A stretch of 64,000 bases of DNA, from assembly GCA_963749155.1 (NCBI GenBank), contig CAVVLO010000002.1:768001-832000 (forward strand), read 5' to 3'. The notes below the pieces were generated by a model. It saw only the letters and a program-made list of their open reading frames with translations. It had not been told where the DNA came from and made no database searches. Positions within the stretch are counted from its first letter, which is position 1, and every line of letters begins with the position of its first letter. Below, in pieces: positions 1-64,000 of the stretch. Both the position numbers and the translations under genes were made by a program. The DNA is from an uncultured Armatimonadia bacterium (GTDB lineage: Bacteria; Armatimonadota; Zipacnadia; CAVVLO01).

Positions 1-1
1 G

Positions 2-862
2 GTGAAGGTTGCTACGATGGGCTTTGGCGGGGTCAGCGACTGGTTCAACGAGGCGGTGGATCTTGGCCTGCTGAACCACTGCGATGCGCTGTCGATCCAT
101 CCGGGCTTCCACCCAAAGGCGCCCGAGTACTGGGACGGCTGGGGCGGCTGGAAGCTGCGCACGCAACTGGCTCGGACAAAACAGGCACTGGCCGATAAAC
201 TTGATATGGAACTCTGGATTGATGAAGTTTACGCTCCGACGACACCCGACCGCAGCCAGCTCGATTTGCGCACCGCCGCCGATTACCTGGTGCGCACCTA
301 CTGCCTGCTGCTGGCCGAGGGGGCGCGGTGCATCGAGTGGTACCAGTTTCAGGATGGTACCTGGTACGCTGCTGCGCCAGACCCAAAGGACATCGAATAC
401 AACTTCGGCGTCGTCTACCCCGACCTTTCGCCCAAGCCGCCGTACGTTGCCTTCGGCACGCTGACCGAGCAGCTCGAGGGAGCCGACTATGTGGGTCGTC
501 TCGAACTGGGCGATGAAGAACTCTACGGACTGCGCTTCGAGAGAGATGGCAAGCCAATTGATGTGCTGTGGAGCTACAAGGAGAAGCATGAGTGTGATGT
601 CGCCTGGTGGCCGCCAGAGCAGTATGCCGACGTCTCGCGGCATCCGATGGAACCCTGGCAGGAGCGCTGGAAGGCGCCCGTCTCGGTGAGCCTTCCAGCC
701 ACTCGAGAGGTCCAGGTCACCGACCTGATGGGCAACCCGCGACAGGTGGAATCAACAGATGGCCAAGTGACTCTCTTCCTGACCGGCTCGCCAGTATTCG
801 TGACCGGTCTAGGCGAATTACCTCTACGCCGAGAGGTCTGGCCTGACGATGCGCCGCTGTAG
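2..862 (+). CDS. C-terminal part of a clan GH-A-like glycoside hydrolase (GH39/GH5-like); 5' end outside window
   Basis: ORF open from the window edge; TIM-barrel-like motifs 'DALSIHP', 'LWIDE', 'EWYQFQD', 'FGVV..DLSPKP.Y' and C-terminal 'LTGSPVFV'. Confidence 0.55.
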   Translation: MKVATMGFGGVSDWFNEAVDLGLLNHCDALSIHPGFHPKAPEYWDGWGGWKLRTQLARTKQALADKLDMELWIDEVYAPTTPDRSQLDLRTAADYLVRTYCLLLAEGARCIEWYQFQDGTWYAAAPDPKDIEYNFGVVYPDLSPKPPYVAFGTLTEQLEGADYVGRLELGDEELYGLRFERDGKPIDVLWSYKEKHECDVAWWPPEQYADVSRHPMEPWQERWKAPVSVSLPATREVQVTDLMGNPRQVESTDGQVTLFLTGSPVFVTGLGELPLRREVWPDDAPL

Positions 863-872
863 CCCGGCCCTC

Positions 873-901
873 TTGCGCCGGAGGACGATTTGCCTTAAGA
901 T
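873..901 (+). promoter_or_regulatory. putative sigma70 promoter of tRNA-Ala(CGC)
   Basis: TTGCGC-N17-TAAGAT ending 13 nt before the tRNA. Confidence 0.45.
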
Positions 902-914
902 ACCGCTTGCTGGT

Positions 915-990
915 GGGGGCGTAGCTCAGTTGGGAGAGCGCATCCTTCGCAAGGATGAAGTCGGCAGTTCGATTCTGCTCGCCTCCACCA
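915..990 (+). tRNA. tRNA-Ala(CGC)
   Basis: Full cloverleaf: GGGGGCG/CGCCTCC acceptor with G3:U70, D arm GCTC/GAGC, anticodon arm CATCC-TTCGCAA-GGATG, TTCGATT T loop, encoded CCA. Confidence 0.97.
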
Positions 991-1041
991 ACTCTCAAAC
1001 CGCCCTCTCCTTGGTAACCAGCCCTCGCAAGGAGGCCCGGG

Positions 1042-3943
1042 ATGACGCTCCGACTGCTCGCTTGTCTGTTCTCACTGCTGCTTTGGGCCTCGCTAGTCCT
1101 CGCCGACAGCTCACCCGATCAAGGCAATGTCGTCTGGACAAATCCAAGCGCCAATTCAGCCGGTTCGATGCCCTTGGTAATGGCGTCATCGGGTTAAATG
1201 TCTGGGTCGAAGGGGGCGGCGATCTGCTGTGCTACCTCGCTCGACCTGACGCGCTGGAATGCTTACAACCGGCTGATGAAACTTGGTCGGCTGCGAATCC
1301 ACCTCGAGCCCAACCCCTTCGCCGCCGGAGCGCGCCTTCAAACAGGAACTGAAGCTCTCTGAGGGAGTTATCAATATCACCGCAGGCAGAGTTGGTAGCC
1401 AGGTACGCCTCAGGCTGTGGGTAGATGCGAATCATCCTGTCGTGTGGCTGGAGGCCGATTCAGACAAGCCGATAAAGCTGACTGCCACGATAGAAGAATG
1501 GCGCATCGAGCGCGAGATAACGAATGGGACCGAGGCGTAGTAGCTCCTGGTATTGCGCCGGTACTGTGCCGATTTTCGAGCATCCTGTCACGGTGGTAGA
1601 GCGCTTCCCCGATGCGGCTGTCTGGTACGACCGCAACGAGACCTCGAACCTGGCAACTCGGACTGCGTCAGCAGGGGTTACAAGGATTGATTGAGAAGGA
1701 GCAGGACCCCCTTCTTCACCGAACTTTTGGCGGCTGGCTGGAGGGCACTGGGCTCACGCGCACCAGGCCACTTACGCTGACTTCCAAAACACCTCAAAGC
1801 CAGTTCCTGCTTAGGCTGACTACCCACCAGGCGCAGACTCCAACCAGCGGCGCCTGGGTGCAGCAACTGGCCTCTTTGGCCGAAGAGACACGCTACCTGG
1901 AGGTGCGGCAGGCCTGGGAAGCCCACCGGGCCTGGTGGCAGGCCTTTTGGGAGCGCAGTTTCATCCACATCACAAGCATCTCGACGGACTGGCAGGCGAA
2001 GGCATCAGCGCCTACGGTACCGACAGAGCTGCCCCTGCGCTTCGGCGCCGACCAGTATGGAGGCAATCTGCTGCGCGGGATGCTCTCGGATGTGCGCCTC
2101 TACAATCGGGCTCTCTCCCCTGAAGAATTTACCACTCACGCCAAGGGAGAATATCTCGCCTCAGAAGCCGGCCTGGTGGCTCATTGGCCGTTGTCGGAGC
2201 TTTCGGCTGGTGCAAGTCCGAGGCAACCGGCCTGGGCTTCAGGGCGCTCGCCCAGGGCGAGGTTACGCCAGTTTCCGTCGCTGGCCGCAAGGGCCTGAAA
2301 CTCGCTGGGGGCTTCCTCGAAGTTGCGGATGCCGACACGCTGGACCTGTCCCAGGCGGGCACTGCCGAGTGCTGGGTTGCGCCCGATGCCTTTGATCCAG
2401 CAGGCTCTCGGCTTTTGGACAAGTGTACTACTGGCGGAAAGGCTGGCTGGATGCTCGATACCTATCCCGCTGACTCGCTCCGGCTCATCCTCGACAGCGG
2501 CACGCTCGACCTTCCCCGCCAGGCTTCCCCTTGGTCAGATGGAGCCATGTCGCCGCTGTCTGGGGACCCGGCGTTAGTGCGCTTTACGTCAACGGAACGC
2601 GCGTGGCAGGCAACGCGCCAGGCCAGGAGGAGGCCTCTAGTCTGCTTACGCGCGGTTATACCTTGCAGCGCTACATCGCGGCTGCCAGTAGCAGAGGAGA
2701 GCTACCGCCCAAATTCAACGGGTCACTGTTCACCTTCGATGCGAAGTATATCGACCCCGGTCTCGACTTCAACCCGGACTGGCGGCGATGGGCGGGTGGC
2801 GATTACTGGCACCAGAACACTCGGCTCATCTACTGGCCGATGTTGGTCTCTGGCGATGCGGACCTGATGCGACCTTCTTCTCGATGTATGAGAAAGCCTT
2901 GCCGCTGGCGATGTACCGCAACCAGGTCTGGTTCGGCTGCGAGGGCGCCTTCTTCCCAGAGACGATGGCCTTCTGGGGCGTCTTTGGGATGAACGATTAT
3001 GGCATCAACCGGGGTGACCTGCCACTCTTGGTTTGCAACCAATCCCTGTATCAACCTGCACTGGCAGGGCAACCTCGAGAACGCCCTGATGCTGCTCGAT
3101 CTACTGGGATTTCACGCAGGATAGGATCTTCTTCAAGCAGACCGCCGCACCGTTGCTGACCGCATGTCTGCTTCATTATGAGCAGCGGTTCGGGCGCGAT
3201 GCCGCCGGCAAGCTGCGCATCGAGCCGGCTTCGGCGCTCGAAACACGTCTCGACTGCGTGAATCCCCTGCCCGATGTGGCCGGACTACATGCAGTCGTGC
3301 CACGGATACTTGCACTGCCAAAATCCCTTGCCCCGCCAGAACTCCAGGCCGTAGCAGAACGACTGCTGCCCCTCCTGCCAGAAATTCCAGTGAAGCAAGC
3401 CGGAGACCAGTCTGTTTTCGAGCCGGCCGAGGAATATGGCAGCGCCTGAACAATGTCGAGAACCCTGAACTCTACGCCATATTCCCCTATCGGCTTTGTA
3501 CCTTTGCGACCGCAGACAGGCAGGTGGGCATCACAAGTTTCAAGCAGCGGAGGAACCAGGACAATATGGGCTGGCATCAGAGCGGCGAACAGGCGGCCTT
3601 GCTGGGCCTGGCGGACGAGGCAGGCAGCATCGCGCTGGCTTATGCGGGTCGCAAGAACGAGGCAAGTCGCTTCCCCGCTTTCTGGGGGCCAAACTACGAC
3701 TGGGTGCCCGACCAGGACCACGGCAGCAACCTGATGCTGACGCTGCAACATATGCTACTGCAGTATGAGGGCAGGAAAATCTACCTGCTGCCCGCGTGGC
3801 CCGAGGGGTGGGATGTAGAGTTTCGCCTGCATGCGCCTTTCGACACCACAGTCGAAGGGAAGGTCGAGGCCGGCAAGCTAACAGACCTGAAAGTGACGCC
3901 AGAGGCACGCCGGAGTGACTTAATCGTCTGTGGAGAGCACTAG
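1042..3943 (+). CDS. secreted DUF5703/GH95-like glycoside hydrolase with inserted LamG-like domains; split by several indels
   Basis: AGGAGG RBS then ATG + signal peptide (MTLRLLACLFSLLLWASLVLA). Fragments in successive frames give 'LGNG.IGLNVWVE', 'KFNGSLFT', 'YWHQNTRLIYWPML', 'RFPAFWGPNYDWVPDQDHG', 'LLPAWPEGWDVEFRLHAP'; LamG-like 'DVRLYNRALS', 'WSHVAAVW'. Confidence 0.75.
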
Positions 3944-6162
3944 CCCGAGTGCCTGTAGCGCTGGACGATCTCTTCCTGGTTGGCTCTCTCGAGCAGGACG
4001 AAACGTGCCGAGAAGCCTCCCACGCGGACGATGAGCTCCGGATGGCGCTCCGGATGGTCGAGGGCTTCTTCCAGGTCGGCCACGCTGGTTGTGTTGCCCT
4101 GCAGGATCATCCCGCCCCCCTCGAGGAAGCGCTTGAGGACGGTCTTCATACGCTCGGGCGTGGCCCAGGCAGGATCGACGTCCCACATCGTGGTCGCACC
4201 GCCCGCAACGCAATCGAAATCGAGCGAGCAACACGAGTTGAGGGCCGCGGTCAGCCCCTCTGTCATTCCCCGCCGCTGGGGAGTCATCCCATGCCCGATA
4301 GTCTCTCCCGCCAGGGAGCCATCCGGCCGCGCGCCGAGTTCCGCGCTCGCCCAGGGCGTCCAGACGAAGTTGAAAAGCATCGGCTTCAGCAACCCGCCGA
4401 ACCGCGTCTTCGTCGCCGTTGCCGCCTCGCAGACCGTGTGAAGTACCCGGTCGCACAGCGCGTCGGTGACGGGGTCTTCCTTCCCGTATTTGGGCAGCCT
4501 GAGTAGACGCGCGCGCAGTGCCCTGTGGCCCTCGAAATTGGCCCGAAGCGCTGCAAGCAGCTCCTCCGCCGTGGCGAAGCCTTCCTCGAAAAGGGCCGTC
4601 TTCAGCCCCGCCAGCGCATCCGCCACCGTAGCGATACCAAGCGGCGCGAAGCCATAATCATGGTACCGGGCGCCGCCCTCTTGCTGCTCGAGTCCGCGCT
4701 CGAGGCAGTCGTCCACCAGGCTGGAAAGCAGATAACAAGGGCGATAGCGCGCAGCGAGTTTGGTGTGGATATCCAGTGCCATGCCCATCTGGGCCAGGTC
4801 GCCCTGTACCACTTGCCCGAAGGCCGCATACAGCTCCTCGAAGCTTGCATACCCCGTCAAGTCGTGGGGCAGGTCCAGCCGGCGCTCGCCAGAGAGCAGG
4901 TCCACGCCGCCGGTAAGCACCAGTTCGAGGCGCTTGGCGACGTTATAGACGCGAGTAAAGTTGAAATCGCTGGCACGCCCCTGCACACTTATCTCCATAC
5001 ACCCGCCGGCCATATAATCCACTGCGTCAGAACGCGGCACACCGGAGGTTTCAATGGCCGCAAGGCAAGCGCGGTCGCTGTAGAGCTGCGCGCGGTTCTC
5101 GCCCTCCAGCAGATAGCGCACTGAGAGGTCCAAAAAGGCTTCGTCCTCTGTCTCCGGGAGCCTTACATAGACCGAGGGATGGGTCTGACGCAGCCCAATT
5201 ATTGATTCAATTATCAGGTGAGAGAGGGGATTCACCGCTGAGGCGCCCTCGGCATCGGTGCCTCCGACAGTGACGGCCTCCACCCAGCCATCACCAGGCT
5301 GCAGGCGCTCGTGGAAGCGCACCAAAACCTCGTCCACCAGGTCACGGGCTTCTTGCCAGGTGATTCGTCCCGCCTTCAAGTCAGCCTCAAGGTACGGCCA
5401 CAGCAACTGGTCTATCCTGCCCGGCCCATTGCCGCCATAGGGGTTCTCAAACATCACGGCCAGATGCTGAAAATGGAAACACTGCAGTGCTTCGTGGAAG
5501 GTCCGGGCAGGAGAGCGAGGCACTCGCTCACAGACGGCGATGAGCTCCTCCAGCCGCTTCCTCTCGGAACCGGAAGCCTGGCTTGCCGCCTCTCGCAGAG
5601 CTGCGACATGAGCCTCGTTCCAGCGAAGCACGGCTTTCCACAGTAGCAAGGCGCCTTTATAGAGTCGCTTCGCCTGCCTGGTCCTGGCCCCGGCGAGTAG
5701 TTCCCTCAGCCGGACTATCAGTCCTTCGATCCCTTCTTCGAGCAGTATCTCCCAGCGCCAGCCAATGTGGCCAAAGGCTCCTGGACCGGCAATGACAGGA
5801 TCCGTCCCCGCTGGCAAACGCTCCACTGTCATATGATAAGTGTCATACCGAGCCAGTTCGGCATCGGTCTCGGGTGAAAGACCAGGCTGGGGAGATATCT
5901 GGTAAAGCATCCCGACAAGCTGTTCATCAGGAAAAAGGTAGACCGGCTCCTGCTCGAGAGCGAAAGCAAGCGCCCTGGCATAGCGCTCCCAATAAGGCCG
6001 TCGCGCAAAACGACCGCAGAAGGCCTCGGCGAAGTGTTTCCTGCGCGGGCTTGCAGGAGGAGTAGCGCCACGCTCGCGACTGGCGGTCACAAAGCGCTTC
6101 AATCGAGCCGTTAACTCGGTGGGTTCGAGCAACTGCTGAGGTGTCTTTGCGGTAATGCTCAT
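3940..6162 (-). CDS. glycyl radical enzyme (PFL/PflD-like family)
   Basis: C-terminal Gly-radical loop 'LIVRVGGFSARF', single-Cys loop 'GGCMEISV', 'GRIDQLLWPY', 'PKYG'; start placed at ATG 6162 after GGGAGA. Confidence 0.9.
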   Translation of the reverse strand: MSITAKTPQQLLEPTELTARLKRFVTASRERGATPPASPRRKHFAEAFCGRFARRPYWERYARALAFALEQEPVYLFPDEQLVGMLYQISPQPGLSPETDAELARYDTYHMTVERLPAGTDPVIAGPGAFGHIGWRWEILLEEGIEGLIVRLRELLAGARTRQAKRLYKGALLLWKAVLRWNEAHVAALREAASQASGSERKRLEELIAVCERVPRSPARTFHEALQCFHFQHLAVMFENPYGGNGPGRIDQLLWPYLEADLKAGRITWQEARDLVDEVLVRFHERLQPGDGWVEAVTVGGTDAEGASAVNPLSHLIIESIIGLRQTHPSVYVRLPETEDEAFLDLSVRYLLEGENRAQLYSDRACLAAIETSGVPRSDAVDYMAGGCMEISVQGRASDFNFTRVYNVAKRLELVLTGGVDLLSGERRLDLPHDLTGYASFEELYAAFGQVVQGDLAQMGMALDIHTKLAARYRPCYLLSSLVDDCLERGLEQQEGGARYHDYGFAPLGIATVADALAGLKTALFEEGFATAEELLAALRANFEGHRALRARLLRLPKYGKEDPVTDALCDRVLHTVCEAATATKTRFGGLLKPMLFNFVWTPWASAELGARPDGSLAGETIGHGMTPQRRGMTEGLTAALNSCCSLDFDCVAGGATTMWDVDPAWATPERMKTVLKRFLEGGGMILQGNTTSVADLEEALDHPERHPELIVRVGGFSARFVLLERANQEEIVQRYRHSG

Positions 6163-6322
6163 TGGCCAAATCTCCCAGCTTGTCCTTGTCCGGTAATTCC
6201 CCACTGGTATTCTATCAGAGCGGTTGTAAACCTTTTGTTGCGCCTGGCTTCGTAGTCCCGGAGAGTTGGTAATATCACCTCAGAGCGATAAGAACTTACT
6301 GCTCCTAATCTTGTGATAGAAG

Positions 6323-6562
6323 GTGGGACAAATGGGCTTCGCAGCACCCGCAATCGCACTCCTCCTCATAGTAATCGGGTACGCGTCGGGCTCGAGTCTG
6401 CTCTTCGGAGCGCTTCGTCCGCTGATTGGCACTGCCTGTGAGTGGGTCGGTCTCCAGATGACGTCCACGATGGTTGATATCACTGCGATCGCAATATTCG
6501 GTTGCATCGCCTTGTCGCTTGTTGTGACGCTCTGGCGTCGCTCTGTCCCATCCTATCTTTAG
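6323..6562 (+). CDS. small hypothetical membrane protein
   Basis: 79-aa ORF with two hydrophobic stretches, preceded by GAAGGTGG. Confidence 0.4.
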   Translation: MGQMGFAAPAIALLLIVIGYASGSSLLFGALRPLIGTACEWVGLQMTSTMVDITAIAIFGCIALSLVVTLWRRSVPSYL

Positions 6563-6706
6563 GGGGTACGTCCAGTCCCATCCAGGCCCTGTCCGGCTTG
6601 CCGGGCAGGGCTTTGGCTTGCTGCGGGGAAAGTCATATGCATAAAAGAAGCATTAGAAGTTATAAGCAGTTTCGCACATCACTCTTGCTAATATAGGTGA
6701 GTCTGA

Positions 6707-7519
6707 GTGGCAACTCCCAAAATAGAAGCACTAGCTTTGAGAGCTTTACCAAAGCTTGTGTTTCTTGCCCAGTCACGCAACACAACAACTTATGGTGAAC
6801 TGGCTTCCGAGCTTGGTACCCATCACCGAGTCATAAACCATGTGCTCGGATGTATCAGAGACGATATTTGCATGCCTCGCAAGTTGCCAATTCTAAACGT
6901 TCTGGTGGTAAATAAAATGACCAGATTACCTGGCGCAAGTTTCCTGCCGGGAGGCGGTAAAACTGGAAGGAGATACTGCTCTCAGAGAGTTCGAACGATT
7001 GCGAGATGAAGCTTTCACATATTCAGAATGGGACACATTACTCAATGAACTAGGTCTCACACAGGAGCCGTTATCGTCAGAGCAAGCTACAGAACTCGGC
7101 CAAGCTTACCTTGCATGGGAGAAGAAGCAGAGTGGTGGAGGAGAAGGCGAGGATCATCGGCAATTGAAGAACTATCTTGCCGAGAACCCGGCTGATCTTG
7201 GGTCATAGATCCATGTGCCTGTCCTCAGGTGGAGCGCCAATTCCTCTCCGGCGACGTCTGCGACCTGGTTTTCGTCACACCTGAGGAAGCAGTGGTTGTA
7301 GAGGTGAAGAAGGGCCAGACTGGTGAGCTAGTGAAGGGTGTCCACCAAGGAATTAAATATCGTGCCCTACTGGAGGCCGAGCTTAGCCAAAAGGATTATG
7401 TGCCTATTCGTGTTGTGCTGGCAGCCTACACGATGCCTTTCGAAATAGTCGATTACGCTCATAGGTTTGATATTCAAAGCCTTTGTGTAGAGCGTAGTTC
7501 AATGAAACTGCATGACTAG
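6707..7519 (+). CDS. wHTH + PD-(D/E)XK endonuclease-like protein (three frame-split ORFs: 6707-7009, 6999-7208, 7229-7519)
   Basis: N-term 'TTTYGELASELG...LGCI..DIC...LPILNVLVVNK..LPG', middle 'GGGEGEDHRQLKNYLAENP', C-term 'SGDVCDLVF...VVVEVK...GVHQGIKYRALLEAE'; region visibly AT-richer than flanks. Confidence 0.7.
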
Positions 7520-7530
7520 CTTCTCAAACC

Positions 7531-7566
7531 AGCGAGCCGCCGACCTTGGTGCCGGCGGCTCGTTTG
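7531..7566. terminator. intrinsic terminator hairpin between convergent genes
   Basis: CGAGCCGCCG-N10-CGGCGGCTCG followed by TTTG. Confidence 0.6.
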
Positions 7567-7589
7567 TGTATCTCGATGTATGCAAGACA

Positions 7590-8936
7590 TTATTCCATAA
7601 GCTGCCTGGTTGCGCCTCGATAATCGGCTTTCAGGTTGCCCTCGGCGTCATACTCGGAAGCCGCGTGACGGAAGGCCATCACATCAGCCAGTGGATACCG
7701 GCAGCACCAGCCTTCCTTCCCACTGCCTTCCTCTGAGCGAACCGGGAAACCGAGGAACGCCAGCAGCAGGTTCAGTGGATCCATCTTTACCGCGCCCGCG
7801 ATCGCATCGCTCCGGTTGAGGAAGATGCGCATCCAGGTTTTGTTGTACTCATATACCGGATCGCCGATCTCGTTGCCGCGCGCCGAAGCTACGGAGCTAT
7901 CCTCAAGGTCTATCAGCTCCCAGGCCGACAGGTTGCCAGAGCGCCCCTCCAGCACGAACCCATACACACCATCCTGGTACATATGGAACAGGTTGTAATC
8001 CAGCTTGACCTGGTCGTTCACAAGGCCATTCTTTGGCACTCCGCGCGCGTCCAGACGCTTCTCATAGAATTGGTTGTTGACCCCGTTGAAGTCGCCCCAG
8101 GCGAAAATATTATGGTGGATGTCACAGTTGGTATAGGGGTGAACTCGGACGCCCGACCCGCCTGCCGTCGTCTTCCAGGCGAAAACGAAGGTATTGTGGT
8201 GGATGGAGAAGTCGCACCGGTTCTGCTTGTTGTCGGTCTTGCATACGGCGTCGAGTTGGTGATGGACTCCATTCACGAACACGTTGTTGTAAACCTCGAA
8301 CTTAGACCCAGGCCGGCCCGAAAGGATAGCCCCCGGCGCAACGCCTGGATTGAGGAAGGTGCAGTTGCGCACGATGCCGGTTGCGCCAGAGGCGATCTCC
8401 AACATCAGCAGTGTATCGTTGGGTGTCTGGTCGGTGCGCAGTGTTGGGTTCTCGGGGTCCTCGAAGTACTTATTACGAGGCCCGCCATCGAAGACCAGTC
8501 CGTCGATTGTAATGCCTCCAAGCCCGAAAGCGCTATCACCCGACTCGTCCTTGATGCCCTGGAACTCAGCCTCGGGCCAGCGCTCTGATTTGTTGGATTC
8601 GGAGTCATCCCAGGCCAGCAGTGAGATGGTCCCGAAGGGATCGCGCGCGGTGAACTCTTCGTTATAGCCCCCCACAAAGGTGAGGTTATTCTTCTCGATG
8701 ACCCAGTGCCCGCACTTGGCCAGGCCAGGATAATGACCTGCGGCGATGCGGATGGTATCGCCGGGCTGAGTCTGTTTCACAGCCTCTTCGATGGCTTTGT
8801 AGGGGTTGGCGATGCTGCCATCGCCTGACTTGTTCGAGCCCCGACTGACCGAAACATACCAGTCAGCAGCAAATAATTGGGTTACCAGTAGCAAAAGCAA
8901 GAGCAACACGAGTGGCGAAGTGAGTCGAAGCTTCAT
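7590..8936 (-). CDS. secreted right-handed beta-helix (DUF1565/pectin-lyase-like) protein
   Basis: Signal peptide, 'WYVS...GDGSIANPYKAIEEAV...PGDTIRIAAGHY', repeated 'NNVF/HNTF/HNIF' beta-helix rungs; start at 8936 after GGGGAGG. Confidence 0.7.
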   Translation of the reverse strand: MKLRLTSPLVLLLLLLLVTQLFAADWYVSVSRGSNKSGDGSIANPYKAIEEAVKQTQPGDTIRIAAGHYPGLAKCGHWVIEKNNLTFVGGYNEEFTARDPFGTISLLAWDDSESNKSERWPEAEFQGIKDESGDSAFGLGGITIDGLVFDGGPRNKYFEDPENPTLRTDQTPNDTLLMLEIASGATGIVRNCTFLNPGVAPGAILSGRPGSKFEVYNNVFVNGVHHQLDAVCKTDNKQNRCDFSIHHNTFVFAWKTTAGGSGVRVHPYTNCDIHHNIFAWGDFNGVNNQFYEKRLDARGVPKNGLVNDQVKLDYNLFHMYQDGVYGFVLEGRSGNLSAWELIDLEDSSVASARGNEIGDPVYEYNKTWMRIFLNRSDAIAGAVKMDPLNLLLAFLGFPVRSEEGSGKEGWCCRYPLADVMAFRHAASEYDAEGNLKADYRGATRQLME

Positions 8937-9024
8937 AATAATCCTCCCCTGCGCGCCTTCGAAAGACGCCTTCTTGAGCACCTGAATCTTAATTCGGAAG
9001 CGAGTATTCGCTCTCCTGCTTTAC

Positions 9025-10661
9025 CTAAAGGCCAAAAACCGGTTCTAGCCAGATTTCTTTCAGATTCATAACAGCAAAATTGGCCAGATTGGTGGGCTTA
9101 AGAGTCAGGTGGAGAGTGCCCGCCAGCAGGTTTACCTCGCCAAGGGGCAGCTCCACATACTTATACCAGTCGCCAGTTGCGGGTACTGTGCCAGCAAGGC
9201 TCTGGCCACCCACTTTTATCTCGAAGGTCGAACCTGCCTCTGCATCTGGCGCGCCCGCAAGGACGGTCACCTTATAACGGCCCTCAAGCTGCACCAGCAT
9301 TTCCCACTCAGGATAGTCAGCCGGATCCACCCAAAAACCCAGGTCGCCCTTATCAGCCTGATAACGCAACTTGCCGCCCCGGATAGTCGCCTGATTTGCC
9401 GTCAGGTGAAATACTCCTTGCTCATCCGCGCGAAGGGAGTTATCTACCACGGGCGCGCCGGCCAGTTCGACTACCACTACCGTGTCAATCAGGTCAGGCG
9501 CAATCTCCGGCAGCACCAGTTGCTGAAGGCCAGGCAGACCTTCAACCACTACCGGCAGACCGCTTCTCAGTAACCAGGCTTTCTTCACTGGGGTCAGTAA
9601 CCGTGATCAGCTCGATCCGGCCCGTCTGCCGGCCAATCGAAGAGATGCAGATAAAGCGTCTTGCCTCTGCTCGTGCAACCTGCGACCCCCGCCGGTGGAG
9701 GAATCAGGGGGGTTGGGCCTGTGCCGTAAACTGACTTGCCATTTTGTGCCAGCCAGGCGCCCATCTGACGCAGCCTTGTGCGCTGTGGCAGGGGTATCTC
9801 CCCCGTCGGCAGCGGCCCTACATTCAAAAGGTAATTGCCGCCCTTGCTAACGATATCTACCAATTTCTGCGTGAGCTCGGTCGCGGATTTGTAACCAAGG
9901 TCGTAAGAGTTATGCCCCCAACTGCCGTTTATGGTCATGCAAGTCTCCCAGGGGCGCTCGGATTTCGCTACCGACCAGTCGGGGATAGTCTGCTCGGGCG
10001 TGCCGAAATCAGCGGGGAGATTGCTGCGGTCGTTGATTACGATGCCCGGCTGGAGCTCTCGCAGCATCGCAAGCACCTCTTCAGAGTGGATCTCCTCAGG
10101 TGTATGCTCCCAGCCTCCATCGAACCACAATACATCCAGTCTGCCATACCGGGTGCAAAGCTCTCTGAGCTGGGGAATCATATATTCACGCACATACCGG
10201 TCGAAGTCGCTCTTGTAGAGCGGATGATGCCAGTCGAGGATGGAATAATAGACGCCAAATTTGAGCCCCTGCCGCCGGCATGCCTCGTTTAGTTCCTTTA
10301 CAAAGTCGCGCCCGCAATATTTGCCCGCGTCATAGTCGGTGAACTCGCTGTCGAACATACAGAAGCCATCATGATGCTTGCTGGTCAGCACGACATATTT
10401 CTGACCCGCGGCTTTGGCCAGACTGGCCCATTCATCGGCGTTGAACTTGTCCGGATGGAAGCGTGGCGCCAGGCGCTCGTATGTCTCGACAGGGATCTGC
10501 TCCACATGCATCGCCCATTCACCATGGCCGAGTACCGAGTAGATGCCCCAATGGATAAACATCCCAAACCGGGCGTCCTGCCACCAGTCCAGATGAGAGT
10601 CCGCGGCAAGGCCAGGCAGGCAGAGAGCGAACAGAAGGCTGAGAAGGAGCAAAGCGCGCAT
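9025..10661 (-). CDS. GH29 alpha-L-fucosidase with C-terminal CBM-like domain (frameshift near 9590)
   Basis: 'WWQDARFGMFIHWG', 'LTSKHHDGF', 'LWFDGGW', 'INDR', 'WETCMTIN.SWG', 'GGNYLLNVGP'; ORF 9025-9588 continues the protein. Confidence 0.9.
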
Positions 10662-10754
10662 TGGAGCCACCTCCAGTTTTGGGTGGGACAATTGCAGGAT
10701 TGGCGGTGTTCGAGCGAAATCCTGCCCTAAGTGCGAGTCAGGAGAGTGAGCAGG

Positions 10755-11793
10755 ATGCCAAGAAGCCTGATGGCGGTTGCGCCAGGTCAGTTTGAATTTG
10801 TCGAATATGAAGAGCTGCCTCTTGCTCCCGACCAGGTGAGGGTGGTATCGGAGTTCGCCGCAGCCAAGCATGGGACCGAGCTTGCTATCGCAAGCGGCAA
10901 GAGCCCTTATGCGAATCGGCGCTATGATCCACAGCAAGGGCTGTTCCTCCCGATGCCTGAAGGCCAGGCCGCCATCGGCTTCCCCTTCCAGGTGGGGAAT
11001 ATGACTCTTGGGCGCGTTGCCGAAGCTGGCTCAGCGGTAACCAGATTGCGTGTGGGCGACCGCGTGATGGGTCATCTGGGCTTCCGCGAGACTCATACTG
11101 TCTCCGAAAACTGGCTGGAAAACGCGCCGGCGGATCTCTCCTGGCAGCAGGCTTTCTGCTCCGATCCGGCGGATGTCGCCCTGGCCACAGTGAGAGACGC
11201 CGACATCCGCATCGGCGATACCGTAGCGATCTTCGGCCTCGGCGCTATTGGACTGTTTGCTGTGCAGATCGCCCGGCTGTCTGGGGCGCGCTGGATTGCC
11301 GCGGTGGATCCCCTGGCCAACCGGCGAGCGCTGGCTGAAGCAGTTCGGCGCGAATCTCACACTGGATCCCACCGCTTGTGATGTCTCGATGGAGGTGCGA
11401 AGGCGCCTGCCCAGGCCAGGCGTTGACCGCAGTATCGAGGCCAGCGCGAGCCACGCCGCGCTGCACGAGGCTATCCGGGTGCTGGGGATGCGCGGCAGGT
11501 GCTGCGCGGTTGGCTTCTACCAGGGTGAGGCGTGCGGCCTGCGCCTCGGGGAAGAGGCCCATACCAACGCGGTGGACTTGCATTTCTCGCGCTCGGATAC
11601 CATCCCGCCTCGCGACTGGCCGCTCTGGGACAGGGCTCGCCTGCTGGAGGCCACCTTCGAACTGCTGGAATCCGGCGCGCTCGACTGTGAAGGCGTCATC
11701 GACCCAATAGTGCCCTTCGAGGAAGCAGCAGATGCTTACCGCTTCATCGCCGCGCACCCGGAGGCCTGCATAAAACTGGGAGTAACTTTCTAG
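10755..11793 (+). CDS. MDR-superfamily (zinc-type) alcohol/sugar dehydrogenase (frameshift near 11345)
   Basis: 'KHGTE', Rossmann 'IFGLGAIGL', 'AVDPL..RR', C-term 'AYRFI...PEACIKLGV'. Confidence 0.75.
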
Positions 11794-14700
11794 CCCCCTT
11801 CGATGCTGGCCAATACTCCCTCGTAAGGGACGGAGTCGGCGCCCTGCTCCAGCAGGTCCAGGCGCAGGCGCGTGATAAGGCCTTTCCACTCGGGGTGGTC
11901 GCCTACAGCTAGCTCATAGGTGTGAAGCGCTCCATCGCCCAGGACCTCAAACTCGAGGGTCTGGGCGACCTCGTTTGTTGAGTCTTCTCGTTGCCAGCGC
12001 AGCGCCACCGTGCCTGCCTGGTTGCTCGAGAGAGTGATGCGCAGCGTTCGGACGGCGCCAGCGGTTACTTCCATACGAGGCCCGTAGCTGAAGGGATCTC
12101 CAGCCAGCGCCCTTACCAGGAGGCCTGCTGGGCGCAGGGGCAAAAGGCGCGGTGCAGTTGGCTTCAAACCAGCCGCAAGGCCCAACCGAGAAGTCGAAGG
12201 CGATGCGCTGAAGGTGGGGCTCCTGATACCGGACCCCCAGCAGCCAAAGCGCCCCGCCTGCGGGGGGCAGCTTGTAGTAGAGGCGGCAGGTCTCGGCCTC
12301 ATACCACCAGCCCGAGGCAGCTTGCTCGAGCGGCCACACCTCTTCCAGTCGCTGGCCCTTGTAGCTGACCGCGGCGGGCGCGCTGAGATTGCAGACGACC
12401 CCATAGGCTGGCAATTTGAGCAACGGGCTTGCTTCGATTGTCAAGGTCTCGTCCGCCCAGGAAGCCTTCAGCTTGCCGCTGCTGCTGACTGTAATCGGCC
12501 CGGCAGGAGTCTCAGCCTTTATTGTGGCAACTTCTACCTGGAAGCCAAGTGACTGTAGCCCCTGGCGCAGCTCGGACTCGGGCGCGATCATCGGGGCATA
12601 GGTCTTGTCGTCCTCAAGGGTCCAGCTATCTACCAGAGCGCCTTCCCACTCGCCTTCTTCGACCTGCTGATACATCGCAGAGGTGAGTATGCCTTCGGCA
12701 ACCTGATTCCAGTCGAAGCTATCATCAAGCGGAGCAAGCTGGCGCAGCGCAGCCGAATATTCCAGCCCGACCCACTGCACCGGACGGCCGAACCAGGGGA
12801 TCGAGAAGTGCGTTGCGCCGAAGTTGGAGACGGTCGCCCAGACCATCCCCTCGCGCTCAGGCAGTTGCCACTTGTAGCAGAAGGGCAACCCTCGCTCGGC
12901 CCAAAGGCGCGCAGCCTCGAGGTAGCGTTGCTCTCCGGTCAGTTGATAGGCATCACAGTTGGCGCGTATAGCGGCAGCGCTGGCAAGTTGGTCGGGGCAG
13001 CGCAGTTGAAGCTCCCACAGGGCGACCCCTTCTGGGCGCGGCTGGGCATTGACCCAGTCAAGACCCCTTAGCAGTGCAGCCAAAGGCTTGGTGTCGCCGA
13101 AGAGGCGACAATAACGCAGCCCACCCGAGACGAAGCCTGCGATCATCCCGCTGGAAGCCGTGCCCACTTCGCCCCAGCGCGGGTCAGCGTTAGGCCCACC
13201 CCAGAAGGGTACCGTGCCATCTGGGCGCAAGGCCTGCCCGTGACCAGCCGCCGCAAGCTGATGTTGACCCGCCATCGCTGCCAGGTAGCCGGCAAGGAAG
13301 GGGAGCTGCTCGGTGTTGCCGTGGGTCGCGCCACTGACCAGGCCACCCGCGCCTCGAGTCTCCAGTCGCCCAGCCAGCGCCTCCTTTACCTGCCGCCTGG
13401 CCTCCAGGGCAACCTCGGGGGCATAAGGCGCAAGCACTTCCGAGGCCACCATCAGCAACTGGATGAGGCCAGGGCAAGAATCCAGCTGCGTCCGGTCGCT
13501 GTGCCACCAGCCTCTGGATTCTGCATCCCAGAATTGCCTCGTGATTGTTCGGACGCAGAGCTCAAGCTGGTCTAATTCATCACGAGGCGCCTCACTTGCA
13601 GGCAGATTATGCCGCGCCAGCCAATAACGCTCCGCCGAGGTGACTTCACTTGATGCCAGCGCGAACACCTCGGCGCGCAGCGTCACGACCTGGCCGGGAT
13701 CGAGCTGGAGCGGCTTACTGGCTACTTCAGCATTCTCGTCATCGCTAGCCGAAAGCGAGGGGATGAAGAGCCTCATCAGCGTGCCATCGCGCCCGTAACG
13801 CCAGTCGGGCGAGGCGAACTCGGCCAAGGGCAGCGCCTGGCCTGGCAGCCACTCGGCAAGCGGTTGCCAGGTGATTCCCGTCGTCGTCTGATTATAAGTT
13901 ACGGCAAGGTAGGGAGTCGTGACTTTATACGGGTGGGGCACGAGGCGCTCGGAGAGTGGCCAGTTGGCAAAGTATGTGCCGCTAGAACGTTCATCCCGGT
14001 TCAGCCATTCAAGCCCTGGGAAGACCGCCGCAGAGCGCGCAGCAGAGGGGTTGCCCATCACAAGCCAGGTAGGTCGGCAGGCCCAGGTGGCCCAATTCTG
14101 TCTGCTTCGAGGCCACCACCTTCAGGGTGATCTCGACCTCTTCAGCGTCAGCTTTGAGGTTGAAAACTAATTGACCAGATAATCCTTCTGGAAGACCTTC
14201 CAGTTTCAGTCGGGCAACCTGAACGCCCAGACTTTCCAGCAGAAGTACCTCGTCAGCATAAAGAGCTCGTGGCGCAACCTCACCCACACGGGCAAAAGTC
14301 GCAGCGTTTGCGAAGGTACCTGCCAGCCGCCACTCGCCTCCCACCTTGTGATACAGGAAGGCTGGTCCTGTCTGACCTTTCGGCAGGTCGGCGAATACCA
14401 GTCGCAGCTTGCCGTTATCGAGCGCCTGCTGGCCGGGCGCGCCGACCATCACTTGCCCACTGGCCGTAAAACGCTGCCCCCCTTGCTGGAAGACTCCCTC
14501 CAGCTTGTGCAGTCCGGACGATGGGGCTGGCAGGCTCAAGCACCAGGCGCGTCACGTCATGCTGAGAGATGGGAGCGCTCTCCTCCAGCACACCGAACCC
14601 GGCCGGCTTGCCGTCCAGGCGCACCTCGATGGCCCTGGCGGGCTCCAGGTCGCCTTCTCCAGCACTCCGCAGAGCAAGACTTACGGCGAGTGGCTCACCT

Positions 14701-15530
14701 GGAGGCGCGAGGGCCCTCAATCCACCGAAGGCAAGCACTTCCGCCCGGCCTTCATACTCGGCTGCCGCGACCAGGAGGCCGGTGGCGCCTGTGAGTTGGA
14801 GGGTCTCAAGACCGCGCCCTTCGACCAGCGAAAGCAATCCCTCTGGCGGCACTGCTCCGGCTGGGATTGCAAGCTTCGTCGAGCCGCAGACGACCGTTAT
14901 TGGGCCTTCTCCCTCTGGGAAAAGTCGCAGCAACACGACCCCCTGACGCGCTAGCGGAGTTGGCAGCGCCAGTTCGCTCGCGGGAGCTTGCTCTGGCATA
15001 AAGGCCTCGAGCCGGCAGCCGGATAACCGCGGCTTGCCCCAGTCCGACCAGTCAAGGGCATTGCCACCGAGGGGATCAAGCTCCAGTCCCAACTTCACTC
15101 GTTTGCCCTGCCAGCCTGTAATATCGGCCGCAAGAGGCGCCCACCCGTTCGCTATAAACTCGGCGCGCGCAAGTCGCTGCCCGTTAACCGCCAGCCCAAA
15201 ACCTACCCCGTCAGCATCAGGCGCCAGACCAAGTTGCCTTGCGTCCTGCAAGCCGCCATATCCGACGAAGAAGAGGCGCTCTCCCTTTGCGGTTTTAGGA
15301 AGCTTCACTTGCCAACTGTAGTCACCAGGGCTCGAGGCGGGATGACAGAGCAACCCCATCAGGCTGAGGCCGCCACAACTGGTCGCAAGCAGTCGGTCAT
15401 CGTCCATCACGTTGTTCGCTTGTCGCTCCGCAAAGCGATCGAGCAGATCAAGAACGACACTTGCCTGGGGCACGGCAGCCAGCACTCGAGTGGCGGCCAG
15501 CAGCAGCATAAGGGCGACCAGCAGACGCAT
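11790..15530 (-). CDS. large secreted multidomain hypothetical protein (probable carbohydrate-active; split into about 4 ORFs)
   Basis: Signal peptide at 15530; ORFs 14415-15530, 14009-14539, 11947-14061 and 11790-12404 overlap end to end; helical-barrel-like core and C-terminal 'HTYEL.VG.HPEWKGLITRLRLD' module. Confidence 0.6.
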
Positions 15531-15551
15531 GAGAACCTCCTTTTGGGTAAA

Positions 15552-16790
15552 TTACTCGACCGACCGCCTTACTTCCTCACGGGCGATGCGCCCCCATTCA
15601 TCGAACCGGGCGGGGTCACCGTTGCAGGTGTGCGTGTCCTTCAACACGATATCGAGGACGCAGTCGTTGGCCCTGGCGATTTCCAGAGTTTCTCTTATGT
15701 CCTGCCGCACCCATTCCGGATCGAACTGCACCCCTGCGAGGGTCGCGGGGTTGGGCTTCCAGTTGTAGATAACCTTATTGCCCAGTTTCTCTGCGCTGAT
15801 GCGCTTGTCGGCCCAGGGGCTGATTGAGACGCGTCTCAGGTGGGGTACGCGCTTCATCAGGAAATCAAGCTTGAGATGCAAAGGCTCGCAGCAACCGTAG
15901 ATGGTCAGGCCAAACTGCTCGAGGATGGGCAACTGATAAGGCAGCACAAACTCCTCGTGCATATCCGGCGAGACTTCGGACATCGTCTGCGCCTCGGTAA
16001 AGCCCCACATATCCTTCAGCCTGACGGTACCTTCGAAATCGCGTTGGGGCAACTCGGTCGTATAACCAAAACTGCCCGAGCCAACATAATCATTGCCGTT
16101 GTTCAGACAAAGCGCCCCTTGTTCCTCCAGCGACTTCAGCCAGGCAAGTCGCCCATCGGAGAGCCGCTGCATCCCCGCGCGCAGCAGTTCGGGATTGTCA
16201 GACATATCGATATAGGTCTGAGTAATACCCCGCAGCATCGTCCACTCGTCAATGAGCCCGAGCGCCCACCAGTATTGACCGCGCAGGCGTACCTCCAGGA
16301 TATCGCCCAGTAGCTCATCGAAGAAGGCGAGGTTGCGCGCTGTAGCTTCCTCATCCAGCCTGGCGGTTGGCGTCTGGATGAGTTCTACATCATCCATTGT
16401 CTTTACTGGGGCATCCCAGACATAAGCGCCTTTATACTGCTCAGGCGCGTGCGTCTCCCAGGCCAGGCCCCAGCCTGTCATATGCACGACCGGCCCGACA
16501 TTGAAGTAGTGGTCGCATTGTTGATCATCGGAAAAGTGCTCTGCCGCATACAGGCGCATTTTGAAGCCATATTCAATCCCGCGCGCATCGGCCTCTTCGC
16601 ACTCCATCGAGCTGGGAGGCAACAACTCTTCCCAGGCGCCCTCTGGCGAAATAAAAATAAGTGGCCTGACCGGCTCCAGGCGGTTTTGGGCCTCCCATAA
16701 GTCGGGCTTCTCGAGTTCGTGCGGCGTGGCTGCTACCTCGGCAACGCGCCTGGCAAGCTCGCGCAGTAGATTGCGGTCTTTGGCGGTCAT
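15552..16790 (-). CDS. uroporphyrinogen decarboxylase/methyltransferase (URO-D)-like family protein
   Basis: 'VSPDMHEEFVLPYQ', 'YGCCEPLH', 'RRVSISPWAD', 'WKPNP', 'LKDTHT'; start at 16790 after GAGGTG. Confidence 0.7.
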   Translation of the reverse strand: MTAKDRNLLRELARRVAEVAATPHELEKPDLWEAQNRLEPVRPLIFISPEGAWEELLPPSSMECEEADARGIEYGFKMRLYAAEHFSDDQQCDHYFNVGPVVHMTGWGLAWETHAPEQYKGAYVWDAPVKTMDDVELIQTPTARLDEEATARNLAFFDELLGDILEVRLRGQYWWALGLIDEWTMLRGITQTYIDMSDNPELLRAGMQRLSDGRLAWLKSLEEQGALCLNNGNDYVGSGSFGYTTELPQRDFEGTVRLKDMWGFTEAQTMSEVSPDMHEEFVLPYQLPILEQFGLTIYGCCEPLHLKLDFLMKRVPHLRRVSISPWADKRISAEKLGNKVIYNWKPNPATLAGVQFDPEWVRQDIRETLEIARANDCVLDIVLKDTHTCNGDPARFDEWGRIAREEVRRSVE

Positions 16791-16917
16791 AAGGCACCTC
16801 GGGCATGAATATATGACGACCTGGAGAAGGTTCGCCTCGGAGAGGGTAGCCCCCTGCAGGGCAGGGCTGACGAGCTGGGCGTCGAAAAGGGCCGACCTTA
16901 ACAGGGAGGTACGCTCT

Positions 16918-18105
16918 ATGAGAAAGCTAGTATTGACTGCGCTTGCGTTGGTTGCGCTGCCCACCTGCCTGCTGGCCGCTGATGCGCCCAGTTACAAGCT
17001 GGGAACAATAACCTTTGAAGGGTATGGCGAAATCACAGGCCTGCAGTATTACAGTCGCTTCTTCGGGCACGATGCTGCCGTAGACCGAGACTTCACCTCG
17101 GGCGCCGAGGCCTATGATTATAGCGCCCACCTCATCTATGACACCGCCAGCCAGCAGTATCGGCTTTATTCCGGTGGCCGGTGGCTGAGGCCCAACGAAG
17201 GCGACGGCGATCATGTGCTTCAGCATGTCTCAAAGCTGGGCGAACCAGGTTCCTTCAAGATGCCCTATGACCGGCCGGAATTCCTGAACGGCGAGGAAGA
17301 GGGCGAAAAAGACGTCTGGTACGCTCACAACTGCCTCGAACCTGAGGTACTGCGCGTGGGCGACACCTACTATATGTACACGCAGGTGATGATCGTACCT
17401 GGTCAGATCTTGCCCCAGGGCGATGTCGTGGCCGAAGTGGGCGCCGATCGCATCCAGCTCTTCACCAGCAAAGACGGCAACAACTGGGAGCGTTTCAAAG
17501 AGCGCGATGTCGTTATCAACGTGGAGGACCCAGCGCATAGCTTCCTGCACCATCAGGAAGCGCTTTACGTGCCCTGGGATGTTGATGGCAAGCCCTGGTG
17601 GCTGTATATCGGCCTTAACGACACCACGGGCTGGAAGGGCTATTTCCGAGTCAGGTCGGCTGATCCGAAGACCTTCGACTGGTCCACAAAGGAACCGGCT
17701 CCCGGCTTCTCGCAGCTTGGCAACCAGCTTGCCTATTGCAAGCAAGCGCCAGGTGGGCCGCTCTTTGTCCGCATCAGCTTTACCAAAGCTCCCCTTGTCG
17801 ACCGGCAGGTGCCCACACTGCAGTTTTCGCGCGATGGATTGCAATGGAGTCATGGCGCCCCAGGGCAGGTAGTGTTGCTTGCAGGCAGCACCAACGAGGA
17901 CAAGAACCGCAACTGCTACTTCCTCGGGCTGTCTACGCTGGATGGGACAGGCGAACTTGAATATCTGGGCGATGACACTTATCGCGCCCTGTATGTGCCC
18001 ACCACCAGCAACACCCCTGTGGCGATGGAGATCTTCCTGGCTGAGATCGGCCTGGGCGAGGTTATCTTCAAACTGAATACCATCAAGGAAGAGGAGGCCA
18101 AATAA
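16918..18105 (+). CDS. secreted five-bladed beta-propeller glycosidase-like protein
   Basis: GGAGGT RBS, signal peptide MRKLVLTALAL..., 'EPEVLRVGDTYYMY', 'SKDGNNW', 'SRDGLQW' Asp-box-like repeats. Confidence 0.6.
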   Translation: MRKLVLTALALVALPTCLLAADAPSYKLGTITFEGYGEITGLQYYSRFFGHDAAVDRDFTSGAEAYDYSAHLIYDTASQQYRLYSGGRWLRPNEGDGDHVLQHVSKLGEPGSFKMPYDRPEFLNGEEEGEKDVWYAHNCLEPEVLRVGDTYYMYTQVMIVPGQILPQGDVVAEVGADRIQLFTSKDGNNWERFKERDVVINVEDPAHSFLHHQEALYVPWDVDGKPWWLYIGLNDTTGWKGYFRVRSADPKTFDWSTKEPAPGFSQLGNQLAYCKQAPGGPLFVRISFTKAPLVDRQVPTLQFSRDGLQWSHGAPGQVVLLAGSTNEDKNRNCYFLGLSTLDGTGELEYLGDDTYRALYVPTTSNTPVAMEIFLAEIGLGEVIFKLNTIKEEEAK

Positions 18106-20096
18106 TGGAGCAACTTTTAGTGCTGGCAGTGTTGTTCATCCTCATTACCTCAAGCTTTGCGCTGGCGCAACCTGTAACGGTGCAGAGTCTGCTCGAGGAG
18201 CAGGTAGACTTCGAGCGACTGGCTACTCAACCAGAGGCTGGACGTGACTCTGACCAGTGGTCGAGTTACGACCGGGCAAGCGTAGCACCGGATGCAGAGG
18301 GCTGGTTCGCCAATGCGGACGCGGGGCAGTTCATCCGGACCGAAGAACGCAACGGTGAGACCGAATTCGTGATGGCCGAGATGACCGGCCCGGGCGCCAT
18401 CGTGCGCCTTTGGTCAGCCAATCCCGATGGGGCGGGCATCATACGCATCTATATTGACGATATGACCAGTCCAGCACTCGAGGCTGACTTCCTGGCGCTG
18501 ACCACCGCACAGGTGCCGGAGTTTCCTGCGCCTTTCTCAGGCCGGCGGGCGATGGGGGCCAATCTCTACTTCCCCTTCCCGTATGCGCACCAGTGCAAGG
18601 TAACCGCCACCAAGCCAGGCTTCTACTACCATGTCGGCTACACGACCTTCCCCCAGGGCACCGAGGTAGAACCTTTCAATCTGGAGACTTTTGCCACGCT
18701 TGGCCCGACGCTGCTCAAAGTGGGCAGGCTGCTTGAGAATCCCACCAGTGGGTTCAACACTCGCGGCGCCAAACGCGTGCCCGTAAAGGTGACCATCCAG
18801 CCTGGCAAGAGCGCAGTATTGGCCGACCTGAAAGGGCCAGCGGCTATCTGTCAGCTTACTATGAACGTCGAGGTTGACGATCCCAACCTGAAGACTCTCC
18901 TAAGAGAAACCGCCCTTTCTATAAGCTTCGATGAGGAGGCCGCCCCTTGTGTCTGGGCGCCGCTCGGAGACTTCTTCGGCTCGACGCCTGGCATCAATCC
19001 TTACCAGAGCTTGCCTCTTGGGATGGCTGCCGATGGCGGGGCCTACTCGAACTGGTATATGCCCTTTGGCAAGCAGGCGAAGATCGAAGTGAAGAACGAG
19101 AGCAAGTTCCCCCTCGAGCTTGCCTTCAGCACCTACTGGAAGCCTATCAAGTGGACCAGCGACCTGATGTATTTCCACGCGGGCTGGAGGAGTGAATGGT
19201 TCCCCGTAGAGCCGGCCTTCCTGGACTGGCGGATGCTGGACGCGACCGGGCCTGGGCGCTTTGTCGGAGTGATGCTGGGCGTCACGAACACCGCGCCTGG
19301 CTGGTGGGGCGAGGGCGATGAGAAAGTCTGGGTGGACGGCGATACCTTCCCCAGCTTCTTCGGCACTGGCTCGGAAGATTATTTCGGTTATGCCTGGTGC
19401 AATCCGGAGCTTTTCACCCATGCGATGCACAACCAGAGCGTCTGCACCGGCCCTGGCAACTTCGGCTACACGGCGGTCGCGCGCTTCCATATCGCCGATG
19501 ACATCCCCTTCCAGCAGCGCATCAGGTTCGACATCGAGAAGTGGGATGCCGCCGAACGTGGTTACTGTTGCACCAGTTACTGGTATGCGGTGCCAGGCGC
19601 GACCGACTTCTTCAAGCCGGTGCCTGTGAACGAGCGACGCCTCTGGCCCCTGAAAGACCTGAACGTGAAAATCAAGGGCGCTCTGGAGGGAGAGGAACTG
19701 GAGATCGTCACGCTAACCGGTGGCACGACCAGCATCCAGGCACTGACGGCTGAGGGCTTCTCGAATATGCATCATCTCTGGTGGCAGCAGGCTGGCGTGG
19801 GCGGCGAGTTGGTAGTCGAGGTGCCAGTGGCAAAGCCAGGCAAGCACCGGATTATCGTGAATCTGACCAAGTCGTGGGACTACGGCATCTTTCAGCTTTC
19901 GGTGGATGGCAAGCCGGTCGGCGATCCGGTCGACCTTTACAGTGCCGTAATCGCCCCCGAGAAGCTTGACCTCGGAGTTTTCACGCTGGGCAAGAGCTTC
20001 AAACTGGGGCTTAAGTGCGTTGGCATCAATGAGCTGTCAGATCCCAAAAGCTATATGGCCGGCCTCGACTATATCCTGCTCGAACCAGTCGAGTAG
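18105..20096 (+). CDS. secreted DUF2961 (GH172-like) protein with C-terminal CBM-like domain
   Basis: 'SSYDR', 'GPGAIVRLWSANP', 'PLGDFFG', 'WWGEGDEK..VDG', 'GTGSEDYFGYAW', 'RFHIADDIPF'. Confidence 0.85.
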   Translation: MEQLLVLAVLFILITSSFALAQPVTVQSLLEEQVDFERLATQPEAGRDSDQWSSYDRASVAPDAEGWFANADAGQFIRTEERNGETEFVMAEMTGPGAIVRLWSANPDGAGIIRIYIDDMTSPALEADFLALTTAQVPEFPAPFSGRRAMGANLYFPFPYAHQCKVTATKPGFYYHVGYTTFPQGTEVEPFNLETFATLGPTLLKVGRLLENPTSGFNTRGAKRVPVKVTIQPGKSAVLADLKGPAAICQLTMNVEVDDPNLKTLLRETALSISFDEEAAPCVWAPLGDFFGSTPGINPYQSLPLGMAADGGAYSNWYMPFGKQAKIEVKNESKFPLELAFSTYWKPIKWTSDLMYFHAGWRSEWFPVEPAFLDWRMLDATGPGRFVGVMLGVTNTAPGWWGEGDEKVWVDGDTFPSFFGTGSEDYFGYAWCNPELFTHAMHNQSVCTGPGNFGYTAVARFHIADDIPFQQRIRFDIEKWDAAERGYCCTSYWYAVPGATDFFKPVPVNERRLWPLKDLNVKIKGALEGEELEIVTLTGGTTSIQALTAEGFSNMHHLWWQQAGVGGELVVEVPVAKPGKHRIIVNLTKSWDYGIFQLSVDGKPVGDPVDLYSAVIAPEKLDLGVFTLGKSFKLGLKCVGINELSDPKSYMAGLDYILLEPVE

Positions 20097-20111
20097 CAGC
20101 CAGCAGGCAAG

Positions 20112-20152
20112 AAAAAACGCCCCGGGCTCCTGGGTCCGGGGCGTTCGCTTTT
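20112..20152. terminator. bidirectional intrinsic terminator
   Basis: AAAAAACGCCCCGGGC-loop-GTCCGGGGCGTT...TTTT between convergent genes. Confidence 0.7.
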
Positions 20153-20157
20153 GTGGC

Positions 20158-21702
20158 TCAGGCGTGGCTCATGCGACGAGGCAAGACGCTATCGGTGGCG
20201 ACAAGCTCCTCCAGCAGGCGCAATTGCAACTCCTGCCTGAGCCCCTTGTAGGCTGAGTCGTTCCACAAGTTATGTAGCTCCGCGGGGTCGTCTTTCAGGT
20301 CGAACAACTCGCCCCAGGGCTGGCCGGAATAAGTTGTCAGCTTGTAGCGGTCGGTGATAAGGGTGCGCAGCTTGAGGCCCAGGTAGTCCTCATCGTTCTC
20401 GACAAGTGCTACCGAACGCACCCGGTCGGCTTCACCCAGCAGCAGAGGCGCAATCGACCTGCCTGGCCAGGCAGGTAGCTGCTGAGCGCCTTCGGGCTCC
20501 GCTGGCACGCGGCCTTCGGGGACGTCTACCCCCGCCAGGTCGAGGATTGTCGGCGCGAAATCGAGGAAACTCGCCAGCGCCTGGGTCCCTGCCTGCTGAA
20601 AGCGGCCCGGCAGGCTCCACAGGAAAGGCGCGCGCAGCAGCCCTTCGAAGTGGAAGGGCCCCTTGTTCTGCAGCCAGTGGTCGCCCATCAGATCGCCGTG
20701 GTCCGAGAGGAAACAGACGACAGTGTTCTCGCGCAGCCCCCTGGCCTCCAGCGCAGCCATCACGCGACCGATGCAGGCATCCACATGAGAGACCATCCCA
20801 TACGTCAGTGCGAGTATCTCGCGAGTCTGGGCTTCGGCCATCTTCGTCGGCGCAAACCGCCCACTGAGGGGGATGCCCTCATACAGCACGCGCTTGAAGA
20901 AGGGCGGCAGGTCACGTTCTTCTCCCTCGCGCCGGCGCGGGGCCACGACATCGGCTGGGTCGTACATACTCGCCCAAGGCTCGGAGGGACAATAGGGATG
21001 ATGCGGATCTGGGAAAGAACACCATGTGAAGAAAGGCTGGTCGGCTGAGTGGCTATTAAGGAAATCAATCGTCCTTTCGGCGACCCAGGTGTTGTAGTGC
21101 AACTCGTCCGGCAGGTCAGTAGGGCCTGCCTGTTCTGTGCCATACCTGGACTTCCGCCAGGCGCTTTGCTCAAGGAAACGATCCGAACCCGGCGCCTGCT
21201 CCCTCCGCCAGGTTGTGTAGTCGCCTCCTGTCCAAGGCCCATGGCCGATGGAAAGCTCCACCGTCTGGAAGCCATAATAGGGCGTCGGAGTTGTGGACAA
21301 TCGGCCTGTCTCCCACATCCAGGCACACTCTGGCCAATCAAGGGGATTAAGTGTAGCTGGTTTTAGCCCGCGCGGCGTCTGGAAGTTGCTCATATGCAGC
21401 TTGCCAACCGAGTGAGTGCGGTAGCCAGAATCCGCAAGCGCCTGCACGATTGTCGGATACGAGGTCGCAAGCGGGATGCCGTTCGTCCGCACCTGGTGAC
21501 CGCGCGGAGTAAGACCCGTAAACAGGGTCGAGCGCGAGGGCATACAGAGCGGGTTGTTGCAGTAAGCTCTATCGAAGCGAACCCCGCTTGCCGCCAGGGC
21601 ATCCAGATTGGGCGTTTGGATAATTGGGTTGCCAGCACAGCCCATATGGTCGGCGCGCATCTGGTCAACCACAAAACAGAGGAAGTTCAATCTTTCAGGC
21701 AT
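20158..21702 (-). CDS. Cys-type sulfatase (choline-sulfatase-like)
   Basis: 'DQMRAD', formylglycine motif 'CMPSRSTLFTG', 'GKLH', 'PHHP', 'SDHGD', 'ELFDL..DP.ELHNL'. Confidence 0.9.
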   Translation of the reverse strand: MPERLNFLCFVVDQMRADHMGCAGNPIIQTPNLDALAASGVRFDRAYCNNPLCMPSRSTLFTGLTPRGHQVRTNGIPLATSYPTIVQALADSGYRTHSVGKLHMSNFQTPRGLKPATLNPLDWPECAWMWETGRLSTTPTPYYGFQTVELSIGHGPWTGGDYTTWRREQAPGSDRFLEQSAWRKSRYGTEQAGPTDLPDELHYNTWVAERTIDFLNSHSADQPFFTWCSFPDPHHPYCPSEPWASMYDPADVVAPRRREGEERDLPPFFKRVLYEGIPLSGRFAPTKMAEAQTREILALTYGMVSHVDACIGRVMAALEARGLRENTVVCFLSDHGDLMGDHWLQNKGPFHFEGLLRAPFLWSLPGRFQQAGTQALASFLDFAPTILDLAGVDVPEGRVPAEPEGAQQLPAWPGRSIAPLLLGEADRVRSVALVENDEDYLGLKLRTLITDRYKLTTYSGQPWGELFDLKDDPAELHNLWNDSAYKGLRQELQLRLLEELVATDSVLPRRMSHA

Positions 21703-21820
21703 AAGGCGCCTCCTGTAAGTGTAATTTCCACTTTAGACCTCAAGCTCCGATTTCCTCCCCAAGAGCAGGAAGCAGGCCTTTCAGTGCCGAACCGCTAGCA
21801 GCCTGCTCTGGAGGACCAAA

Positions 21821-23308
21821 ATGTCGAAAAATCTCTTACTCGGCCTGTTCTTGCTGGGCCTGGTACTGGGGGTGGGGGCCTTGAAGGCCACCGCTGAGCA
21901 CGTCGAGTCCCTTAGCGACTTCTCGATGGTCGGAGGATTGTCGCCCTGGGTAGAGCTAGGCCCAATGTTTCAGGGCACTGGCAACATCGCCGACTATGAT
22001 GTAACGGTGGAGAATGGCTATTATTTCCACGATGCCGGCTCGCCGTATCATTATCTCTTCTTCACAGCCCGCAATGTCGCGGTGAGCCCCATCACTTATC
22101 TGGTGGGTTATGCGCGGGCCGAGCAGCGCCTATGGGCCCTACAAGGCCGTCCGTCGGCTGACGAGAGCTCGAGGCCAACGGCGTATCGAGCCTCTCCAAC
22201 GTCTGCGTGACGAAGCAGGGCGATACCTATTGCATCTTCCACGACTCGGTGCTGGGCTATATCGGCGCGACGCCTGCGCTTATCCGCTACGCGACGACCA
22301 AGGATCTGGACGGTACCTGGCAGCCGCAGGGGGTGGCCTTCCCCCAGAACACACCCGGCCACTTCGATGACAACTATATGATAGACACGCGGGTGCTCTG
22401 GGACGGGAAGCAGTGGCGCCACTACTACACCAGCCCGCGCAATGTGTTCGACACCACGAGGGCCCAGGGTTGCTGCCTGTCGGACGACCTCGTGACCTGG
22501 CGGCGCTTCTCGGACACCCCGATTTTGGACTCCGACATCGAAGGACTGGCCATCTTCCCGTGGGGGGGAGAATGGCTGCTGATCGGCTGCGGGCCCTCCA
22601 ACACACCGGGGCCAGTACCCTTCCGCACGAAGGTCTACGCGAGCCCCGATGGCCTTACCGACTGGCGCCTGCTGCACACCGGCAACGACTGGTGGGGGCT
22701 GGAGGACCCCTGGCCTGGGACCTTCAACTTCAACCGGGACGAGCAGGGGCTGCCCTTCCTTATCTACTCGGAGACCGGCAAGGCGGCTGATGACCCTCAG
22801 CAGATGCTCTTGATGCTGCTCGCCACAGTGCCCGAGCCTGGCGCGGAGCTACTGGTGGCAAAGGCGCGGTTCGACTCCAGCAATCCGGCAATCTCGGACA
22901 CCGCCGAGGTGCTGCACGACTTCAAGGACGGGCGGGTGCGCTATTGGGCCAAATTCGATGAGGTCGGGCAGGGCAGATATGCGCAGGTGTTCGCGCGCAG
23001 GCCGGCGCTGCAGGATAAGCGCGGCGGCAACCGGGGCCTCAATTTCACAGTGACAGAGGGCCAAATGGCCATCGGCGATGCGGACAGCGTCTGGGCCAGC
23101 GCCCCGCTCGAAGTGCAGCCGAAGCGAGTGGCTGGGGCTGGAGCTGGAGTGCCGAGGTGACCAACTCACCTTCCGCGCGTATGACAACCGCTTCCTCGCC
23201 GTCCAGCAGGAAGTGACCGTCAGCAACGCCGAGTATGCAGCAGGCAGCCTCGCCCTTGCGGCGACGAACGCCCAGGTAGAATTCGCCCGGGTGGAGCTTT
23301 TCGACTAG
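21821..23308 (+). CDS. secreted beta-propeller hydrolase-like protein with C-terminal lectin-like domain (two frameshifts)
   Basis: GGAGG RBS, signal peptide; ORFs 21821-22210, 22207-23160 and 23078-23308 abut; 'SDDLVTW', 'SPDGLTDW' repeats. Confidence 0.55.
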
Positions 23309-25269
23309 ACCTCGTCGGTCACATCGCCCTGCAGTTGCGGTGGCCGTGGCCTGGTGGAAGGCCGGTGGCGTATGGCCCGCGTGGTGGGTGTCAGCCGGCG
23401 TTCAGGCAGCGGTACTGCGGACTCCAGGAGCTCAACAAGAGGCCTGCCCTCGCTTTGGGCGGGCGCCGGTAGCCCTGCCAGTGCCGCCAGCGTAGGCGCT
23501 ACATCGGTCGTGCAGAAGCGCGCCTGGTCGAGTTTGGGCACTCTGGTCGCCTTAACGCCCGGCCCAGCCAGCACCAGCGCGCCCAGCACCGAAGTCGTCT
23601 CGGTCTCGTAGGTGGGGATCATCGGCCCGTGGTTGCCGCCTCCGCTCGGGAAGACGACCCGCGACTCGCCCATCGCCAGCACCTCGGGCCCCGACCAGCG
23701 GTACCCACCGCTGTAGCAGAAGACAATATCGCCCAGATAGTCGCCCCACAGGCCGACCATCGGAGCGTCCTCGCGTAGCAATACGAAGGCGAAGACATGC
23801 TCGCCGGTGTCGGGGTCGCGCAGACTTTTCAACTCCTCGAGGAGGGTCTTCCGCAGCCCTTCGTATTCTTCCATCGGCACAAGACCGCCCTCATCGCGGC
23901 CTTGCAGGTTGATCCAAAGGTGGTTCTGCACGAAGAAGACCTGACTTGCCGCCCAATCCAGACTTTTTCCATCAGGGGTCGCTGTCACCCAGCCTTTTGG
24001 CAGGAAGGCGTTGACGAGTGAGACCGCGGCCTTGTTGCCCGGACTGCCGTGATCGGAGACAACTGCGAATACATCCTCTTCCAGATCGAACTGGGCGAGG
24101 AACTCTCCCACCAGGCGGTCGGCGGCCTGATAATAACCGCGAAGCAGTGCCCAGTTTGACTCGAGGTTAGCCTCATCCCAATCGTGGGCGGTAGGGTCGA
24201 TTGCGCCTGTGAGCGCATGGCCAGCAAAGTCGAGTGGATGCCAGTGCAGCACCAGGAGGCGCGCATCGGTCTCATCCATCGCAAGCCGGGCTGCCCGTGC
24301 CCACCAAGTCGCTTCCTGTGCCATCAGTTCATCTAGTGTGGCCCAATCGAGGCCGAAGTGGCGCTCCAGATGGCAACTTGAGGCTGAGTGGACGTAAGGG
24401 CCGACCCCGGTGTCCAGTAAACGGCCGACCTTCACATCCGAACAAAGGGCGCCAGGCTTCGGGAAGGCGTCGGTGCGGAAGAGCCTTATCCTACTGCCAT
24501 CGGAGGCGAGCTCCAGCAGCTTGAAGCGGAAGGCGCCCTCGACCTGCTGGCCTTCCAAAACGAATTCGCCTTTCAGCCAGTCGCTCCACTGTCCGACAAA
24601 AAGCTCCGCGATAACCGTGTCCAGGCGCTTTTCACGACAGAGGGTGATCCGGTCATAGCTGTCGCCCATGCCCCAGACCAGCAGGTGCAGCCTGGGGCCC
24701 TCTCCAGCCTCGGATGGCACAATCTCGACCTCGGCCTCAAGGGCGTTTGGCGAGGGCAACCTCCCCCAGCAAGTGGCAGGGGCAAGCTCAAGCGGATCGG
24801 TGGTGGCAAGCTCTGGGCAGTTGTGGTAGACCGTCGCCCCAGCCAGGTCAAAATAGGAACGCGATGGGCTGAATAACCAGTCGATGAAGACTGCCGAATC
24901 GGTCGTCGGCGGGTAGCCGGCGTAGTTCATCACCACACTGCGCGCGCCGGCGCGGGCCGCGGCCTCCCAGATATATTCAGCCCGGCACAGCCCCGAGTTG
25001 AAGGCCTCCTCGCGGTGGTATTCCGAGACCAACTCGCCCGGCAAGTGAGAGCCCCACTGTACGATGCCGTGCCCACCGGGCGTTGCGCCAGTGGCCAGTG
25101 TCGTCCAGTTGGTTGGCGTCTGGGCGGGGATGACAGGCCGGATGCGCGTGAAGCAGCCTCGCTCGGCAAGCCGCGCCAGGTTGGGCATCGCCCCCTCGGC
25201 GAAAAAGCGCTCCACCACATTGGGTACCATCCCGTCCAGTCCAATCATCAGCGTGCGGCGCGCGGCCAT
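23305..25269 (-). CDS. alkaline phosphatase superfamily, type I phosphodiesterase/nucleotide pyrophosphatase
   Basis: 'IGLDG', 'PAQTPTNWTTLATG..PG.HG', 'VVSDHG', 'INLQGR', 'GNHG', 'DVAPTLA'. Confidence 0.85.
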   Translation of the reverse strand: MAARRTLMIGLDGMVPNVVERFFAEGAMPNLARLAERGCFTRIRPVIPAQTPTNWTTLATGATPGGHGIVQWGSHLPGELVSEYHREEAFNSGLCRAEYIWEAAARAGARSVVMNYAGYPPTTDSAVFIDWLFSPSRSYFDLAGATVYHNCPELATTDPLELAPATCWGRLPSPNALEAEVEIVPSEAGEGPRLHLLVWGMGDSYDRITLCREKRLDTVIAELFVGQWSDWLKGEFVLEGQQVEGAFRFKLLELASDGSRIRLFRTDAFPKPGALCSDVKVGRLLDTGVGPYVHSASSCHLERHFGLDWATLDELMAQEATWWARAARLAMDETDARLLVLHWHPLDFAGHALTGAIDPTAHDWDEANLESNWALLRGYYQAADRLVGEFLAQFDLEEDVFAVVSDHGSPGNKAAVSLVNAFLPKGWVTATPDGKSLDWAASQVFFVQNHLWINLQGRDEGGLVPMEEYEGLRKTLLEELKSLRDPDTGEHVFAFVLLREDAPMVGLWGDYLGDIVFCYSGGYRWSGPEVLAMGESRVVFPSGGGNHGPMIPTYETETTSVLGALVLAGPGVKATRVPKLDQARFCTTDVAPTLAALAGLPAPAQSEGRPLVELLESAVPLPERRLTPTTRAIRHRPSTRPRPPQLQGDVTDEV

Positions 25270-25288
25270 ATCGCTCACCTCTGGAAGG

Positions 25289-25723
25289 TCACTTATCGAG
25301 TAACTCTGGCAGTTGCTCTACAAAGACTTTTATTTCATCCCTTACCCGGCGATAGTGGGCAAGGGCTTCTTCCTCGCTCGAGGCGCCTTCGGCCAGCTTA
25401 GGTGGATCATCAAAGCCAAAATGGCGGCGTTTCGTCTTGCCAGGGAAGAGCGGGCAGTTCTCCTCCGCGTTGCCGCAGACAGTCACTACATAGTCGAATT
25501 CCATGTCGGGCAGGTCGTCGATGGCTTTTGAAGTATGGCCGGAGATATCAATTCCAACCTCTGCCATTACCTTCACCGCGCGCGGGTCCACTCCTTTGGG
25601 TGTCAAACCTGCCGAGTAAACCTCGAACAGGTCACCTTTCAGCGCGAGAGTCCAGCCCTCGGCCATCTGGGAGCGACAGGAGTTGCCTGTGCAAAGAAAG
25701 AGCAGTGTCAGTTTGTCTGTCAT
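25289..25723 (-). CDS. arsC: thioredoxin-type arsenate reductase (LMW-PTP fold)
   Basis: P-loop 'CTGNSCRSQMAEG', 'VTVCGNAEENCP', 'FDDP'. Confidence 0.9.
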   Translation of the reverse strand: MTDKLTLLFLCTGNSCRSQMAEGWTLALKGDLFEVYSAGLTPKGVDPRAVKVMAEVGIDISGHTSKAIDDLPDMEFDYVVTVCGNAEENCPLFPGKTKRRHFGFDDPPKLAEGASSEEEALAHYRRVRDEIKVFVEQLPELLDK

Positions 25724-25887
25724 TACTAGTTACCTCGTCTTGAGTTTGATGACCTCGGACTACCTGGCCTGGCTCTACCGGAGCAGAAGGCTGGTTTGGT
25801 CACCTCATCAGTTTATCAAGGCGTTGTTAGCATACTGTTAAACTTGTCAAAAGGGCTTCCTGCTTGCCTTCAGAAGGCCTTTTTGCG

Positions 25888-25917
25888 TTGACCTATCAAA
25901 AAGAACACGAGTATAAT
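25888..25917 (+). promoter_or_regulatory. sigma70 promoter of the membrane pyrophosphatase gene
   Basis: TTGACC-N18-TATAAT; predicted start about 25923, at the first base of the structured leader. Confidence 0.7.
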
Positions 25918-25922
25918 GCCGA

Positions 25923-25998
25923 GGGTTTTGCTGGTCATCTGGCGGCCCGGTCAAAACGGTAACGATCCGGCGAGCGCAGGCGTCGCCGGTTCTCATTT
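25923..25998 (+). ncRNA. candidate Na+-sensing (DUF1646-type) riboswitch with overlapping intrinsic terminator
   Basis: 5' GGGTT, hairpin TTGCTGG/CTGGCGG, hairpin CCGGTC/GATCCGG with loop AAAACGGTAAC (AAC can pair with the 5' GTT); mutually exclusive terminator CCGGCGA..TCGCCGG-TTCTCATTT. Family assignment is from recalled architecture, not a search. Confidence 0.6.
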
Positions 25999-26017
25999 CA
26001 CTGGGAGTGTGGTATAG

Positions 26018-28318
26018 ATGCCCGAGCATGCAGCGCAGGTCGCGGCAGGCCAAGGTCATGCCGTCAATCTGCCCGACTTCACCTCAACGGAGACGACTAT
26101 CCTCTGGGTAGTGCTTTTCTCCGCCTTCGTTGCACTAGCGTATGGCCTTTACCTGGTTCGCAAGGTAATGAGCCAGTCTACTGGAACCCCCGAGATGGCT
26201 GAAGTGGCAGCAGCCATCCAGGAGGGCGCGGCAGCCTATCTGGCCAAGCAGTTCAAAGTGCTGCTGGTCTTTATTGTTGTCCTCTCTATCGGCCTCTATT
26301 TTATGTACAAGCCCGTCTATCCTGAACAGCCACTGCTTGCCATGGGCATTGCCATAGCCTTCGTCCTGGGCGTCCTGGCGAGCTTCGGCGCTGGCTATTT
26401 CGGTATGTGGCTTGCCGTAAGGGCTAATGTGCGCACTGCGGCCGCGGCCCTGACCAGCTACAAGCAAGCCCTCGAGACCGCCTTCAGCGCTGGCACAGTT
26501 TCGGGTATGTTCACCATCGGTTTCGGCCTGCTGGGTGCGACCATCATTTTCATGATTTTCCAGCAGGACGCAATGAAGGTCCTGGTTGGTTTCGGATTCG
26601 GAGGCTGCCTCGCCGCGCTGTTTATGCGTATCGGCGGAGGCATCTACACCAAAGCCGCTGACGTTGGCGCCGACCTGGTCGGTAAAGTCGAGGCCGGGAT
26701 CCCCGAGGACGACCCGCGCAACGCCGCTACCATCGCCGACAACGTAGGCGACAACGTAGGCGACTGCGCTGGTATGGCCGCTGACGTGTTCGAGAGCTAT
26801 GAGGTCACTCTGGTCGCCGCCATCATCCTGGGCGCTGGCGCAAGTGCAAGCCACGCGGTCACCCCCGAGATGGCTATGAAGCTCATTATGTATCCGCTGC
26901 TTGTCCGGGCAGTTGGCGTTTTCGCCTCCATCTTCGGCACCTGGTTCGTTAAGGCCAAGGACATCGGTGACGATGAGGAAATAGGCAATCCAATGAAGCC
27001 TATTCAAATCGGCTTCTGGGCTTCGGCGCTGGCCTCTGTTGTAGGTTTCGGTATCATCGGCTGGGTGTATCTCAAGCCAGCGGTAGAAGGCGACCTCGAC
27101 CTGCGGCTTCCAGTTTTCATTGCCACACTGACCGGTATCGTCCTGGCTATGGTGATAGAGCTGCTCACCGACCACTACACCGCTGTGGAGAAGGGCCCTG
27201 TTACCGAGATAGCCTATTCGGCCAAGACAGGCCCCGCGACCATCATCCTGACTGGCCTGGCTATCGGGATGGAGAGCAGCGTCTGGTCCATCCTGGCTAT
27301 TGGCGTAACAGTGCTGGTCTCTTGGATCGCCTTCCATGGCACCCTGGCGCTGGCCGCTTATGGTATAGCCTTGTCGGGTCTCGGCCTGCTGACAACTACA
27401 GGCTTCATCCTGGCGATGGACACCTTCGGGCCTATCTCGGATAACGCCAATGGCATCTTCGAGATGTCCGGAGCCGAGGTCACCAAGAACGAGCGGGCCA
27501 GCAAGATCGTCGCCCGGCTCGATGCGGTAGGCAATACGACCAAAGCTCTGACCAAAGGCTTCGCCATCGCTACCGCGGTCATCGCGGCGATCGCCTTGTA
27601 CCGTTCTTACGGAGAAGAAGCCAAACTCCTGGAAGGCATCAAGCTGGACGATCCCGCAGTGTTCATCGGGCTGCTGATAGGCGGCGCCATCCCAATGCTG
27701 GTAAGCGCCTTCCTGATCCGCGCAGTCAGCCGGTCGGCTTTCGCCATCATCCAGGAAGTGCGCCGGCAGTTCCGTGAGATCGCAGGGCTGATGGAAGGCA
27801 AGGCTCGGCCCGAGTATGACAAGTGTGTCGCACTCGTAACGGCGGCCGCGCAGAAGGAACTCGTGGCGCCCGCTATCGTGGCAATCGCCGCGCCTATCCT
27901 GACCGCCTTCGCCCTGGGCGCTGGCGCTCTGGGCGGCTTCCTTGGTGGGGCAATCCTGTCGGGTCAGTTGCTTGCGGTCTTTATGAGCAACACTGGAGGC
28001 GCCTGGGACAATGCCAAGAAGAAGATTGAAGATGGCTTCCTGGGCGGCAAAGGCACCGATGAACACAAAGCCGCGGTGGTAGGTGACACCGTCGGCGATC
28101 CGCTCAAGGACACCGCTGGCCCTGCCCTCAACCCACTGATCAAGGTTATGAACCTGGTGGCTATCCTGATTGCGCCACTGGTAATCAAGCCCGAGATCGC
28201 GGATAACAACATCCTGCGCGCCGTTGTGACTGGCGCGATGGTCATCGCCTTCGTCATAGCGGTGGCCTGGAGCGGACGCGGCTCGCTTGCTGAAGAGGCC
28301 GAGAAGGTCTCCCAGTAA
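26018..28318 (+). CDS. hppA: membrane-bound ion-translocating pyrophosphatase, K+-independent type
   Basis: 'GGGIYTKAADVGADLVGKVEAGIPEDDPRN', 'DNVGDNVGD', 'GNTTKA' (Lys = K+-independent), 'GGAWDNAKK', 'GDTVGDPLKDTAGP'. Confidence 0.96.
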   Translation: MPEHAAQVAAGQGHAVNLPDFTSTETTILWVVLFSAFVALAYGLYLVRKVMSQSTGTPEMAEVAAAIQEGAAAYLAKQFKVLLVFIVVLSIGLYFMYKPVYPEQPLLAMGIAIAFVLGVLASFGAGYFGMWLAVRANVRTAAAALTSYKQALETAFSAGTVSGMFTIGFGLLGATIIFMIFQQDAMKVLVGFGFGGCLAALFMRIGGGIYTKAADVGADLVGKVEAGIPEDDPRNAATIADNVGDNVGDCAGMAADVFESYEVTLVAAIILGAGASASHAVTPEMAMKLIMYPLLVRAVGVFASIFGTWFVKAKDIGDDEEIGNPMKPIQIGFWASALASVVGFGIIGWVYLKPAVEGDLDLRLPVFIATLTGIVLAMVIELLTDHYTAVEKGPVTEIAYSAKTGPATIILTGLAIGMESSVWSILAIGVTVLVSWIAFHGTLALAAYGIALSGLGLLTTTGFILAMDTFGPISDNANGIFEMSGAEVTKNERASKIVARLDAVGNTTKALTKGFAIATAVIAAIALYRSYGEEAKLLEGIKLDDPAVFIGLLIGGAIPMLVSAFLIRAVSRSAFAIIQEVRRQFREIAGLMEGKARPEYDKCVALVTAAAQKELVAPAIVAIAAPILTAFALGAGALGGFLGGAILSGQLLAVFMSNTGGAWDNAKKKIEDGFLGGKGTDEHKAAVVGDTVGDPLKDTAGPALNPLIKVMNLVAILIAPLVIKPEIADNNILRAVVTGAMVIAFVIAVAWSGRGSLAEEAEKVSQ

Positions 28319-28345
28319 GTACCTGCTGGCTTCATCAAGCAACTC

Positions 28346-28380
28346 AAAGCCCCTCGGCCAACTGGCCGGGGGGCTTTTTC
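28346..28380 (+). terminator. intrinsic terminator after hppA
   Basis: AAAGCCCCTCGGCCA-AC-TGGCCGGGGGGCTTTTT. Confidence 0.8.
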
Positions 28381-28409
28381 TGTTAAGTGAGAATCCTGAC
28401 TCAAAGGGG

Positions 28410-28444
28410 AGGGCGCCGGACTGGTATGCCCGGCGCCCTTTTTG
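28410..28444. terminator. second hairpin, probably terminating the convergent Met-rich gene
   Basis: GGGCGCCGG-N10-CCGGCGCCC-TTTTT. Confidence 0.6.
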
Positions 28445-28472
28445 CTCCCCAACTCCGCTTGCGGTGAAACTG

Positions 28473-29024
28473 TTACATAGGCATTGGCTGAGCCGGCTGA
28501 CCCTGTTGCTGGCGCCACTGCCTGAACTGACGCTGCTGACCATCCTGACCCATACCCATGCCCCCTTGGCCCATACCGCCCTGGCCCATTCCTGGGGCCA
28601 TTCCTGGACCCATCTGGCCTGGCATCATCATCGGCATCATCGGCATTGGCATCGGAGGCAACTCGACCTGATTCACAAGCTCGAGATTGCGAGCGTCGAA
28701 CTGGAACAGTGTATTGCCGCGCAGGATGTATACGAAGTCGTTGTTGACAGCGAGGGCAACTTGCCCACCCATCATTGGGCCCATCATCCCCATATTAGGG
28801 CCCATCATCATCCCGCCGCCCATCGGGCCCATGCCTTGCCCCATAGGCCCCTGGCCCATTGGACCTTGACCCATTGGCCCCATTGGCCCCATCGGACCTT
28901 GCTGCATTGGACCCATCTGGATAGGCTCCATCTGAACAGGCTCCATTACGACTTGAGCCCAGGCTCCGGCGGCGAGTGCCAGTGCAAGCGCCAGCACCGG
29001 AAGTACCAGGTAGTATCTTTTCAT
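28473..29024 (-). CDS. exported Met/Gly/Pro/Gln-rich low-complexity protein with a small central beta domain
   Basis: Signal peptide; GPM/GPMGQ/GMG repeats flanking 'ALAVNNDFVYILRGNTLFQFDARNLELVNQVELP'. Confidence 0.8.
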   Translation of the reverse strand: MKRYYLVLPVLALALALAAGAWAQVVMEPVQMEPIQMGPMQQGPMGPMGPMGQGPMGQGPMGQGMGPMGGGMMMGPNMGMMGPMMGGQVALAVNNDFVYILRGNTLFQFDARNLELVNQVELPPMPMPMMPMMMPGQMGPGMAPGMGQGGMGQGGMGMGQDGQQRQFRQWRQQQGQPAQPMPM

Positions 29025-29098
29025 CTTCTACACCCCTTTCCTTATTGAACTGCGTTTACTTCAGATGCGATTACGGCTCTCGCCGGCTTGTCAAATAC

Positions 29099-29134
29099 GG
29101 AGGGAGAGGGCCTTTTGTCGCGCCTTCTCCCTCC
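29099..29134 (-). terminator. hairpin downstream of the 29146-29547 gene
   Basis: GGAGGGAGAAGGC-N10-GCCCTCTCCCTCC then GTATTT on the minus strand. Confidence 0.5.
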
Positions 29135-29145
29135 GGTAAAACTTC

Positions 29146-29547
29146 CTAGTTCCAGGGCCATGGGAGGTCGCGATCGTCACCGCTACGGCGGTCGTCATCT
29201 TCAAGCGACCTTGGCTTATAGTTAGGCAGCGTACGGGCATCGATAAACTTGAGGCTCTTGGCGTCGAACTGATAAACCGAGCCAGCCCGTATCAGGTAAA
29301 GGTAGCGTTCGTTGGAAGTCGCTATGATGTTGCTGCTGTTCCAGCTGGAGGTAGCCGCATACCTTGTCATCCCATCGTCTCCGACCAAAGTCAGGCCAGG
29401 ATCGCCGGCGGTAAGCGCGGCCAGTGCGCTCATACCCTCAAGGTCCGCTTTGGCCGAGTGCTGGGCCTGAAACCTGCCCCCATACCAGGCTCCAACTGCT
29501 ACGAGAACTAGCAACACTACAAACACCGCTACGTTCTTCTTGCTCAT
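29146..29547 (-). CDS. membrane-anchored hypothetical protein, paralogue of 28473-29024
   Basis: N-terminal TM helix; 'IATSNERYLYLIRAGSVYQFDAKSLKFIDARTLP' aligns with the neighbour's central domain. Confidence 0.7.
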   Translation of the reverse strand: MSKKNVAVFVVLLVLVAVGAWYGGRFQAQHSAKADLEGMSALAALTAGDPGLTLVGDDGMTRYAATSSWNSSNIIATSNERYLYLIRAGSVYQFDAKSLKFIDARTLPNYKPRSLEDDDRRSGDDRDLPWPWN

Positions 29548-29670
29548 CCTGCTCAACCCCTTTAGCGCCGAAGCGCCTTGACCTGCATGAAGCTATATCT
29601 AGTAGACGGGCCAGCAAGTCAACAAGTTCAGTGACTTTTTTCTCGGTTCACCAGATAAGGATTGGCCAGG

Positions 29671-32600
29671 TCAGTTCCTTAGCAGCTTGATGACTGCGAC
29701 TCCATACGCAGGCAGGCTAAGCTGGAGACTGGCAACTTTACCTTTGGCTTCGCCCTCGCATCCCGAGAGCACAAGCCCCGCGAAAGACTCGAGGCCAACT
29801 TCCGCGGCAGTGAAAGCCAGCGTCCGCTCTACAGGCTGATTCGTCAGGTTGAAGACTGTCAACACAGTGCCTTCATCTGGCAGTGTATGGGCGTGGGTGT
29901 CCTCGGCCAGTCCGTAGAACTCTCCGCGCTTGAAGAAAGCCGCCAGTTCCTGATAGAGCGCCATCGAACGCTTGATCTGCTCCCAACTACGACCGTCCGC
30001 ATGGGTGCCCCCAATGCCCAGGTGACGACAGGTCGATGCGAACCACCACAGCGCCAGGCAGTGCTCATCCTGGGGCCGCAGGTCGATATGCAGATACATC
30101 GGCAGCCCATAGGCGAGGTTGTAATAATAAAGTGAGATAGCCCTGCCCGAGGTGATGTCGTAGAGTGGCCCCCACATAAATTCGTAGCCCCAGCGCTCGG
30201 TCCAGCTCTGGGCATCGTGCATATAGTACTGGGGACAGTAAGCGATAGGGCGGCCTGCCACGACCTGGTCATGCTCCTCGATGATGACGTCAGGATAGGC
30301 AGCGTGGACGTTGCGGGCGATCTCGGCGATCGCCCTGGCGTGGTCGTCGCGCGTATACGGCACTGGATGACCGTGATCTTTGGCGAAGCATGGCCCTGTC
30401 GGAGCAGAGCCATCGAACATCAGATAAGTCACACCGCCCCGGCACAGCTCAATTAGTCGGCGGCTTTGCTCGTCGATATAGGCGCGCGCGCCGCTGCAAA
30501 GCGCGTTGGTCACGACCTCACCGGCCTCGTCCACTCGCCACGCCTCAGATGGATAGGTAGTGCCCGCGCCGCCTCCACTCGCCCAGTCGGCAAGGGGAGT
30601 GTGAAGACTGACCTCCAGCTCGTACTCCTCGCGCATCCGGTGGCAAAACTCGTCCACGGTACCGAGCCGGGCCGCATCCCAGATATGCGTACCGAAGCTG
30701 GTATCCCAGCCCGGGTCGAGGTAGAGGGCCTCACAGTGAGCTTCGTGGGCTTTTTGGGCCTCCCAGAGGATATCTTCCAAACGATAGTATTTCGCGCGAT
30801 TCTCCGGACTGTCTGGCCCCCACCACAGCTTGTTGTCGTAGATCTCATTCCAGTGGACAGGTGGATTGAAGCCCTCTGGGATGCCATGCCCCTGCTCGGT
30901 CATAAACCGACGGAAGGCGTAATAACCCTGCCTGAGGTCACCCTCGTAGCTGTACCAGCGCGTAAGACCCCAATCGTAGCTTGCGCCTGACGCAAGCCAG
31001 CCGGCCTCCTCTGGGTCGCCGTGCCAGGTGCCGAAACCACCCAGCATCAGCTCGGTCCGCGAAGAATCGCCAGGGCCGATCAGGCTCCAGGCCAGATGCT
31101 CGTTTGAGTAGGTCAGCACCAGCGCGCCGCCTGTCTCATCCTGAAGCAGCCAGCCTTCGCTGCCTTTGTTTGTGGTCCGGGCGCGTTCGCCATGGTCGTG
31201 GGGGATATCTCTATATGCCCCCTGCTCGGACAATACCTGGAGCAAGTCGAAATCTTCATCGCTGCCGAGAGGTTCGAGGGGATCATGCCTCAGCGGCACA
31301 GCGATAAAACGCGTGGTGGCAAGCTCGGGCACAGGCAGCCCGCCGGAAACGGCTTGCCGAGCGAAACCGCATCTTAGCCCCGACAGGTTGGCCGGCTCCT
31401 CGCCCCCATTGCTTGTCACCAGGCGCTCTTCGAAGTAGCCCTCTCCCTTCGGAAAGTGTAGCGTGTGCCGGAACTGCACGCCTCCCTGGGCACCCGAGAT
31501 CGTCAGGGTGGCGCCAGACTCGTTTGTGGCAGGCTGGATCGAAGAAATCGCAAGCTCGCCCTCGCCGAAGTGATAGCGATAGGGTTTGTTGGCCAGCACT
31601 TTACTGGTGCGGCGGTCCAGCAGGAGGTCTACTCCCCCCTTGCCAAGGCGCGCCGCGAAGGCTTCGTTGCCAATCCACTGGCCCTCAGGGCTCTCCAGCA
31701 GGAAAGCGCCCGTCTTCGGCAGCCCGGTCAGAACCTCCGCCTGCTGCTGGACTACAAGCTCGGTGGTCAGCGCCACCTGCTCGGAGCGCAATTCGACCTG
31801 GAGCTTTGCGGCTTTGCCGGTAAGAGGGGCGCGCAATTCAAGCTCTCCAAGGGGCCATTGAAGCTCAGTTTCGGCAAGCTGGTTGCCTGACGCATCCAGC
31901 TCGCTGACAGTCACCTGCGCGGGGCCGATTGGATGTTTCACGGTCAATTTTAGAGTCTTGCTGCCAGCTTCGACAGGCCCAAGCAAGACCGGCTCGGTCC
32001 AGGCGAGGTTGGTTAGCGCGGCCAGCGTAAAGGCCTCTTCAGCCCGGAAGGCAAGCTGCAGCGCAGCACCGCGCGGCTTACTGGTAGACAGCTCTACTCC
32101 CCTGCCCTCACTGGCTACACTTGCGCGCACCTCGGTCAGTGTCTGATCAATCAGGACATGGAGCACCTTCCCTTCGGGGAGAGGAGCCTTGTCACGTCCG
32201 AGCTGGACCTGCCCCTCACCAAGTCGCAGTGTCCAGGCTGGTCCATATCCGTTTGGCGCTTTGGCCTCGAGCCCCAGTGTGCCTTCGCCCAGGACGAGGT
32301 CAAACTCCAGGCGCATCAGCCCATCGTCCAGCACTGGTCGAATCCTGGCACTCGCCGCAGGTTCAAGGCTAGTCAGGCGTAGCCAGCCGGCAGCCAGATT
32401 CCACGATAGTCCCTCAGCCTGCAGCGCCTCAATCGAGCCGTCAGCATGGAGGGGCAGCAGGTTGGCCGTGAGCCCACTGGTTACGGGCTCAGGCCGCTCG
32501 GGAAGCGTCTGGAAAGCAGGCAGTTCAACCAGCGCTAGCGCATCATAGGCGCACCAGGAGCCGTCCGTGAGCCACAGGTCGAGTTCGTTCTGGCCCTGGC

Positions 32601-33096
32601 GCAGTGTGGAAGCCTCCAGTGGTATTAGCAACTCTGAGGGGCGCCCGCGATTCTCTCCGTAATAGACTCGTCCATCGCCCAAAGCCAGTTTCTGGGTCAC
32701 TTCGGCGCCTTGGTTCAATCGGGCATGGAAGACACTCGCCATCCCCTCGTGCGTGTCCTGGAAAGCGACTCGCAGCATGAGCTGCCCTTGCGCGGCGCCT
32801 TCCCGATTGAAGCGCACGATATAGTGGTAAACCTCGTGTTTTGCCCAGGAGATGTCAGCCTTGGCGGGATGCAGGAAGGGCCAGTCGGAGGGCTGCGATT
32901 CGCCTACCGTGTAAACAAATCGTCCATCCGGGGCATAGTCCGGCAGTTGATGCGCGCCAGCAGGCCACAGAGCAAAACCGGCGCCTGATTTGTCGAAATC
33001 GCCGATATGCCAAATAGTCCGTAGTTGTCCTGCAAAGCTTGAAGTCGCAAGCAGCAGCGCCGCCAGCACCATCAGGATGCGCAGTTCAGTCAGCAT
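29671..33096 (-). CDS. large secreted protein: N-terminal polysaccharide-lyase-4-domain-III-like module plus C-terminal GH36/GH-D-like barrel
   Basis: Signal peptide, 'IWHIGDFDKSGAGFAL...DWPFLHP..D..WA'; C-term 'PVHWNEIYD', 'LYLDPGW', 'YLMFDG', 'IIEEHD'. Confidence 0.6.
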   Translation of the reverse strand: MLTELRILMVLAALLLATSSFAGQLRTIWHIGDFDKSGAGFALWPAGAHQLPDYAPDGRFVYTVGESQPSDWPFLHPAKADISWAKHEVYHYIVRFNREGAAQGQLMLRVAFQDTHEGMASVFHARLNQGAEVTQKLALGDGRVYYGENRGRPSELLIPLEASTLRQGQNELDLWLTDGSWCAYDALALVELPAFQTLPERPEPVTSGLTANLLPLHADGSIEALQAEGLSWNLAAGWLRLTSLEPAASARIRPVLDDGLMRLEFDLVLGEGTLGLEAKAPNGYGPAWTLRLGEGQVQLGRDKAPLPEGKVLHVLIDQTLTEVRASVASEGRGVELSTSKPRGAALQLAFRAEEAFTLAALTNLAWTEPVLLGPVEAGSKTLKLTVKHPIGPAQVTVSELDASGNQLAETELQWPLGELELRAPLTGKAAKLQVELRSEQVALTTELVVQQQAEVLTGLPKTGAFLLESPEGQWIGNEAFAARLGKGGVDLLLDRRTSKVLANKPYRYHFGEGELAISSIQPATNESGATLTISGAQGGVQFRHTLHFPKGEGYFEERLVTSNGGEEPANLSGLRCGFARQAVSGGLPVPELATTRFIAVPLRHDPLEPLGSDEDFDLLQVLSEQGAYRDIPHDHGERARTTNKGSEGWLLQDETGGALVLTYSNEHLAWSLIGPGDSSRTELMLGGFGTWHGDPEEAGWLASGASYDWGLTRWYSYEGDLRQGYYAFRRFMTEQGHGIPEGFNPPVHWNEIYDNKLWWGPDSPENRAKYYRLEDILWEAQKAHEAHCEALYLDPGWDTSFGTHIWDAARLGTVDEFCHRMREEYELEVSLHTPLADWASGGGAGTTYPSEAWRVDEAGEVVTNALCSGARAYIDEQSRRLIELCRGGVTYLMFDGSAPTGPCFAKDHGHPVPYTRDDHARAIAEIARNVHAAYPDVIIEEHDQVVAGRPIAYCPQYYMHDAQSWTERWGYEFMWGPLYDITSGRAISLYYYNLAYGLPMYLHIDLRPQDEHCLALWWFASTCRHLGIGGTHADGRSWEQIKRSMALYQELAAFFKRGEFYGLAEDTHAHTLPDEGTVLTVFNLTNQPVERTLAFTAAEVGLESFAGLVLSGCEGEAKGKVASLQLSLPAYGVAVIKLLRN

Positions 33097-33176
33097 CAGC
33101 CCAACCTCCGGTCATCGTGCAAATCAAAGACGCACCGGGGTTCGCTTCGAGAAGGCCGCTCCCTGCCTGCGGCAGG

Positions 33177-34182
33177 TCAGCAGATACGTGGCAGCGGGTC
33201 CGCCGCGGGTTGCGGCAATATCCGCTTGACGCCGAATTCGCCCTCGAGGATGACCTTGCCTGACCACTGGGCAGTGGTATGGCCAAATAAGGCCGCCTCG
33301 GGGAAGCCCAATCCGTCTTTGAGGCGCGCAAGCAGCGCCTCGGCACGCTTCTTCCGGCACGACGAGGACCATCTGGCCCTCACAAGGGAGATACAAGGGA
33401 TCGAGTCCCAGCAGCCCACAAGCGGCCTCTACCTCGGGCCGGACAGGCACCGAGGCCCTATTTAGTTCGATTCCGATGCTGCCCACCTGGGCAAACTCGC
33501 TCAGCACCGCGGCAAGCCCGCCCCGGGTCGGGTCGCGCAGCGCAATCAGGGGATAATTTTCCTCAAACAGGGGCAGCAGGCCTGTGAGCGGGCGGCAGTC
33601 GCTCTCAAGTGCAGTCTCGAACTGGAAGCCTTCTCGCACCGAGAAGAGCGCTATCGTGTGGTCACCGACCGGCCCGGTCAGCAGCAGCGCCTGGCCTGGG
33701 GCAAGTCGCCTGGCGTCGGGGACGGGGTCGCACAGTATCTCGCCGACGCCTGCCGTGTTGATGAACAGCCCATCCGCCGCGCCGCGCTGCACGACTTTCG
33801 TGTCGCCCGTCACAACGCGCACGCCTGCGCGCTCAGCCTCCTTGGCCAAAGTCGTGACAATAGTCCTCAAGGTGGAAAAAGGCAGCCCTTCCTCGATGAT
33901 GAAGCCGCAGGAAAGCCACCTAGGCCGCGCTCCTCGGGTCAGCAGATCATTGACCGTGCCGTTAACCGCCAGGCTCCCGATATTCCCGCCTGGGAAGAAG
34001 AGCGGTTGGACTACAAAAGAGTCGGTCGTAAAGGCGATTTTCGTGGTGGCTGGCTCGAGCAACGCGCTGTCGTTCACGCCGATGTCGCCTTCGCCAAAGG
34101 CCGGGCGGAAGACGTCATCTATCAGCGCCTGCATCTTGCGCCCGCCGCTGCCATGGGCCAGCGTTATCAGCTCGTCGCTCAT
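33177..34182 (-). CDS. hypE: hydrogenase maturation carbamoyl dehydratase HypE (frameshift near 33345)
   Basis: 'ITLAHGSGG', 'FTTDSFVV.PLFFPGG.IG.LAVNGTVND', 'TGDTKVV', 'RDPTRGG'; C-terminal 'LPRIC' lies in ORF 33177-33419. Confidence 0.95.
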
Positions 34183-35267
34183 CAGAGGCTCTCCTCCACA
34201 CCGCGATAATTGTAATGGGCCGCGCAAGCGCCTTCACTCGACACCATACAAGGGCCGACGGGCGAGTCGGGCGTGCAGCCGGTTGCGAACAAACCGCATT
34301 CGGCAGGCTCGATGAGCCCTTTCAACACGTCGCCGCACCGGCAGCCGGCTGGCTCGGATTCGATTTCGGGCAGGAAAGGCGCCACCAGTTCGGTCGCATC
34401 ATGCTCCGAGAACTCCTCCCTCAGCCTGTAGCCGCTGCCTGGCAAGGTGCCCAGGCCTCTCCAGCGAGCCTCGCAAGGCTCGAAGGCTTCTCCAAGCAGC
34501 GCCTGAGCAGCGGGGTTGCCCTCTTCTCGCACGATACGCGGGTATTCGTTGTAGATGCCGGCCTTGCCGTCCACGGTAGCCTTTACGGCTTTGTGTACGC
34601 CCCTCACGAGGTCCAGGGGCTCGAAGCCAGTAATGACGCCGACTTTGCCATATTCCTGCGCCAGGAACCTGTATGGTGGAACTCCAATCAGGGCGCTTAC
34701 ATGACCTGGCAGGAGGAACCCATCCAGAGCGAGTGCCGGGTCAGCGACCAGCAACTCCAGCGCCGGCGGGATGAGCTTGTGCACGCACCAGATGCGGAAG
34801 TTGGCCACCTTCCGGCGCGCCGCCTCGCGCAGGGCGATCACGGTGCCGGGTGCGGTAGTCTCAAAACCGACTCCGAGGAAGACGACAATTGCCTTGGGTG
34901 AGTGCTCTGCGAGTTCGACCGCTTCGAGGGGTGAGTAGACAGGCTTCACCCTTGCCCCGCGCGCCGAGGCCTCGGCAAGGCTCCCCTGGCTGCCAGGCAC
35001 CCGCAACATATCGCCATAAGTGGCGAGTATCACATCAGGGCGCGCCTGGCCCAGCGCGATGAAGGCGTCCAGTTCGCCCTGGGCGGTCACACAGACAGGA
35101 CAGCCTGGCCCCGAGGTGAGTCTGATTTGGCGAGGAAGCAACTGCTTGAGGCCCATCTCGGCGATGGCGGTCGTGTGCGTGCCACAAACCTCCATCAGGC
35201 GGAGGGCGGGTGGGTCAAGCGCCCTGATCTCGCCAAGCAGCTTTTCGATTTCGGCGTGGTCGGTCAT
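34182..35267 (-). CDS. hypD: hydrogenase maturation protein HypD
   Basis: 'MEVCGTHT', 'GPGCPVCVT', 'GFETTAP', 'PGHVS', 'GPCMVSSEGACAA'. Confidence 0.97.
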   Translation of the reverse strand: MTDHAEIEKLLGEIRALDPPALRLMEVCGTHTTAIAEMGLKQLLPRQIRLTSGPGCPVCVTAQGELDAFIALGQARPDVILATYGDMLRVPGSQGSLAEASARGARVKPVYSPLEAVELAEHSPKAIVVFLGVGFETTAPGTVIALREAARRKVANFRIWCVHKLIPPALELLVADPALALDGFLLPGHVSALIGVPPYRFLAQEYGKVGVITGFEPLDLVRGVHKAVKATVDGKAGIYNEYPRIVREEGNPAAQALLGEAFEPCEARWRGLGTLPGSGYRLREEFSEHDATELVAPFLPEIESEPAGCRCGDVLKGLIEPAECGLFATGCTPDSPVGPCMVSSEGACAAHYNYRGVEESL

Positions 35268-35480
35268 CTAGAGTCCCGCTCTCTGGAGCCATTCCTCTCG
35301 CGAGGAGGCGTCCTCTGACTCGACTTTACTGATGGCGATGCCCGCGTGCACAAGCACGAAGTCGCCTACGACCACCGTCGGCAGCAGGTCCATCCGCGCT
35401 TTGCGCCGCACGCCCTGGCGCTCACAGAGGGCTTCCACGCCTTCAAGTTCGACCACTTTCATCGGTATGCCCAGACACAT
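35268..35480 (-). CDS. hypC: hydrogenase chaperone HypC
   Basis: 'MCLGIP', 'VGDFVLVHAG.AI'. Confidence 0.96.
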   Translation of the reverse strand: MCLGIPMKVVELEGVEALCERQGVRRKARMDLLPTVVVGDFVLVHAGIAISKVESEDASSREEWLQRAGL

Positions 35481-35481
35481 A

Positions 35482-37737
35482 CTAGCTCAGTCCTGCAAGG
35501 TAAGCCTGGCCCAGTGACAGTCCCCCGTCACTAGCAGGCACCTGTTGATTTGTAAAAACGTATAACTCGGCGGCTTCCAGCCTTGCTGGCACCTTTTCAA
35601 CCAGCGCCACATTCTGAAAACTGCCTCCGGACAGCGCGACCTGGGCAAGGCCCAGCGCCTTTGAAGCCCGCAACACCTGCTGGGTCAAGGCTTCCACCAC
35701 TGTCGTGTGGAAATCAGCGGCAAGCTCTCCTACCGGTTTACCCGCCAGCCTGCCTTCCACCAGTCTGGCAAGGGTTGGGCGGAAATCCAGCAGCCACAGC
35801 CCCTCGCGCTCAGCCAGGTCGAAAGGCAGCGGTGCGCCCACGGCCCCGCCAGTTGCCGCTTCCAGTTCCATAGCGGGCTGGCCTTCGTATTCGGCCTGCC
35901 GGCAGACGCCAAGCAACGCTGAGACCGTATCGAACACCCGGCCCAGGCTGGAGGAGAGTGGCGCGTTAACGCCTAGTTCCAGTTGCTTGTCGATAGCCGC
36001 AAGCTGAGCCTCGCCGAGCCCAAGTTTAAGCGCTTCCGCCTTAGCGTACGCACCTTGCCCGAAGAGCGCAAGCAAGGCTGCGAAAGCCAGTCGCGCCGGT
36101 TCCTTCACCGCCGCGTCCCCGCCCGGCAGCGGTGTTGGCACAAGGCTCCCAACGCGCTGGTAATCGGTGCCCTCACACACCAGCAGCTCCGAGCCCCAAA
36201 AAGTGCCATCTGGCCCATAACCAGTGCCATCCGCAGCCAGCCCAAGCACTGGCCCTTCCAGGCCGTGTTCGGCAACTACACTCGCAATATGCGCGTGATG
36301 ATGCTGGAAGGCTACGCGCTCGATGCCTTCCAGTTCCTCCGCGTACCGGGTGGAGAGATAATCAGGATGCATATCGTATCCGACAATCTCGGGCTTCACG
36401 CGAAGCAGTCGTTCCAGGTGAGCCACTGCGCGACCGAAATACTCGTAGGTCTTGAGGTCGGTCAGGTCGCCGATATGCTGCGACATCACCGCCTGGCCGG
36501 CGTAGGTCAGGCAGAAAGTGTTCTTCCATTCGGCGCCGACCCCAAGCGCAGGTCGCACTGCCCGGGCGAGCTTGATGCCGCGTGGCACATAGCCTCGACT
36601 GCGCCGGATGAGCTGCGTCCCGCGCGCGGTCACTCGGACAACCGAATCGTCGCACGGCACCTCGATGGGGCGGTTATGGTGCAGAAAATGATCGGCAAAT
36701 TGCCCAAGCCTCGCCCGAGCTTCCTCGTTGTCGGAGACGATAGGCTCCTCCGACAGGTTGCCACTGGTCATCACCAGCGTCTCGGGTGACTGCTCGAACA
36801 GGAGCTTATGCAGCGGGGTGTAAGGCAGCATCAGCCCCACCTGACGCTGACCAGGAGCAACAGAACGCGCCAGAGTCGATTCTGGCAGCCACTCGAGCAA
36901 CACAACAGGCCGCTCTACACTGGTGAGCAGCGCCTCCTCTGACTCGGACAGCCGGGCGTGACGGCGGATGACTTCGAGGTCGCGCGCCATCACGGCAAAG
37001 GGCTTGAAATCGCGTCGCTTGCGTTGACGCAGCTTCGCAACCGCCTCGGCGTTTTCCGCATCGCAGGCCAGGTGATATCCCCCAAGCCCCTTGATGGCAA
37101 CCACTTCGCCCCGATGGAGAGCGTCGGCCGCGAGGCGCAAGGCCTCCTCATCAGGCAGGGCCTGGTCATCGAAGGTGAGGTGAGGGCCACAAACCGGACA
37201 GGCGTTGGGCTGGGCGTGGAAGCGGCGGTCTGCTGGCTCCTCATACTCGCGCTGGCACTCCGGGCACATCACGAAACCTGCCATTGTCGTCAGCGGCCTG
37301 TCATACGGGACTTCCTCGATGATGGTGAACCTCGGCCCGCAGTTGGTGCAGTTGGTAAAGGGATAGCCATAGCGCCTGTCAGCCGGGTCGAGCACCTCGC
37401 ACGCGCAGTCGGCGCAGGTGGCGATATCGGGCGGGATGAAGGCGAGCTGAGCCGCTTCGAAGCGACTTTCGATTATTCGGAAATCACTTTCTGCCTCTAC
37501 GAGTGGCAGAATCTCAGTGGTTACCTCATCCAGATGCGCCAGCGGGGGCAGCTCTTCACGAAGGGCGCGCTGGAAGTCCAGGAGTGGTGTTGCTTCTCCC
37601 TGAGCTTCGATGACAACGCCCCTGGAGGTGTTCTGCACCCACCCGGTTAGCTTCCGCTCGGTCGCAAGGCGATACACAAAGGGGCGAAAACCGACCCCTT
37701 GCACCAGTCCCTGCGCCAGCAATCTAACTCGACTCAT
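35482..37737 (-). CDS. hypF: carbamoyltransferase HypF
   Basis: 'GLVQGVGFRPFVY', Zn fingers 'CADC...CTNCGPR', 'RRFHAQPNACPVCGP', 'QHHHAH', 'DGTGYG', 'DGGLSLGQ'. Confidence 0.97.
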   Translation of the reverse strand: MSRVRLLAQGLVQGVGFRPFVYRLATERKLTGWVQNTSRGVVIEAQGEATPLLDFQRALREELPPLAHLDEVTTEILPLVEAESDFRIIESRFEAAQLAFIPPDIATCADCACEVLDPADRRYGYPFTNCTNCGPRFTIIEEVPYDRPLTTMAGFVMCPECQREYEEPADRRFHAQPNACPVCGPHLTFDDQALPDEEALRLAADALHRGEVVAIKGLGGYHLACDAENAEAVAKLRQRKRRDFKPFAVMARDLEVIRRHARLSESEEALLTSVERPVVLLEWLPESTLARSVAPGQRQVGLMLPYTPLHKLLFEQSPETLVMTSGNLSEEPIVSDNEEARARLGQFADHFLHHNRPIEVPCDDSVVRVTARGTQLIRRSRGYVPRGIKLARAVRPALGVGAEWKNTFCLTYAGQAVMSQHIGDLTDLKTYEYFGRAVAHLERLLRVKPEIVGYDMHPDYLSTRYAEELEGIERVAFQHHHAHIASVVAEHGLEGPVLGLAADGTGYGPDGTFWGSELLVCEGTDYQRVGSLVPTPLPGGDAAVKEPARLAFAALLALFGQGAYAKAEALKLGLGEAQLAAIDKQLELGVNAPLSSSLGRVFDTVSALLGVCRQAEYEGQPAMELEAATGGAVGAPLPFDLAEREGLWLLDFRPTLARLVEGRLAGKPVGELAADFHTTVVEALTQQVLRASKALGLAQVALSGGSFQNVALVEKVPARLEAAELYVFTNQQVPASDGGLSLGQAYLAGLS

Positions 37738-38410
37738 CACCGCTCTGTCCTTCTTCCGCGAGCAAAGCGAATACCCGGTCAGCGAGCCAGTCGGCAAGCT
37801 CAGGCAAGCCTTCACCCGTCCGGCGGAAATCCGGAATATCGCCGCGTTCGGGTTCAAGCGCTGCCAGATCGCCGAAATACTCCTCTTCGTTGAAGCCAAA
37901 AGGCTCGGCCAGATCCCATTTGTTTACCACGACGGCATCCGCCTCGCGAAACATCTGCGGATATTTACGCGGCTTGTCCTCGCCTTCGGGCACACTGCCA
38001 ACCACGAGGCGCAGACGCTCGCCAATCCAGATGGCAGCAGGACATACCAGGTTGCCGACATTCTCGGTGAGCACCAGGTTGAAAGGCTGGTCGGCGAGTT
38101 TCTTGAGCGCAGCCACTACGAGGTGCGGCTCCAGGTGGCAGGCGCCGCCAGTCGTTATCTGGACGATAGGCTTCTCAAGGCCGGCCAGTTTTTCAGCGTC
38201 GGTCGTCGTAGCGATGTCGCCTTCAAGGATTGCAATCTGGAAACGCGACTCGAGCAAAGGCACCAGATTGAGCAGCAGAGTAGTCTTGCCCGCCCCGGGA
38301 GAACTCATCAGGTTGACCATCACGGCCCCGCGCGCGGCAAGCCAGTCGGCCACTGTCCTGGCATCGGCCTGGTTCTTCTCCATTATGTTGCGGACGACTT
38401 TGATAAGCAT
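37724..38410 (-). CDS. hypB: Ni-insertion GTPase HypB
   Basis: 'SSPGAGKTTL', 'EGD', 'TGGACHL', 'ENVGNLVCPA', 'EGEDKP.KYP', 'NKWDL'; the tail looks locally frame-garbled. Confidence 0.95.
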   Translation of the reverse strand: MLIKVVRNIMEKNQADARTVADWLAARGAVMVNLMSSPGAGKTTLLLNLVPLLESRFQIAILEGDIATTTDAEKLAGLEKPIVQITTGGACHLEPHLVVAALKKLADQPFNLVLTENVGNLVCPAAIWIGERLRLVVGSVPEGEDKPRKYPQMFREADAVVVNKWDLAEPFGFNEEEYFGDLAALEPERGDIPDFRRTGEGLPELADWLADRVFALLAEEGQSGDESS

Positions 38411-38742
38411 CAGTCTACCTCCAGCTCGACCAACTCGAGGCCCTTGCCAGCCGTTAGCTCAAGCTCCGTCCCCCCACAGACTTCACAGGCGAAAACGCCA
38501 GCTTTGGGCTGGAACTCGGCTCCACATTTGGCGCAGCGACCGGCCAGCTTTTCCAGGACGAACTCCAGACTTGCGCCCTCGGCGAGCGTGCCCTCGGCTA
38601 CCATCGGAAAATAATGCTCGAGGTAATCGGGGCAGAGACCAGCCCATTCGCCGATTTTGACCTTTATTCGGCGGATGCGTCGGCCAGCGCCCTCTTCGAG
38701 CGCGATTCTTACCAGTTCCTGCGTGGCTGGAAATTCATGCAT
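38410..38742 (-). CDS. hypA: Ni metallochaperone HypA
   Basis: 'MHE' N-terminus, CAKC/CEVC Zn site, 'GKGLELVELEVD'. Confidence 0.93.
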   Translation of the reverse strand: MHEFPATQELVRIALEEGAGRRIRRIKVKIGEWAGLCPDYLEHYFPMVAEGTLAEGASLEFVLEKLAGRCAKCGAEFQPKAGVFACEVCGGTELELTAGKGLELVELEVD

Positions 38743-38751
38743 ATTATAATG

Positions 38752-38788
38752 AAAACAGGGAACCGGCCTGATAAGTGCCGGTTCCCTG
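38752..38788 (-). terminator. terminator-like hairpin between the hydrogenase structural genes and hypA
   Basis: CAGGGAACCGGC-N9-GCCGGTTCCCTG-TTTT (12-bp perfect stem). Confidence 0.7.
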
Positions 38789-38811
38789 CGCAAAAGGTTG
38801 AAAAACCGAGC

Positions 38812-39351
38812 CTAGACGGTCTCGACCTTCTCGTAGATAACCATCCCGTCCTCGTCCTGCTTGAGGTCATCCAGGTGGTAGCGCGGAATCGCCAGCTCGA
38901 GTTGCTTGTATTTGATGGGCGCGGTCTGCTTGTCTACCAGGCCAAGCGCGACGGCGACGCCCCAGACGATGGCTTCTGGCCTCGGCGGGCAGCCGGGGAT
39001 GTAGAAATTCACCGGGATGACCTTGTCCAGCGCGCCGATGACATTGTAGGTATCGTTCCAGATACCGCCACCGCAGGCGCAAGAGCCAATGGCAAAGACC
39101 AACTTGGGCTCGGCCATAGCATCGTAAGCGCGCTTGAGCGACTCGGCAGTCGCGCGCGAGGCAGGCCCCTGGCACAGCATCGCATCAGCGTGGCGAGGCG
39201 AGCCTACCAGCTTGATGCCAAACCGTTCGACGTCGTAGAAAGGCGTAAGCACGTTTACGACTTCGATATCACACCCGTTGCAGCCACCACTATTGGCATG
39301 GTACACCCAGATGGAACGGGCGAAAGCTTTCTTGCAGAGTTCCTTAAGCAT
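38812..39351 (-). CDS. hycG: group 4 [NiFe]-hydrogenase small subunit (HycG/NuoB-like)
   Basis: 'GGCNGCDIE', 'GSPRHAD', 'GSCACGGG', 'YIPGCPPRPEAI'. Confidence 0.92.
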   Translation of the reverse strand: MLKELCKKAFARSIWVYHANSGGCNGCDIEVVNVLTPFYDVERFGIKLVGSPRHADAMLCQGPASRATAESLKRAYDAMAEPKLVFAIGSCACGGGIWNDTYNVIGALDKVIPVNFYIPGCPPRPEAIVWGVAVALGLVDKQTAPIKYKQLELAIPRYHLDDLKQDEDGMVIYEKVETV

Positions 39352-39371
39352 CTTTCTCTCCCCAGTCCTGC

Positions 39372-39896
39372 CTAGTCAAGCTCGAGTTTGATATCGTCGG
39401 CTGCCTCATCACCCTCGAGGTAGCTCTCGGAGTCATACACGAACAACTCGTTTTCCAGGTCGTCGAAGCGGAAACCCTTCAGCTTGAGCTGCTCGAGCGG
39501 GCTTGGCTCCTTGAAACAGCGCCCACAGCGCTGGCAGGTGCCCATAAAGATCTCGAGCTCCTGGCTGATGTCCCGGATATCATTTGTGGCATTCTGAAAC
39601 TCGTGGCTCATCGTGATGGCGCCCTCGGGACACACGTCAGCACAGCGGCCGCAATAGGTGCAGCGGCGACCGATGTACTTTATGATCCGCTTTTCCTGGC
39701 AAAGATCCAATACCAGGATCTCGCGCGCAGGGCAGTTGTTGGCGCAACCCGCGCACCCGATGCACTTGGAGCCATCGAAGATAGGCCGTCCGCGGAACCG
39801 TTCGGGCACTGGTTCGGCCTTGGCCGGATACGGCAAGGTGACCTTGCCGGCCTTCAGGCAGAAAACTGCTTCTTTGAGCTTGCTAGTAAGCGACAT
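39372..39896 (-). CDS. hycF: 2x[4Fe-4S] subunit (HycF/NuoI-like)
   Basis: 'RFRGRP', 'CIGCAGCANNCP', 'CTYCGRCADVCP', extra 'CQRCG'. Confidence 0.88.
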   Translation of the reverse strand: MSLTSKLKEAVFCLKAGKVTLPYPAKAEPVPERFRGRPIFDGSKCIGCAGCANNCPAREILVLDLCQEKRIIKYIGRRCTYCGRCADVCPEGAITMSHEFQNATNDIRDISQELEIFMGTCQRCGRCFKEPSPLEQLKLKGFRFDDLENELFVYDSESYLEGDEAADDIKLELD

Positions 39897-39913
39897 TCGA
39901 TATCACTCCGCGA

Positions 39914-40849
39914 TTAGTAGCCGAGTACGGCCAGGATGAGGGCGATAAGCGCCACAATAAACAGGAACGCGTAGTACTTGATCGCCTGGTCAATCCTGTA
40001 GCGCGCATGGGTCGCGGCTATCAGCGTTACGAGCAAAGTCAGGCCGAAGATCTTCGCCAAAACGACGAGGGTCCCCAGCGGGAAAGCCAATGAATTGCCC
40101 CAGGGAAGGAACAGGGCCACTACGATAGCACTGTAAAGGAACAACTTGGCCATCTGCGCATACTTGAAGAGGGCCAGCTTCGGACCCGAATACTCGATCA
40201 GGGTGCCTTCCATAAGCTCGGTCTCGGCTTCGGCGATGTCGAAGGGCATACGCCCAACGAAGGCCTGGAAAGCGAAAAGCATTACCACAGCCATCAAGAT
40301 GCCAGCATAAGATATGCTCTCTGCCCCTGCCGCATATACAGCCCCGCCACCCAGCACATCATCCAGCCTGAGGCTGCCTGCGTGCACGGCGCCGATAATG
40401 ACCGAGATTGCCAGCAGTGGCTCCAGGGTCATCATTGCCATCATCTCGCGGCTCATACCTACCAGTGAGTAGGTGGAGCCAGCCGCCAGTGCCGCAAGCA
40501 GGGTCGAAATCCCGCACAGCGTAAGCACATAGATAAGCAGGATGCTGTCGGCCGACAGCCCAAGTGGGGCCGCGGCGCCAATTGGCACGAGCAGCGCCAC
40601 CGTCAGGATGGCTGCAAGCGACAGATACGAGGCGAACCGCTGCATAAACGGTGACTCGCCGCACTCTAGATCTTCTTTCCCCAGCAGCTTCAGCAGGTCG
40701 TAATATGGCTGGGTAATCGGCGGCCCTTGACGAGACTGGACCCGCGCCGTGACCTTGCGCAGCACGCCCTCAAACAGCGGAGCCAGCAGCAGCACAAGCG
40801 CAATATTGACTACGCCGTAACTAAGCAGTTCAAGCACGTTAGCTTCCAT
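39914..40849 (-). CDS. hycD: membrane subunit (HycD/NuoH-like)
   Basis: 'RKVTARVQSRQGPP..QPYYDLLKLL', 'RMPFDIAEAETELMEG..IEYSG'. Confidence 0.9.
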   Translation of the reverse strand: MEANVLELLSYGVVNIALVLLLAPLFEGVLRKVTARVQSRQGPPITQPYYDLLKLLGKEDLECGESPFMQRFASYLSLAAILTVALLVPIGAAAPLGLSADSILLIYVLTLCGISTLLAALAAGSTYSLVGMSREMMAMMTLEPLLAISVIIGAVHAGSLRLDDVLGGGAVYAAGAESISYAGILMAVVMLFAFQAFVGRMPFDIAEAETELMEGTLIEYSGPKLALFKYAQMAKLFLYSAIVVALFLPWGNSLAFPLGTLVVLAKIFGLTLLVTLIAATHARYRIDQAIKYYAFLFIVALIALILAVLGY

Positions 40850-40882
40850 TCGTGAGCACTCCCAACGTATGTCCGTTGCTGG

Positions 40883-42559
40883 CTACTGGGCCGATTCGCG
40901 CACCAGCGCGTACAGCTCTTCCTGCGTGAAAATCCGCTCTTCACCACTGCGGATATCGACAACCTCAAGCCGGTCCGTGCAAGAGAAGCACGGGTCGATA
41001 CTGCCCAGAGAGATGGTCATGTCAGCGATCATCTGATCTTTTATCATCCCGGGCACGCCCTGCAGGTTCTGGTAGGTCGGGGCACGGACACGCCAGCGGC
41101 GCGGCCGGTTATCGTCACCGGTGATTACAAAGTGGTGGGCTTCGCCCCGGGGGGCTTCAACGGCGGACATCCCAAGTCGCCCAGCGGGCAGCTCGGAATC
41201 GATGTCCAGAGTAATCGGGCCATCGGGCATAAGAGCCAGCGACTGGCGGATAATCTTGATGGATTCCAGCACCTCGAGGGCGCGGACAATGATACGGCCC
41301 CAGACATCGGCCGAATCCTGAGTTATTACCTGGAAGTCCACCTTGTCATACGCCGCATACGGGTGATCTACACGATCGTCGATGGCTACGCCAGCCGCGC
41401 GCGCCACGGGGCCAAGCAGGCCCAGCGCTTTGCAGTCGGCAGGGGTAGCCACGCCAACGCCCTTGGTGCGGCGCTGGATGTTACGATCCTTGGCGATCAT
41501 CCCGACGACAGGCGTCCACTCTTTCTCGAGCTTGTCCATCAGCTCAAGGAGCTCGGTCTTCAGTTCGGGCGTGATGTCGAAGCGCACGCCGCCGATTACG
41601 CACAGGGCGTAAGTCTTGCGGTTGCCGCTTATCTTCTCGGAAATCCACATCACAGGCTCGCGGATCCGGAAGCTCTGCATAAACAGAGTGTCGAAGCCCA
41701 GGATATGGCACGCGAGGCCTGCCCAAAGCAGATGGCTGTGAAGACGCTCGATCTCGAGCATAATGGTCCGGATGAACTCGGCCCTTGGTGGCGCCTGGAT
41801 TGCCGCCGCCTGTTCGACAGCCTGGGCATATGCCACATTGTGGACGCAGCCGCAGATGCCACAGATGCGCTCTGCCAGCATCGGGATCTCGTTGTAGGTC
41901 AGGACCGAATCAGCGAGCTTCTCCACTCCGCGATGGACCATAAAGCCGCGGTATTCGCAGCCCTTCACGACCTCGCCCTCTACGAACAGGCGGAAGTGGC
42001 TCGGTTCGTCCAGGGTCGGGTGGAAAGGTCCGAACGGGACGACGACAGTGCCTTCTGGCGGATTATCGAAGTCGTAGGTCTTCGACGCGTCATAGGTATC
42101 CGGCACATTGTCCCAGCGCAAATCATGGCGCAGCGGATGAACATCCTCTGGCCAGCCATCGGGCAGCACCAGGCGCTTGGGGTTCGGATGCCCCTCGGGC
42201 ACGATACCGACCAGATCGCGGAACTCGCGCTCCGACCAGTTGGCGGCGGGAATAATATCCGCGATGCTGTCAATGACAGGATTCTCGCCATCGAGCAGCG
42301 TCAGGACGCTGATGAGGACATGGTCCTTGTCACAGGCGAAATCATGGGCGACCATAAACTTGCCCTGGGTCTCGCGCTCATCACAGCCGATGCCGACGCA
42401 ATAGCGAGCGTCCAGGTCCACGAAAAGGAACTGGCACACCTCGCGCACGGCTTTGGGCTCGATGTAGACGAACAAGCGGCCGTCGGCGGGGATGTCGGCC
42501 CGCTGGATCTTCAGGCCGAACCTCTCCTCAAGCTGCTTTTGGATGTCACGTGCTGTCAT
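40883..42559 (-). CDS. hycE: group 4 [NiFe]-hydrogenase large subunit (HycE-like NuoC-NuoD fusion) with cleavable C-terminal tail
   Basis: L1 'ERICGICG', L2 'DPCFSCTDR' followed by a 28-aa extension; 'GPFHPTLDEP', 'HRGVEK', 'EAPRGE'. Confidence 0.95.
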   Translation of the reverse strand: MTARDIQKQLEERFGLKIQRADIPADGRLFVYIEPKAVREVCQFLFVDLDARYCVGIGCDERETQGKFMVAHDFACDKDHVLISVLTLLDGENPVIDSIADIIPAANWSEREFRDLVGIVPEGHPNPKRLVLPDGWPEDVHPLRHDLRWDNVPDTYDASKTYDFDNPPEGTVVVPFGPFHPTLDEPSHFRLFVEGEVVKGCEYRGFMVHRGVEKLADSVLTYNEIPMLAERICGICGCVHNVAYAQAVEQAAAIQAPPRAEFIRTIMLEIERLHSHLLWAGLACHILGFDTLFMQSFRIREPVMWISEKISGNRKTYALCVIGGVRFDITPELKTELLELMDKLEKEWTPVVGMIAKDRNIQRRTKGVGVATPADCKALGLLGPVARAAGVAIDDRVDHPYAAYDKVDFQVITQDSADVWGRIIVRALEVLESIKIIRQSLALMPDGPITLDIDSELPAGRLGMSAVEAPRGEAHHFVITGDDNRPRRWRVRAPTYQNLQGVPGMIKDQMIADMTISLGSIDPCFSCTDRLEVVDIRSGEERIFTQEELYALVRESAQ

Positions 42560-42597
42560 AAGAGAGCACCTCTTCAGGCGCGTTGCGCCGCTAATAA

Positions 42598-44553
42598 CTA
42601 CTTGCTTTCGGGCTTCTCGTCCGACTTGTCGGCTGGCCCGTGAGCCTGGTGCTTGGGAGCGGCACCGACCCAGGTGAAATACTTCTTGAACTCGCCGTAA
42701 AGGTTGTGCGCGTTGTAGCGATACTCATCAGCATGGGTTACATAACCGCATAGCCAGGGAGTAGTAACGCGCCGTACCGCGCCCCCAACACGCGAGATAC
42801 CATAAACCAGCAGCATCAGGACCAGCACCACACCCGCCAGTACAAGAGGCGTGAAGGCTGCCATCTGCGGAAGGCCAACCCCCAGCAAGGTGTCGCCGGT
42901 GGGTACAGAGCTGGAAGTTATGAGCCTCTCGGCCAGGCCCTGGCGGCTTGCATTCATCGCGGCAAGGAACAGGCCGTAAGCCGCAGCGGGAGCGATACCG
43001 AGCAGCACGCAAAGCGCCCCAAGCAGTGACTGAGGTACCAGCATCGTCCAGTCGCCTTCCAGTTGGCCCTTCTCCTCGGCTTTGGCGTTTACCAGGTCAC
43101 TGCGACGCGACAGGAAAGTCACGCCGAAGAACTTCATAAACGAGGCCAGGGTCAGTGCGCTGGTAAGGATGGCGAACAGGCCGCATACCGCCAGATACTT
43201 GGCATCAGACGAGCCCAGGATGGTAGAGGCATAGATGGTCCACTTGCTGGCGAACCCATTGAAAAGCGGCACGCCGGCGATGCTGAAGGAAGCGATCAGC
43301 GTGAGCAACGCGGTCGCGGGCATCAGCTTGATCAGACCACCCAGCTTGTTCATATCCTGGGTATCGGTCGCATACATTACCGAGCCAGCGTTCAGGAAGA
43401 GCAGGCCCTTGAAGCACGCGTGGTTCACAGTGTGGAAAAGCGCGCCCAGCAGGCCGAAGCTGGCCAGTGTTTGCACTATCAGGTTGCTTTCGCCAGGCGC
43501 ATAAAGGGCGATTGCAGAGCCGATACCGAGCAGGATATAGCCAATCTGACCGATGCTGTGGAAGGCCAGCAGTCGCTTGGTTTGCTCCTGCTTGAGCGCC
43601 TGCATCGTGCCCACGAACAGAGTAATTGTACCGAGCACGGCGATAAGCATACCCCACTGGGCAGCGGGGAAGCTGTCAACTGCATCCTTCGGGATCATCC
43701 AAAGGAAGGTCCGCAGGATGCCGTAGATGCCAGTCTTGATCATTACGCCCGAAAGCAGCGCGCTAACAGGCGCGGGAGCCGCGGGGTGAGCGTCAGGCAG
43801 CCACCACTGGCCGAAGGGCCACATACCCGCCTTGATGCCGAAACCAACAAGCATCAGCATCAGTGCGCCCAGTACGATGCCTCCGCCCTGATTTTGGAGC
43901 ATCCAGCCCAGGTTGTGGGCGATGGCTTCGAAATCAAACTTGCCGATTGTCTCCGCGCCGAGGGTAATCTTGCTGCCAGTATCGCCCAGCATATAAGCCC
44001 CGGCCATAACCAGCAGCACCGAGAGTTCCATAAAGAACAGATATTTGTTGGCGGCGGCGACGTTGGACTTGACTTTGTTCTCGTACCGGATGAGCGCATA
44101 ACTGGTCAGCGTCATCAGTTGCCAGAAAAGGCAGAAATACAGCATCAGGTCAGTGGTTGTGACTATCCCGTACATACCCGCGATGAAGAGCAGGAAGTAA
44201 GGATAATACCGGCCGGCGCCATATTCCTTATAATGTTCCATATACTTGATCGAGAAGAGCGCCGCCATCACCGCGACAACCGCGATAATGCCGATAAACA
44301 GACCGCTCAGCCCGTCTATATACAGGCGCAGTGCCGTCCCGTTGACCAGTCCGTCAAAGAAGGTGCGAGCCTCACCCGCCTGTCCGCTGACCAGTACTCG
44401 GCCGACGCCGACAAGCGCCAGGAAGCTCGAGGCGGCAGTCGCCAGAAAAGCGAGCCAGCCCGCAATGCGCTTGCTACCAGAAACGAGCAAGGTAAGCACC
44501 GCGCCAGCCACCAGTATCCCAAAGGCATACAGCATGCAATCAATAGCTGTCAT
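42598..44553 (-). CDS. hycC: antiporter-like membrane subunit (HycC/HyfB, NuoL/M family)
   Basis: Many TM helices; 'GFGIKAG..P..WLPDAHPAAPAPVSALLSGVMIKTG.YG', 'KRLLAFHS', 'NHACFKGLLFL', 'GVPLFNGFASKW'. Confidence 0.9.
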   Translation of the reverse strand: MTAIDCMLYAFGILVAGAVLTLLVSGSKRIAGWLAFLATAASSFLALVGVGRVLVSGQAGEARTFFDGLVNGTALRLYIDGLSGLFIGIIAVVAVMAALFSIKYMEHYKEYGAGRYYPYFLLFIAGMYGIVTTTDLMLYFCLFWQLMTLTSYALIRYENKVKSNVAAANKYLFFMELSVLLVMAGAYMLGDTGSKITLGAETIGKFDFEAIAHNLGWMLQNQGGGIVLGALMLMLVGFGIKAGMWPFGQWWLPDAHPAAPAPVSALLSGVMIKTGIYGILRTFLWMIPKDAVDSFPAAQWGMLIAVLGTITLFVGTMQALKQEQTKRLLAFHSIGQIGYILLGIGSAIALYAPGESNLIVQTLASFGLLGALFHTVNHACFKGLLFLNAGSVMYATDTQDMNKLGGLIKLMPATALLTLIASFSIAGVPLFNGFASKWTIYASTILGSSDAKYLAVCGLFAILTSALTLASFMKFFGVTFLSRRSDLVNAKAEEKGQLEGDWTMLVPQSLLGALCVLLGIAPAAAYGLFLAAMNASRQGLAERLITSSSVPTGDTLLGVGLPQMAAFTPLVLAGVVLVLMLLVYGISRVGGAVRRVTTPWLCGYVTHADEYRYNAHNLYGEFKKYFTWVGAAPKHQAHGPADKSDEKPESK

Positions 44554-44577
44554 CGTAGCGTGCACCCCAGACTTCCG

Positions 44578-45060
44578 TTACGCCGTTTGGCTAAGAATCT
44601 TGTCCAGTAACTCCGCCAGAAGGCGGACGGTCTCTTCGATCACGGGGCTAAGCCCCGGTCCCTTCAAAGAGGCTGGCTGGGCTCCCAGTAAACTGACTTT
44701 CGGCCCCTCATCCGCCTCGATAAGCCTGGCCAGTGTCCCCAGCGACAGTTTATGGGTCGAAAACTGGGGAAACCGGCTCACCAGTTGCTCGGCGGAGAGT
44801 ACCACCACTGCCCCTGGCGCGGCTCCAACTTCAACAGCATCAAGCAGTATTACCGCATCCCAGCCGCCGGCTCGTACCTGGCCCGTATGGGCCTCTGGCG
44901 TCGTACCTGCCAGCACCACTTCGGCAAGGCCGCGCTGCTCGAGCGCTTCTCCCAGGCTCGGTCCGAACCCATCGTCACCGTGGTCCGGATTCCCGATTGC
45001 AATAAAGCAGACTCGCCCGGCCAGCCTGCTCCTGAGCTCGACATCGAGTGCCTGGCTCAA
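44578..45060 (-). CDS. hycI: hydrogenase maturation endopeptidase (HycI-like)
   Basis: 'IGNPDHGDDGFG', 'GTTPE', 'ILLDAV', 'STHKLSL'. Confidence 0.88.
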   Translation of the reverse strand: MSQALDVELRSRLAGRVCFIAIGNPDHGDDGFGPSLGEALEQRGLAEVVLAGTTPEAHTGQVRAGGWDAVILLDAVEVGAAPGAVVVLSAEQLVSRFPQFSTHKLSLGTLARLIEADEGPKVSLLGAQPASLKGPGLSPVIEETVRLLAELLDKILSQTA

Positions 45061-45911
45061 ATCTCCTCGCCGAGTTTCTGGATCTGTTCAAGAGTGTAAA
45101 CAGGTCCATCTACGCAGACATATGAGACGCCGATACAGCAATGGCCACACTTGCCGATACCGCACTTCATATAGCGCTCGAGCGTCGAGACGATGTGCTT
45201 GTCCTCGAAGCCCATCTCTTTCAGGTCCTTGAGCACGAAGCGGAACATAATGGGCGGGCCGCAGACGAAGGCCGTAGTGTTGTCGACCGGCACATCCACG
45301 TTGTCCAGCTTGAACAGCGAACCGACGACGCCTACGTTGCCGCTCCAGCCCTCATCGCCCCGGTCAACGGTCAGCAAGCACTCCAGCTTGCCTTCCTGCT
45401 GCCAGCGCGCCAGGTCCTCGGTATACATTAAGTCTTTGGGCGTACGCGCCCCGTAGAAGACCTGCACCTTGTCGAACTTGTCGCGGTTGTCCAGCGCGTA
45501 CACGATGCAAGAGCGAAGCGGGATAAGCCCGATACCACCGGCCACGAACACCAGGTTGCGGCCATAGTACTCGCTCATATCGAAGCCGTTGCCGTAAGGG
45601 CCGCGCACCGCGAACTTGTCGCCAGGCTTTAGCTGATGCAGCGCGTGAGAAACCGCCCCCACGTCTCGCACCGTGAAGAAGAGCTTCTCCTCGGAGGGAC
45701 TCGGCGGTAGCGAGGCCGGAAATTCCCCTGCGCCAAACACGTTTACCTGGGCGAACTGCCCGGGCTTGAAATTGCTGTGGAAATATTCCTGCTCTGCCGG
45801 ATCCTCATAATGCCAGTAGAAGGTCTTTACCTCTGCGATATCGTCCTGCACGGCATCCAGGATTGCTAGCTTGGGCAGATAGGCATTCTCGTCACGTTGC
45901 GGCTGGCTCAT
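45057..45911 (-). CDS. FAD/NAD(P)-binding [2Fe-2S] oxidoreductase (AsrB / sulfhydrogenase gamma HydG-like)
   Basis: 'FKPGQF', 'RGPYGNGF', 'VAGGIGLIPLRS', 'CGPPIM', 'LERYMKCGIGKCGHC...C.DGPV'. Confidence 0.9.
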   Translation of the reverse strand: MSQPQRDENAYLPKLAILDAVQDDIAEVKTFYWHYEDPAEQEYFHSNFKPGQFAQVNVFGAGEFPASLPPSPSEEKLFFTVRDVGAVSHALHQLKPGDKFAVRGPYGNGFDMSEYYGRNLVFVAGGIGLIPLRSCIVYALDNRDKFDKVQVFYGARTPKDLMYTEDLARWQQEGKLECLLTVDRGDEGWSGNVGVVGSLFKLDNVDVPVDNTTAFVCGPPIMFRFVLKDLKEMGFEDKHIVSTLERYMKCGIGKCGHCCIGVSYVCVDGPVYTLEQIQKLGEEI

Positions 45912-46980
45912 TTTCGACGCTCCCCGCGGTTTCTCTCCGAATGATCTCGACTACATTGGGCATACCTATATCGCCATGACAGACGGCGATGCAGCGCCCG
46001 CAGCCCACGCACGCTACCGACAGCTCTCTTTGCAGGAAATAATGGGCCAGCTTCCTGAAGAAACGCCGGTTGCGCCTGTCATGCACGGCCTTGCGCGGGT
46101 TGTGGCCACCGGCCATCCGCGTAAAACCTGACAGCGCGCACGCATCCCAGATGCGCACCCGCTCTACCTTGCCCTCGCCCACGTTGCGATCGCTGACAGT
46201 GAAGCAGGTGCAGGTCGGGCAGACATAGCTGCAGCCGCCGCACTCGAGGCACCGATTGCCGATCTCTTCCCAGGTATCTTCGCTGATGCCGCCCTTGGTG
46301 ATATAGCGAGTGGCAGCCGAATACCAGCTTGTCGGCACCTTGAAATGCTTGCGCGCCTCTTCGAGAAGGTCATGGCGCTTTTTCACGTGTTCGGGGGTCG
46401 CTTTCGTGAACATGGGATTCTCGAAAAGCTTCTCGCCCTTCTCGCTCCCTGCGACGACCAGCACCTCTTCGCCCAAATCCATAAGTTGCAGGTCGAAGTG
46501 GTCGCGAGCAGCCGGCCCGGTGTCGGCGCAAACGCAGAAACAGTCTCTGTCGATGTCTACGCCAACTTCGGTGCAGACCACATTGACCAGGAAAAGGTTC
46601 TCCCTGAGCTTCTTGTAGTACAAATCGTTGAAATCCCGCCCCAGGTAGAAACGATCAAGGTGATAGATACCCGCCACATCGCATGACCGGATGCCGAATA
46701 TGGCGCGCTTCGGCTCGTCGTAGGTGGGGGTAATCTCCACGTTGCCCTCGGCCATACGCATTTCCATCAGCCGCTGGATATGCGGCAGGACGTAGCGCTT
46801 GGCGGGATAATAAGGATTACGCACGTGCAGCTTCAGGTCGGCCTTGTTGGCTTCGGTGACCGGCTCGTAAGCGCTGTCGCGACCGCGACCCTCGAAGGGG
46901 GCGACGACCTCGTAGCCCTGCTCCTCGAGCAGGTCAACGATCTTGAACACGTCGCTCTTGGCTACGATTCTAGCGCGCAT
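45892..46980 (-). CDS. [4Fe-4S] protein (AsrA / sulfhydrogenase beta HydB-like)
   Basis: 'GIRSCD', 'CFC', 'CLECGGCSYVCPTCTCF', 'R.WDAC', 'CVGCGRCIAVC'. Confidence 0.9.
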   Translation of the reverse strand: MRARIVAKSDVFKIVDLLEEQGYEVVAPFEGRGRDSAYEPVTEANKADLKLHVRNPYYPAKRYVLPHIQRLMEMRMAEGNVEITPTYDEPKRAIFGIRSCDVAGIYHLDRFYLGRDFNDLYYKKLRENLFLVNVVCTEVGVDIDRDCFCVCADTGPAARDHFDLQLMDLGEEVLVVAGSEKGEKLFENPMFTKATPEHVKKRHDLLEEARKHFKVPTSWYSAATRYITKGGISEDTWEEIGNRCLECGGCSYVCPTCTCFTVSDRNVGEGKVERVRIWDACALSGFTRMAGGHNPRKAVHDRRNRRFFRKLAHYFLQRELSVACVGCGRCIAVCHGDIGMPNVVEIIRRETAGSVENEPAAT

Positions 46981-46982
46981 CG

Positions 46983-49016
46983 TCAAACCATCTCCAGTTT
47001 CACGCAGACGGGGCCGCGCAGCGTTGTCTCGTTGCAGGGCTTGCCCCCGAGCAACTGCTGCGTGACTTCGCCCAGGAAATACGGCACGAAGATCATCCCG
47101 CGTTTGACCTCACTGGTAAGACGCACCGCCACCTGGGCCGAACCGTCGGCCGAGGTCAACTGTACCTTCTGCCCATCGCGTACTTTGAGGTCGCGAGCAT
47201 CGTCCGGATTAAGCTCCACGAAGCCCTCGGGATAATCCAGCAAGAGCATCCGGTATTCGCGTTTCAAGGTTTCGCTGTGCAAAATGAGCGCGTTGCGATG
47301 CCAGTAGTAAAGCGAATGACCGAACATTAGCGAGAAGGGGAAATCTTCGGTCGCGCAGGGTATAGCTCCTGGCCGCGAGACCGCAGAAAACTTGAAAAGC
47401 TTGCCCTGAATGCCATCCTCATACAAGAAGCGCGTGCCATTGGGCTTGCTCTTTGTAACAGGCCACTGCCTGCCATAATCGGAGACCAGGTTATCGTAAT
47501 TCGCCGCTTCATAGGCAGGCACAGCCTGGCCTATCTCGTTCATAATGGCCGCCGAGTTTGCATACGTCCAGTTTGCGCCGAGTTTGTTTGCGACTTCTTC
47601 GATCTGCTTCCAGGCAGTGATGGTACCCTCCAGAGGATCCTTAACCTGGGTGGCAAGCTGGATGCGCCGCTCGGTGCTGGTGAAAGTTACGGTTTCTTCG
47701 CCGAAGGCGTTCAGCGGGAGGATGACATCCGCAAGTTCGGCGGTTTCGGTCATAAAGAGCTGCTGCATTACGATGAAGTCGAGTTTGGCGAGGGCTGCTT
47801 TGGCATTGCAGTAGACGCCTGTGATGACTGCGTCATGGCGGTCCAGCCACAGTGCTTTCAGCTTGTCGCCAGCCAGCACGGTAAGCATCGCGCGCGCTGT
47901 TGCGCCTTCTGTCTCGGGCAGTTTGCAGCCCCAGAGGCTTTCCAGCCTGGAACGATCTTCGGCCGACTCGACCTTGCCATAACCAGGCAGCAGGTTGGGC
48001 AGCATACCCATATCGCAGATACCCTGCAGGTTGTTTTGCTCTGTCAGTGACATAACCCCGGCGCCTTCTTTGCCGATATTTCCAGTCAGCAAAGCCAGGT
48101 TGGCGATTGACTCTACGGAGCTGGCTCCGCGCGCCTCGACGCCGGTCGAATAGAGGATCATCGCTTTGCCAGCCGAGGCGAAAGCTACGGCGGCCTGCTC
48201 GATGAGCTGGGCGTCCACGCCGCACTGCTCTGCGGCATAAAGCACATCATAGGCATTGATGTTTTCGCGGAAGGCGTCCCAGTCCTGACAATGGGCCTTG
48301 ATGAAGTCCAGGTCCATAAGCCCGCGGTCTATGATGACCTTGGCCATTGCGCCATAGAGCAGCGTGTCCGAGCCGGGGCGCAGTTGCAGGAAGTAGTCGG
48401 CATGCTCTGCGATGCGATGCTTGCGCGGGTCAATGACGATAACCTTGGCCCCCGCGAGTCTGGCTCTGATTACCCAGCCCCCGATTGTGGGAAGCTGCTT
48501 GGCCAGGTCTACACCGTTGATGAGGATGACGTCGGTCTTGGCGATATCGGCGATAGAGTTCGTCGAGGCGGGTATCCCGAGTTGATCCTGCAGCACTTCG
48601 ATGCTGTTATGCCTGTGGATGCCAGTCCCATGGTCGACGTTATTGGTGCCGATTATGGTCCTGCCCAGCTTCTGCAGCAGATAGGTCTCCTCATTGGAGC
48701 AGCGACCAGAGTTCAGGAAGCCGATGGCGTCGGGCCCATACTGGCTCTTGATCTGGCTCAGGCGCTCGGCAATGTAGCTGTAAGCTTCATCCCAGCTAAC
48801 CTGCTCGAACTTGCCTTCCCGCTTGATAAGCGGGTACCTGAGTCGATCTTGAGCGCTGGCTACTTCGTGCACGTTCCAGCCGCGGACACAAATCCTGCCC
48901 TCGTTGGCGGGGTGCGACATACTGGGATAGGCTCCGGTTACGTCGTTGCCCTGGGTCTCGAGGTAGATGCCGCAGCCCACACCACAGAACGTGCAGGTGG
49001 TTAACTTGTGGGCCAT
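46983..49016 (-). CDS. FdhF-like molybdopterin-oxidoreductase-family protein lacking catalytic residues
   Basis: N-term 'CTFCGVGC...ICVRG' [4Fe-4S]; 'RCSNEETY..QK..R...GTNNVD', 'QNNLQG..DMG', 'TERRIQ'. The Mo-ligand segment reads 'DHGTGIHRHNS' (no Cys, no TGA). Confidence 0.88.
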   Translation of the reverse strand: MAHKLTTCTFCGVGCGIYLETQGNDVTGAYPSMSHPANEGRICVRGWNVHEVASAQDRLRYPLIKREGKFEQVSWDEAYSYIAERLSQIKSQYGPDAIGFLNSGRCSNEETYLLQKLGRTIIGTNNVDHGTGIHRHNSIEVLQDQLGIPASTNSIADIAKTDVILINGVDLAKQLPTIGGWVIRARLAGAKVIVIDPRKHRIAEHADYFLQLRPGSDTLLYGAMAKVIIDRGLMDLDFIKAHCQDWDAFRENINAYDVLYAAEQCGVDAQLIEQAAVAFASAGKAMILYSTGVEARGASSVESIANLALLTGNIGKEGAGVMSLTEQNNLQGICDMGMLPNLLPGYGKVESAEDRSRLESLWGCKLPETEGATARAMLTVLAGDKLKALWLDRHDAVITGVYCNAKAALAKLDFIVMQQLFMTETAELADVILPLNAFGEETVTFTSTERRIQLATQVKDPLEGTITAWKQIEEVANKLGANWTYANSAAIMNEIGQAVPAYEAANYDNLVSDYGRQWPVTKSKPNGTRFLYEDGIQGKLFKFSAVSRPGAIPCATEDFPFSLMFGHSLYYWHRNALILHSETLKREYRMLLLDYPEGFVELNPDDARDLKVRDGQKVQLTSADGSAQVAVRLTSEVKRGMIFVPYFLGEVTQQLLGGKPCNETTLRGPVCVKLEMV

Positions 49017-49110
49017 ATCAGACGCCCCTTTCGAAGGCACTTGTATGCCTTTCGGTGGAATCGCGTCGGGTGGGCGTGGAAGACCGCGCTTACGCTAACC
49101 CGAACGGCAA

Positions 49111-49138
49111 ATTATACACGCCTCACAACCGGTGTCAA
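49111..49138 (-). promoter_or_regulatory. consensus sigma70 promoter of the hydrogenase operon
   Basis: TTGACA-N16-TATAAT on the minus strand, about 95 nt upstream of the FdhF-like ATG. Confidence 0.75.
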
Positions 49139-49260
49139 CCGATTTCGAGGCGTTGGGAGAAGGTTTCGCCGGGCCTTTTCCATCCCCTGCCCACCCCAGG
49201 CAGGGAGAATCACCCAAAGAGCGAACTACTTTTTTATCTATCACTTCAGGATGAGGCGCG

Positions 49261-51607
49261 ATGGCTGACAATCCTTCCTCCCGAAAATTTAGTGAAAAAA
49301 TCGGACTGGCGCTTGGCGCGCAGGGCAAAGCAATTTGGGAGCCCTTACGTCCAGTGCTTGCAAATTACTGCCTGGCCCGGACCTCGGCCGAAGTTTTTTT
49401 CGAGGACGAGCTCGAACTGGAAACTGACCGTATCTTCTGTTGCGTACCTGAGGAATATAAGGTTCTGCGCGCCGAGTCGCCTGTAAGCTCACTGCCCGAG
49501 CCGCCGGCTCCAGGTGAGTATCTCCTCTGGGCTGATAATTTGCCCGAAGGCTTTATGGGACTCCTGTGCGCAAGCGAAGTGGTCGGCGCCCGCACCGCCC
49601 TGGCCCGGTTTGCCGATTCGCTCATATTCCCAGGCAGTCTGACCCAGCACTATATCCGGGTTCCCGACCAGGAAGTCCGCGGCCTTTCGCGCCCGCTTGT
49701 TTTTATTGTTGACTGGCTCGACACTCATGAAGCTTTCACGGGCTGGACGAAGGAAGACTGGCGGCTTTTCCTTTATACGAAGCTGCAGGAAGGCGCGGAT
49801 GAGCTTATCCTCAAACCTTTCAATCTTTCTGAATGGGACACTGGCGCCCCGCTACTCGGACTCGAGCCGACTTCAACCAGTGAGCGCGTCCAGTGGAAGT
49901 CTCACGCGCAAAAACTTGATGACCTGTTCGAACTTGCTGGCGAACTTGCCCTGCCACTTGGCTTCCGCATTGACCCGCAACTTGCCTTCCCACTTGCCCT
50001 GCCGCCTTCGATGGCCCGCTCTCGGGCCGATGTCGCTTGCCTTGCGAATCCCGCGGAGCACAAAGCGGCTCTTGCCTCCTGGCAAGCCAGTCTGGTGAAG
50101 TGGGCTTCACTCTCTACGCTGCTTTTCGCGCCAGGGCTTGAACCTCATTGCCAGTGTCGAGACTGCGCCAGCAACTGGATACGGCTTGGACTGGAGCTTG
50201 CAAGCGAACTCATCGAAGCCTTTGGTGGTCTGCCAGGTGTTAGCCTGGCGCTTACCGTGGAAGGACTTGGCTGGGAGGAGCAAAACTACGTCTACAAGCT
50301 GATTATCGAGGGCCGGCTGGCCTGGTGCAAGCGCCTGCTAGTTCCCTACACCTGGGCAATGCCCCAGGATTTGCTGGAGCAGCTTGCCGAGAAAGTCGAA
50401 GTCATCACTTCGGTGGATACTACCGATCCGACCGGTCACCAGCTCGCAGCGCCGCCCTTGCTTGGAGAATACCTGGCTTCGATGCCGCCCAGCACCAGCG
50501 TGCCACGCCCGGAGGCCTGCGCCAGGCTGGAGGAGCATGTCAAACTGACAGGTCGCGTCGCACTGCGCTCCAGCCGGGTGGGCGAGCAGTTCAATCAATT
50601 TGCTCTCGGGCGGGCGCTCAAATGGGCTGAGCTTTCAACCAACGAGCTTGCCTCCTCCTTCTGCAATCTGCACCTGACCAAGTTCGACACGAACAGCTTC
50701 CGCGACAAAGTGATTGACGTCGAACGTGTTGCGGTTGGGCTTGTTCCTCCCAGCGGCCTGCACGAATCCGAAGCGGATTCGCTGAAGACTGACTTGCTGA
50801 AGACCTCCAGCGCCTATGAAGTTGTCAGTTGGCAGGGCTCCCTGCTGTTGTGGACGGTAGCGGGAGCCTTGAAAACCTCGGCAGGCCTTCACGAAATGCG
50901 GGAAGAACTTGCCACTCTGGCTCACACGCTTGCGACTGCCACTCTGCCCGAACAGGGCAGGACGCTGGATTCTGCTTATGATGAACTGCACAAACTGGCC
51001 CGCCGGAAATCCTTGCTTGGCTCGGAGCGGCTTAAGTCCTTGCTGCCTTTTGGCAGTATCAAGAAACTTAGTTTCGACCTTTTCGCGACCGAGCTTAACC
51101 GTGATTCGCTGGGCCTTGAGCAACTGGCAGAGGAAGCGCGCGCAATTGAATCAAAAGCCGGTAGCGCCGAGGCGATTACTCTACTTGTCAGCAGGTTGCG
51201 AGTTTATACCGGGATTGGCCCAGGAATTGTGCCCGGTGGGCTTGTAGGGGTCGCATCGGTTGAGGGAGGCACGCCCCTGCTGCTGCCCACACCAGGGGTA
51301 CCGGTCGCTGCGCCACTCTTCAACTGCACCGCAAGCGCCTGGGGCCAGCCAGTCCGGTGCCGGCTGACAAGTAACCAAAGGCCGCGCCTCCCACCTCGAA
51401 ATCGCCTTGCCCTGGGATGCCCGACAGCCTGCTCTGAAGCTCTCCGCCGATGGCGCGTTGCTTGCCGAGGTTCGCCTGGCGCCTGACAGGCCCATCTGGC
51501 GCCAGTTTGAAGTGACGCCTCAGTCCAGCGAACTGCTGATTGAGTTTGCCCCTGTTGAGGCAGTCTATTGCCCGTGTTTTTGTTCCATATCGCTGATCTC
51601 CAACTAA
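49261..51607 (+). CDS. large hypothetical protein, possibly a degenerate GH20-like TIM-barrel (frameshift near 51400)
   Basis: 741-aa ORF continued by 51407-51607; 'WTKEDWRLFL..KLQEGADELIL', 'CQCRDC'; no signal peptide. Confidence 0.5.
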
Positions 51608-51613
51608 CCAAAT

Positions 51614-52720
51614 ATGCCTGAGCAACTGTCACTATTTGATGAAGAGGAACCTCTGGGCTGGCCAGAATATCTCGGCCATCTGAAGCCCCTGCCTTTGCGC
51701 GGGCGTTCTCACTTGACACCAGAGCGACTTGCGGACAAGCTGGCTGGCTTGCTGCTAGGCTTTTGGCTGGGCTCTACCCTCGCCGAACCGGCCGTCGGGC
51801 TTTCCGCGCGCGAAGTGCGCAGGCGCTGGGGCGGGCCTGTGAGTGGCGAGCCCTCTGGGGAGAAAGCTCCCGCCGCGCTTGAGGCGTTGCTGGCCTGCTT
51901 CCTGGCCGGCTCGCGTTTCGGAACTGAACTGACCCTTGCTGAACTCGGAGTTGTCTGGCAGGAAGAATTGCCGGAGGATTTTCCCTGGAAGGCCGTGAAG
52001 CAACTGCGCGAAGGCCTGGCGCCCCCTGCCTCTGGCATTGGCACTGAAGCCGAGGGAGAACACGCACTTTCGGTACCTGTCGGCCTTTTTGCTGGCGCGC
52101 TCTTCCCAGGCCACCCTCAGGACGCTACTCAGACAGGACTGGAACTGGCCGGCCTGGTCGGCGCGGGCGCCTCTCGGCACCTGGCTGCCTGGCTGGCCGC
52201 AATGACTTCAATAGCCTTTGTCGAGTCTCATTATCGCTGGACCTTCGAGCTGGCTCTCTCCTGGGTGCCGGCGCCCATACGCCTGGGCAAGCTCTTGCGT
52301 CATTCGATGCGGCTGCACGATTCAGCCTACGCCCCAAGACAATCTTATGATGCGCTGGGAGAACTCTTCCGCCTGCCACCGGACCATAAAGGCCACGCCA
52401 AACCACCCTTTGAACACCAAAGCTGGCGTTCTGCCCTGGTCAATGCGGGAGTCATCAGCCTGGCACTGCTTTATGGAGAGGGCGAACTGGGCAAGTCGCT
52501 TGCCACGGCGACCGAAGGCGGGTGGGAAGCCTCTCTCAATACCGGAGCCACTGGCGCCTTGCTCGGGACCAGCCTGGGCGCGAAGAAACTACTCAAGGAT
52601 CTGCTGGGAGTCGCCTCGACAGGCCTGCCCACAGGGCTTGCGAGTGCCCCGGTGCTCAACCTCGAACTGGTCACGACTCTCTCGCGCGCAGTAGCCGACC
52701 GCTGTCTGCCCCCCAAATAG
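51614..52720 (+). CDS. ADP-ribosylglycohydrolase-fold protein with degenerate Mg-binding motifs
   Basis: 'LAGLLLGFWLGSTLAEP', 'ALLYGEGELGKSL', 'GGWEASLNTGATGALLG' match the ARH pattern but without the GDA/TDD/DTD acids. Confidence 0.65.
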   Translation: MPEQLSLFDEEEPLGWPEYLGHLKPLPLRGRSHLTPERLADKLAGLLLGFWLGSTLAEPAVGLSAREVRRRWGGPVSGEPSGEKAPAALEALLACFLAGSRFGTELTLAELGVVWQEELPEDFPWKAVKQLREGLAPPASGIGTEAEGEHALSVPVGLFAGALFPGHPQDATQTGLELAGLVGAGASRHLAAWLAAMTSIAFVESHYRWTFELALSWVPAPIRLGKLLRHSMRLHDSAYAPRQSYDALGELFRLPPDHKGHAKPPFEHQSWRSALVNAGVISLALLYGEGELGKSLATATEGGWEASLNTGATGALLGTSLGAKKLLKDLLGVASTGLPTGLASAPVLNLELVTTLSRAVADRCLPPK

Positions 52721-52746
52721 AAAGGACGCGCCCGAAGGCGCGCCCT
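52721..52746 (-). terminator. intrinsic terminator after aspS
   Basis: GGGCGCGCC-TTCG-GGCGCGTCC-TTT on the minus strand. Confidence 0.7.
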
Positions 52747-52775
52747 CAATTTGTTCTATTCGCCGGTACCCGTTA

Positions 52776-54562
52776 CTAGTCTTCAGGTGGCAGTACGATT
52801 TCGATTGCCAGGTCGTCAAGCAGCTGCTGTTCGACCTCGGAAGGCGCCCCGGTAAGCGGGCAGGTGCCCTTCTGCGTCTTCGGGAAGGCAATAACCTCGC
52901 GGATGGATTCCTCGCCCAGCATCAGTGCGACTATCCGGTCGATGCCGGGAGCGATTCCTCCATGCGGCGGCGCGCCGTGTTCGAAGGCCGAAAGCAGGAA
53001 GCCGAACCGATAATCTGCCTCTTCCTTCGTCAGTCCGATGATCTCGAAGACCTGCTCCTGCAGCTCCCGGCTGTGGATACGCAAACTGCCCGAGGCCAGC
53101 TCCACCCCGTTAAAAACCATATCGTAGAGGCTGCCTTTCACCTGAAGCGGGTCGGTTGCCAGCAGGGGGAGGTCGTCCTTCTGCGGCATCGAGAAGGGAT
53201 GATGCATCGCATCCAGTTTCTGCTCTTCCTCTTTCCACTCAAAGAGGGGGAAATCCACCACGAACAGCGGCGCGTAGACGCCTTCAGGGATAAGCCCCTT
53301 GCGCCGGGCCAGTTGCAGCCTCAGGCGGCCGAGGACGTCAGCCACGAGGGCAGGCTTGTCCGCGACGAAGAACAACACATCGCCAGTCTGTCCTTCCAGC
53401 CTCTGGATGAAAGCGTTCAACTGGTCTTCAGTGAAGAATTTGGCAATCGGCGATTTGATGCCCTCGGCGCCCAGTACGATATAGGCCAGGCCCTTCGCCC
53501 CAAGCTGCTGCGCGTCCCGGGTCAGGTCGTCCAGTTCCTTGCGCGACAGGTCGGCGCAGCCAATACCCCGGATGCCCTTCACCTGCCCCCCGACTCGATG
53601 GTCGCGCGGAACACCGTGAACTCGCTGCCCGCCGCCAGGTCCGAGACGTCGGTTAGTTCCATCCCAAACCTGGTGTCAGGCTTGTCCGAGCCGAACCGCT
53701 CCATCGCCTCGGCATAGGTCATCCGCGGGAAGGGGAAGGGCAACTCGACGTCGATGGTCTGCTTGAAGGCGAAACACATCATCCCCTCGGCCAGCTTCAG
53801 CACGTCTTCCTGGTCGCAGAAGGCCATCTCGATATCTATCTGGGTATGCTCCGGCTGCCTGTCGGCGCGCAGATCCTCGTCCCGGCAGCACCGCGCGATC
53901 TGATAATACTTGTCGATGCCGCTCGCCATCAGCGTCTGCTTCATAAGCTGGGGCGACTGGGGCAGCGCGTAGAACTTGCCCAGGTTGGTCCGCGAGGGCA
54001 CGAGGTAGTCGCGCGCGCCTTCAGGGGTGCGCTTCAGCAAAAGGGGTGTCTCGACCTCGCAGAAGCCTTGCCCGTTGAGGTATTCGCGCACCGAGGAGAT
54101 AAACTTGTGCCGCGTGCGCAGGTTGCGCTGCATCCTCGGCCGGCGCAGGTCGATATAGCGATACCGCAAGCGGATATTCTCATCCACCTCGGCTTCATCT
54201 TCGACCGGGAAGGGCGGCGTCTTGGCGGTATTCAGTATCTCCATCTCGCTTGCGCGCAGTTCGATCTCGCCGGTCGGCAGCTTGGGATTGACCGCCTCGG
54301 GCGCCCTGGGCGCCAGTATCCCTTTTACCGCCAGCACGAACTCCGACCGCACGCGGTTCGCCAGCTCGAACAGGTCGGCGGTCTCCTCCTGGCTGAAAAC
54401 GACCTGCACCAGTCCGGTGTGGTCGCGCAAGTCGACGAACAGCAGCCCCCCGTGGTCTCTGACGCTATGCGCCCAGCCCATCAGGACGACTTCCTGCCCG
54501 ATGTTTTCCTTCCTGAGAACGCCGCAATGGTGAGTGCGGTTGCCAGTAGTGAACCTGCTCAT
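52776..54562 (-). CDS. aspS: aspartate--tRNA ligase (split by one missing base in the G run at 53586-53591)
   Basis: 'RTHHCG', 'RDHGGL.FVDLRD', '[13 protein letters not shown]', '[10 protein letters not shown]', '[12 protein letters not shown]', 'HHPF', '[13 protein letters not shown]'. Confidence 0.97.
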
Positions 54563-54563
54563 A

Positions 54564-55838
54564 TTACTTCTCCTTCCTGATACGGTCGGTTAGTTCGGAG
54601 GCCAGCTCGGAGCGCGTCACTTCAGCCTGCTCTCCGGTGGCGAGTTCCTTCAAAGTTACTACCCCGCGCGCCAGTTCATCCTCGCCGATTATAACGGCAT
54701 AACTTGCCCCGGCGTCGGCGGCCAGTTTGAGCTGTTTCTTCGGGCTGCGCGCCACCAGGTCGCTCTCGACGGCCAGCCCAGCTTTGCGCAGATCGCCCAT
54801 CAAGGCGGAGGCCGCCTGCACAGCCGCCTCGCCAAAACAGACGAGGTATACGTCAGGCTGAAGCTTCAACTCGGGCGCTTTACCTAGCGCCTCGAGTGCG
54901 AGCAAGGTGCGTTCTATCCCCAGCGCGAAGCCTACCGCAGGGGTCGCCGGCCCGCCGCACTGTTCCACAAGCCCATCGTAGCGCCCGCCGCCTGCGACCT
55001 GGTTCTGCGCGCCCAGATCCTTGCACCTGACCTCAAAAGCGGTCTTGGTGTAATAATCCAGCCCTCGCACCAGCCGCGGATTGATCTCATACTCCACTCC
55101 CAGCGAGTCCAGTCCCTGCTTCACGGCCTCGAAATGGGCCGCGCACTCCTCGCAGAGATGGTCCAAAGCCACGGGAGCGTCCTCTGCGGCGACCTGGCAT
55201 CCCGTTGATTTGCAGTCCAGGATGCGCAGAGGGTTCTTCTCGAACCGCTCGAGGCAAGTCTCGCAGAGCGCCTCGCGCCTCGCATCGAAATAACTGACCA
55301 GCGCTTCCCTGTAAGCCGGCCTGCAAGCCGGGCAACCGATGGAATTCACCACCAGCACCAGGTTCGTCAGCCCGAGGCCCTGGAAAAAGTCCACCGCCAG
55401 CGCGATGACCTCGATATCGGCGTTCGGCCCGGCCGCGCCCAGCAACTCGACGCCCGCCTGATGTGCCTCGCGCAGTCGCCCCGCCTGAGGTCGCTCGTAG
55501 CGGAAGATGGACGTGAAGTAGAACAGTTTCCACACATGCGCCTGACCGAAAAGTTTGTTCTCGACATAGGCGCGCACGACCGGCGCGGTCCCTTCGGGCC
55601 TCAGCGTGAAGCTGCGCCCGCCGCGATCCTCGAAGGTATACATCTCTTTGCCCACGATATCGGTCGTCTCGCCGACGCTGCGTTTGAACAGTTCGGTCTG
55701 CTCGAAAGTGGGCGTGCGTATCTCGCCAAAGTTGAAGCGCCGCGCCACCGAGCGGAACTGCTCCTCCAGCCAGTGCCACTGGGCGGCTACCTCGGGTAGC
55801 AGGTCTTCGGTTCCACGGGGTCGGTTGTAGCTGGCCAT
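54564..55838 (-). CDS. hisS: histidine--tRNA ligase
   Basis: 'PRGT.DLLP', 'LRPEGTA', '[10 protein letters not shown]', 'LVRGLDYY', 'GGGRYDGL'. Confidence 0.98.
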
Positions 55839-55854
55839 AACACCACCCGGCGCC

Positions 55855-55884
55855 TTGACGCCGTCTTGGGGAGTCTCTTATAAT
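55855..55884 (+). promoter_or_regulatory. sigma70 promoter of tRNA-Ala(TGC)
   Basis: TTGACG-N18-TATAAT. Confidence 0.65.
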
Positions 55885-55911
55885 CTGCGCGTTGAAGCCG
55901 ATTGAGCCTGC

Positions 55912-55941
55912 ATTATAAAGACAGGCGCCAGTCGGGGTCAA
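55912..55941 (-). promoter_or_regulatory. sigma70 promoter of hisS-aspS
   Basis: TTGACC-N18-TATAAT on the minus strand. Confidence 0.65.
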
Positions 55942-55948
55942 CGAGTGT

Positions 55949-56024
55949 GGGGGTGTAGCTCAGTTGGGAGAGCATCTCGCTTGCACCGAGAAGGTCGTCG
56001 GTTCGATCCCGATCGCCTCCACCA
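55949..56024 (+). tRNA. tRNA-Ala(TGC)
   Basis: Cloverleaf GGGGGTG/CGCCTCC with G3:U70, anticodon arm TCTCG-CTTGCAC-CGAGA, TTCGATC T loop, CCA end. Confidence 0.97.
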
Positions 56025-56071
56025 CCTTCCAGCACCACTTATTCTGACCCGTATCCCTTTCTCCAGCCGCC

Positions 56072-56106
56072 AAAGCAAGCCCCGACCTCACGACGACGGC
56101 CGGGGC
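56072..56106 (-). terminator. hairpin terminator between the tRNA and the convergent gene
   Basis: GCCCCGGCC...GGTCGGGGC-TTGCTTT on the minus strand. Confidence 0.5.
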
Positions 56107-56127
56107 GAGAAATAAGGTGTTTCTTGT

Positions 56128-57060
56128 TTAGCTTCGCGACTTTCGTCGGCGGAACAGGAGCGCCAGTAGTCCAACCACAAGCAGTCCCGCCAGGCAAATA
56201 TAGATTAGGTCAGGCCTCTGCGCCCAGGCACCTACGGCAAGGGCTGCCCCAGACGCTGGGCCGGCAGATCCAGCCAGGTTGCTGCTGCTCACTATAGTGC
56301 CCGACTGAGCATCAACCCAGACCTCTGCAGGCCAGTACACTGTGTCATCCAACGTCTCATCGACAGGAAAGCTTAGACACCAGGCCAACACTCCATCCTC
56401 AGTGACTTGTAGTTCTGAGGCCGTGGGTTGCAAGCCTTCCAGGGCACTGAAGGCCGAGATGGCTGCGGTAGTTGCTTGCTCCGCGGTAACTGCGGGTGGC
56501 TGTGATGCGCTTTGGGCGGCCTCCCCGGCATAGAAGCGATAGGCGGTCACGCGGCCCGTGCTGGGAGATACCCAGATCTGGCAACCGCCCAGGAGCGTCT
56601 TCACCCCGTTGGGCAGCAGTCGCCAGTATGAGACGCGATGGTCGCCGATCTCAGAGTCCTCCTCTGACTCGACGGTCCACGACTGGGTGCTGTATCCATA
56701 ATGGTGGGCAGCCGCGTATTGGTCGGCTACGGTTTGCGCCTCCTCCAGCGAGCAGGCGCTGCCGGGCCGGTCATCGTAGTAGCATGCGAGCCTGACAACC
56801 ACTGAGCCTGCCTGTGTCAGTTTGTATACAGCAGTCACTTCGTTGGGGAGGACGGCACCAGCGCCCCTGGTTGCCCTAGTCGCGCCAGCCAAGCCATACT
56901 CGAGCTGGCTCTCTGGCCCTGACAACACGACCTCCAGCGAAGGACTGCTCTCGAAGTCGCGGACAGCTTCGATGGCCTCGGAGTCAGTAATCGCATGGGC
57001 TGCACACGCGCATGCAGCCATCAGACAGACAAAGCACACCAACCTAGTGCGCCAACTCAT
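56128..57060 (-). CDS. exported PepSY-like repeat protein with C-terminal membrane anchor
   Basis: AGGAGG RBS, signal peptide, 'PAVTAEQA...A', 'LAW', 'VWVDAQSGTIV', C-terminal TM helix + RRRK. Confidence 0.6.
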   Translation of the reverse strand: MSWRTRLVCFVCLMAACACAAHAITDSEAIEAVRDFESSPSLEVVLSGPESQLEYGLAGATRATRGAGAVLPNEVTAVYKLTQAGSVVVRLACYYDDRPGSACSLEEAQTVADQYAAAHHYGYSTQSWTVESEEDSEIGDHRVSYWRLLPNGVKTLLGGCQIWVSPSTGRVTAYRFYAGEAAQSASQPPAVTAEQATTAAISAFSALEGLQPTASELQVTEDGVLAWCLSFPVDETLDDTVYWPAEVWVDAQSGTIVSSSNLAGSAGPASGAALAVGAWAQRPDLIYICLAGLLVVGLLALLFRRRKSRS

Positions 57061-57351
57061 GTCGCGCCTCCTTCAGTACCAGGACTAAAGACCGGTTTCC
57101 CTGATGATGGAGATAGCACACGGGAGCCATCTCCTTCGCAGTGGAAGCGGGTTTCATGCCGCCCCATGAAGGTCAGGACTTGCCTGTGGATCGCACCGAG
57201 TTTCTTCGGACGGGTGGAGTTTGGTGCATATGCTCTCCGCAACTGCCGCGATAACAAGCGCAGGTATATAATTTCCTCACGCATTAACGCCTCACCTATA
57301 GCCCCGACCTCATGAGGACGGACCGGGGCGAGAAGGGACTCGCCCACTCTG

Positions 57352-58470
57352 TCAGTGCTTGTTTATATCGAGCACGATGCTTACGGCTTTCGTCTTCGCA
57401 TCCACGACTTCCAACACCGTGTCCGTCACGACTAAAAAGCGCCCCTCGGTGCTCAGAGCCCCCGCAAAGTAGCAGTTGCCCTCCAATGCCTTGGGTGCAT
57501 CGGTCGCGCTAAGGGTCGAAAGCGTCTTGGCAGCGACATCATAGACCCACATCCTCGCGCCTGTGCCGAGAAGATAGCCGTTCTCGCTCGACCAGACCAT
57601 TTGGTCGGGCCTGCAGGGTGCCTCGAACTGCTCTGTCGTGCCGGTCTGCCAGTTGTAAGTCTGGATGGTCACCAAGCCATCCGGGTGTGCGAGCGACGCA
57701 CGCGCGATCAGACCTCTGGCTGAAGCAAGCGCGTAACGGGCCCCGAACGGTGCCGCCGGAAACACTTGGCAAGTGTCTCCAGTGCCGAGGACTGTAACCA
57801 TCAGACTCACGTCATCCGAGGTCTCTAGTAGTGTGTAGGCGGGCCACTTCACCCAGTAGACCAAGTCAGCGGCCATCTCTTTGGGGCTGGGCCAAACTCC
57901 GACCAGCCCAGCGCTCACCGTGTTCGGGGTGAGCTGTCTCAGGTCTCTGCGTGACGGTGACCATAGGCAGATGCGCTTCGGCGAGTGTTCGCCCAGAACG
58001 TAATCGCCCTCCCCAAGTGGCTCGATGGAGTCGGGCAGGTCCGTGGAGGGCATCTCGATGTGATCTAGCACCAGGTCACTCTGACGCAGCCAGGAGTAGC
58101 CAGCTTCGGACGACAGACCAGGCGCGCCGTATACCATTATCTCCTTCCCGTTGCTGTTCCATGGGCCAAATCTCAGCGTGTACCATGGCGCTACCCAGCC
58201 CCTAAGAGGCCTCCAAGTGGCGGTGCTGATAAAGAGAATCCCGTGCTTCATCCCCGTCTGGCCACGCGTCTCAACGAACCCGACGGCAACCGTGTTACCG
58301 TCAGACGAGACCGAGCAGCGCTCCAGGTGCATAACGGGCCGGGTGACCGCGAGCCCAACCCACTCACGCAGCTTGGGTTGCAGCGCCAGGAGGGCAAGCG
58401 CCACTACAAGGAGCAGGATGATTGTGTATGACCTGCGTTTCCCTATGCCCGTAGCGGGAGAGCCTTGCAT
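57352..58470 (-). CDS. membrane-anchored beta-propeller (TolB/WD40-like) hypothetical protein
   Basis: N-terminal TM helix; 'SSDGNTVAV', 'WSPSRR', 'WSSENGYLL' propeller-like motifs. Confidence 0.55.
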   Translation of the reverse strand: MQGSPATGIGKRRSYTIILLLVVALALLALQPKLREWVGLAVTRPVMHLERCSVSSDGNTVAVGFVETRGQTGMKHGILFISTATWRPLRGWVAPWYTLRFGPWNSNGKEIMVYGAPGLSSEAGYSWLRQSDLVLDHIEMPSTDLPDSIEPLGEGDYVLGEHSPKRICLWSPSRRDLRQLTPNTVSAGLVGVWPSPKEMAADLVYWVKWPAYTLLETSDDVSLMVTVLGTGDTCQVFPAAPFGARYALASARGLIARASLAHPDGLVTIQTYNWQTGTTEQFEAPCRPDQMVWSSENGYLLGTGARMWVYDVAAKTLSTLSATDAPKALEGNCYFAGALSTEGRFLVVTDTVLEVVDAKTKAVSIVLDINKH

Positions 58471-58629
58471 TGCAACTTACCTTCCCTTAAGCGTGCCCCG
58501 GACTTAGTCAATTATACATCCAACTAGCTCTACCCCCAGCTCCAATCCAGCGAGCTGACGCCAGCAGGTAAACCTTGCTCTGTGGTGTATCTTCTCCTTG
58601 CTTGCTTATCGCCCTCCGGAGGTCGACAG

Positions 58630-61159
58630 ATGCCAGAATCACTCAATCTCGCGCCCGCACAATGGATTTGGTGGCCCTCTCAGAGGACGCTGCCCAACAC
58701 TTTCGTGCTCTTCCGCAAGCAGCTCGAGGTGCGCGAGGGCCTGCGCCGCGCCACCGGCTGGCTCGCTGCCGACAGTCGGTATCGTCTGTTCGTAAACGGT
58801 CAGCGCATCCAGTGGGGGCCTGCCATCTCGGACCCGCGCTTCGCCGAAGCCGACCCACTCGACCTGACAGAGATGCTTTGCTCGGGCGCCAACACGCTCG
58901 GAGTCGAAGTGCTCTACTACGGCCACGGAGATGGCACCTGGCCTGGTGGCAAGCCAGGCTTGCTGGTTCGGCTCGAACTGGAATACTCCGACGGCACCAC
59001 CGAACTGGTGGCGACCGACGAGAGCTGGCTCGCACGCGTGGACAGGGCCCATCCACCCGCACAGCCCAAGCGCTGGTATCTGCGCGCCCTGCAGGAGGAG
59101 TTCGATGCCCGGCTGCATCCTGCTGGCTGGACTCTGCCCAACTACCAGCCTGATGCTGAGTGGCTCCCCGCGATGCCGCTGACCCTCGCGCCCGACAAGC
59201 CGCCCCTCGCGAGTGGTTATTGGGACTATCTGCGCGACTGGTCCATACCCCCCGAAGCCTGCCAGTTGCTTGCAAGGCAGGTGCCGCTGCTGCAAGAGGA
59301 CGCTTTTATCCTCGCCACGCTTCGCCAGCAGGGCAGATTAAGGTGGCTCCGCTCGCCCGACGACTGGTTCGACTTCCGCACGCCAGACAGCTTCACCCTA
59401 AGCTGTGAACAAGTCGTTACAGAAATCGAACCAGGCTGCTATGAGTTGCCTGCCCAGCCTGCGGACGAGGGGGTTGTGCTGGTCTTCGAGTTGTCCGTCC
59501 AAAGTGTCGGCTGGCCAGTCTTCGAGCTGGAAGCGCCCGCCGGCGCCATCTGCGAGCTGATGACTCAGGAGTCGCATGATCCTGAAGGCTCCCCCTGGCT
59601 GGACACGCACTTCTTCGCCTGGTCGCGGTTCCTCTGTGCAGAAGGCGTGAACCGCTTCGAAGCCTTCGAGTTCGAGTCGTTTAAGTGGCTTGCGCTGCAT
59701 ATCCATGGAGCGACCGGACCGGTGAAGCTCCGCGAGGTCGGGCTTCGACTGAGGCGTTTCCCGTGGCCGAATGAACCGAAGGTCGAAGTGAGCGAGCCGC
59801 CCCTGCAAAGCCTGTTTGAGGCAAACGTAAACACTTTGCACAATTGTTGTTTCGATCTGATAACCGACGGCGTTGGACGCGAGCGCCAACCCTACAGCGG
59901 AGACGCCGCTCACAGTCTGGAAGCCTTGCGCTACACTTTTGGCGAGACCTCCCTGCCCGCGCGGTTCCTCTTCCACTACAGCAAGGGACTGACCCCGCAT
60001 GGCTATCTGCTGGATTGCTGGCCTGCGTATGATCGGCTGGAGCGCATCTCGGCCAAGCAGATCGGCGCCGCCTTCTGGGGGCCTATCCTCGACCACACGG
60101 TGCAGTTTGGCTTCGACTGCTGGCAACATTGGCAGTATTCGGGCGACCTGGAAGCTGTCGCGCATGGCTATCCTGCTCTGGTGGCGTTCCTTGGCTATCT
60201 GGAAACCTCAGTGGGGTCGGACGGCCTGCTGCCTGTGGAAAACCTGGGCGAGCCCTATGTCTACCTCGACCATCAGGCTTACCGGTTGCAGCGCCATAAG
60301 CAGTGTCCGTACAACCTCTACGCCGCAGCGATGCTCAAGCGGGCGTTGGCGCCTCTTGCGACCGCTCTCGGTGAGGTGGAAGTGGCAGACCGCGCAACCC
60401 GCCTCGGGCAAAGCTTGGAAGCTACAACCGTGGCGCGTTTCTGGGATCCAGAAACTGCCCTCTTCGTGCTCAATCTGCCGTGGCTGGCAGAGGAGGAAGG
60501 GCCTCGTCTCTGTGACAGGTCACTGGCCAACGCGCTGCTCTTCGACCAGTGCCCCGACGGCGAGGTGGAGCTTGCCTTAACGCGCTGGCGACCCGCCCGC
60601 CGGAGCTTGGCCGGTGTTATCCACCCAATGAGGTCTGGCCGCTGCTCGCGCAAGCCAGGCACCGGCAGCTGTCCCCCGTGCTGGAGGCCCTGCGCGGTCG
60701 GTGGGCAGAGATGGATTCGGTCGCGATGAACGGCACACTGCAGGAGTATCTGGCAGGTCCGTCCTGACTCACCCGATGAGTGGAGCCACTGCCCAATGGC
60801 GCCCTTGCTGTCACTTTTTTCTGGCATACTGGGCCTCGCGCCGACTGTCGCCTGGCTTCGAACAACTGCGCCTTAGGCCCCAGTTCGGCACTCTGGCGAG
60901 CCTCGATGTAACGGCCTACACCGCCAAGGGACCAGTGCGCATGCAGGTAGAACCATCCACCGGTGGTCATCTTGTGAAACTAAGCCTGCCAGCAGACTGT
61001 GAAGCCATATTGGAGTTGCCGGCCGACTTCTCGCCTCTCGACCTGCCGCTTGCTGGTGGCCAGAGCGATGCGCCTTATCCTGTCAGGCGCTATCTGCTGC
61101 CCCAGGAATTTGAATACTTCCAGCCTGCCGATCCCCCTCAAGGAGGACTGCATCAGTGA
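58630..61159 (+). CDS. GH78 alpha-L-rhamnosidase (frameshifts near 60580 and 60760)
   Basis: 'AQWIW', 'FRKQL', 'ADSRYRLFVNG', 'DGVGRERQ.YSGD', 'GTLQEY', 'SHCPMAP', 'PGFEQLRLRPQ'. Confidence 0.85.
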
Positions 61160-62201
61160 GTGCTCTCGAACTGAACCCAGCGACCCTCGAGCGCCTCAAG
61201 GCGCCTGAGGTAATCTCAGCTTTTGAATTCCATTCCCAAAGACTGGCAGCCCTTTTCGCGCGGCGAGCGGCTGGAGCATGTCTTCGCCCTGGCAGGGGTG
61301 AACGCTTACAGCTACGATGCGTTCACCCCTTGGCAAGCAGTGGCTTCCGCTCGCGCTGGACTGGCTTGCCACCCACGCTGCGCTGGCCGAAGACCGCATC
61401 ACCTTCCACCCGCTGATTATTAACTGGGACCCGCGGGGGGTCCACTTCATCGACTCTCTCTTCGGCGCTGACGTGTTCCAGCTTGAAGACACGACCTGGC
61501 AAGCGCACTATCTCGAGCAGCCGATCGGCCAGTTGGAGCCGCCCGATCTGGAAGCCAACGAGACCTGGCGCCAGTGCCGAGAGTTTGCCCTCGCCTTCGC
61601 AGAACTCGATCTGCCTGCTGTCACTTTCGCTTTGCCGACACTTTCAAGTGCCCTTAATATCGGCGTGAACTTGTACGGCCAGCGACTGCTGGAAACCTTG
61701 CTGATGGAGCCTGAGGCTGCCCATCACGACCTTCAAGTCATCAATGCGACTATCCGCAAGCTGCATGCCTGGTACCGCGCCAACCTGCCCGCTGAGCGGA
61801 TGCAGTGCATCGTGCCTTGTGGACGGTTTCAGCCGCCAGGCTACGGCCAGCTTTGCGGTTGCACCTGCCAGCTGGTCTCTGCAGGGCAGTATGCCGAGTT
61901 CCTCGCGCCGCTAGATGGCGCGTTGCTTGGCGACTATCCCGGCGGCGGGATGATCCACCTGTGCGGCGTCCACACCCAGCATGTAGCTCTTTGGCGCGAG
62001 ATGACTTCGCTAAGGGCAGTCCAGACAAACGACCGTGCCAGTGAAGACCTGGAAGCCTATCACCAGGGCCTGCGCGAAGACCAGATTATCTATCCTCATC
62101 CCTGTGAGGAGATGCCTGTTGAGCGCATCCTGGAGCTGACCGGCGGTCGTCGGATTGTCCTGTGCGCGCACCTTACAGAATTGATGCCAGTGCGTTATTA
62201 A
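61156..62201 (+). CDS. URO-D/methyltransferase-like family protein (frameshift near the N-terminus)
   Basis: 'GVHFIDSLFGA', 'LSSALNI..NLYG', 'QLCGCTCQLVS..QY.EF..PLD', 'MIHLCG.HTQH', 'NDRASEDL'. Confidence 0.6.
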
Positions 62202-62472
62202 ACAAGCTCTCTACCAGACTTCTGGCCTTTTCGAGATCTGCTTCCTCAGTCACAAGGGTGAGCTCGAGTGAATCCTCAACCCCTTTAAGCAAGGAGCCAT
62301 CAGCCAGGTTGAGCCTGAAGAACGGCTTGGGAAAATCTTTAAACCGACTGAGCTTTCCGTATTTGCCAAGTACAACCAACTGTTCGGAGGTCAGTGGAGC
62401 CGACAAGGTAACCTGCCAGGTCCGGGAATCATCAAAGCAGTCTTCAAGCGCGCTGACTTCAAGCACCGCCAC
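62173..62472 (-). CDS. small hypothetical protein co-transcribed with the desulfurase-like gene
   Basis: 99-aa ORF starting 3 nt after the upstream stop; 'LEDCFD', 'FPKPFFRL'. Confidence 0.6.
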   Translation of the reverse strand: MAVLEVSALEDCFDDSRTWQVTLSAPLTSEQLVVLGKYGKLSRFKDFPKPFFRLNLADGSLLKGVEDSLELTLVTEEADLEKARSLVESLFNNALASIL

Positions 62473-62475
62473 AAC

Positions 62476-63624
62476 CTATGTCACCTTTCCCCGGACGAGG
62501 GCCCGTATAGCCCGCACTAGTGCCTGTACGTCCTGCTCGGTGTTTTGCCATCCAAAGCTGGCCCGTAACGTCCCCCTGGGCGCGCCGATGTACTTGTGGA
62601 TAAGCGGCGCGCAATGAAGCCCCCCGCGGACGTGGATCCCAAAAATTTCGCGCAGCATATCTGCCAGCTCTGTGGAGTCCCATCCCTGAGCAGTGAAAGC
62701 CACAACTCCTGCCTGTAAACCTGACTTTGGATACCCATAAAGGGTAACTTTCTTGATGCGCTCAAGCTTCTCTCTGAGCATTGCTGTGAGCCTGGCTCTC
62801 TGCTGGCCAAGGTCAGCCACGCCCTGCTCGAGGACGAACTCTACCCCCGCCCGCAGTCCAGCAAAGCCTGGCGCATTCGGGGTGCCTGCCTCGTATCTGT
62901 GTGGCATAAGCAGGGGCTGGATTTGGGAGGTGCTAACTACCCCAGTACCGCCATAAAGCAGTGGCGCCAGCTCTTCAAAGGTGACTCCAGTGCCCAGGTA
63001 TAAAGCCCCTGTGCCCTCTGGGCCATACAAGCCTTTGTGTCCTGCAAACCCAATCAGTGTTCTTTCAGGCAGTTTTTCGGTATGCAGTAGCAGTGTTCCA
63101 GCCGCCTGCGCCGCATCGATGACAAGAAAGAGCTCTCGCTGCAGGCAGAGCTCTGTCAGTTCTTCCAGCGGAGGGGCAATGCCAAGCACATTGGAAGCCG
63201 CCGTCGTTACCAGTGCGCGCGTCTTCGGTCTTACAGCCTTTTTCCAGGCAGCCGGATCGAGCGCACTTTCTAGCCCAAGCACTGTCAGTCCCATGCCACG
63301 GCGCTTCAGTTCCCAAAGGGGGCGCAGCACCGAGTTGTGCTCCAGGCATGAGGTGACGCAATGCCACCTGCCAGGCTCCTCTCCAAGCAATCCCATCAGC
63401 GCCAGGTTAAGGCTGAAAGTCGCACCCGGAGTCAGCAATACGCGCCGATAGTCTGCCTCTCCGAGCAGTCTCGCCACTGCCTTACGGCACCCAAGCAGTT
63501 CGTCTTCGCCCTCGCCAAGCCCTCGGCCGGCATCTCTTGGAGGCCGCGCTAGCTGCTGCGCGACCGCCTCCAGGACGGCGGGGGGCTTGGGGAAGGTGGT
63601 CGCCGCGTTATTGAGGTAGACCAC
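62476..63624 (-). CDS. class V PLP enzyme, cysteine desulfurase/selenocysteine lyase-like
   Basis: 'YLNNAATTFPKP', 'EHNSVLRP', 'DAAQAAG', PLP Lys 'GHKGLYGP', 'EAGTPN', catalytic Cys 'RGGLHCAP'. Confidence 0.9.
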   Translation of the reverse strand: MVYLNNAATTFPKPPAVLEAVAQQLARPPRDAGRGLGEGEDELLGCRKAVARLLGEADYRRVLLTPGATFSLNLALMGLLGEEPGRWHCVTSCLEHNSVLRPLWELKRRGMGLTVLGLESALDPAAWKKAVRPKTRALVTTAASNVLGIAPPLEELTELCLQRELFLVIDAAQAAGTLLLHTEKLPERTLIGFAGHKGLYGPEGTGALYLGTGVTFEELAPLLYGGTGVVSTSQIQPLLMPHRYEAGTPNAPGFAGLRAGVEFVLEQGVADLGQQRARLTAMLREKLERIKKVTLYGYPKSGLQAGVVAFTAQGWDSTELADMLREIFGIHVRGGLHCAPLIHKYIGAPRGTLRASFGWQNTEQDVQALVRAIRALVRGKVT

Positions 63625-63647
63625 CTTCTCCCGCCTCCCTGGCTTCC

Positions 63648-64000
63648 TCAGGCTTTGGTAACTACGAACTCGCCGTAGTCATCTCCGCGCTCGATACCCT
63701 TGACCTGCTGGCAAGTAAAAGTACCCTCTCCAGCTGGATAAACGGCGCCGTAGGCGAGATCCATAAAAGCCGAGCTGATGCCGCATAGCATCGGCGCAAG
63801 CAGGCCATCACTCTTGCCGTACTGGACGAAGTCAGACTCATAATAATCGTAGGCCCTGATTACCATCTTCTCGCCAGGATCCAGTTCGACGATCTCGGCT
63901 TTGGCCCAGCCAAAACCTGCCAGCACAGCGAAGGCTGCGTGCAGCACTTCCTCTGGACTGCCATCAAGCGTTGGCGCGACAATGGCGTCCCATTCGGGCG
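63648..64000 (-). CDS. V4R/H-NOX-like small-ligand-binding domain protein (5' end outside window)
   Basis: 'GFGWAKAEI', 'YDYYE', 'GISSAFMDL', 'GDDYGEFVV'. Confidence 0.65.
   Translation of the reverse strand, partial: PEWDAIVAPTLDGSPEEVLHAAFAVLAGFGWAKAEIVELDPGEKMVIRAYDYYESDFVQYGKSDGLLAPMLCGISSAFMDLAYGAVYPAGEGTFTCQQVKGIERGDDYGEFVVTKA

Follow-up and report, generated by a model that had tools for sequence, protein, structure and literature searches.

The analyzed window, a 64,000-nucleotide stretch of a contig from an uncultured Armatimonadia bacterium, contains a minus-strand operon of nine genes, all of which, together with the hyp genes, were placed by ORF, Pfam, and NCBIfam calls (see the table). 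The order, 5' to 3', is FdhA-like, SHI-beta/AsrA-like, SHI-gamma/AsrB-like, HycI, HycC, HycE, HycD, HycF, and HycG, followed by hypA, hypB, hypF, hypC, hypD, and hypE. The promoter scored 12/12 and was the sole perfect match within positions 32800-49400. Gaps between the operon genes are 38 bp or shorter, and some genes overlap, so that there is no space for an additional gene inside the operon. For the FdhA-like gene, the ATG at 49016 is the likelier start; it gives a protein of 677 aa that matches an identical database protein (P0001). A tblastn search with E. coli HycB found no HycB-like gene in the contig region of the window, and the sole match in the genome was on a different contig (C1:907611; E 2e-10); among 80 related loci, the one HycB match was outside the operon. 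A previous sequence-only reading had described a tightly packed minus-strand operon behind a consensus promoter, with this gene order and no HycB-type adaptor; these searches confirmed the layout and bore out the missing adaptor.

Table. Features of the hydrogenase operon and adjoining genes (positions within the window)
Feature	Position	Strand	Evidence
Sigma-70-type promoter	49111..49138	-	TTGACA-16 nt-TATAAT
FdhA-like, Mo/W-bisPGD oxidoreductase fold	46983..49040	-	Pfam Molybdopterin, Molybdop_Fe4S4, Molydop_binding
AsrA/HydB (SHI-beta)-like poly-Fe-S subunit	45892..46986	-	Pfam Fer4_22; NCBIfam AsrA, ShyB, HydB all below cutoff
AsrB/HydG (SHI-gamma)-like FAD/NAD(P)-binding subunit with 2Fe-2S site	45057..45911	-	Pfam NAD_binding_1, DHODB_Fe-S_bind
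HycI-type maturation endopeptidase	44578..45060	-	Pfam HycI; TIGR00072 88 bits, above cutoff
HycC/HyfB-like antiporter-like membrane subunit	42598..44565	-	Pfam Proton_antipo_M, Proton_antipo_N
HycE-type [NiFe] large subunit, NuoC-like domain fused	40883..42559	-	Pfam Complex1_30kDa, Complex1_49kDa, NiFeSe_Hases
HycD (NuoH-like) membrane subunit	39914..40849	-	Pfam NADHdh, E 1e-59
HycF (NuoI-like), two 4Fe-4S motifs	39372..39896	-	NF009053, formate hydrogenlyase Fe-S subunit
HycG (NuoB-like) small subunit	38812..39351	-	Pfam Oxidored_q6; NF005012 above cutoff
hypA, hypB, hypF, hypC, hypD, hypE maturation genes, adjoining the operon downstream	33124..38793	-	HypB, HypF, HypD, HypE: Pfam and NCBIfam equivalogs above cutoff
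HypC	35268-35480	-	N-terminus MCLGIP

The arrangement is far from chance. Among the best 80 HycE-related loci of the genome collection, which span at least eight phylum-level groups according to database record titles, the AsrB-like gene was directly upstream of the hydrogenase in 71, and in the other 9 a contig end falls within HycC, HycI, or HycE; all nine genes were colinear in 57 of the 80. The survey of gene order that the sequence-only reading had proposed thus found the AsrAB-like pair strictly syntenic with the hydrogenase.

The hydrogenase is predicted to be functional from its Ni-Fe motifs, its cleavable tail, and the presence of HycI and six hyp genes. HycE has all four Ni-Fe cysteines and a 28-aa C-terminal tail for HycI; in its family, the motifs RICGICG and DPCFSCTDR were conserved in 77 and 78 of 78 members, respectively, and the tails were mostly 26 to 32 aa long. 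Its best solved relative was E. coli HycE (7z0s_E, 427 bits), and MbhL scored 226 bits. Of 68 HycG family members, 61 had the cluster motifs. The family alignment of HycF, compared with E. coli HycF, revealed an extra invariant CxxCxxC and Cys66 beyond the two 4Fe-4S motifs, and this extra motif could serve a docked partner. In the HycC family, the lysines of TM7, TM8, and TM12 were conserved in 69, 72, and 72 of 72 members, respectively; the canonical TM5 glutamate was replaced by glutamine in 69 of the 72, which weakens the claim of ion pumping.

The nearest solved relatives of the SHI-beta-like and SHI-gamma-like proteins were the beta and gamma subunits of sulfhydrogenase 1 (PDB 9nez_B, 132 bits, and 9nez_C, 195 bits, respectively). 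The SHI-beta-like family has 16 invariant cysteines, and this subunit takes the place of E. coli HycB. In the SHI-gamma-like family, GGxGxxP and the C-terminal 2Fe-2S cysteines (CX4CX2CXnC) were present in 70 of 70 members and GExPxS in 68 of 70, and the flavin module is predicted to be functional on the basis of these motifs and cysteines. A second AsrA/AsrB-like pair occurs in another gene cluster of the host, which marks the pair as a movable module. A fold test of HycF with the SHI-beta-like protein gave a score of 0.45, against 0.00 for the best of three controls, and thus supports the pairing weakly; at least 38% of contacts agreed between runs, with a partner pLDDT of at least 78. Of 157 solved complexes, 116 reached the mark of this test, as did 2 of 215 mismatched pairs; at scores of 0.60 or lower, it was reached by only 18 of the same 157 complexes plus both passing mismatches. 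From synteny and this weak fold score, we infer that the complex physically assembles.

The FdhA-like subunit is clearly homologous to FdhF (E 6e-101 to 1aa6_A), but it scored 593.7 bits on TIGR01591, below the cutoff of 666, versus 798 to 919 bits for canonical FdhA proteins of the same class. In alignments with PDB formate dehydrogenases and E. coli FdhF, its substitutions were U140 to H, H141 to R, R333 to T, and K44 to R. In a clade set of 183 sequences (64 from the window and the related loci and 119 database proteins, not deduplicated), Sec/Cys140, His141, Arg333, and Lys44 were all absent throughout: position 140 was Y in 160, H in 12, F in 10, and S in 1, and never Cys; position 141, which adjoins the former Sec position, varied among C, R, S, G, T, A, and V; R333 was replaced (T in 136, A in 28, S in 15, and five others), with Arg kept in none; and K44 was R in all 183. 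The cysteines of the FS0 4Fe-4S cluster were retained. A set of 17 canonical FdhA proteins shares 113 invariant columns; of these, 62 were kept, 27 lost, and 24 intermediate in the clade, which has invariants of its own: R44, E334, and D176 (183/183) and R402 (178/183). Conservation extended over the full length, with a mean column identity of 0.74 and the highest value, 0.88, in the former active-site stretch; this seems to exceed the apparent need of a mere scaffold and counts against a scaffold reading.

The genome of the host (completeness by markers, 100%) lacks the supply of cofactor for such a subunit. Profile searches found no match to MoaC or MoeA_N (controls were positive in 11 of 14 known genomes), and tblastn found nothing matching E. 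coli MoaA, MoaB, MoaC, MoaD, MoaE, or MoeA. The only molybdopterin-family (PF00384) protein of the host is the FdhA-like subunit itself. MoaC was also absent from 15 of 50 other carrier genomes, whose completeness is not given, and 14 of these 15 lacked MoeA_N as well; the frequency of Cys141 was similar without MoaC (9/15) and with MoaC (17/34). Because the host has no molybdenum cofactor synthesis and 14 of the 50 other carriers likewise lack both MoaC and MoeA, we read the FdhA-like subunit as a probable cofactor-free Fe-S/scaffold relic, like NuoG. No other hydrogenase, no PFL equivalog, and no RnfD/NqrB were found in the host, which has a ferredoxin-reducing 2-oxoacid oxidoreductase; with ferredoxin reduction and no RnfD/NqrB, ferredoxin may also need to reach the operon hydrogenase.

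This composition has been published before. From in silico work, Takano et al. (Front Microbiol 2026; PMC13582414) describe group 4b [NiFe]/[NiFeSe]-hydrogenase clusters with Cys/Sec-less Fdh proteins and SHI-beta/gamma homologs and propose bifurcation with a third substrate. It is biochemically uncharacterized, and in that respect the earlier remark that no characterized complex of this composition was known stands, although it was not unreported. The published clusters share with the operon an Fdh-like protein without the Mo-ligating Cys/Sec, SHI-beta and SHI-gamma homologs, a membrane hydrogenase of FHL type whose large subunit is fused to NuoC, hyp genes, and horizontal spread at the phylum level. 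A HyfE-like subunit and several antiporter-like and ferredoxin subunits are typical of those clusters, and the modeled example comprises 12 proteins; the operon, in contrast, has a single antiporter-like subunit (some relatives have two) and lacks both a HyfE-like gene and a separate ferredoxin. Another difference is the all-Cys Ni-Fe site of the operon hydrogenase. Verrucomicrobiota are missing from the table in the available part of that article, as are all six contig accessions looked for.

Formate hydrogenlyase-1 of E. coli (HycBCDEFG plus FdhF; group 4a; PDB 7Z0S/7Z0T) shares HycC, HycD, HycE (40% identity by tblastn), HycF, HycG, the HycI protease, the cleavable C-terminal tail, the hyp genes, and an FdhF-family subunit. 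The operon differs in having no HycB, HycA, or HycH, an FdhF homolog without U140, H141, R333, and K44, an added flavin/NAD(P) module, and the extra Cys motif in HycF. Homologous Fe-S beta and FAD/2Fe-2S/NAD(P)H gamma subunits occur in the soluble sulfhydrogenase I of P. furiosus (group 3b; PDB 9NEZ) and as AsrA/AsrB of anaerobic sulfite reductase; the catalytic partner there is a group 3 alpha-delta dimer or siroheme AsrC, respectively, versus a membrane-bound group 4 hydrogenase here, and the AsrA/AsrB-like proteins fall far short of the NCBIfam equivalog cutoffs. Complex I shares the membrane/Q-module ancestry and likewise has a formate-dehydrogenase-like domain, free of cofactor, as an Fe-S scaffold and an NAD(P)H-oxidizing flavoprotein at the tip. 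The NAD(P)H module here, however, is FNR/PyrK-type and binds FAD where complex I has NuoF with FMN; the Fdh-like protein forms a full-length subunit of its own, in which FS0 is the only cluster; and the acceptor is H+ at the Ni-Fe site rather than quinone.

Such clusters are usually annotated as an ordinary formate hydrogenlyase (formate to CO2 and H2), as in peat Acidobacteria, where, in the available text of Hausmann et al. 2018, the cluster is called "fdhF, hyf operon." The FdhF homology and the match of HycE, C, D, F, G, and I to FHL-1 fit this function, which is nevertheless very improbable given the replacement of all four hallmark residues throughout the clade, the below-cutoff TIGR01591 score, the absence of HycB, and a host with neither molybdenum cofactor synthesis nor a PFL equivalog. 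It is also unlikely that an Ech-like ferredoxin-dependent core is merely cotranscribed with a separate soluble NAD(P)H-linked oxidoreductase formed by the FdhA-like, SHI-beta, and SHI-gamma trio. In group 4 enzymes of the Ech/Mbh type, the HycF-equivalent subunit receives ferredoxin directly, and the weak fold score and the movability of the module would agree with such a separation; however, the trio is upstream of the hydrogenase in 71 of 71 informative loci from many phyla, overlaps and few-base gaps indicate tight coupling, HycI lies between both gene sets, HycE is closer to FHL-type HycE than to MbhL, and the extra HycF motif could receive a docked partner.

Unlikely, too, is a three-way bifurcating or confurcating complex of the kind that Takano et al. 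propose, in which the Fe-S network would branch to the Ni-Fe site, the SHI-gamma flavin, and an Fdh-like subunit that turns over a third substrate or docks ferredoxin at its 4Fe-4S cluster (for example, NAD(P)H plus reduced ferredoxin to H2). The FdhA-like subunit is under purifying selection over its whole length with clade-specific invariants, and the host makes reduced ferredoxin without RnfD/NqrB or another hydrogenase, both of which favor branching. Against it, the residue beside the former Sec position varies freely, the operon encodes no HdrA-, NuoF-, or NfnB-type flavin (Pfam, NCBIfam), and the potential gap is surmountable by membrane coupling without bifurcation. A PyrK/AsrB-type FAD is not known to act as a bifurcating flavin. 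Branching was reported from AlphaFold models by Takano et al. 2026 (PMC13582414), but the absence of cofactor synthesis in the host and of MoaC and MoeA in 14 of the 50 other carriers excludes a Mo/W-pterin site there and argues against a catalytic Mo site for their third substrate.

The operon probably encodes an eight-subunit, membrane-bound [NiFe]-hydrogenase of the FHL type that has NAD(P)H rather than formate as its soluble electron partner and that would act as a reversible NAD(P)H:H+ oxidoreductase. NAD(P)H exchange is the most likely function because catalytic residues are missing from the FdhA-like subunit and the host is unable to make molybdenum cofactor; NAD(P)H as the substrate, the reaction direction, and ion coupling are what we infer. 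The sequence-only reading is partly supported: its assignment of the AsrAB/HydBG-like pair as the NAD(P)H module is the best-supported one, given the homology to P. furiosus sulfhydrogenase I and strict synteny, and its view of a nonworking formate dehydrogenase was strengthened by the clade-wide residue loss and the host's lack of cofactor synthesis. Its hybrid NAD(P)H:H+ oxidoreductase stands as to the NAD(P)H module and was overstated as to ion coupling, which is uncertain because of the TM5 glutamine of HycC.

In the proposed mechanism, NAD(P)H would reduce the FAD of the SHI-gamma/AsrB-like subunit, and electrons would pass to its 2Fe-2S cluster, to the 4Fe-4S clusters of the SHI-beta/AsrA-like subunit, and then by way of HycF and the HycG cluster to the Ni-Fe site in HycE; flow in the opposite sense, from Ni-Fe to NAD(P)+, is also conceivable. 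The FdhA-like subunit would serve as a scaffold that bears Fe-S, a formate dehydrogenase fossil much like the NuoG domain in complex I, and HycD and HycC would couple the redox reaction to the membrane. Under standard conditions, H2 formation from NAD(P)H is endergonic (textbook values, -320 versus -414 mV), which makes any assignment of direction and coupling tentative. At higher H2, the complex might spend ion-motive force to reduce protons with electrons from NAD(P)H; alternatively, a small energy gain might come from H2-to-NAD(P)+ or, at very low H2, from NAD(P)H-to-H2.

Nine close-set genes, called as open reading frames (ORFs) and named with Pfam and NCBIfam, form the operon, and hyp genes stand behind them. 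The gene set, its order and the absence of HycB were exactly as the sequence-only reading had described them, in every particular that the ORFs, Pfam, NCBIfam, the promoter scan and tblastn could address. The promoter, TTGACA-16-TATAAT, was the sole 12/12 match within the 16.6 kb scanned. Gaps within the operon do not exceed 38 bp, leaving no room for a hidden HycB- or HyfE-like gene, and E. coli HycB, HycA and HycH had no tblastn match in the operon. Among the best 80 of 231 HycE relatives, a HycB match was found by tblastn at a single locus, outside the operon.

Positions of the operon, its genes and neighboring features in the window
Feature	Position	Strand	Size	Basis or remark
Operon, nine genes	38812-49040	minus		ORF calling; Pfam and NCBIfam naming
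Promoter	49138-49111			promoter scan
FdhA-like, molybdopterin family	ATG at 49016	minus	685 aa from GTG; 677 aa from ATG	start as in identical database protein
AsrA/HydB-like Fe-S protein		minus	364 aa	Pfam/NCBIfam
AsrB/HydG-like FAD/NAD(P)/2Fe-2S protein		minus	284 aa	Pfam/NCBIfam
HycI	between AsrB-like and HycC	minus		Pfam/NCBIfam
HycC, antiporter-like	42598-44565	minus		Pfam/NCBIfam
HycE, NuoC-NuoD fusion with NiFe signature		minus		Pfam/NCBIfam
HycD, NuoH-like		minus		Pfam/NCBIfam
HycF, NuoI-like	39372-39896	minus		Pfam/NCBIfam
HycG, NuoB-like		minus		Pfam/NCBIfam
hypA, hypB, hypF, hypC, hypD, hypE	3' of operon; hypC 35268-35480	minus		
Protein directly 3' of hypE	29671-33096	minus	1141 aa	polysaccharide-lyase-family-4 CBM-like domain
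ORF divergent from operon promoter region	49261-51486	plus	741 aa	without Pfam or NCBIfam match
Glycyl-radical-enzyme-like ORF	about 3949-5514	minus		about eight other such sites in the genome

Compared with solved formate dehydrogenases and E. coli FdhF, the FdhA-like protein of the window has His for Sec/Cys140, Arg for His141, Thr for Arg333 and Arg for Lys44. These replacements extend to the whole clade of FdhA-like sequences of the operon type (n = 183, comprising 64 from the window and other loci and 119 database proteins, overlaps included). Position 140 is Tyr in 160, His in 12, Phe in 10 and Ser in 1, and never Cys (0/183); position 141 is Cys in 96, Arg in 43, Ser in 25, Gly in 9, Thr in 5, Ala in 4 and Val in 1; position 333 is Thr in 136, Ala in 28 and Ser in 15, plus five others; and position 44 is Arg in all 183. 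The four cysteines of FS0, the 4Fe-4S cluster of FdhA, are retained. In a canonical set of 16 FdhA proteins of the host class and E. coli FdhF (n = 17; L106 and L116, two loci with wrong-frame ORFs, were left out), 113 columns are invariant, of which the clade keeps 62 and loses 27, the N-x-x-E-x-H-P and Y-x-M-G-E motifs among them, with 24 intermediate. The window protein scored 593 bits against TIGR01591, whereas canonical enzymes from relatives reached 798 to 919 bits, and NCBI names such proteins "molybdopterin-dependent oxidoreductase." Conservation spans the whole length of the protein (mean column identity, 0.74), which indicates a maintained, cofactor-free subunit and not a decaying gene. 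Dehalococcoides OmeA was not used as a precedent for a cofactor-free Fdh-like protein, as the retrieved text on it predicts bis-MGD in OmeA (PMC10772276).

The host genome (4.17 Mb in 7 contigs, 100% complete by markers) contained no match to MoaC or MoeA_N, each control search being positive in 11 of 14 known genomes, and none to E. coli MoaA, MoaB, MoaC, MoaD, MoaE or MoeA by tblastn at E ≤ 1e-3. The FdhA-like gene encodes its only protein of the molybdopterin oxidoreductase family, and the host is predicted to be unable to make molybdenum cofactor. Among 50 other carrier genomes, chosen from the 80 loci for their longest stretches, MoaC was absent from 15 (completeness not given), and 14 of these 15 lacked MoeA_N as well; joint loss of both markers through assembly noise is unlikely in genomes of 3.6 to 7.2 Mb. 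Cys at position 141 was about equally common in carriers with MoaC (17 of 34) and without it (9 of 15), and it is therefore not a shifted Mo ligand. With the catalytic residues replaced throughout the clade and the host devoid of molybdenum cofactor synthesis genes, the earlier proposal that the formate dehydrogenase is non-working was upheld.

The AsrA- and AsrB-like proteins are homologues of the beta (9nez_B, 132 bits) and gamma (9nez_C, 195 bits) subunits of Pyrococcus furiosus sulfhydrogenase I (SHI). In the gamma-like family, GGxGxxP is kept in 70/70 members, the flavin motif GExPxS in 68/70 and the 2Fe-2S cysteines in 70/70, and the beta-like protein has 16 invariant cysteines. HycF carries two ferredoxin motifs together with an invariant CxxCxxC (C121, C124, C127) and a nearly invariant C66 (46 family members), whereas E. 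coli HycF has CxxC at the CxxCxxC site and further cysteines elsewhere; CxxCxxC and C66 could hold a third cluster, on the side toward the SHI-beta-like subunit. In a fold test, HycF paired with the beta-like protein scored 0.45 (best of three controls, 0.00; at least 38% of contacts shared between runs; partner pLDDT at least 78), which was graded as weak support. Among solved complexes, 116 of 157 attained this mark, as did 2 of 215 mismatches; just 18 of those 157, and both of the passing mismatches, did so with scores of ≤0.60. A second AsrA/AsrB-like pair occurs outside the window, at locus L122 (2247-19173, minus strand; positions 1240247-1257173 of contig C2 of the host genome, G000). 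This locus contains an 11-subunit-type nuo cluster, in which NuoA, B, C, D, H, I, J, L, M and N were seen and NuoE, F and G were not. It is followed 3' on the same strand by HdrC-like, HdrB-like (CCG), HdrA-like, MvhD and FrhB/FdhB-like genes and the second pair, a Flox-Hdr-like set directly behind complex I genes. A single genome thus uses the pair twice, as an NAD(P)H module that can be moved.

HycE has the RICGICG motif in 77/78 and DPCFSCTDR in 78/78 family members, a C-terminal tail for HycI of mostly 26 to 32 residues in the family (28 aa in the window), and a partner HycI gene identified by Pfam and NCBIfam. Its closest solved relative is E. coli HycE (7z0s_E, 427 bits; 40% identity by tblastn), with MbhL at 226 bits, and the hydrogenase is predicted to be functional. 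It is the only one in the host genome, in which no further NiFe large subunit and no [FeFe] domain were found. Assignment to HydDB group 4f (Ehf) was dropped on the descriptions of that group: in the retrieved texts, 4f enzymes are described as being without Ni-Fe ligands (bioRxiv 328856) and those of Methylocystis as having a different motif set (bioRxiv 2025.08.29.672306), whereas the operon's HycE retains every Ni-Fe ligand and resembles E. coli HycE most closely.

A HycE scan with one genome per species (185,579 species) confirmed 231 relatives, of which the best 80, 66 to 72% identical, were kept. In these 80 loci the nine genes were colinear in 57, and the AsrB-like gene lay directly upstream of HycI or HycC in 71; since the other 9 stop inside HycC, HycI or HycE, the module is present in every informative locus (71/71), and the expectation that the AsrAB-like pair would be syntenic with the hydrogenase in relatives held. 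All 80 loci come from metagenome-assembled genomes (MAGs), whose record titles name Verrucomicrobiota, Acidobacteriota, Methylomirabilota, Nitrospirota, Armatimonadota, Fibrobacteria, a Baltobacteraceae MAG and a Chlamydiota MAG. An AsrA-like orthologue (E ≤ 1e-100) was present in only 4 of 401 sampled genomes of the host phylum, the host counted, and in none of 40 host-class relatives; the AsrA-like matches in these 40, at best 28 to 39% identical, were rejected as other paralogues and not operon members. Occurring in many phyla but rarely within the host phylum, the operon is broad yet sparse, the pattern to be expected of a unit that moves horizontally.

In some relatives, HycC and HycE are separated by a second antiporter-like gene: locus L017 (5622-9984) carries a pair of Proton_antipo_M genes (809 and 641 aa) in the HycI-HycE interval in place of a single one, and about eight more loci (L018, L019, L028, L039, L042, L045, L048 and L058) also have two. 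Locus L080, from an Armatimonadota MAG, has a second, distant AsrA/AsrB-like pair downstream of HycG (7188-9157; 29% and 35% identical to the window pair) and an orthologous AsrB-like fragment at the contig start. One sediment DNA run held 0.80 of the operon's sampled words (38400-49200), and runs with at most half came from sediment, wastewater, digester, sludge, freshwater, cave and soil metagenomes. Contigs of X19 and X20, two RNA libraries of one study labeled as ice metagenome, covered 24 and 20 of 30 operon bins at 90 to 99% identity, and two other libraries, X21 and X22, gave only 4 and 3 short pieces; the contigs derive from a relative and may be DNA carry-over, so they give no measure of operon transcription.

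The proposed ion coupling was overstated. The HycC lysines are kept in TM7 (69/72), TM8 (72/72) and TM12 (72/72), but the TM5 glutamate, which we take to be NuoM E144 in E. coli NuoM numbering and which is Glu in NuoL, NuoN and E. coli HycC too, is replaced by Gln in 69/72 family members (FW-Q-LMTL). Ion coupling of the complex is therefore no more than plausible. Reduction of protons to H2 by NAD(P)H is uphill by standard potentials and requires low H2 or an ion-motive force. The host, apparently a strict anaerobe with many glycyl radical enzymes, has a four-subunit, ferredoxin-reducing 2-oxoacid oxidoreductase. No match to RnfD/NqrB was found in its genome, where an RnfC-like match at C2:702898 fell under the cut-off, and no PFL equivalog, the 13 PFL-model matches, one of them in the window, all being far under the cut-off. 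Given a source of reduced ferredoxin and the absence of RnfD/NqrB and a PFL equivalog, ferredoxin may act at the operon hydrogenase.

Metagenome papers call such clusters formate hydrogenlyase (FHL), for example Hausmann et al. 2018 (PMC6018796, retrieved in part). With the group 4a FHL of E. coli (Hyc) the operon has in common a HycE-type large subunit, the four Ni-Fe cysteines, the NuoC-like fusion and a HycI-cleaved tail, but it lacks both a catalytic FdhF (Sec/Cys140, His141, Arg333, Mo-bisPGD) and the HycB polyferredoxin that joins FdhF to HycF. Nor is it a group 3b NADP-coupled sulfhydrogenase: group 3 alpha and delta are missing, the genome's only Ni-Fe large subunit is the complex-I-like HycE, and the beta- and gamma-like proteins score far under the NCBIfam cut-offs for ShyB/HydB and ShyC/HydG. 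Unlike respiratory complex I, the operon encodes no Complex1_51K protein (NuoE/F FMN module; the genome's single match is at C2:702943), and HycE keeps all the Ni-Fe cysteines, whereas quinone-reducing NuoD is without Ni-Fe ligands. The most economical reading, which we consider moderately probable, is that of a reversible NAD(P)H:H+ oxidoreductase with a membrane core of the FHL type, in which the beta-like subunit would take the role of HycB and the FdhA-like subunit would be an Fe-S scaffold.

Two readings add a further electron route. For group 4b, in which it places clusters of this composition, the retrieved text of Takano et al. 2026 (PMC13582414) reports that roughly half of the Fdh subunits of one large subclade are without Cys/Sec, that the Cys/Sec-less clusters carry SHI-beta and SHI-gamma homologues, and that AlphaFold models contain a three-way Fe-S branch, and it proposes that electrons are bifurcated or confurcated with a third substrate, as yet unidentified. 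That the host lacks cofactor synthesis speaks against a catalytic Mo site as the third branch. A more far-reaching proposal, unlikely when its parts are taken jointly, is that the design of complex I was reinvented independently. The formate dehydrogenase of an FHL-type hydrogenase would have become a cofactor-free NuoG-like fossil, and an unrelated FAD/NAD(P)H module would have been added. The strongly conserved FdhA-like 4Fe-4S subunit would be a ferredoxin port, with NAD(P)H and reduced ferredoxin confurcated onto protons at the membrane, and fermenters with neither [FeFe]-hydrogenase nor Rnf would have no H2 outlet but this complex.

The sequence-only reading was largely right, its NAD(P)H module and dead formate dehydrogenase included. 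It knew of no characterized complex of this composition; the kind is already in print in Takano et al. 2026 (PMC13582414), the only work in the literature searched whose retrieved text has the operon's composition. Both the operon and the group 4b clusters described there have an Fdh-like protein without the Mo-ligating Cys/Sec, plus SHI-beta and SHI-gamma homologues. The cluster called typical in that text has HyfE-like, several antiporter-like and several ferredoxin subunits, whereas the operon has one Proton_antipo_M protein, no HyfE-like protein and HycF as its only ferredoxin-type subunit, and so fits the kind in reduced form. The retrieved table of that paper includes none of six contig accessions sought for operon loci and no Verrucomicrobiota rows; from composition, we infer that the families are the same. 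The operon is thus a further member of a kind known from genes alone, the literature searched having yielded no biochemical study of such an operon. The cofactor-synthesis argument, the clade-wide residue counts and the ion-coupling caveat are added here.

Such operons are counted as formate-driven H2 producers in community models of peat, soil, groundwater and digesters; if they are NAD(P)H linked, the predicted electron flow shifts from formate to pyridine nucleotides as the source of H2. If the favored reading of a reversible NAD(P)H:H+ oxidoreductase is true, the complex would be an NAD(P)H hydrogenase bound to the membrane and perhaps coupled to ions, a type without a characterized example, and would provide a route for NAD(P)H electrons to H2 without bifurcation. 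A formate dehydrogenase retained without its cofactor would then parallel, in living organisms, the way in which NuoG of complex I arose.
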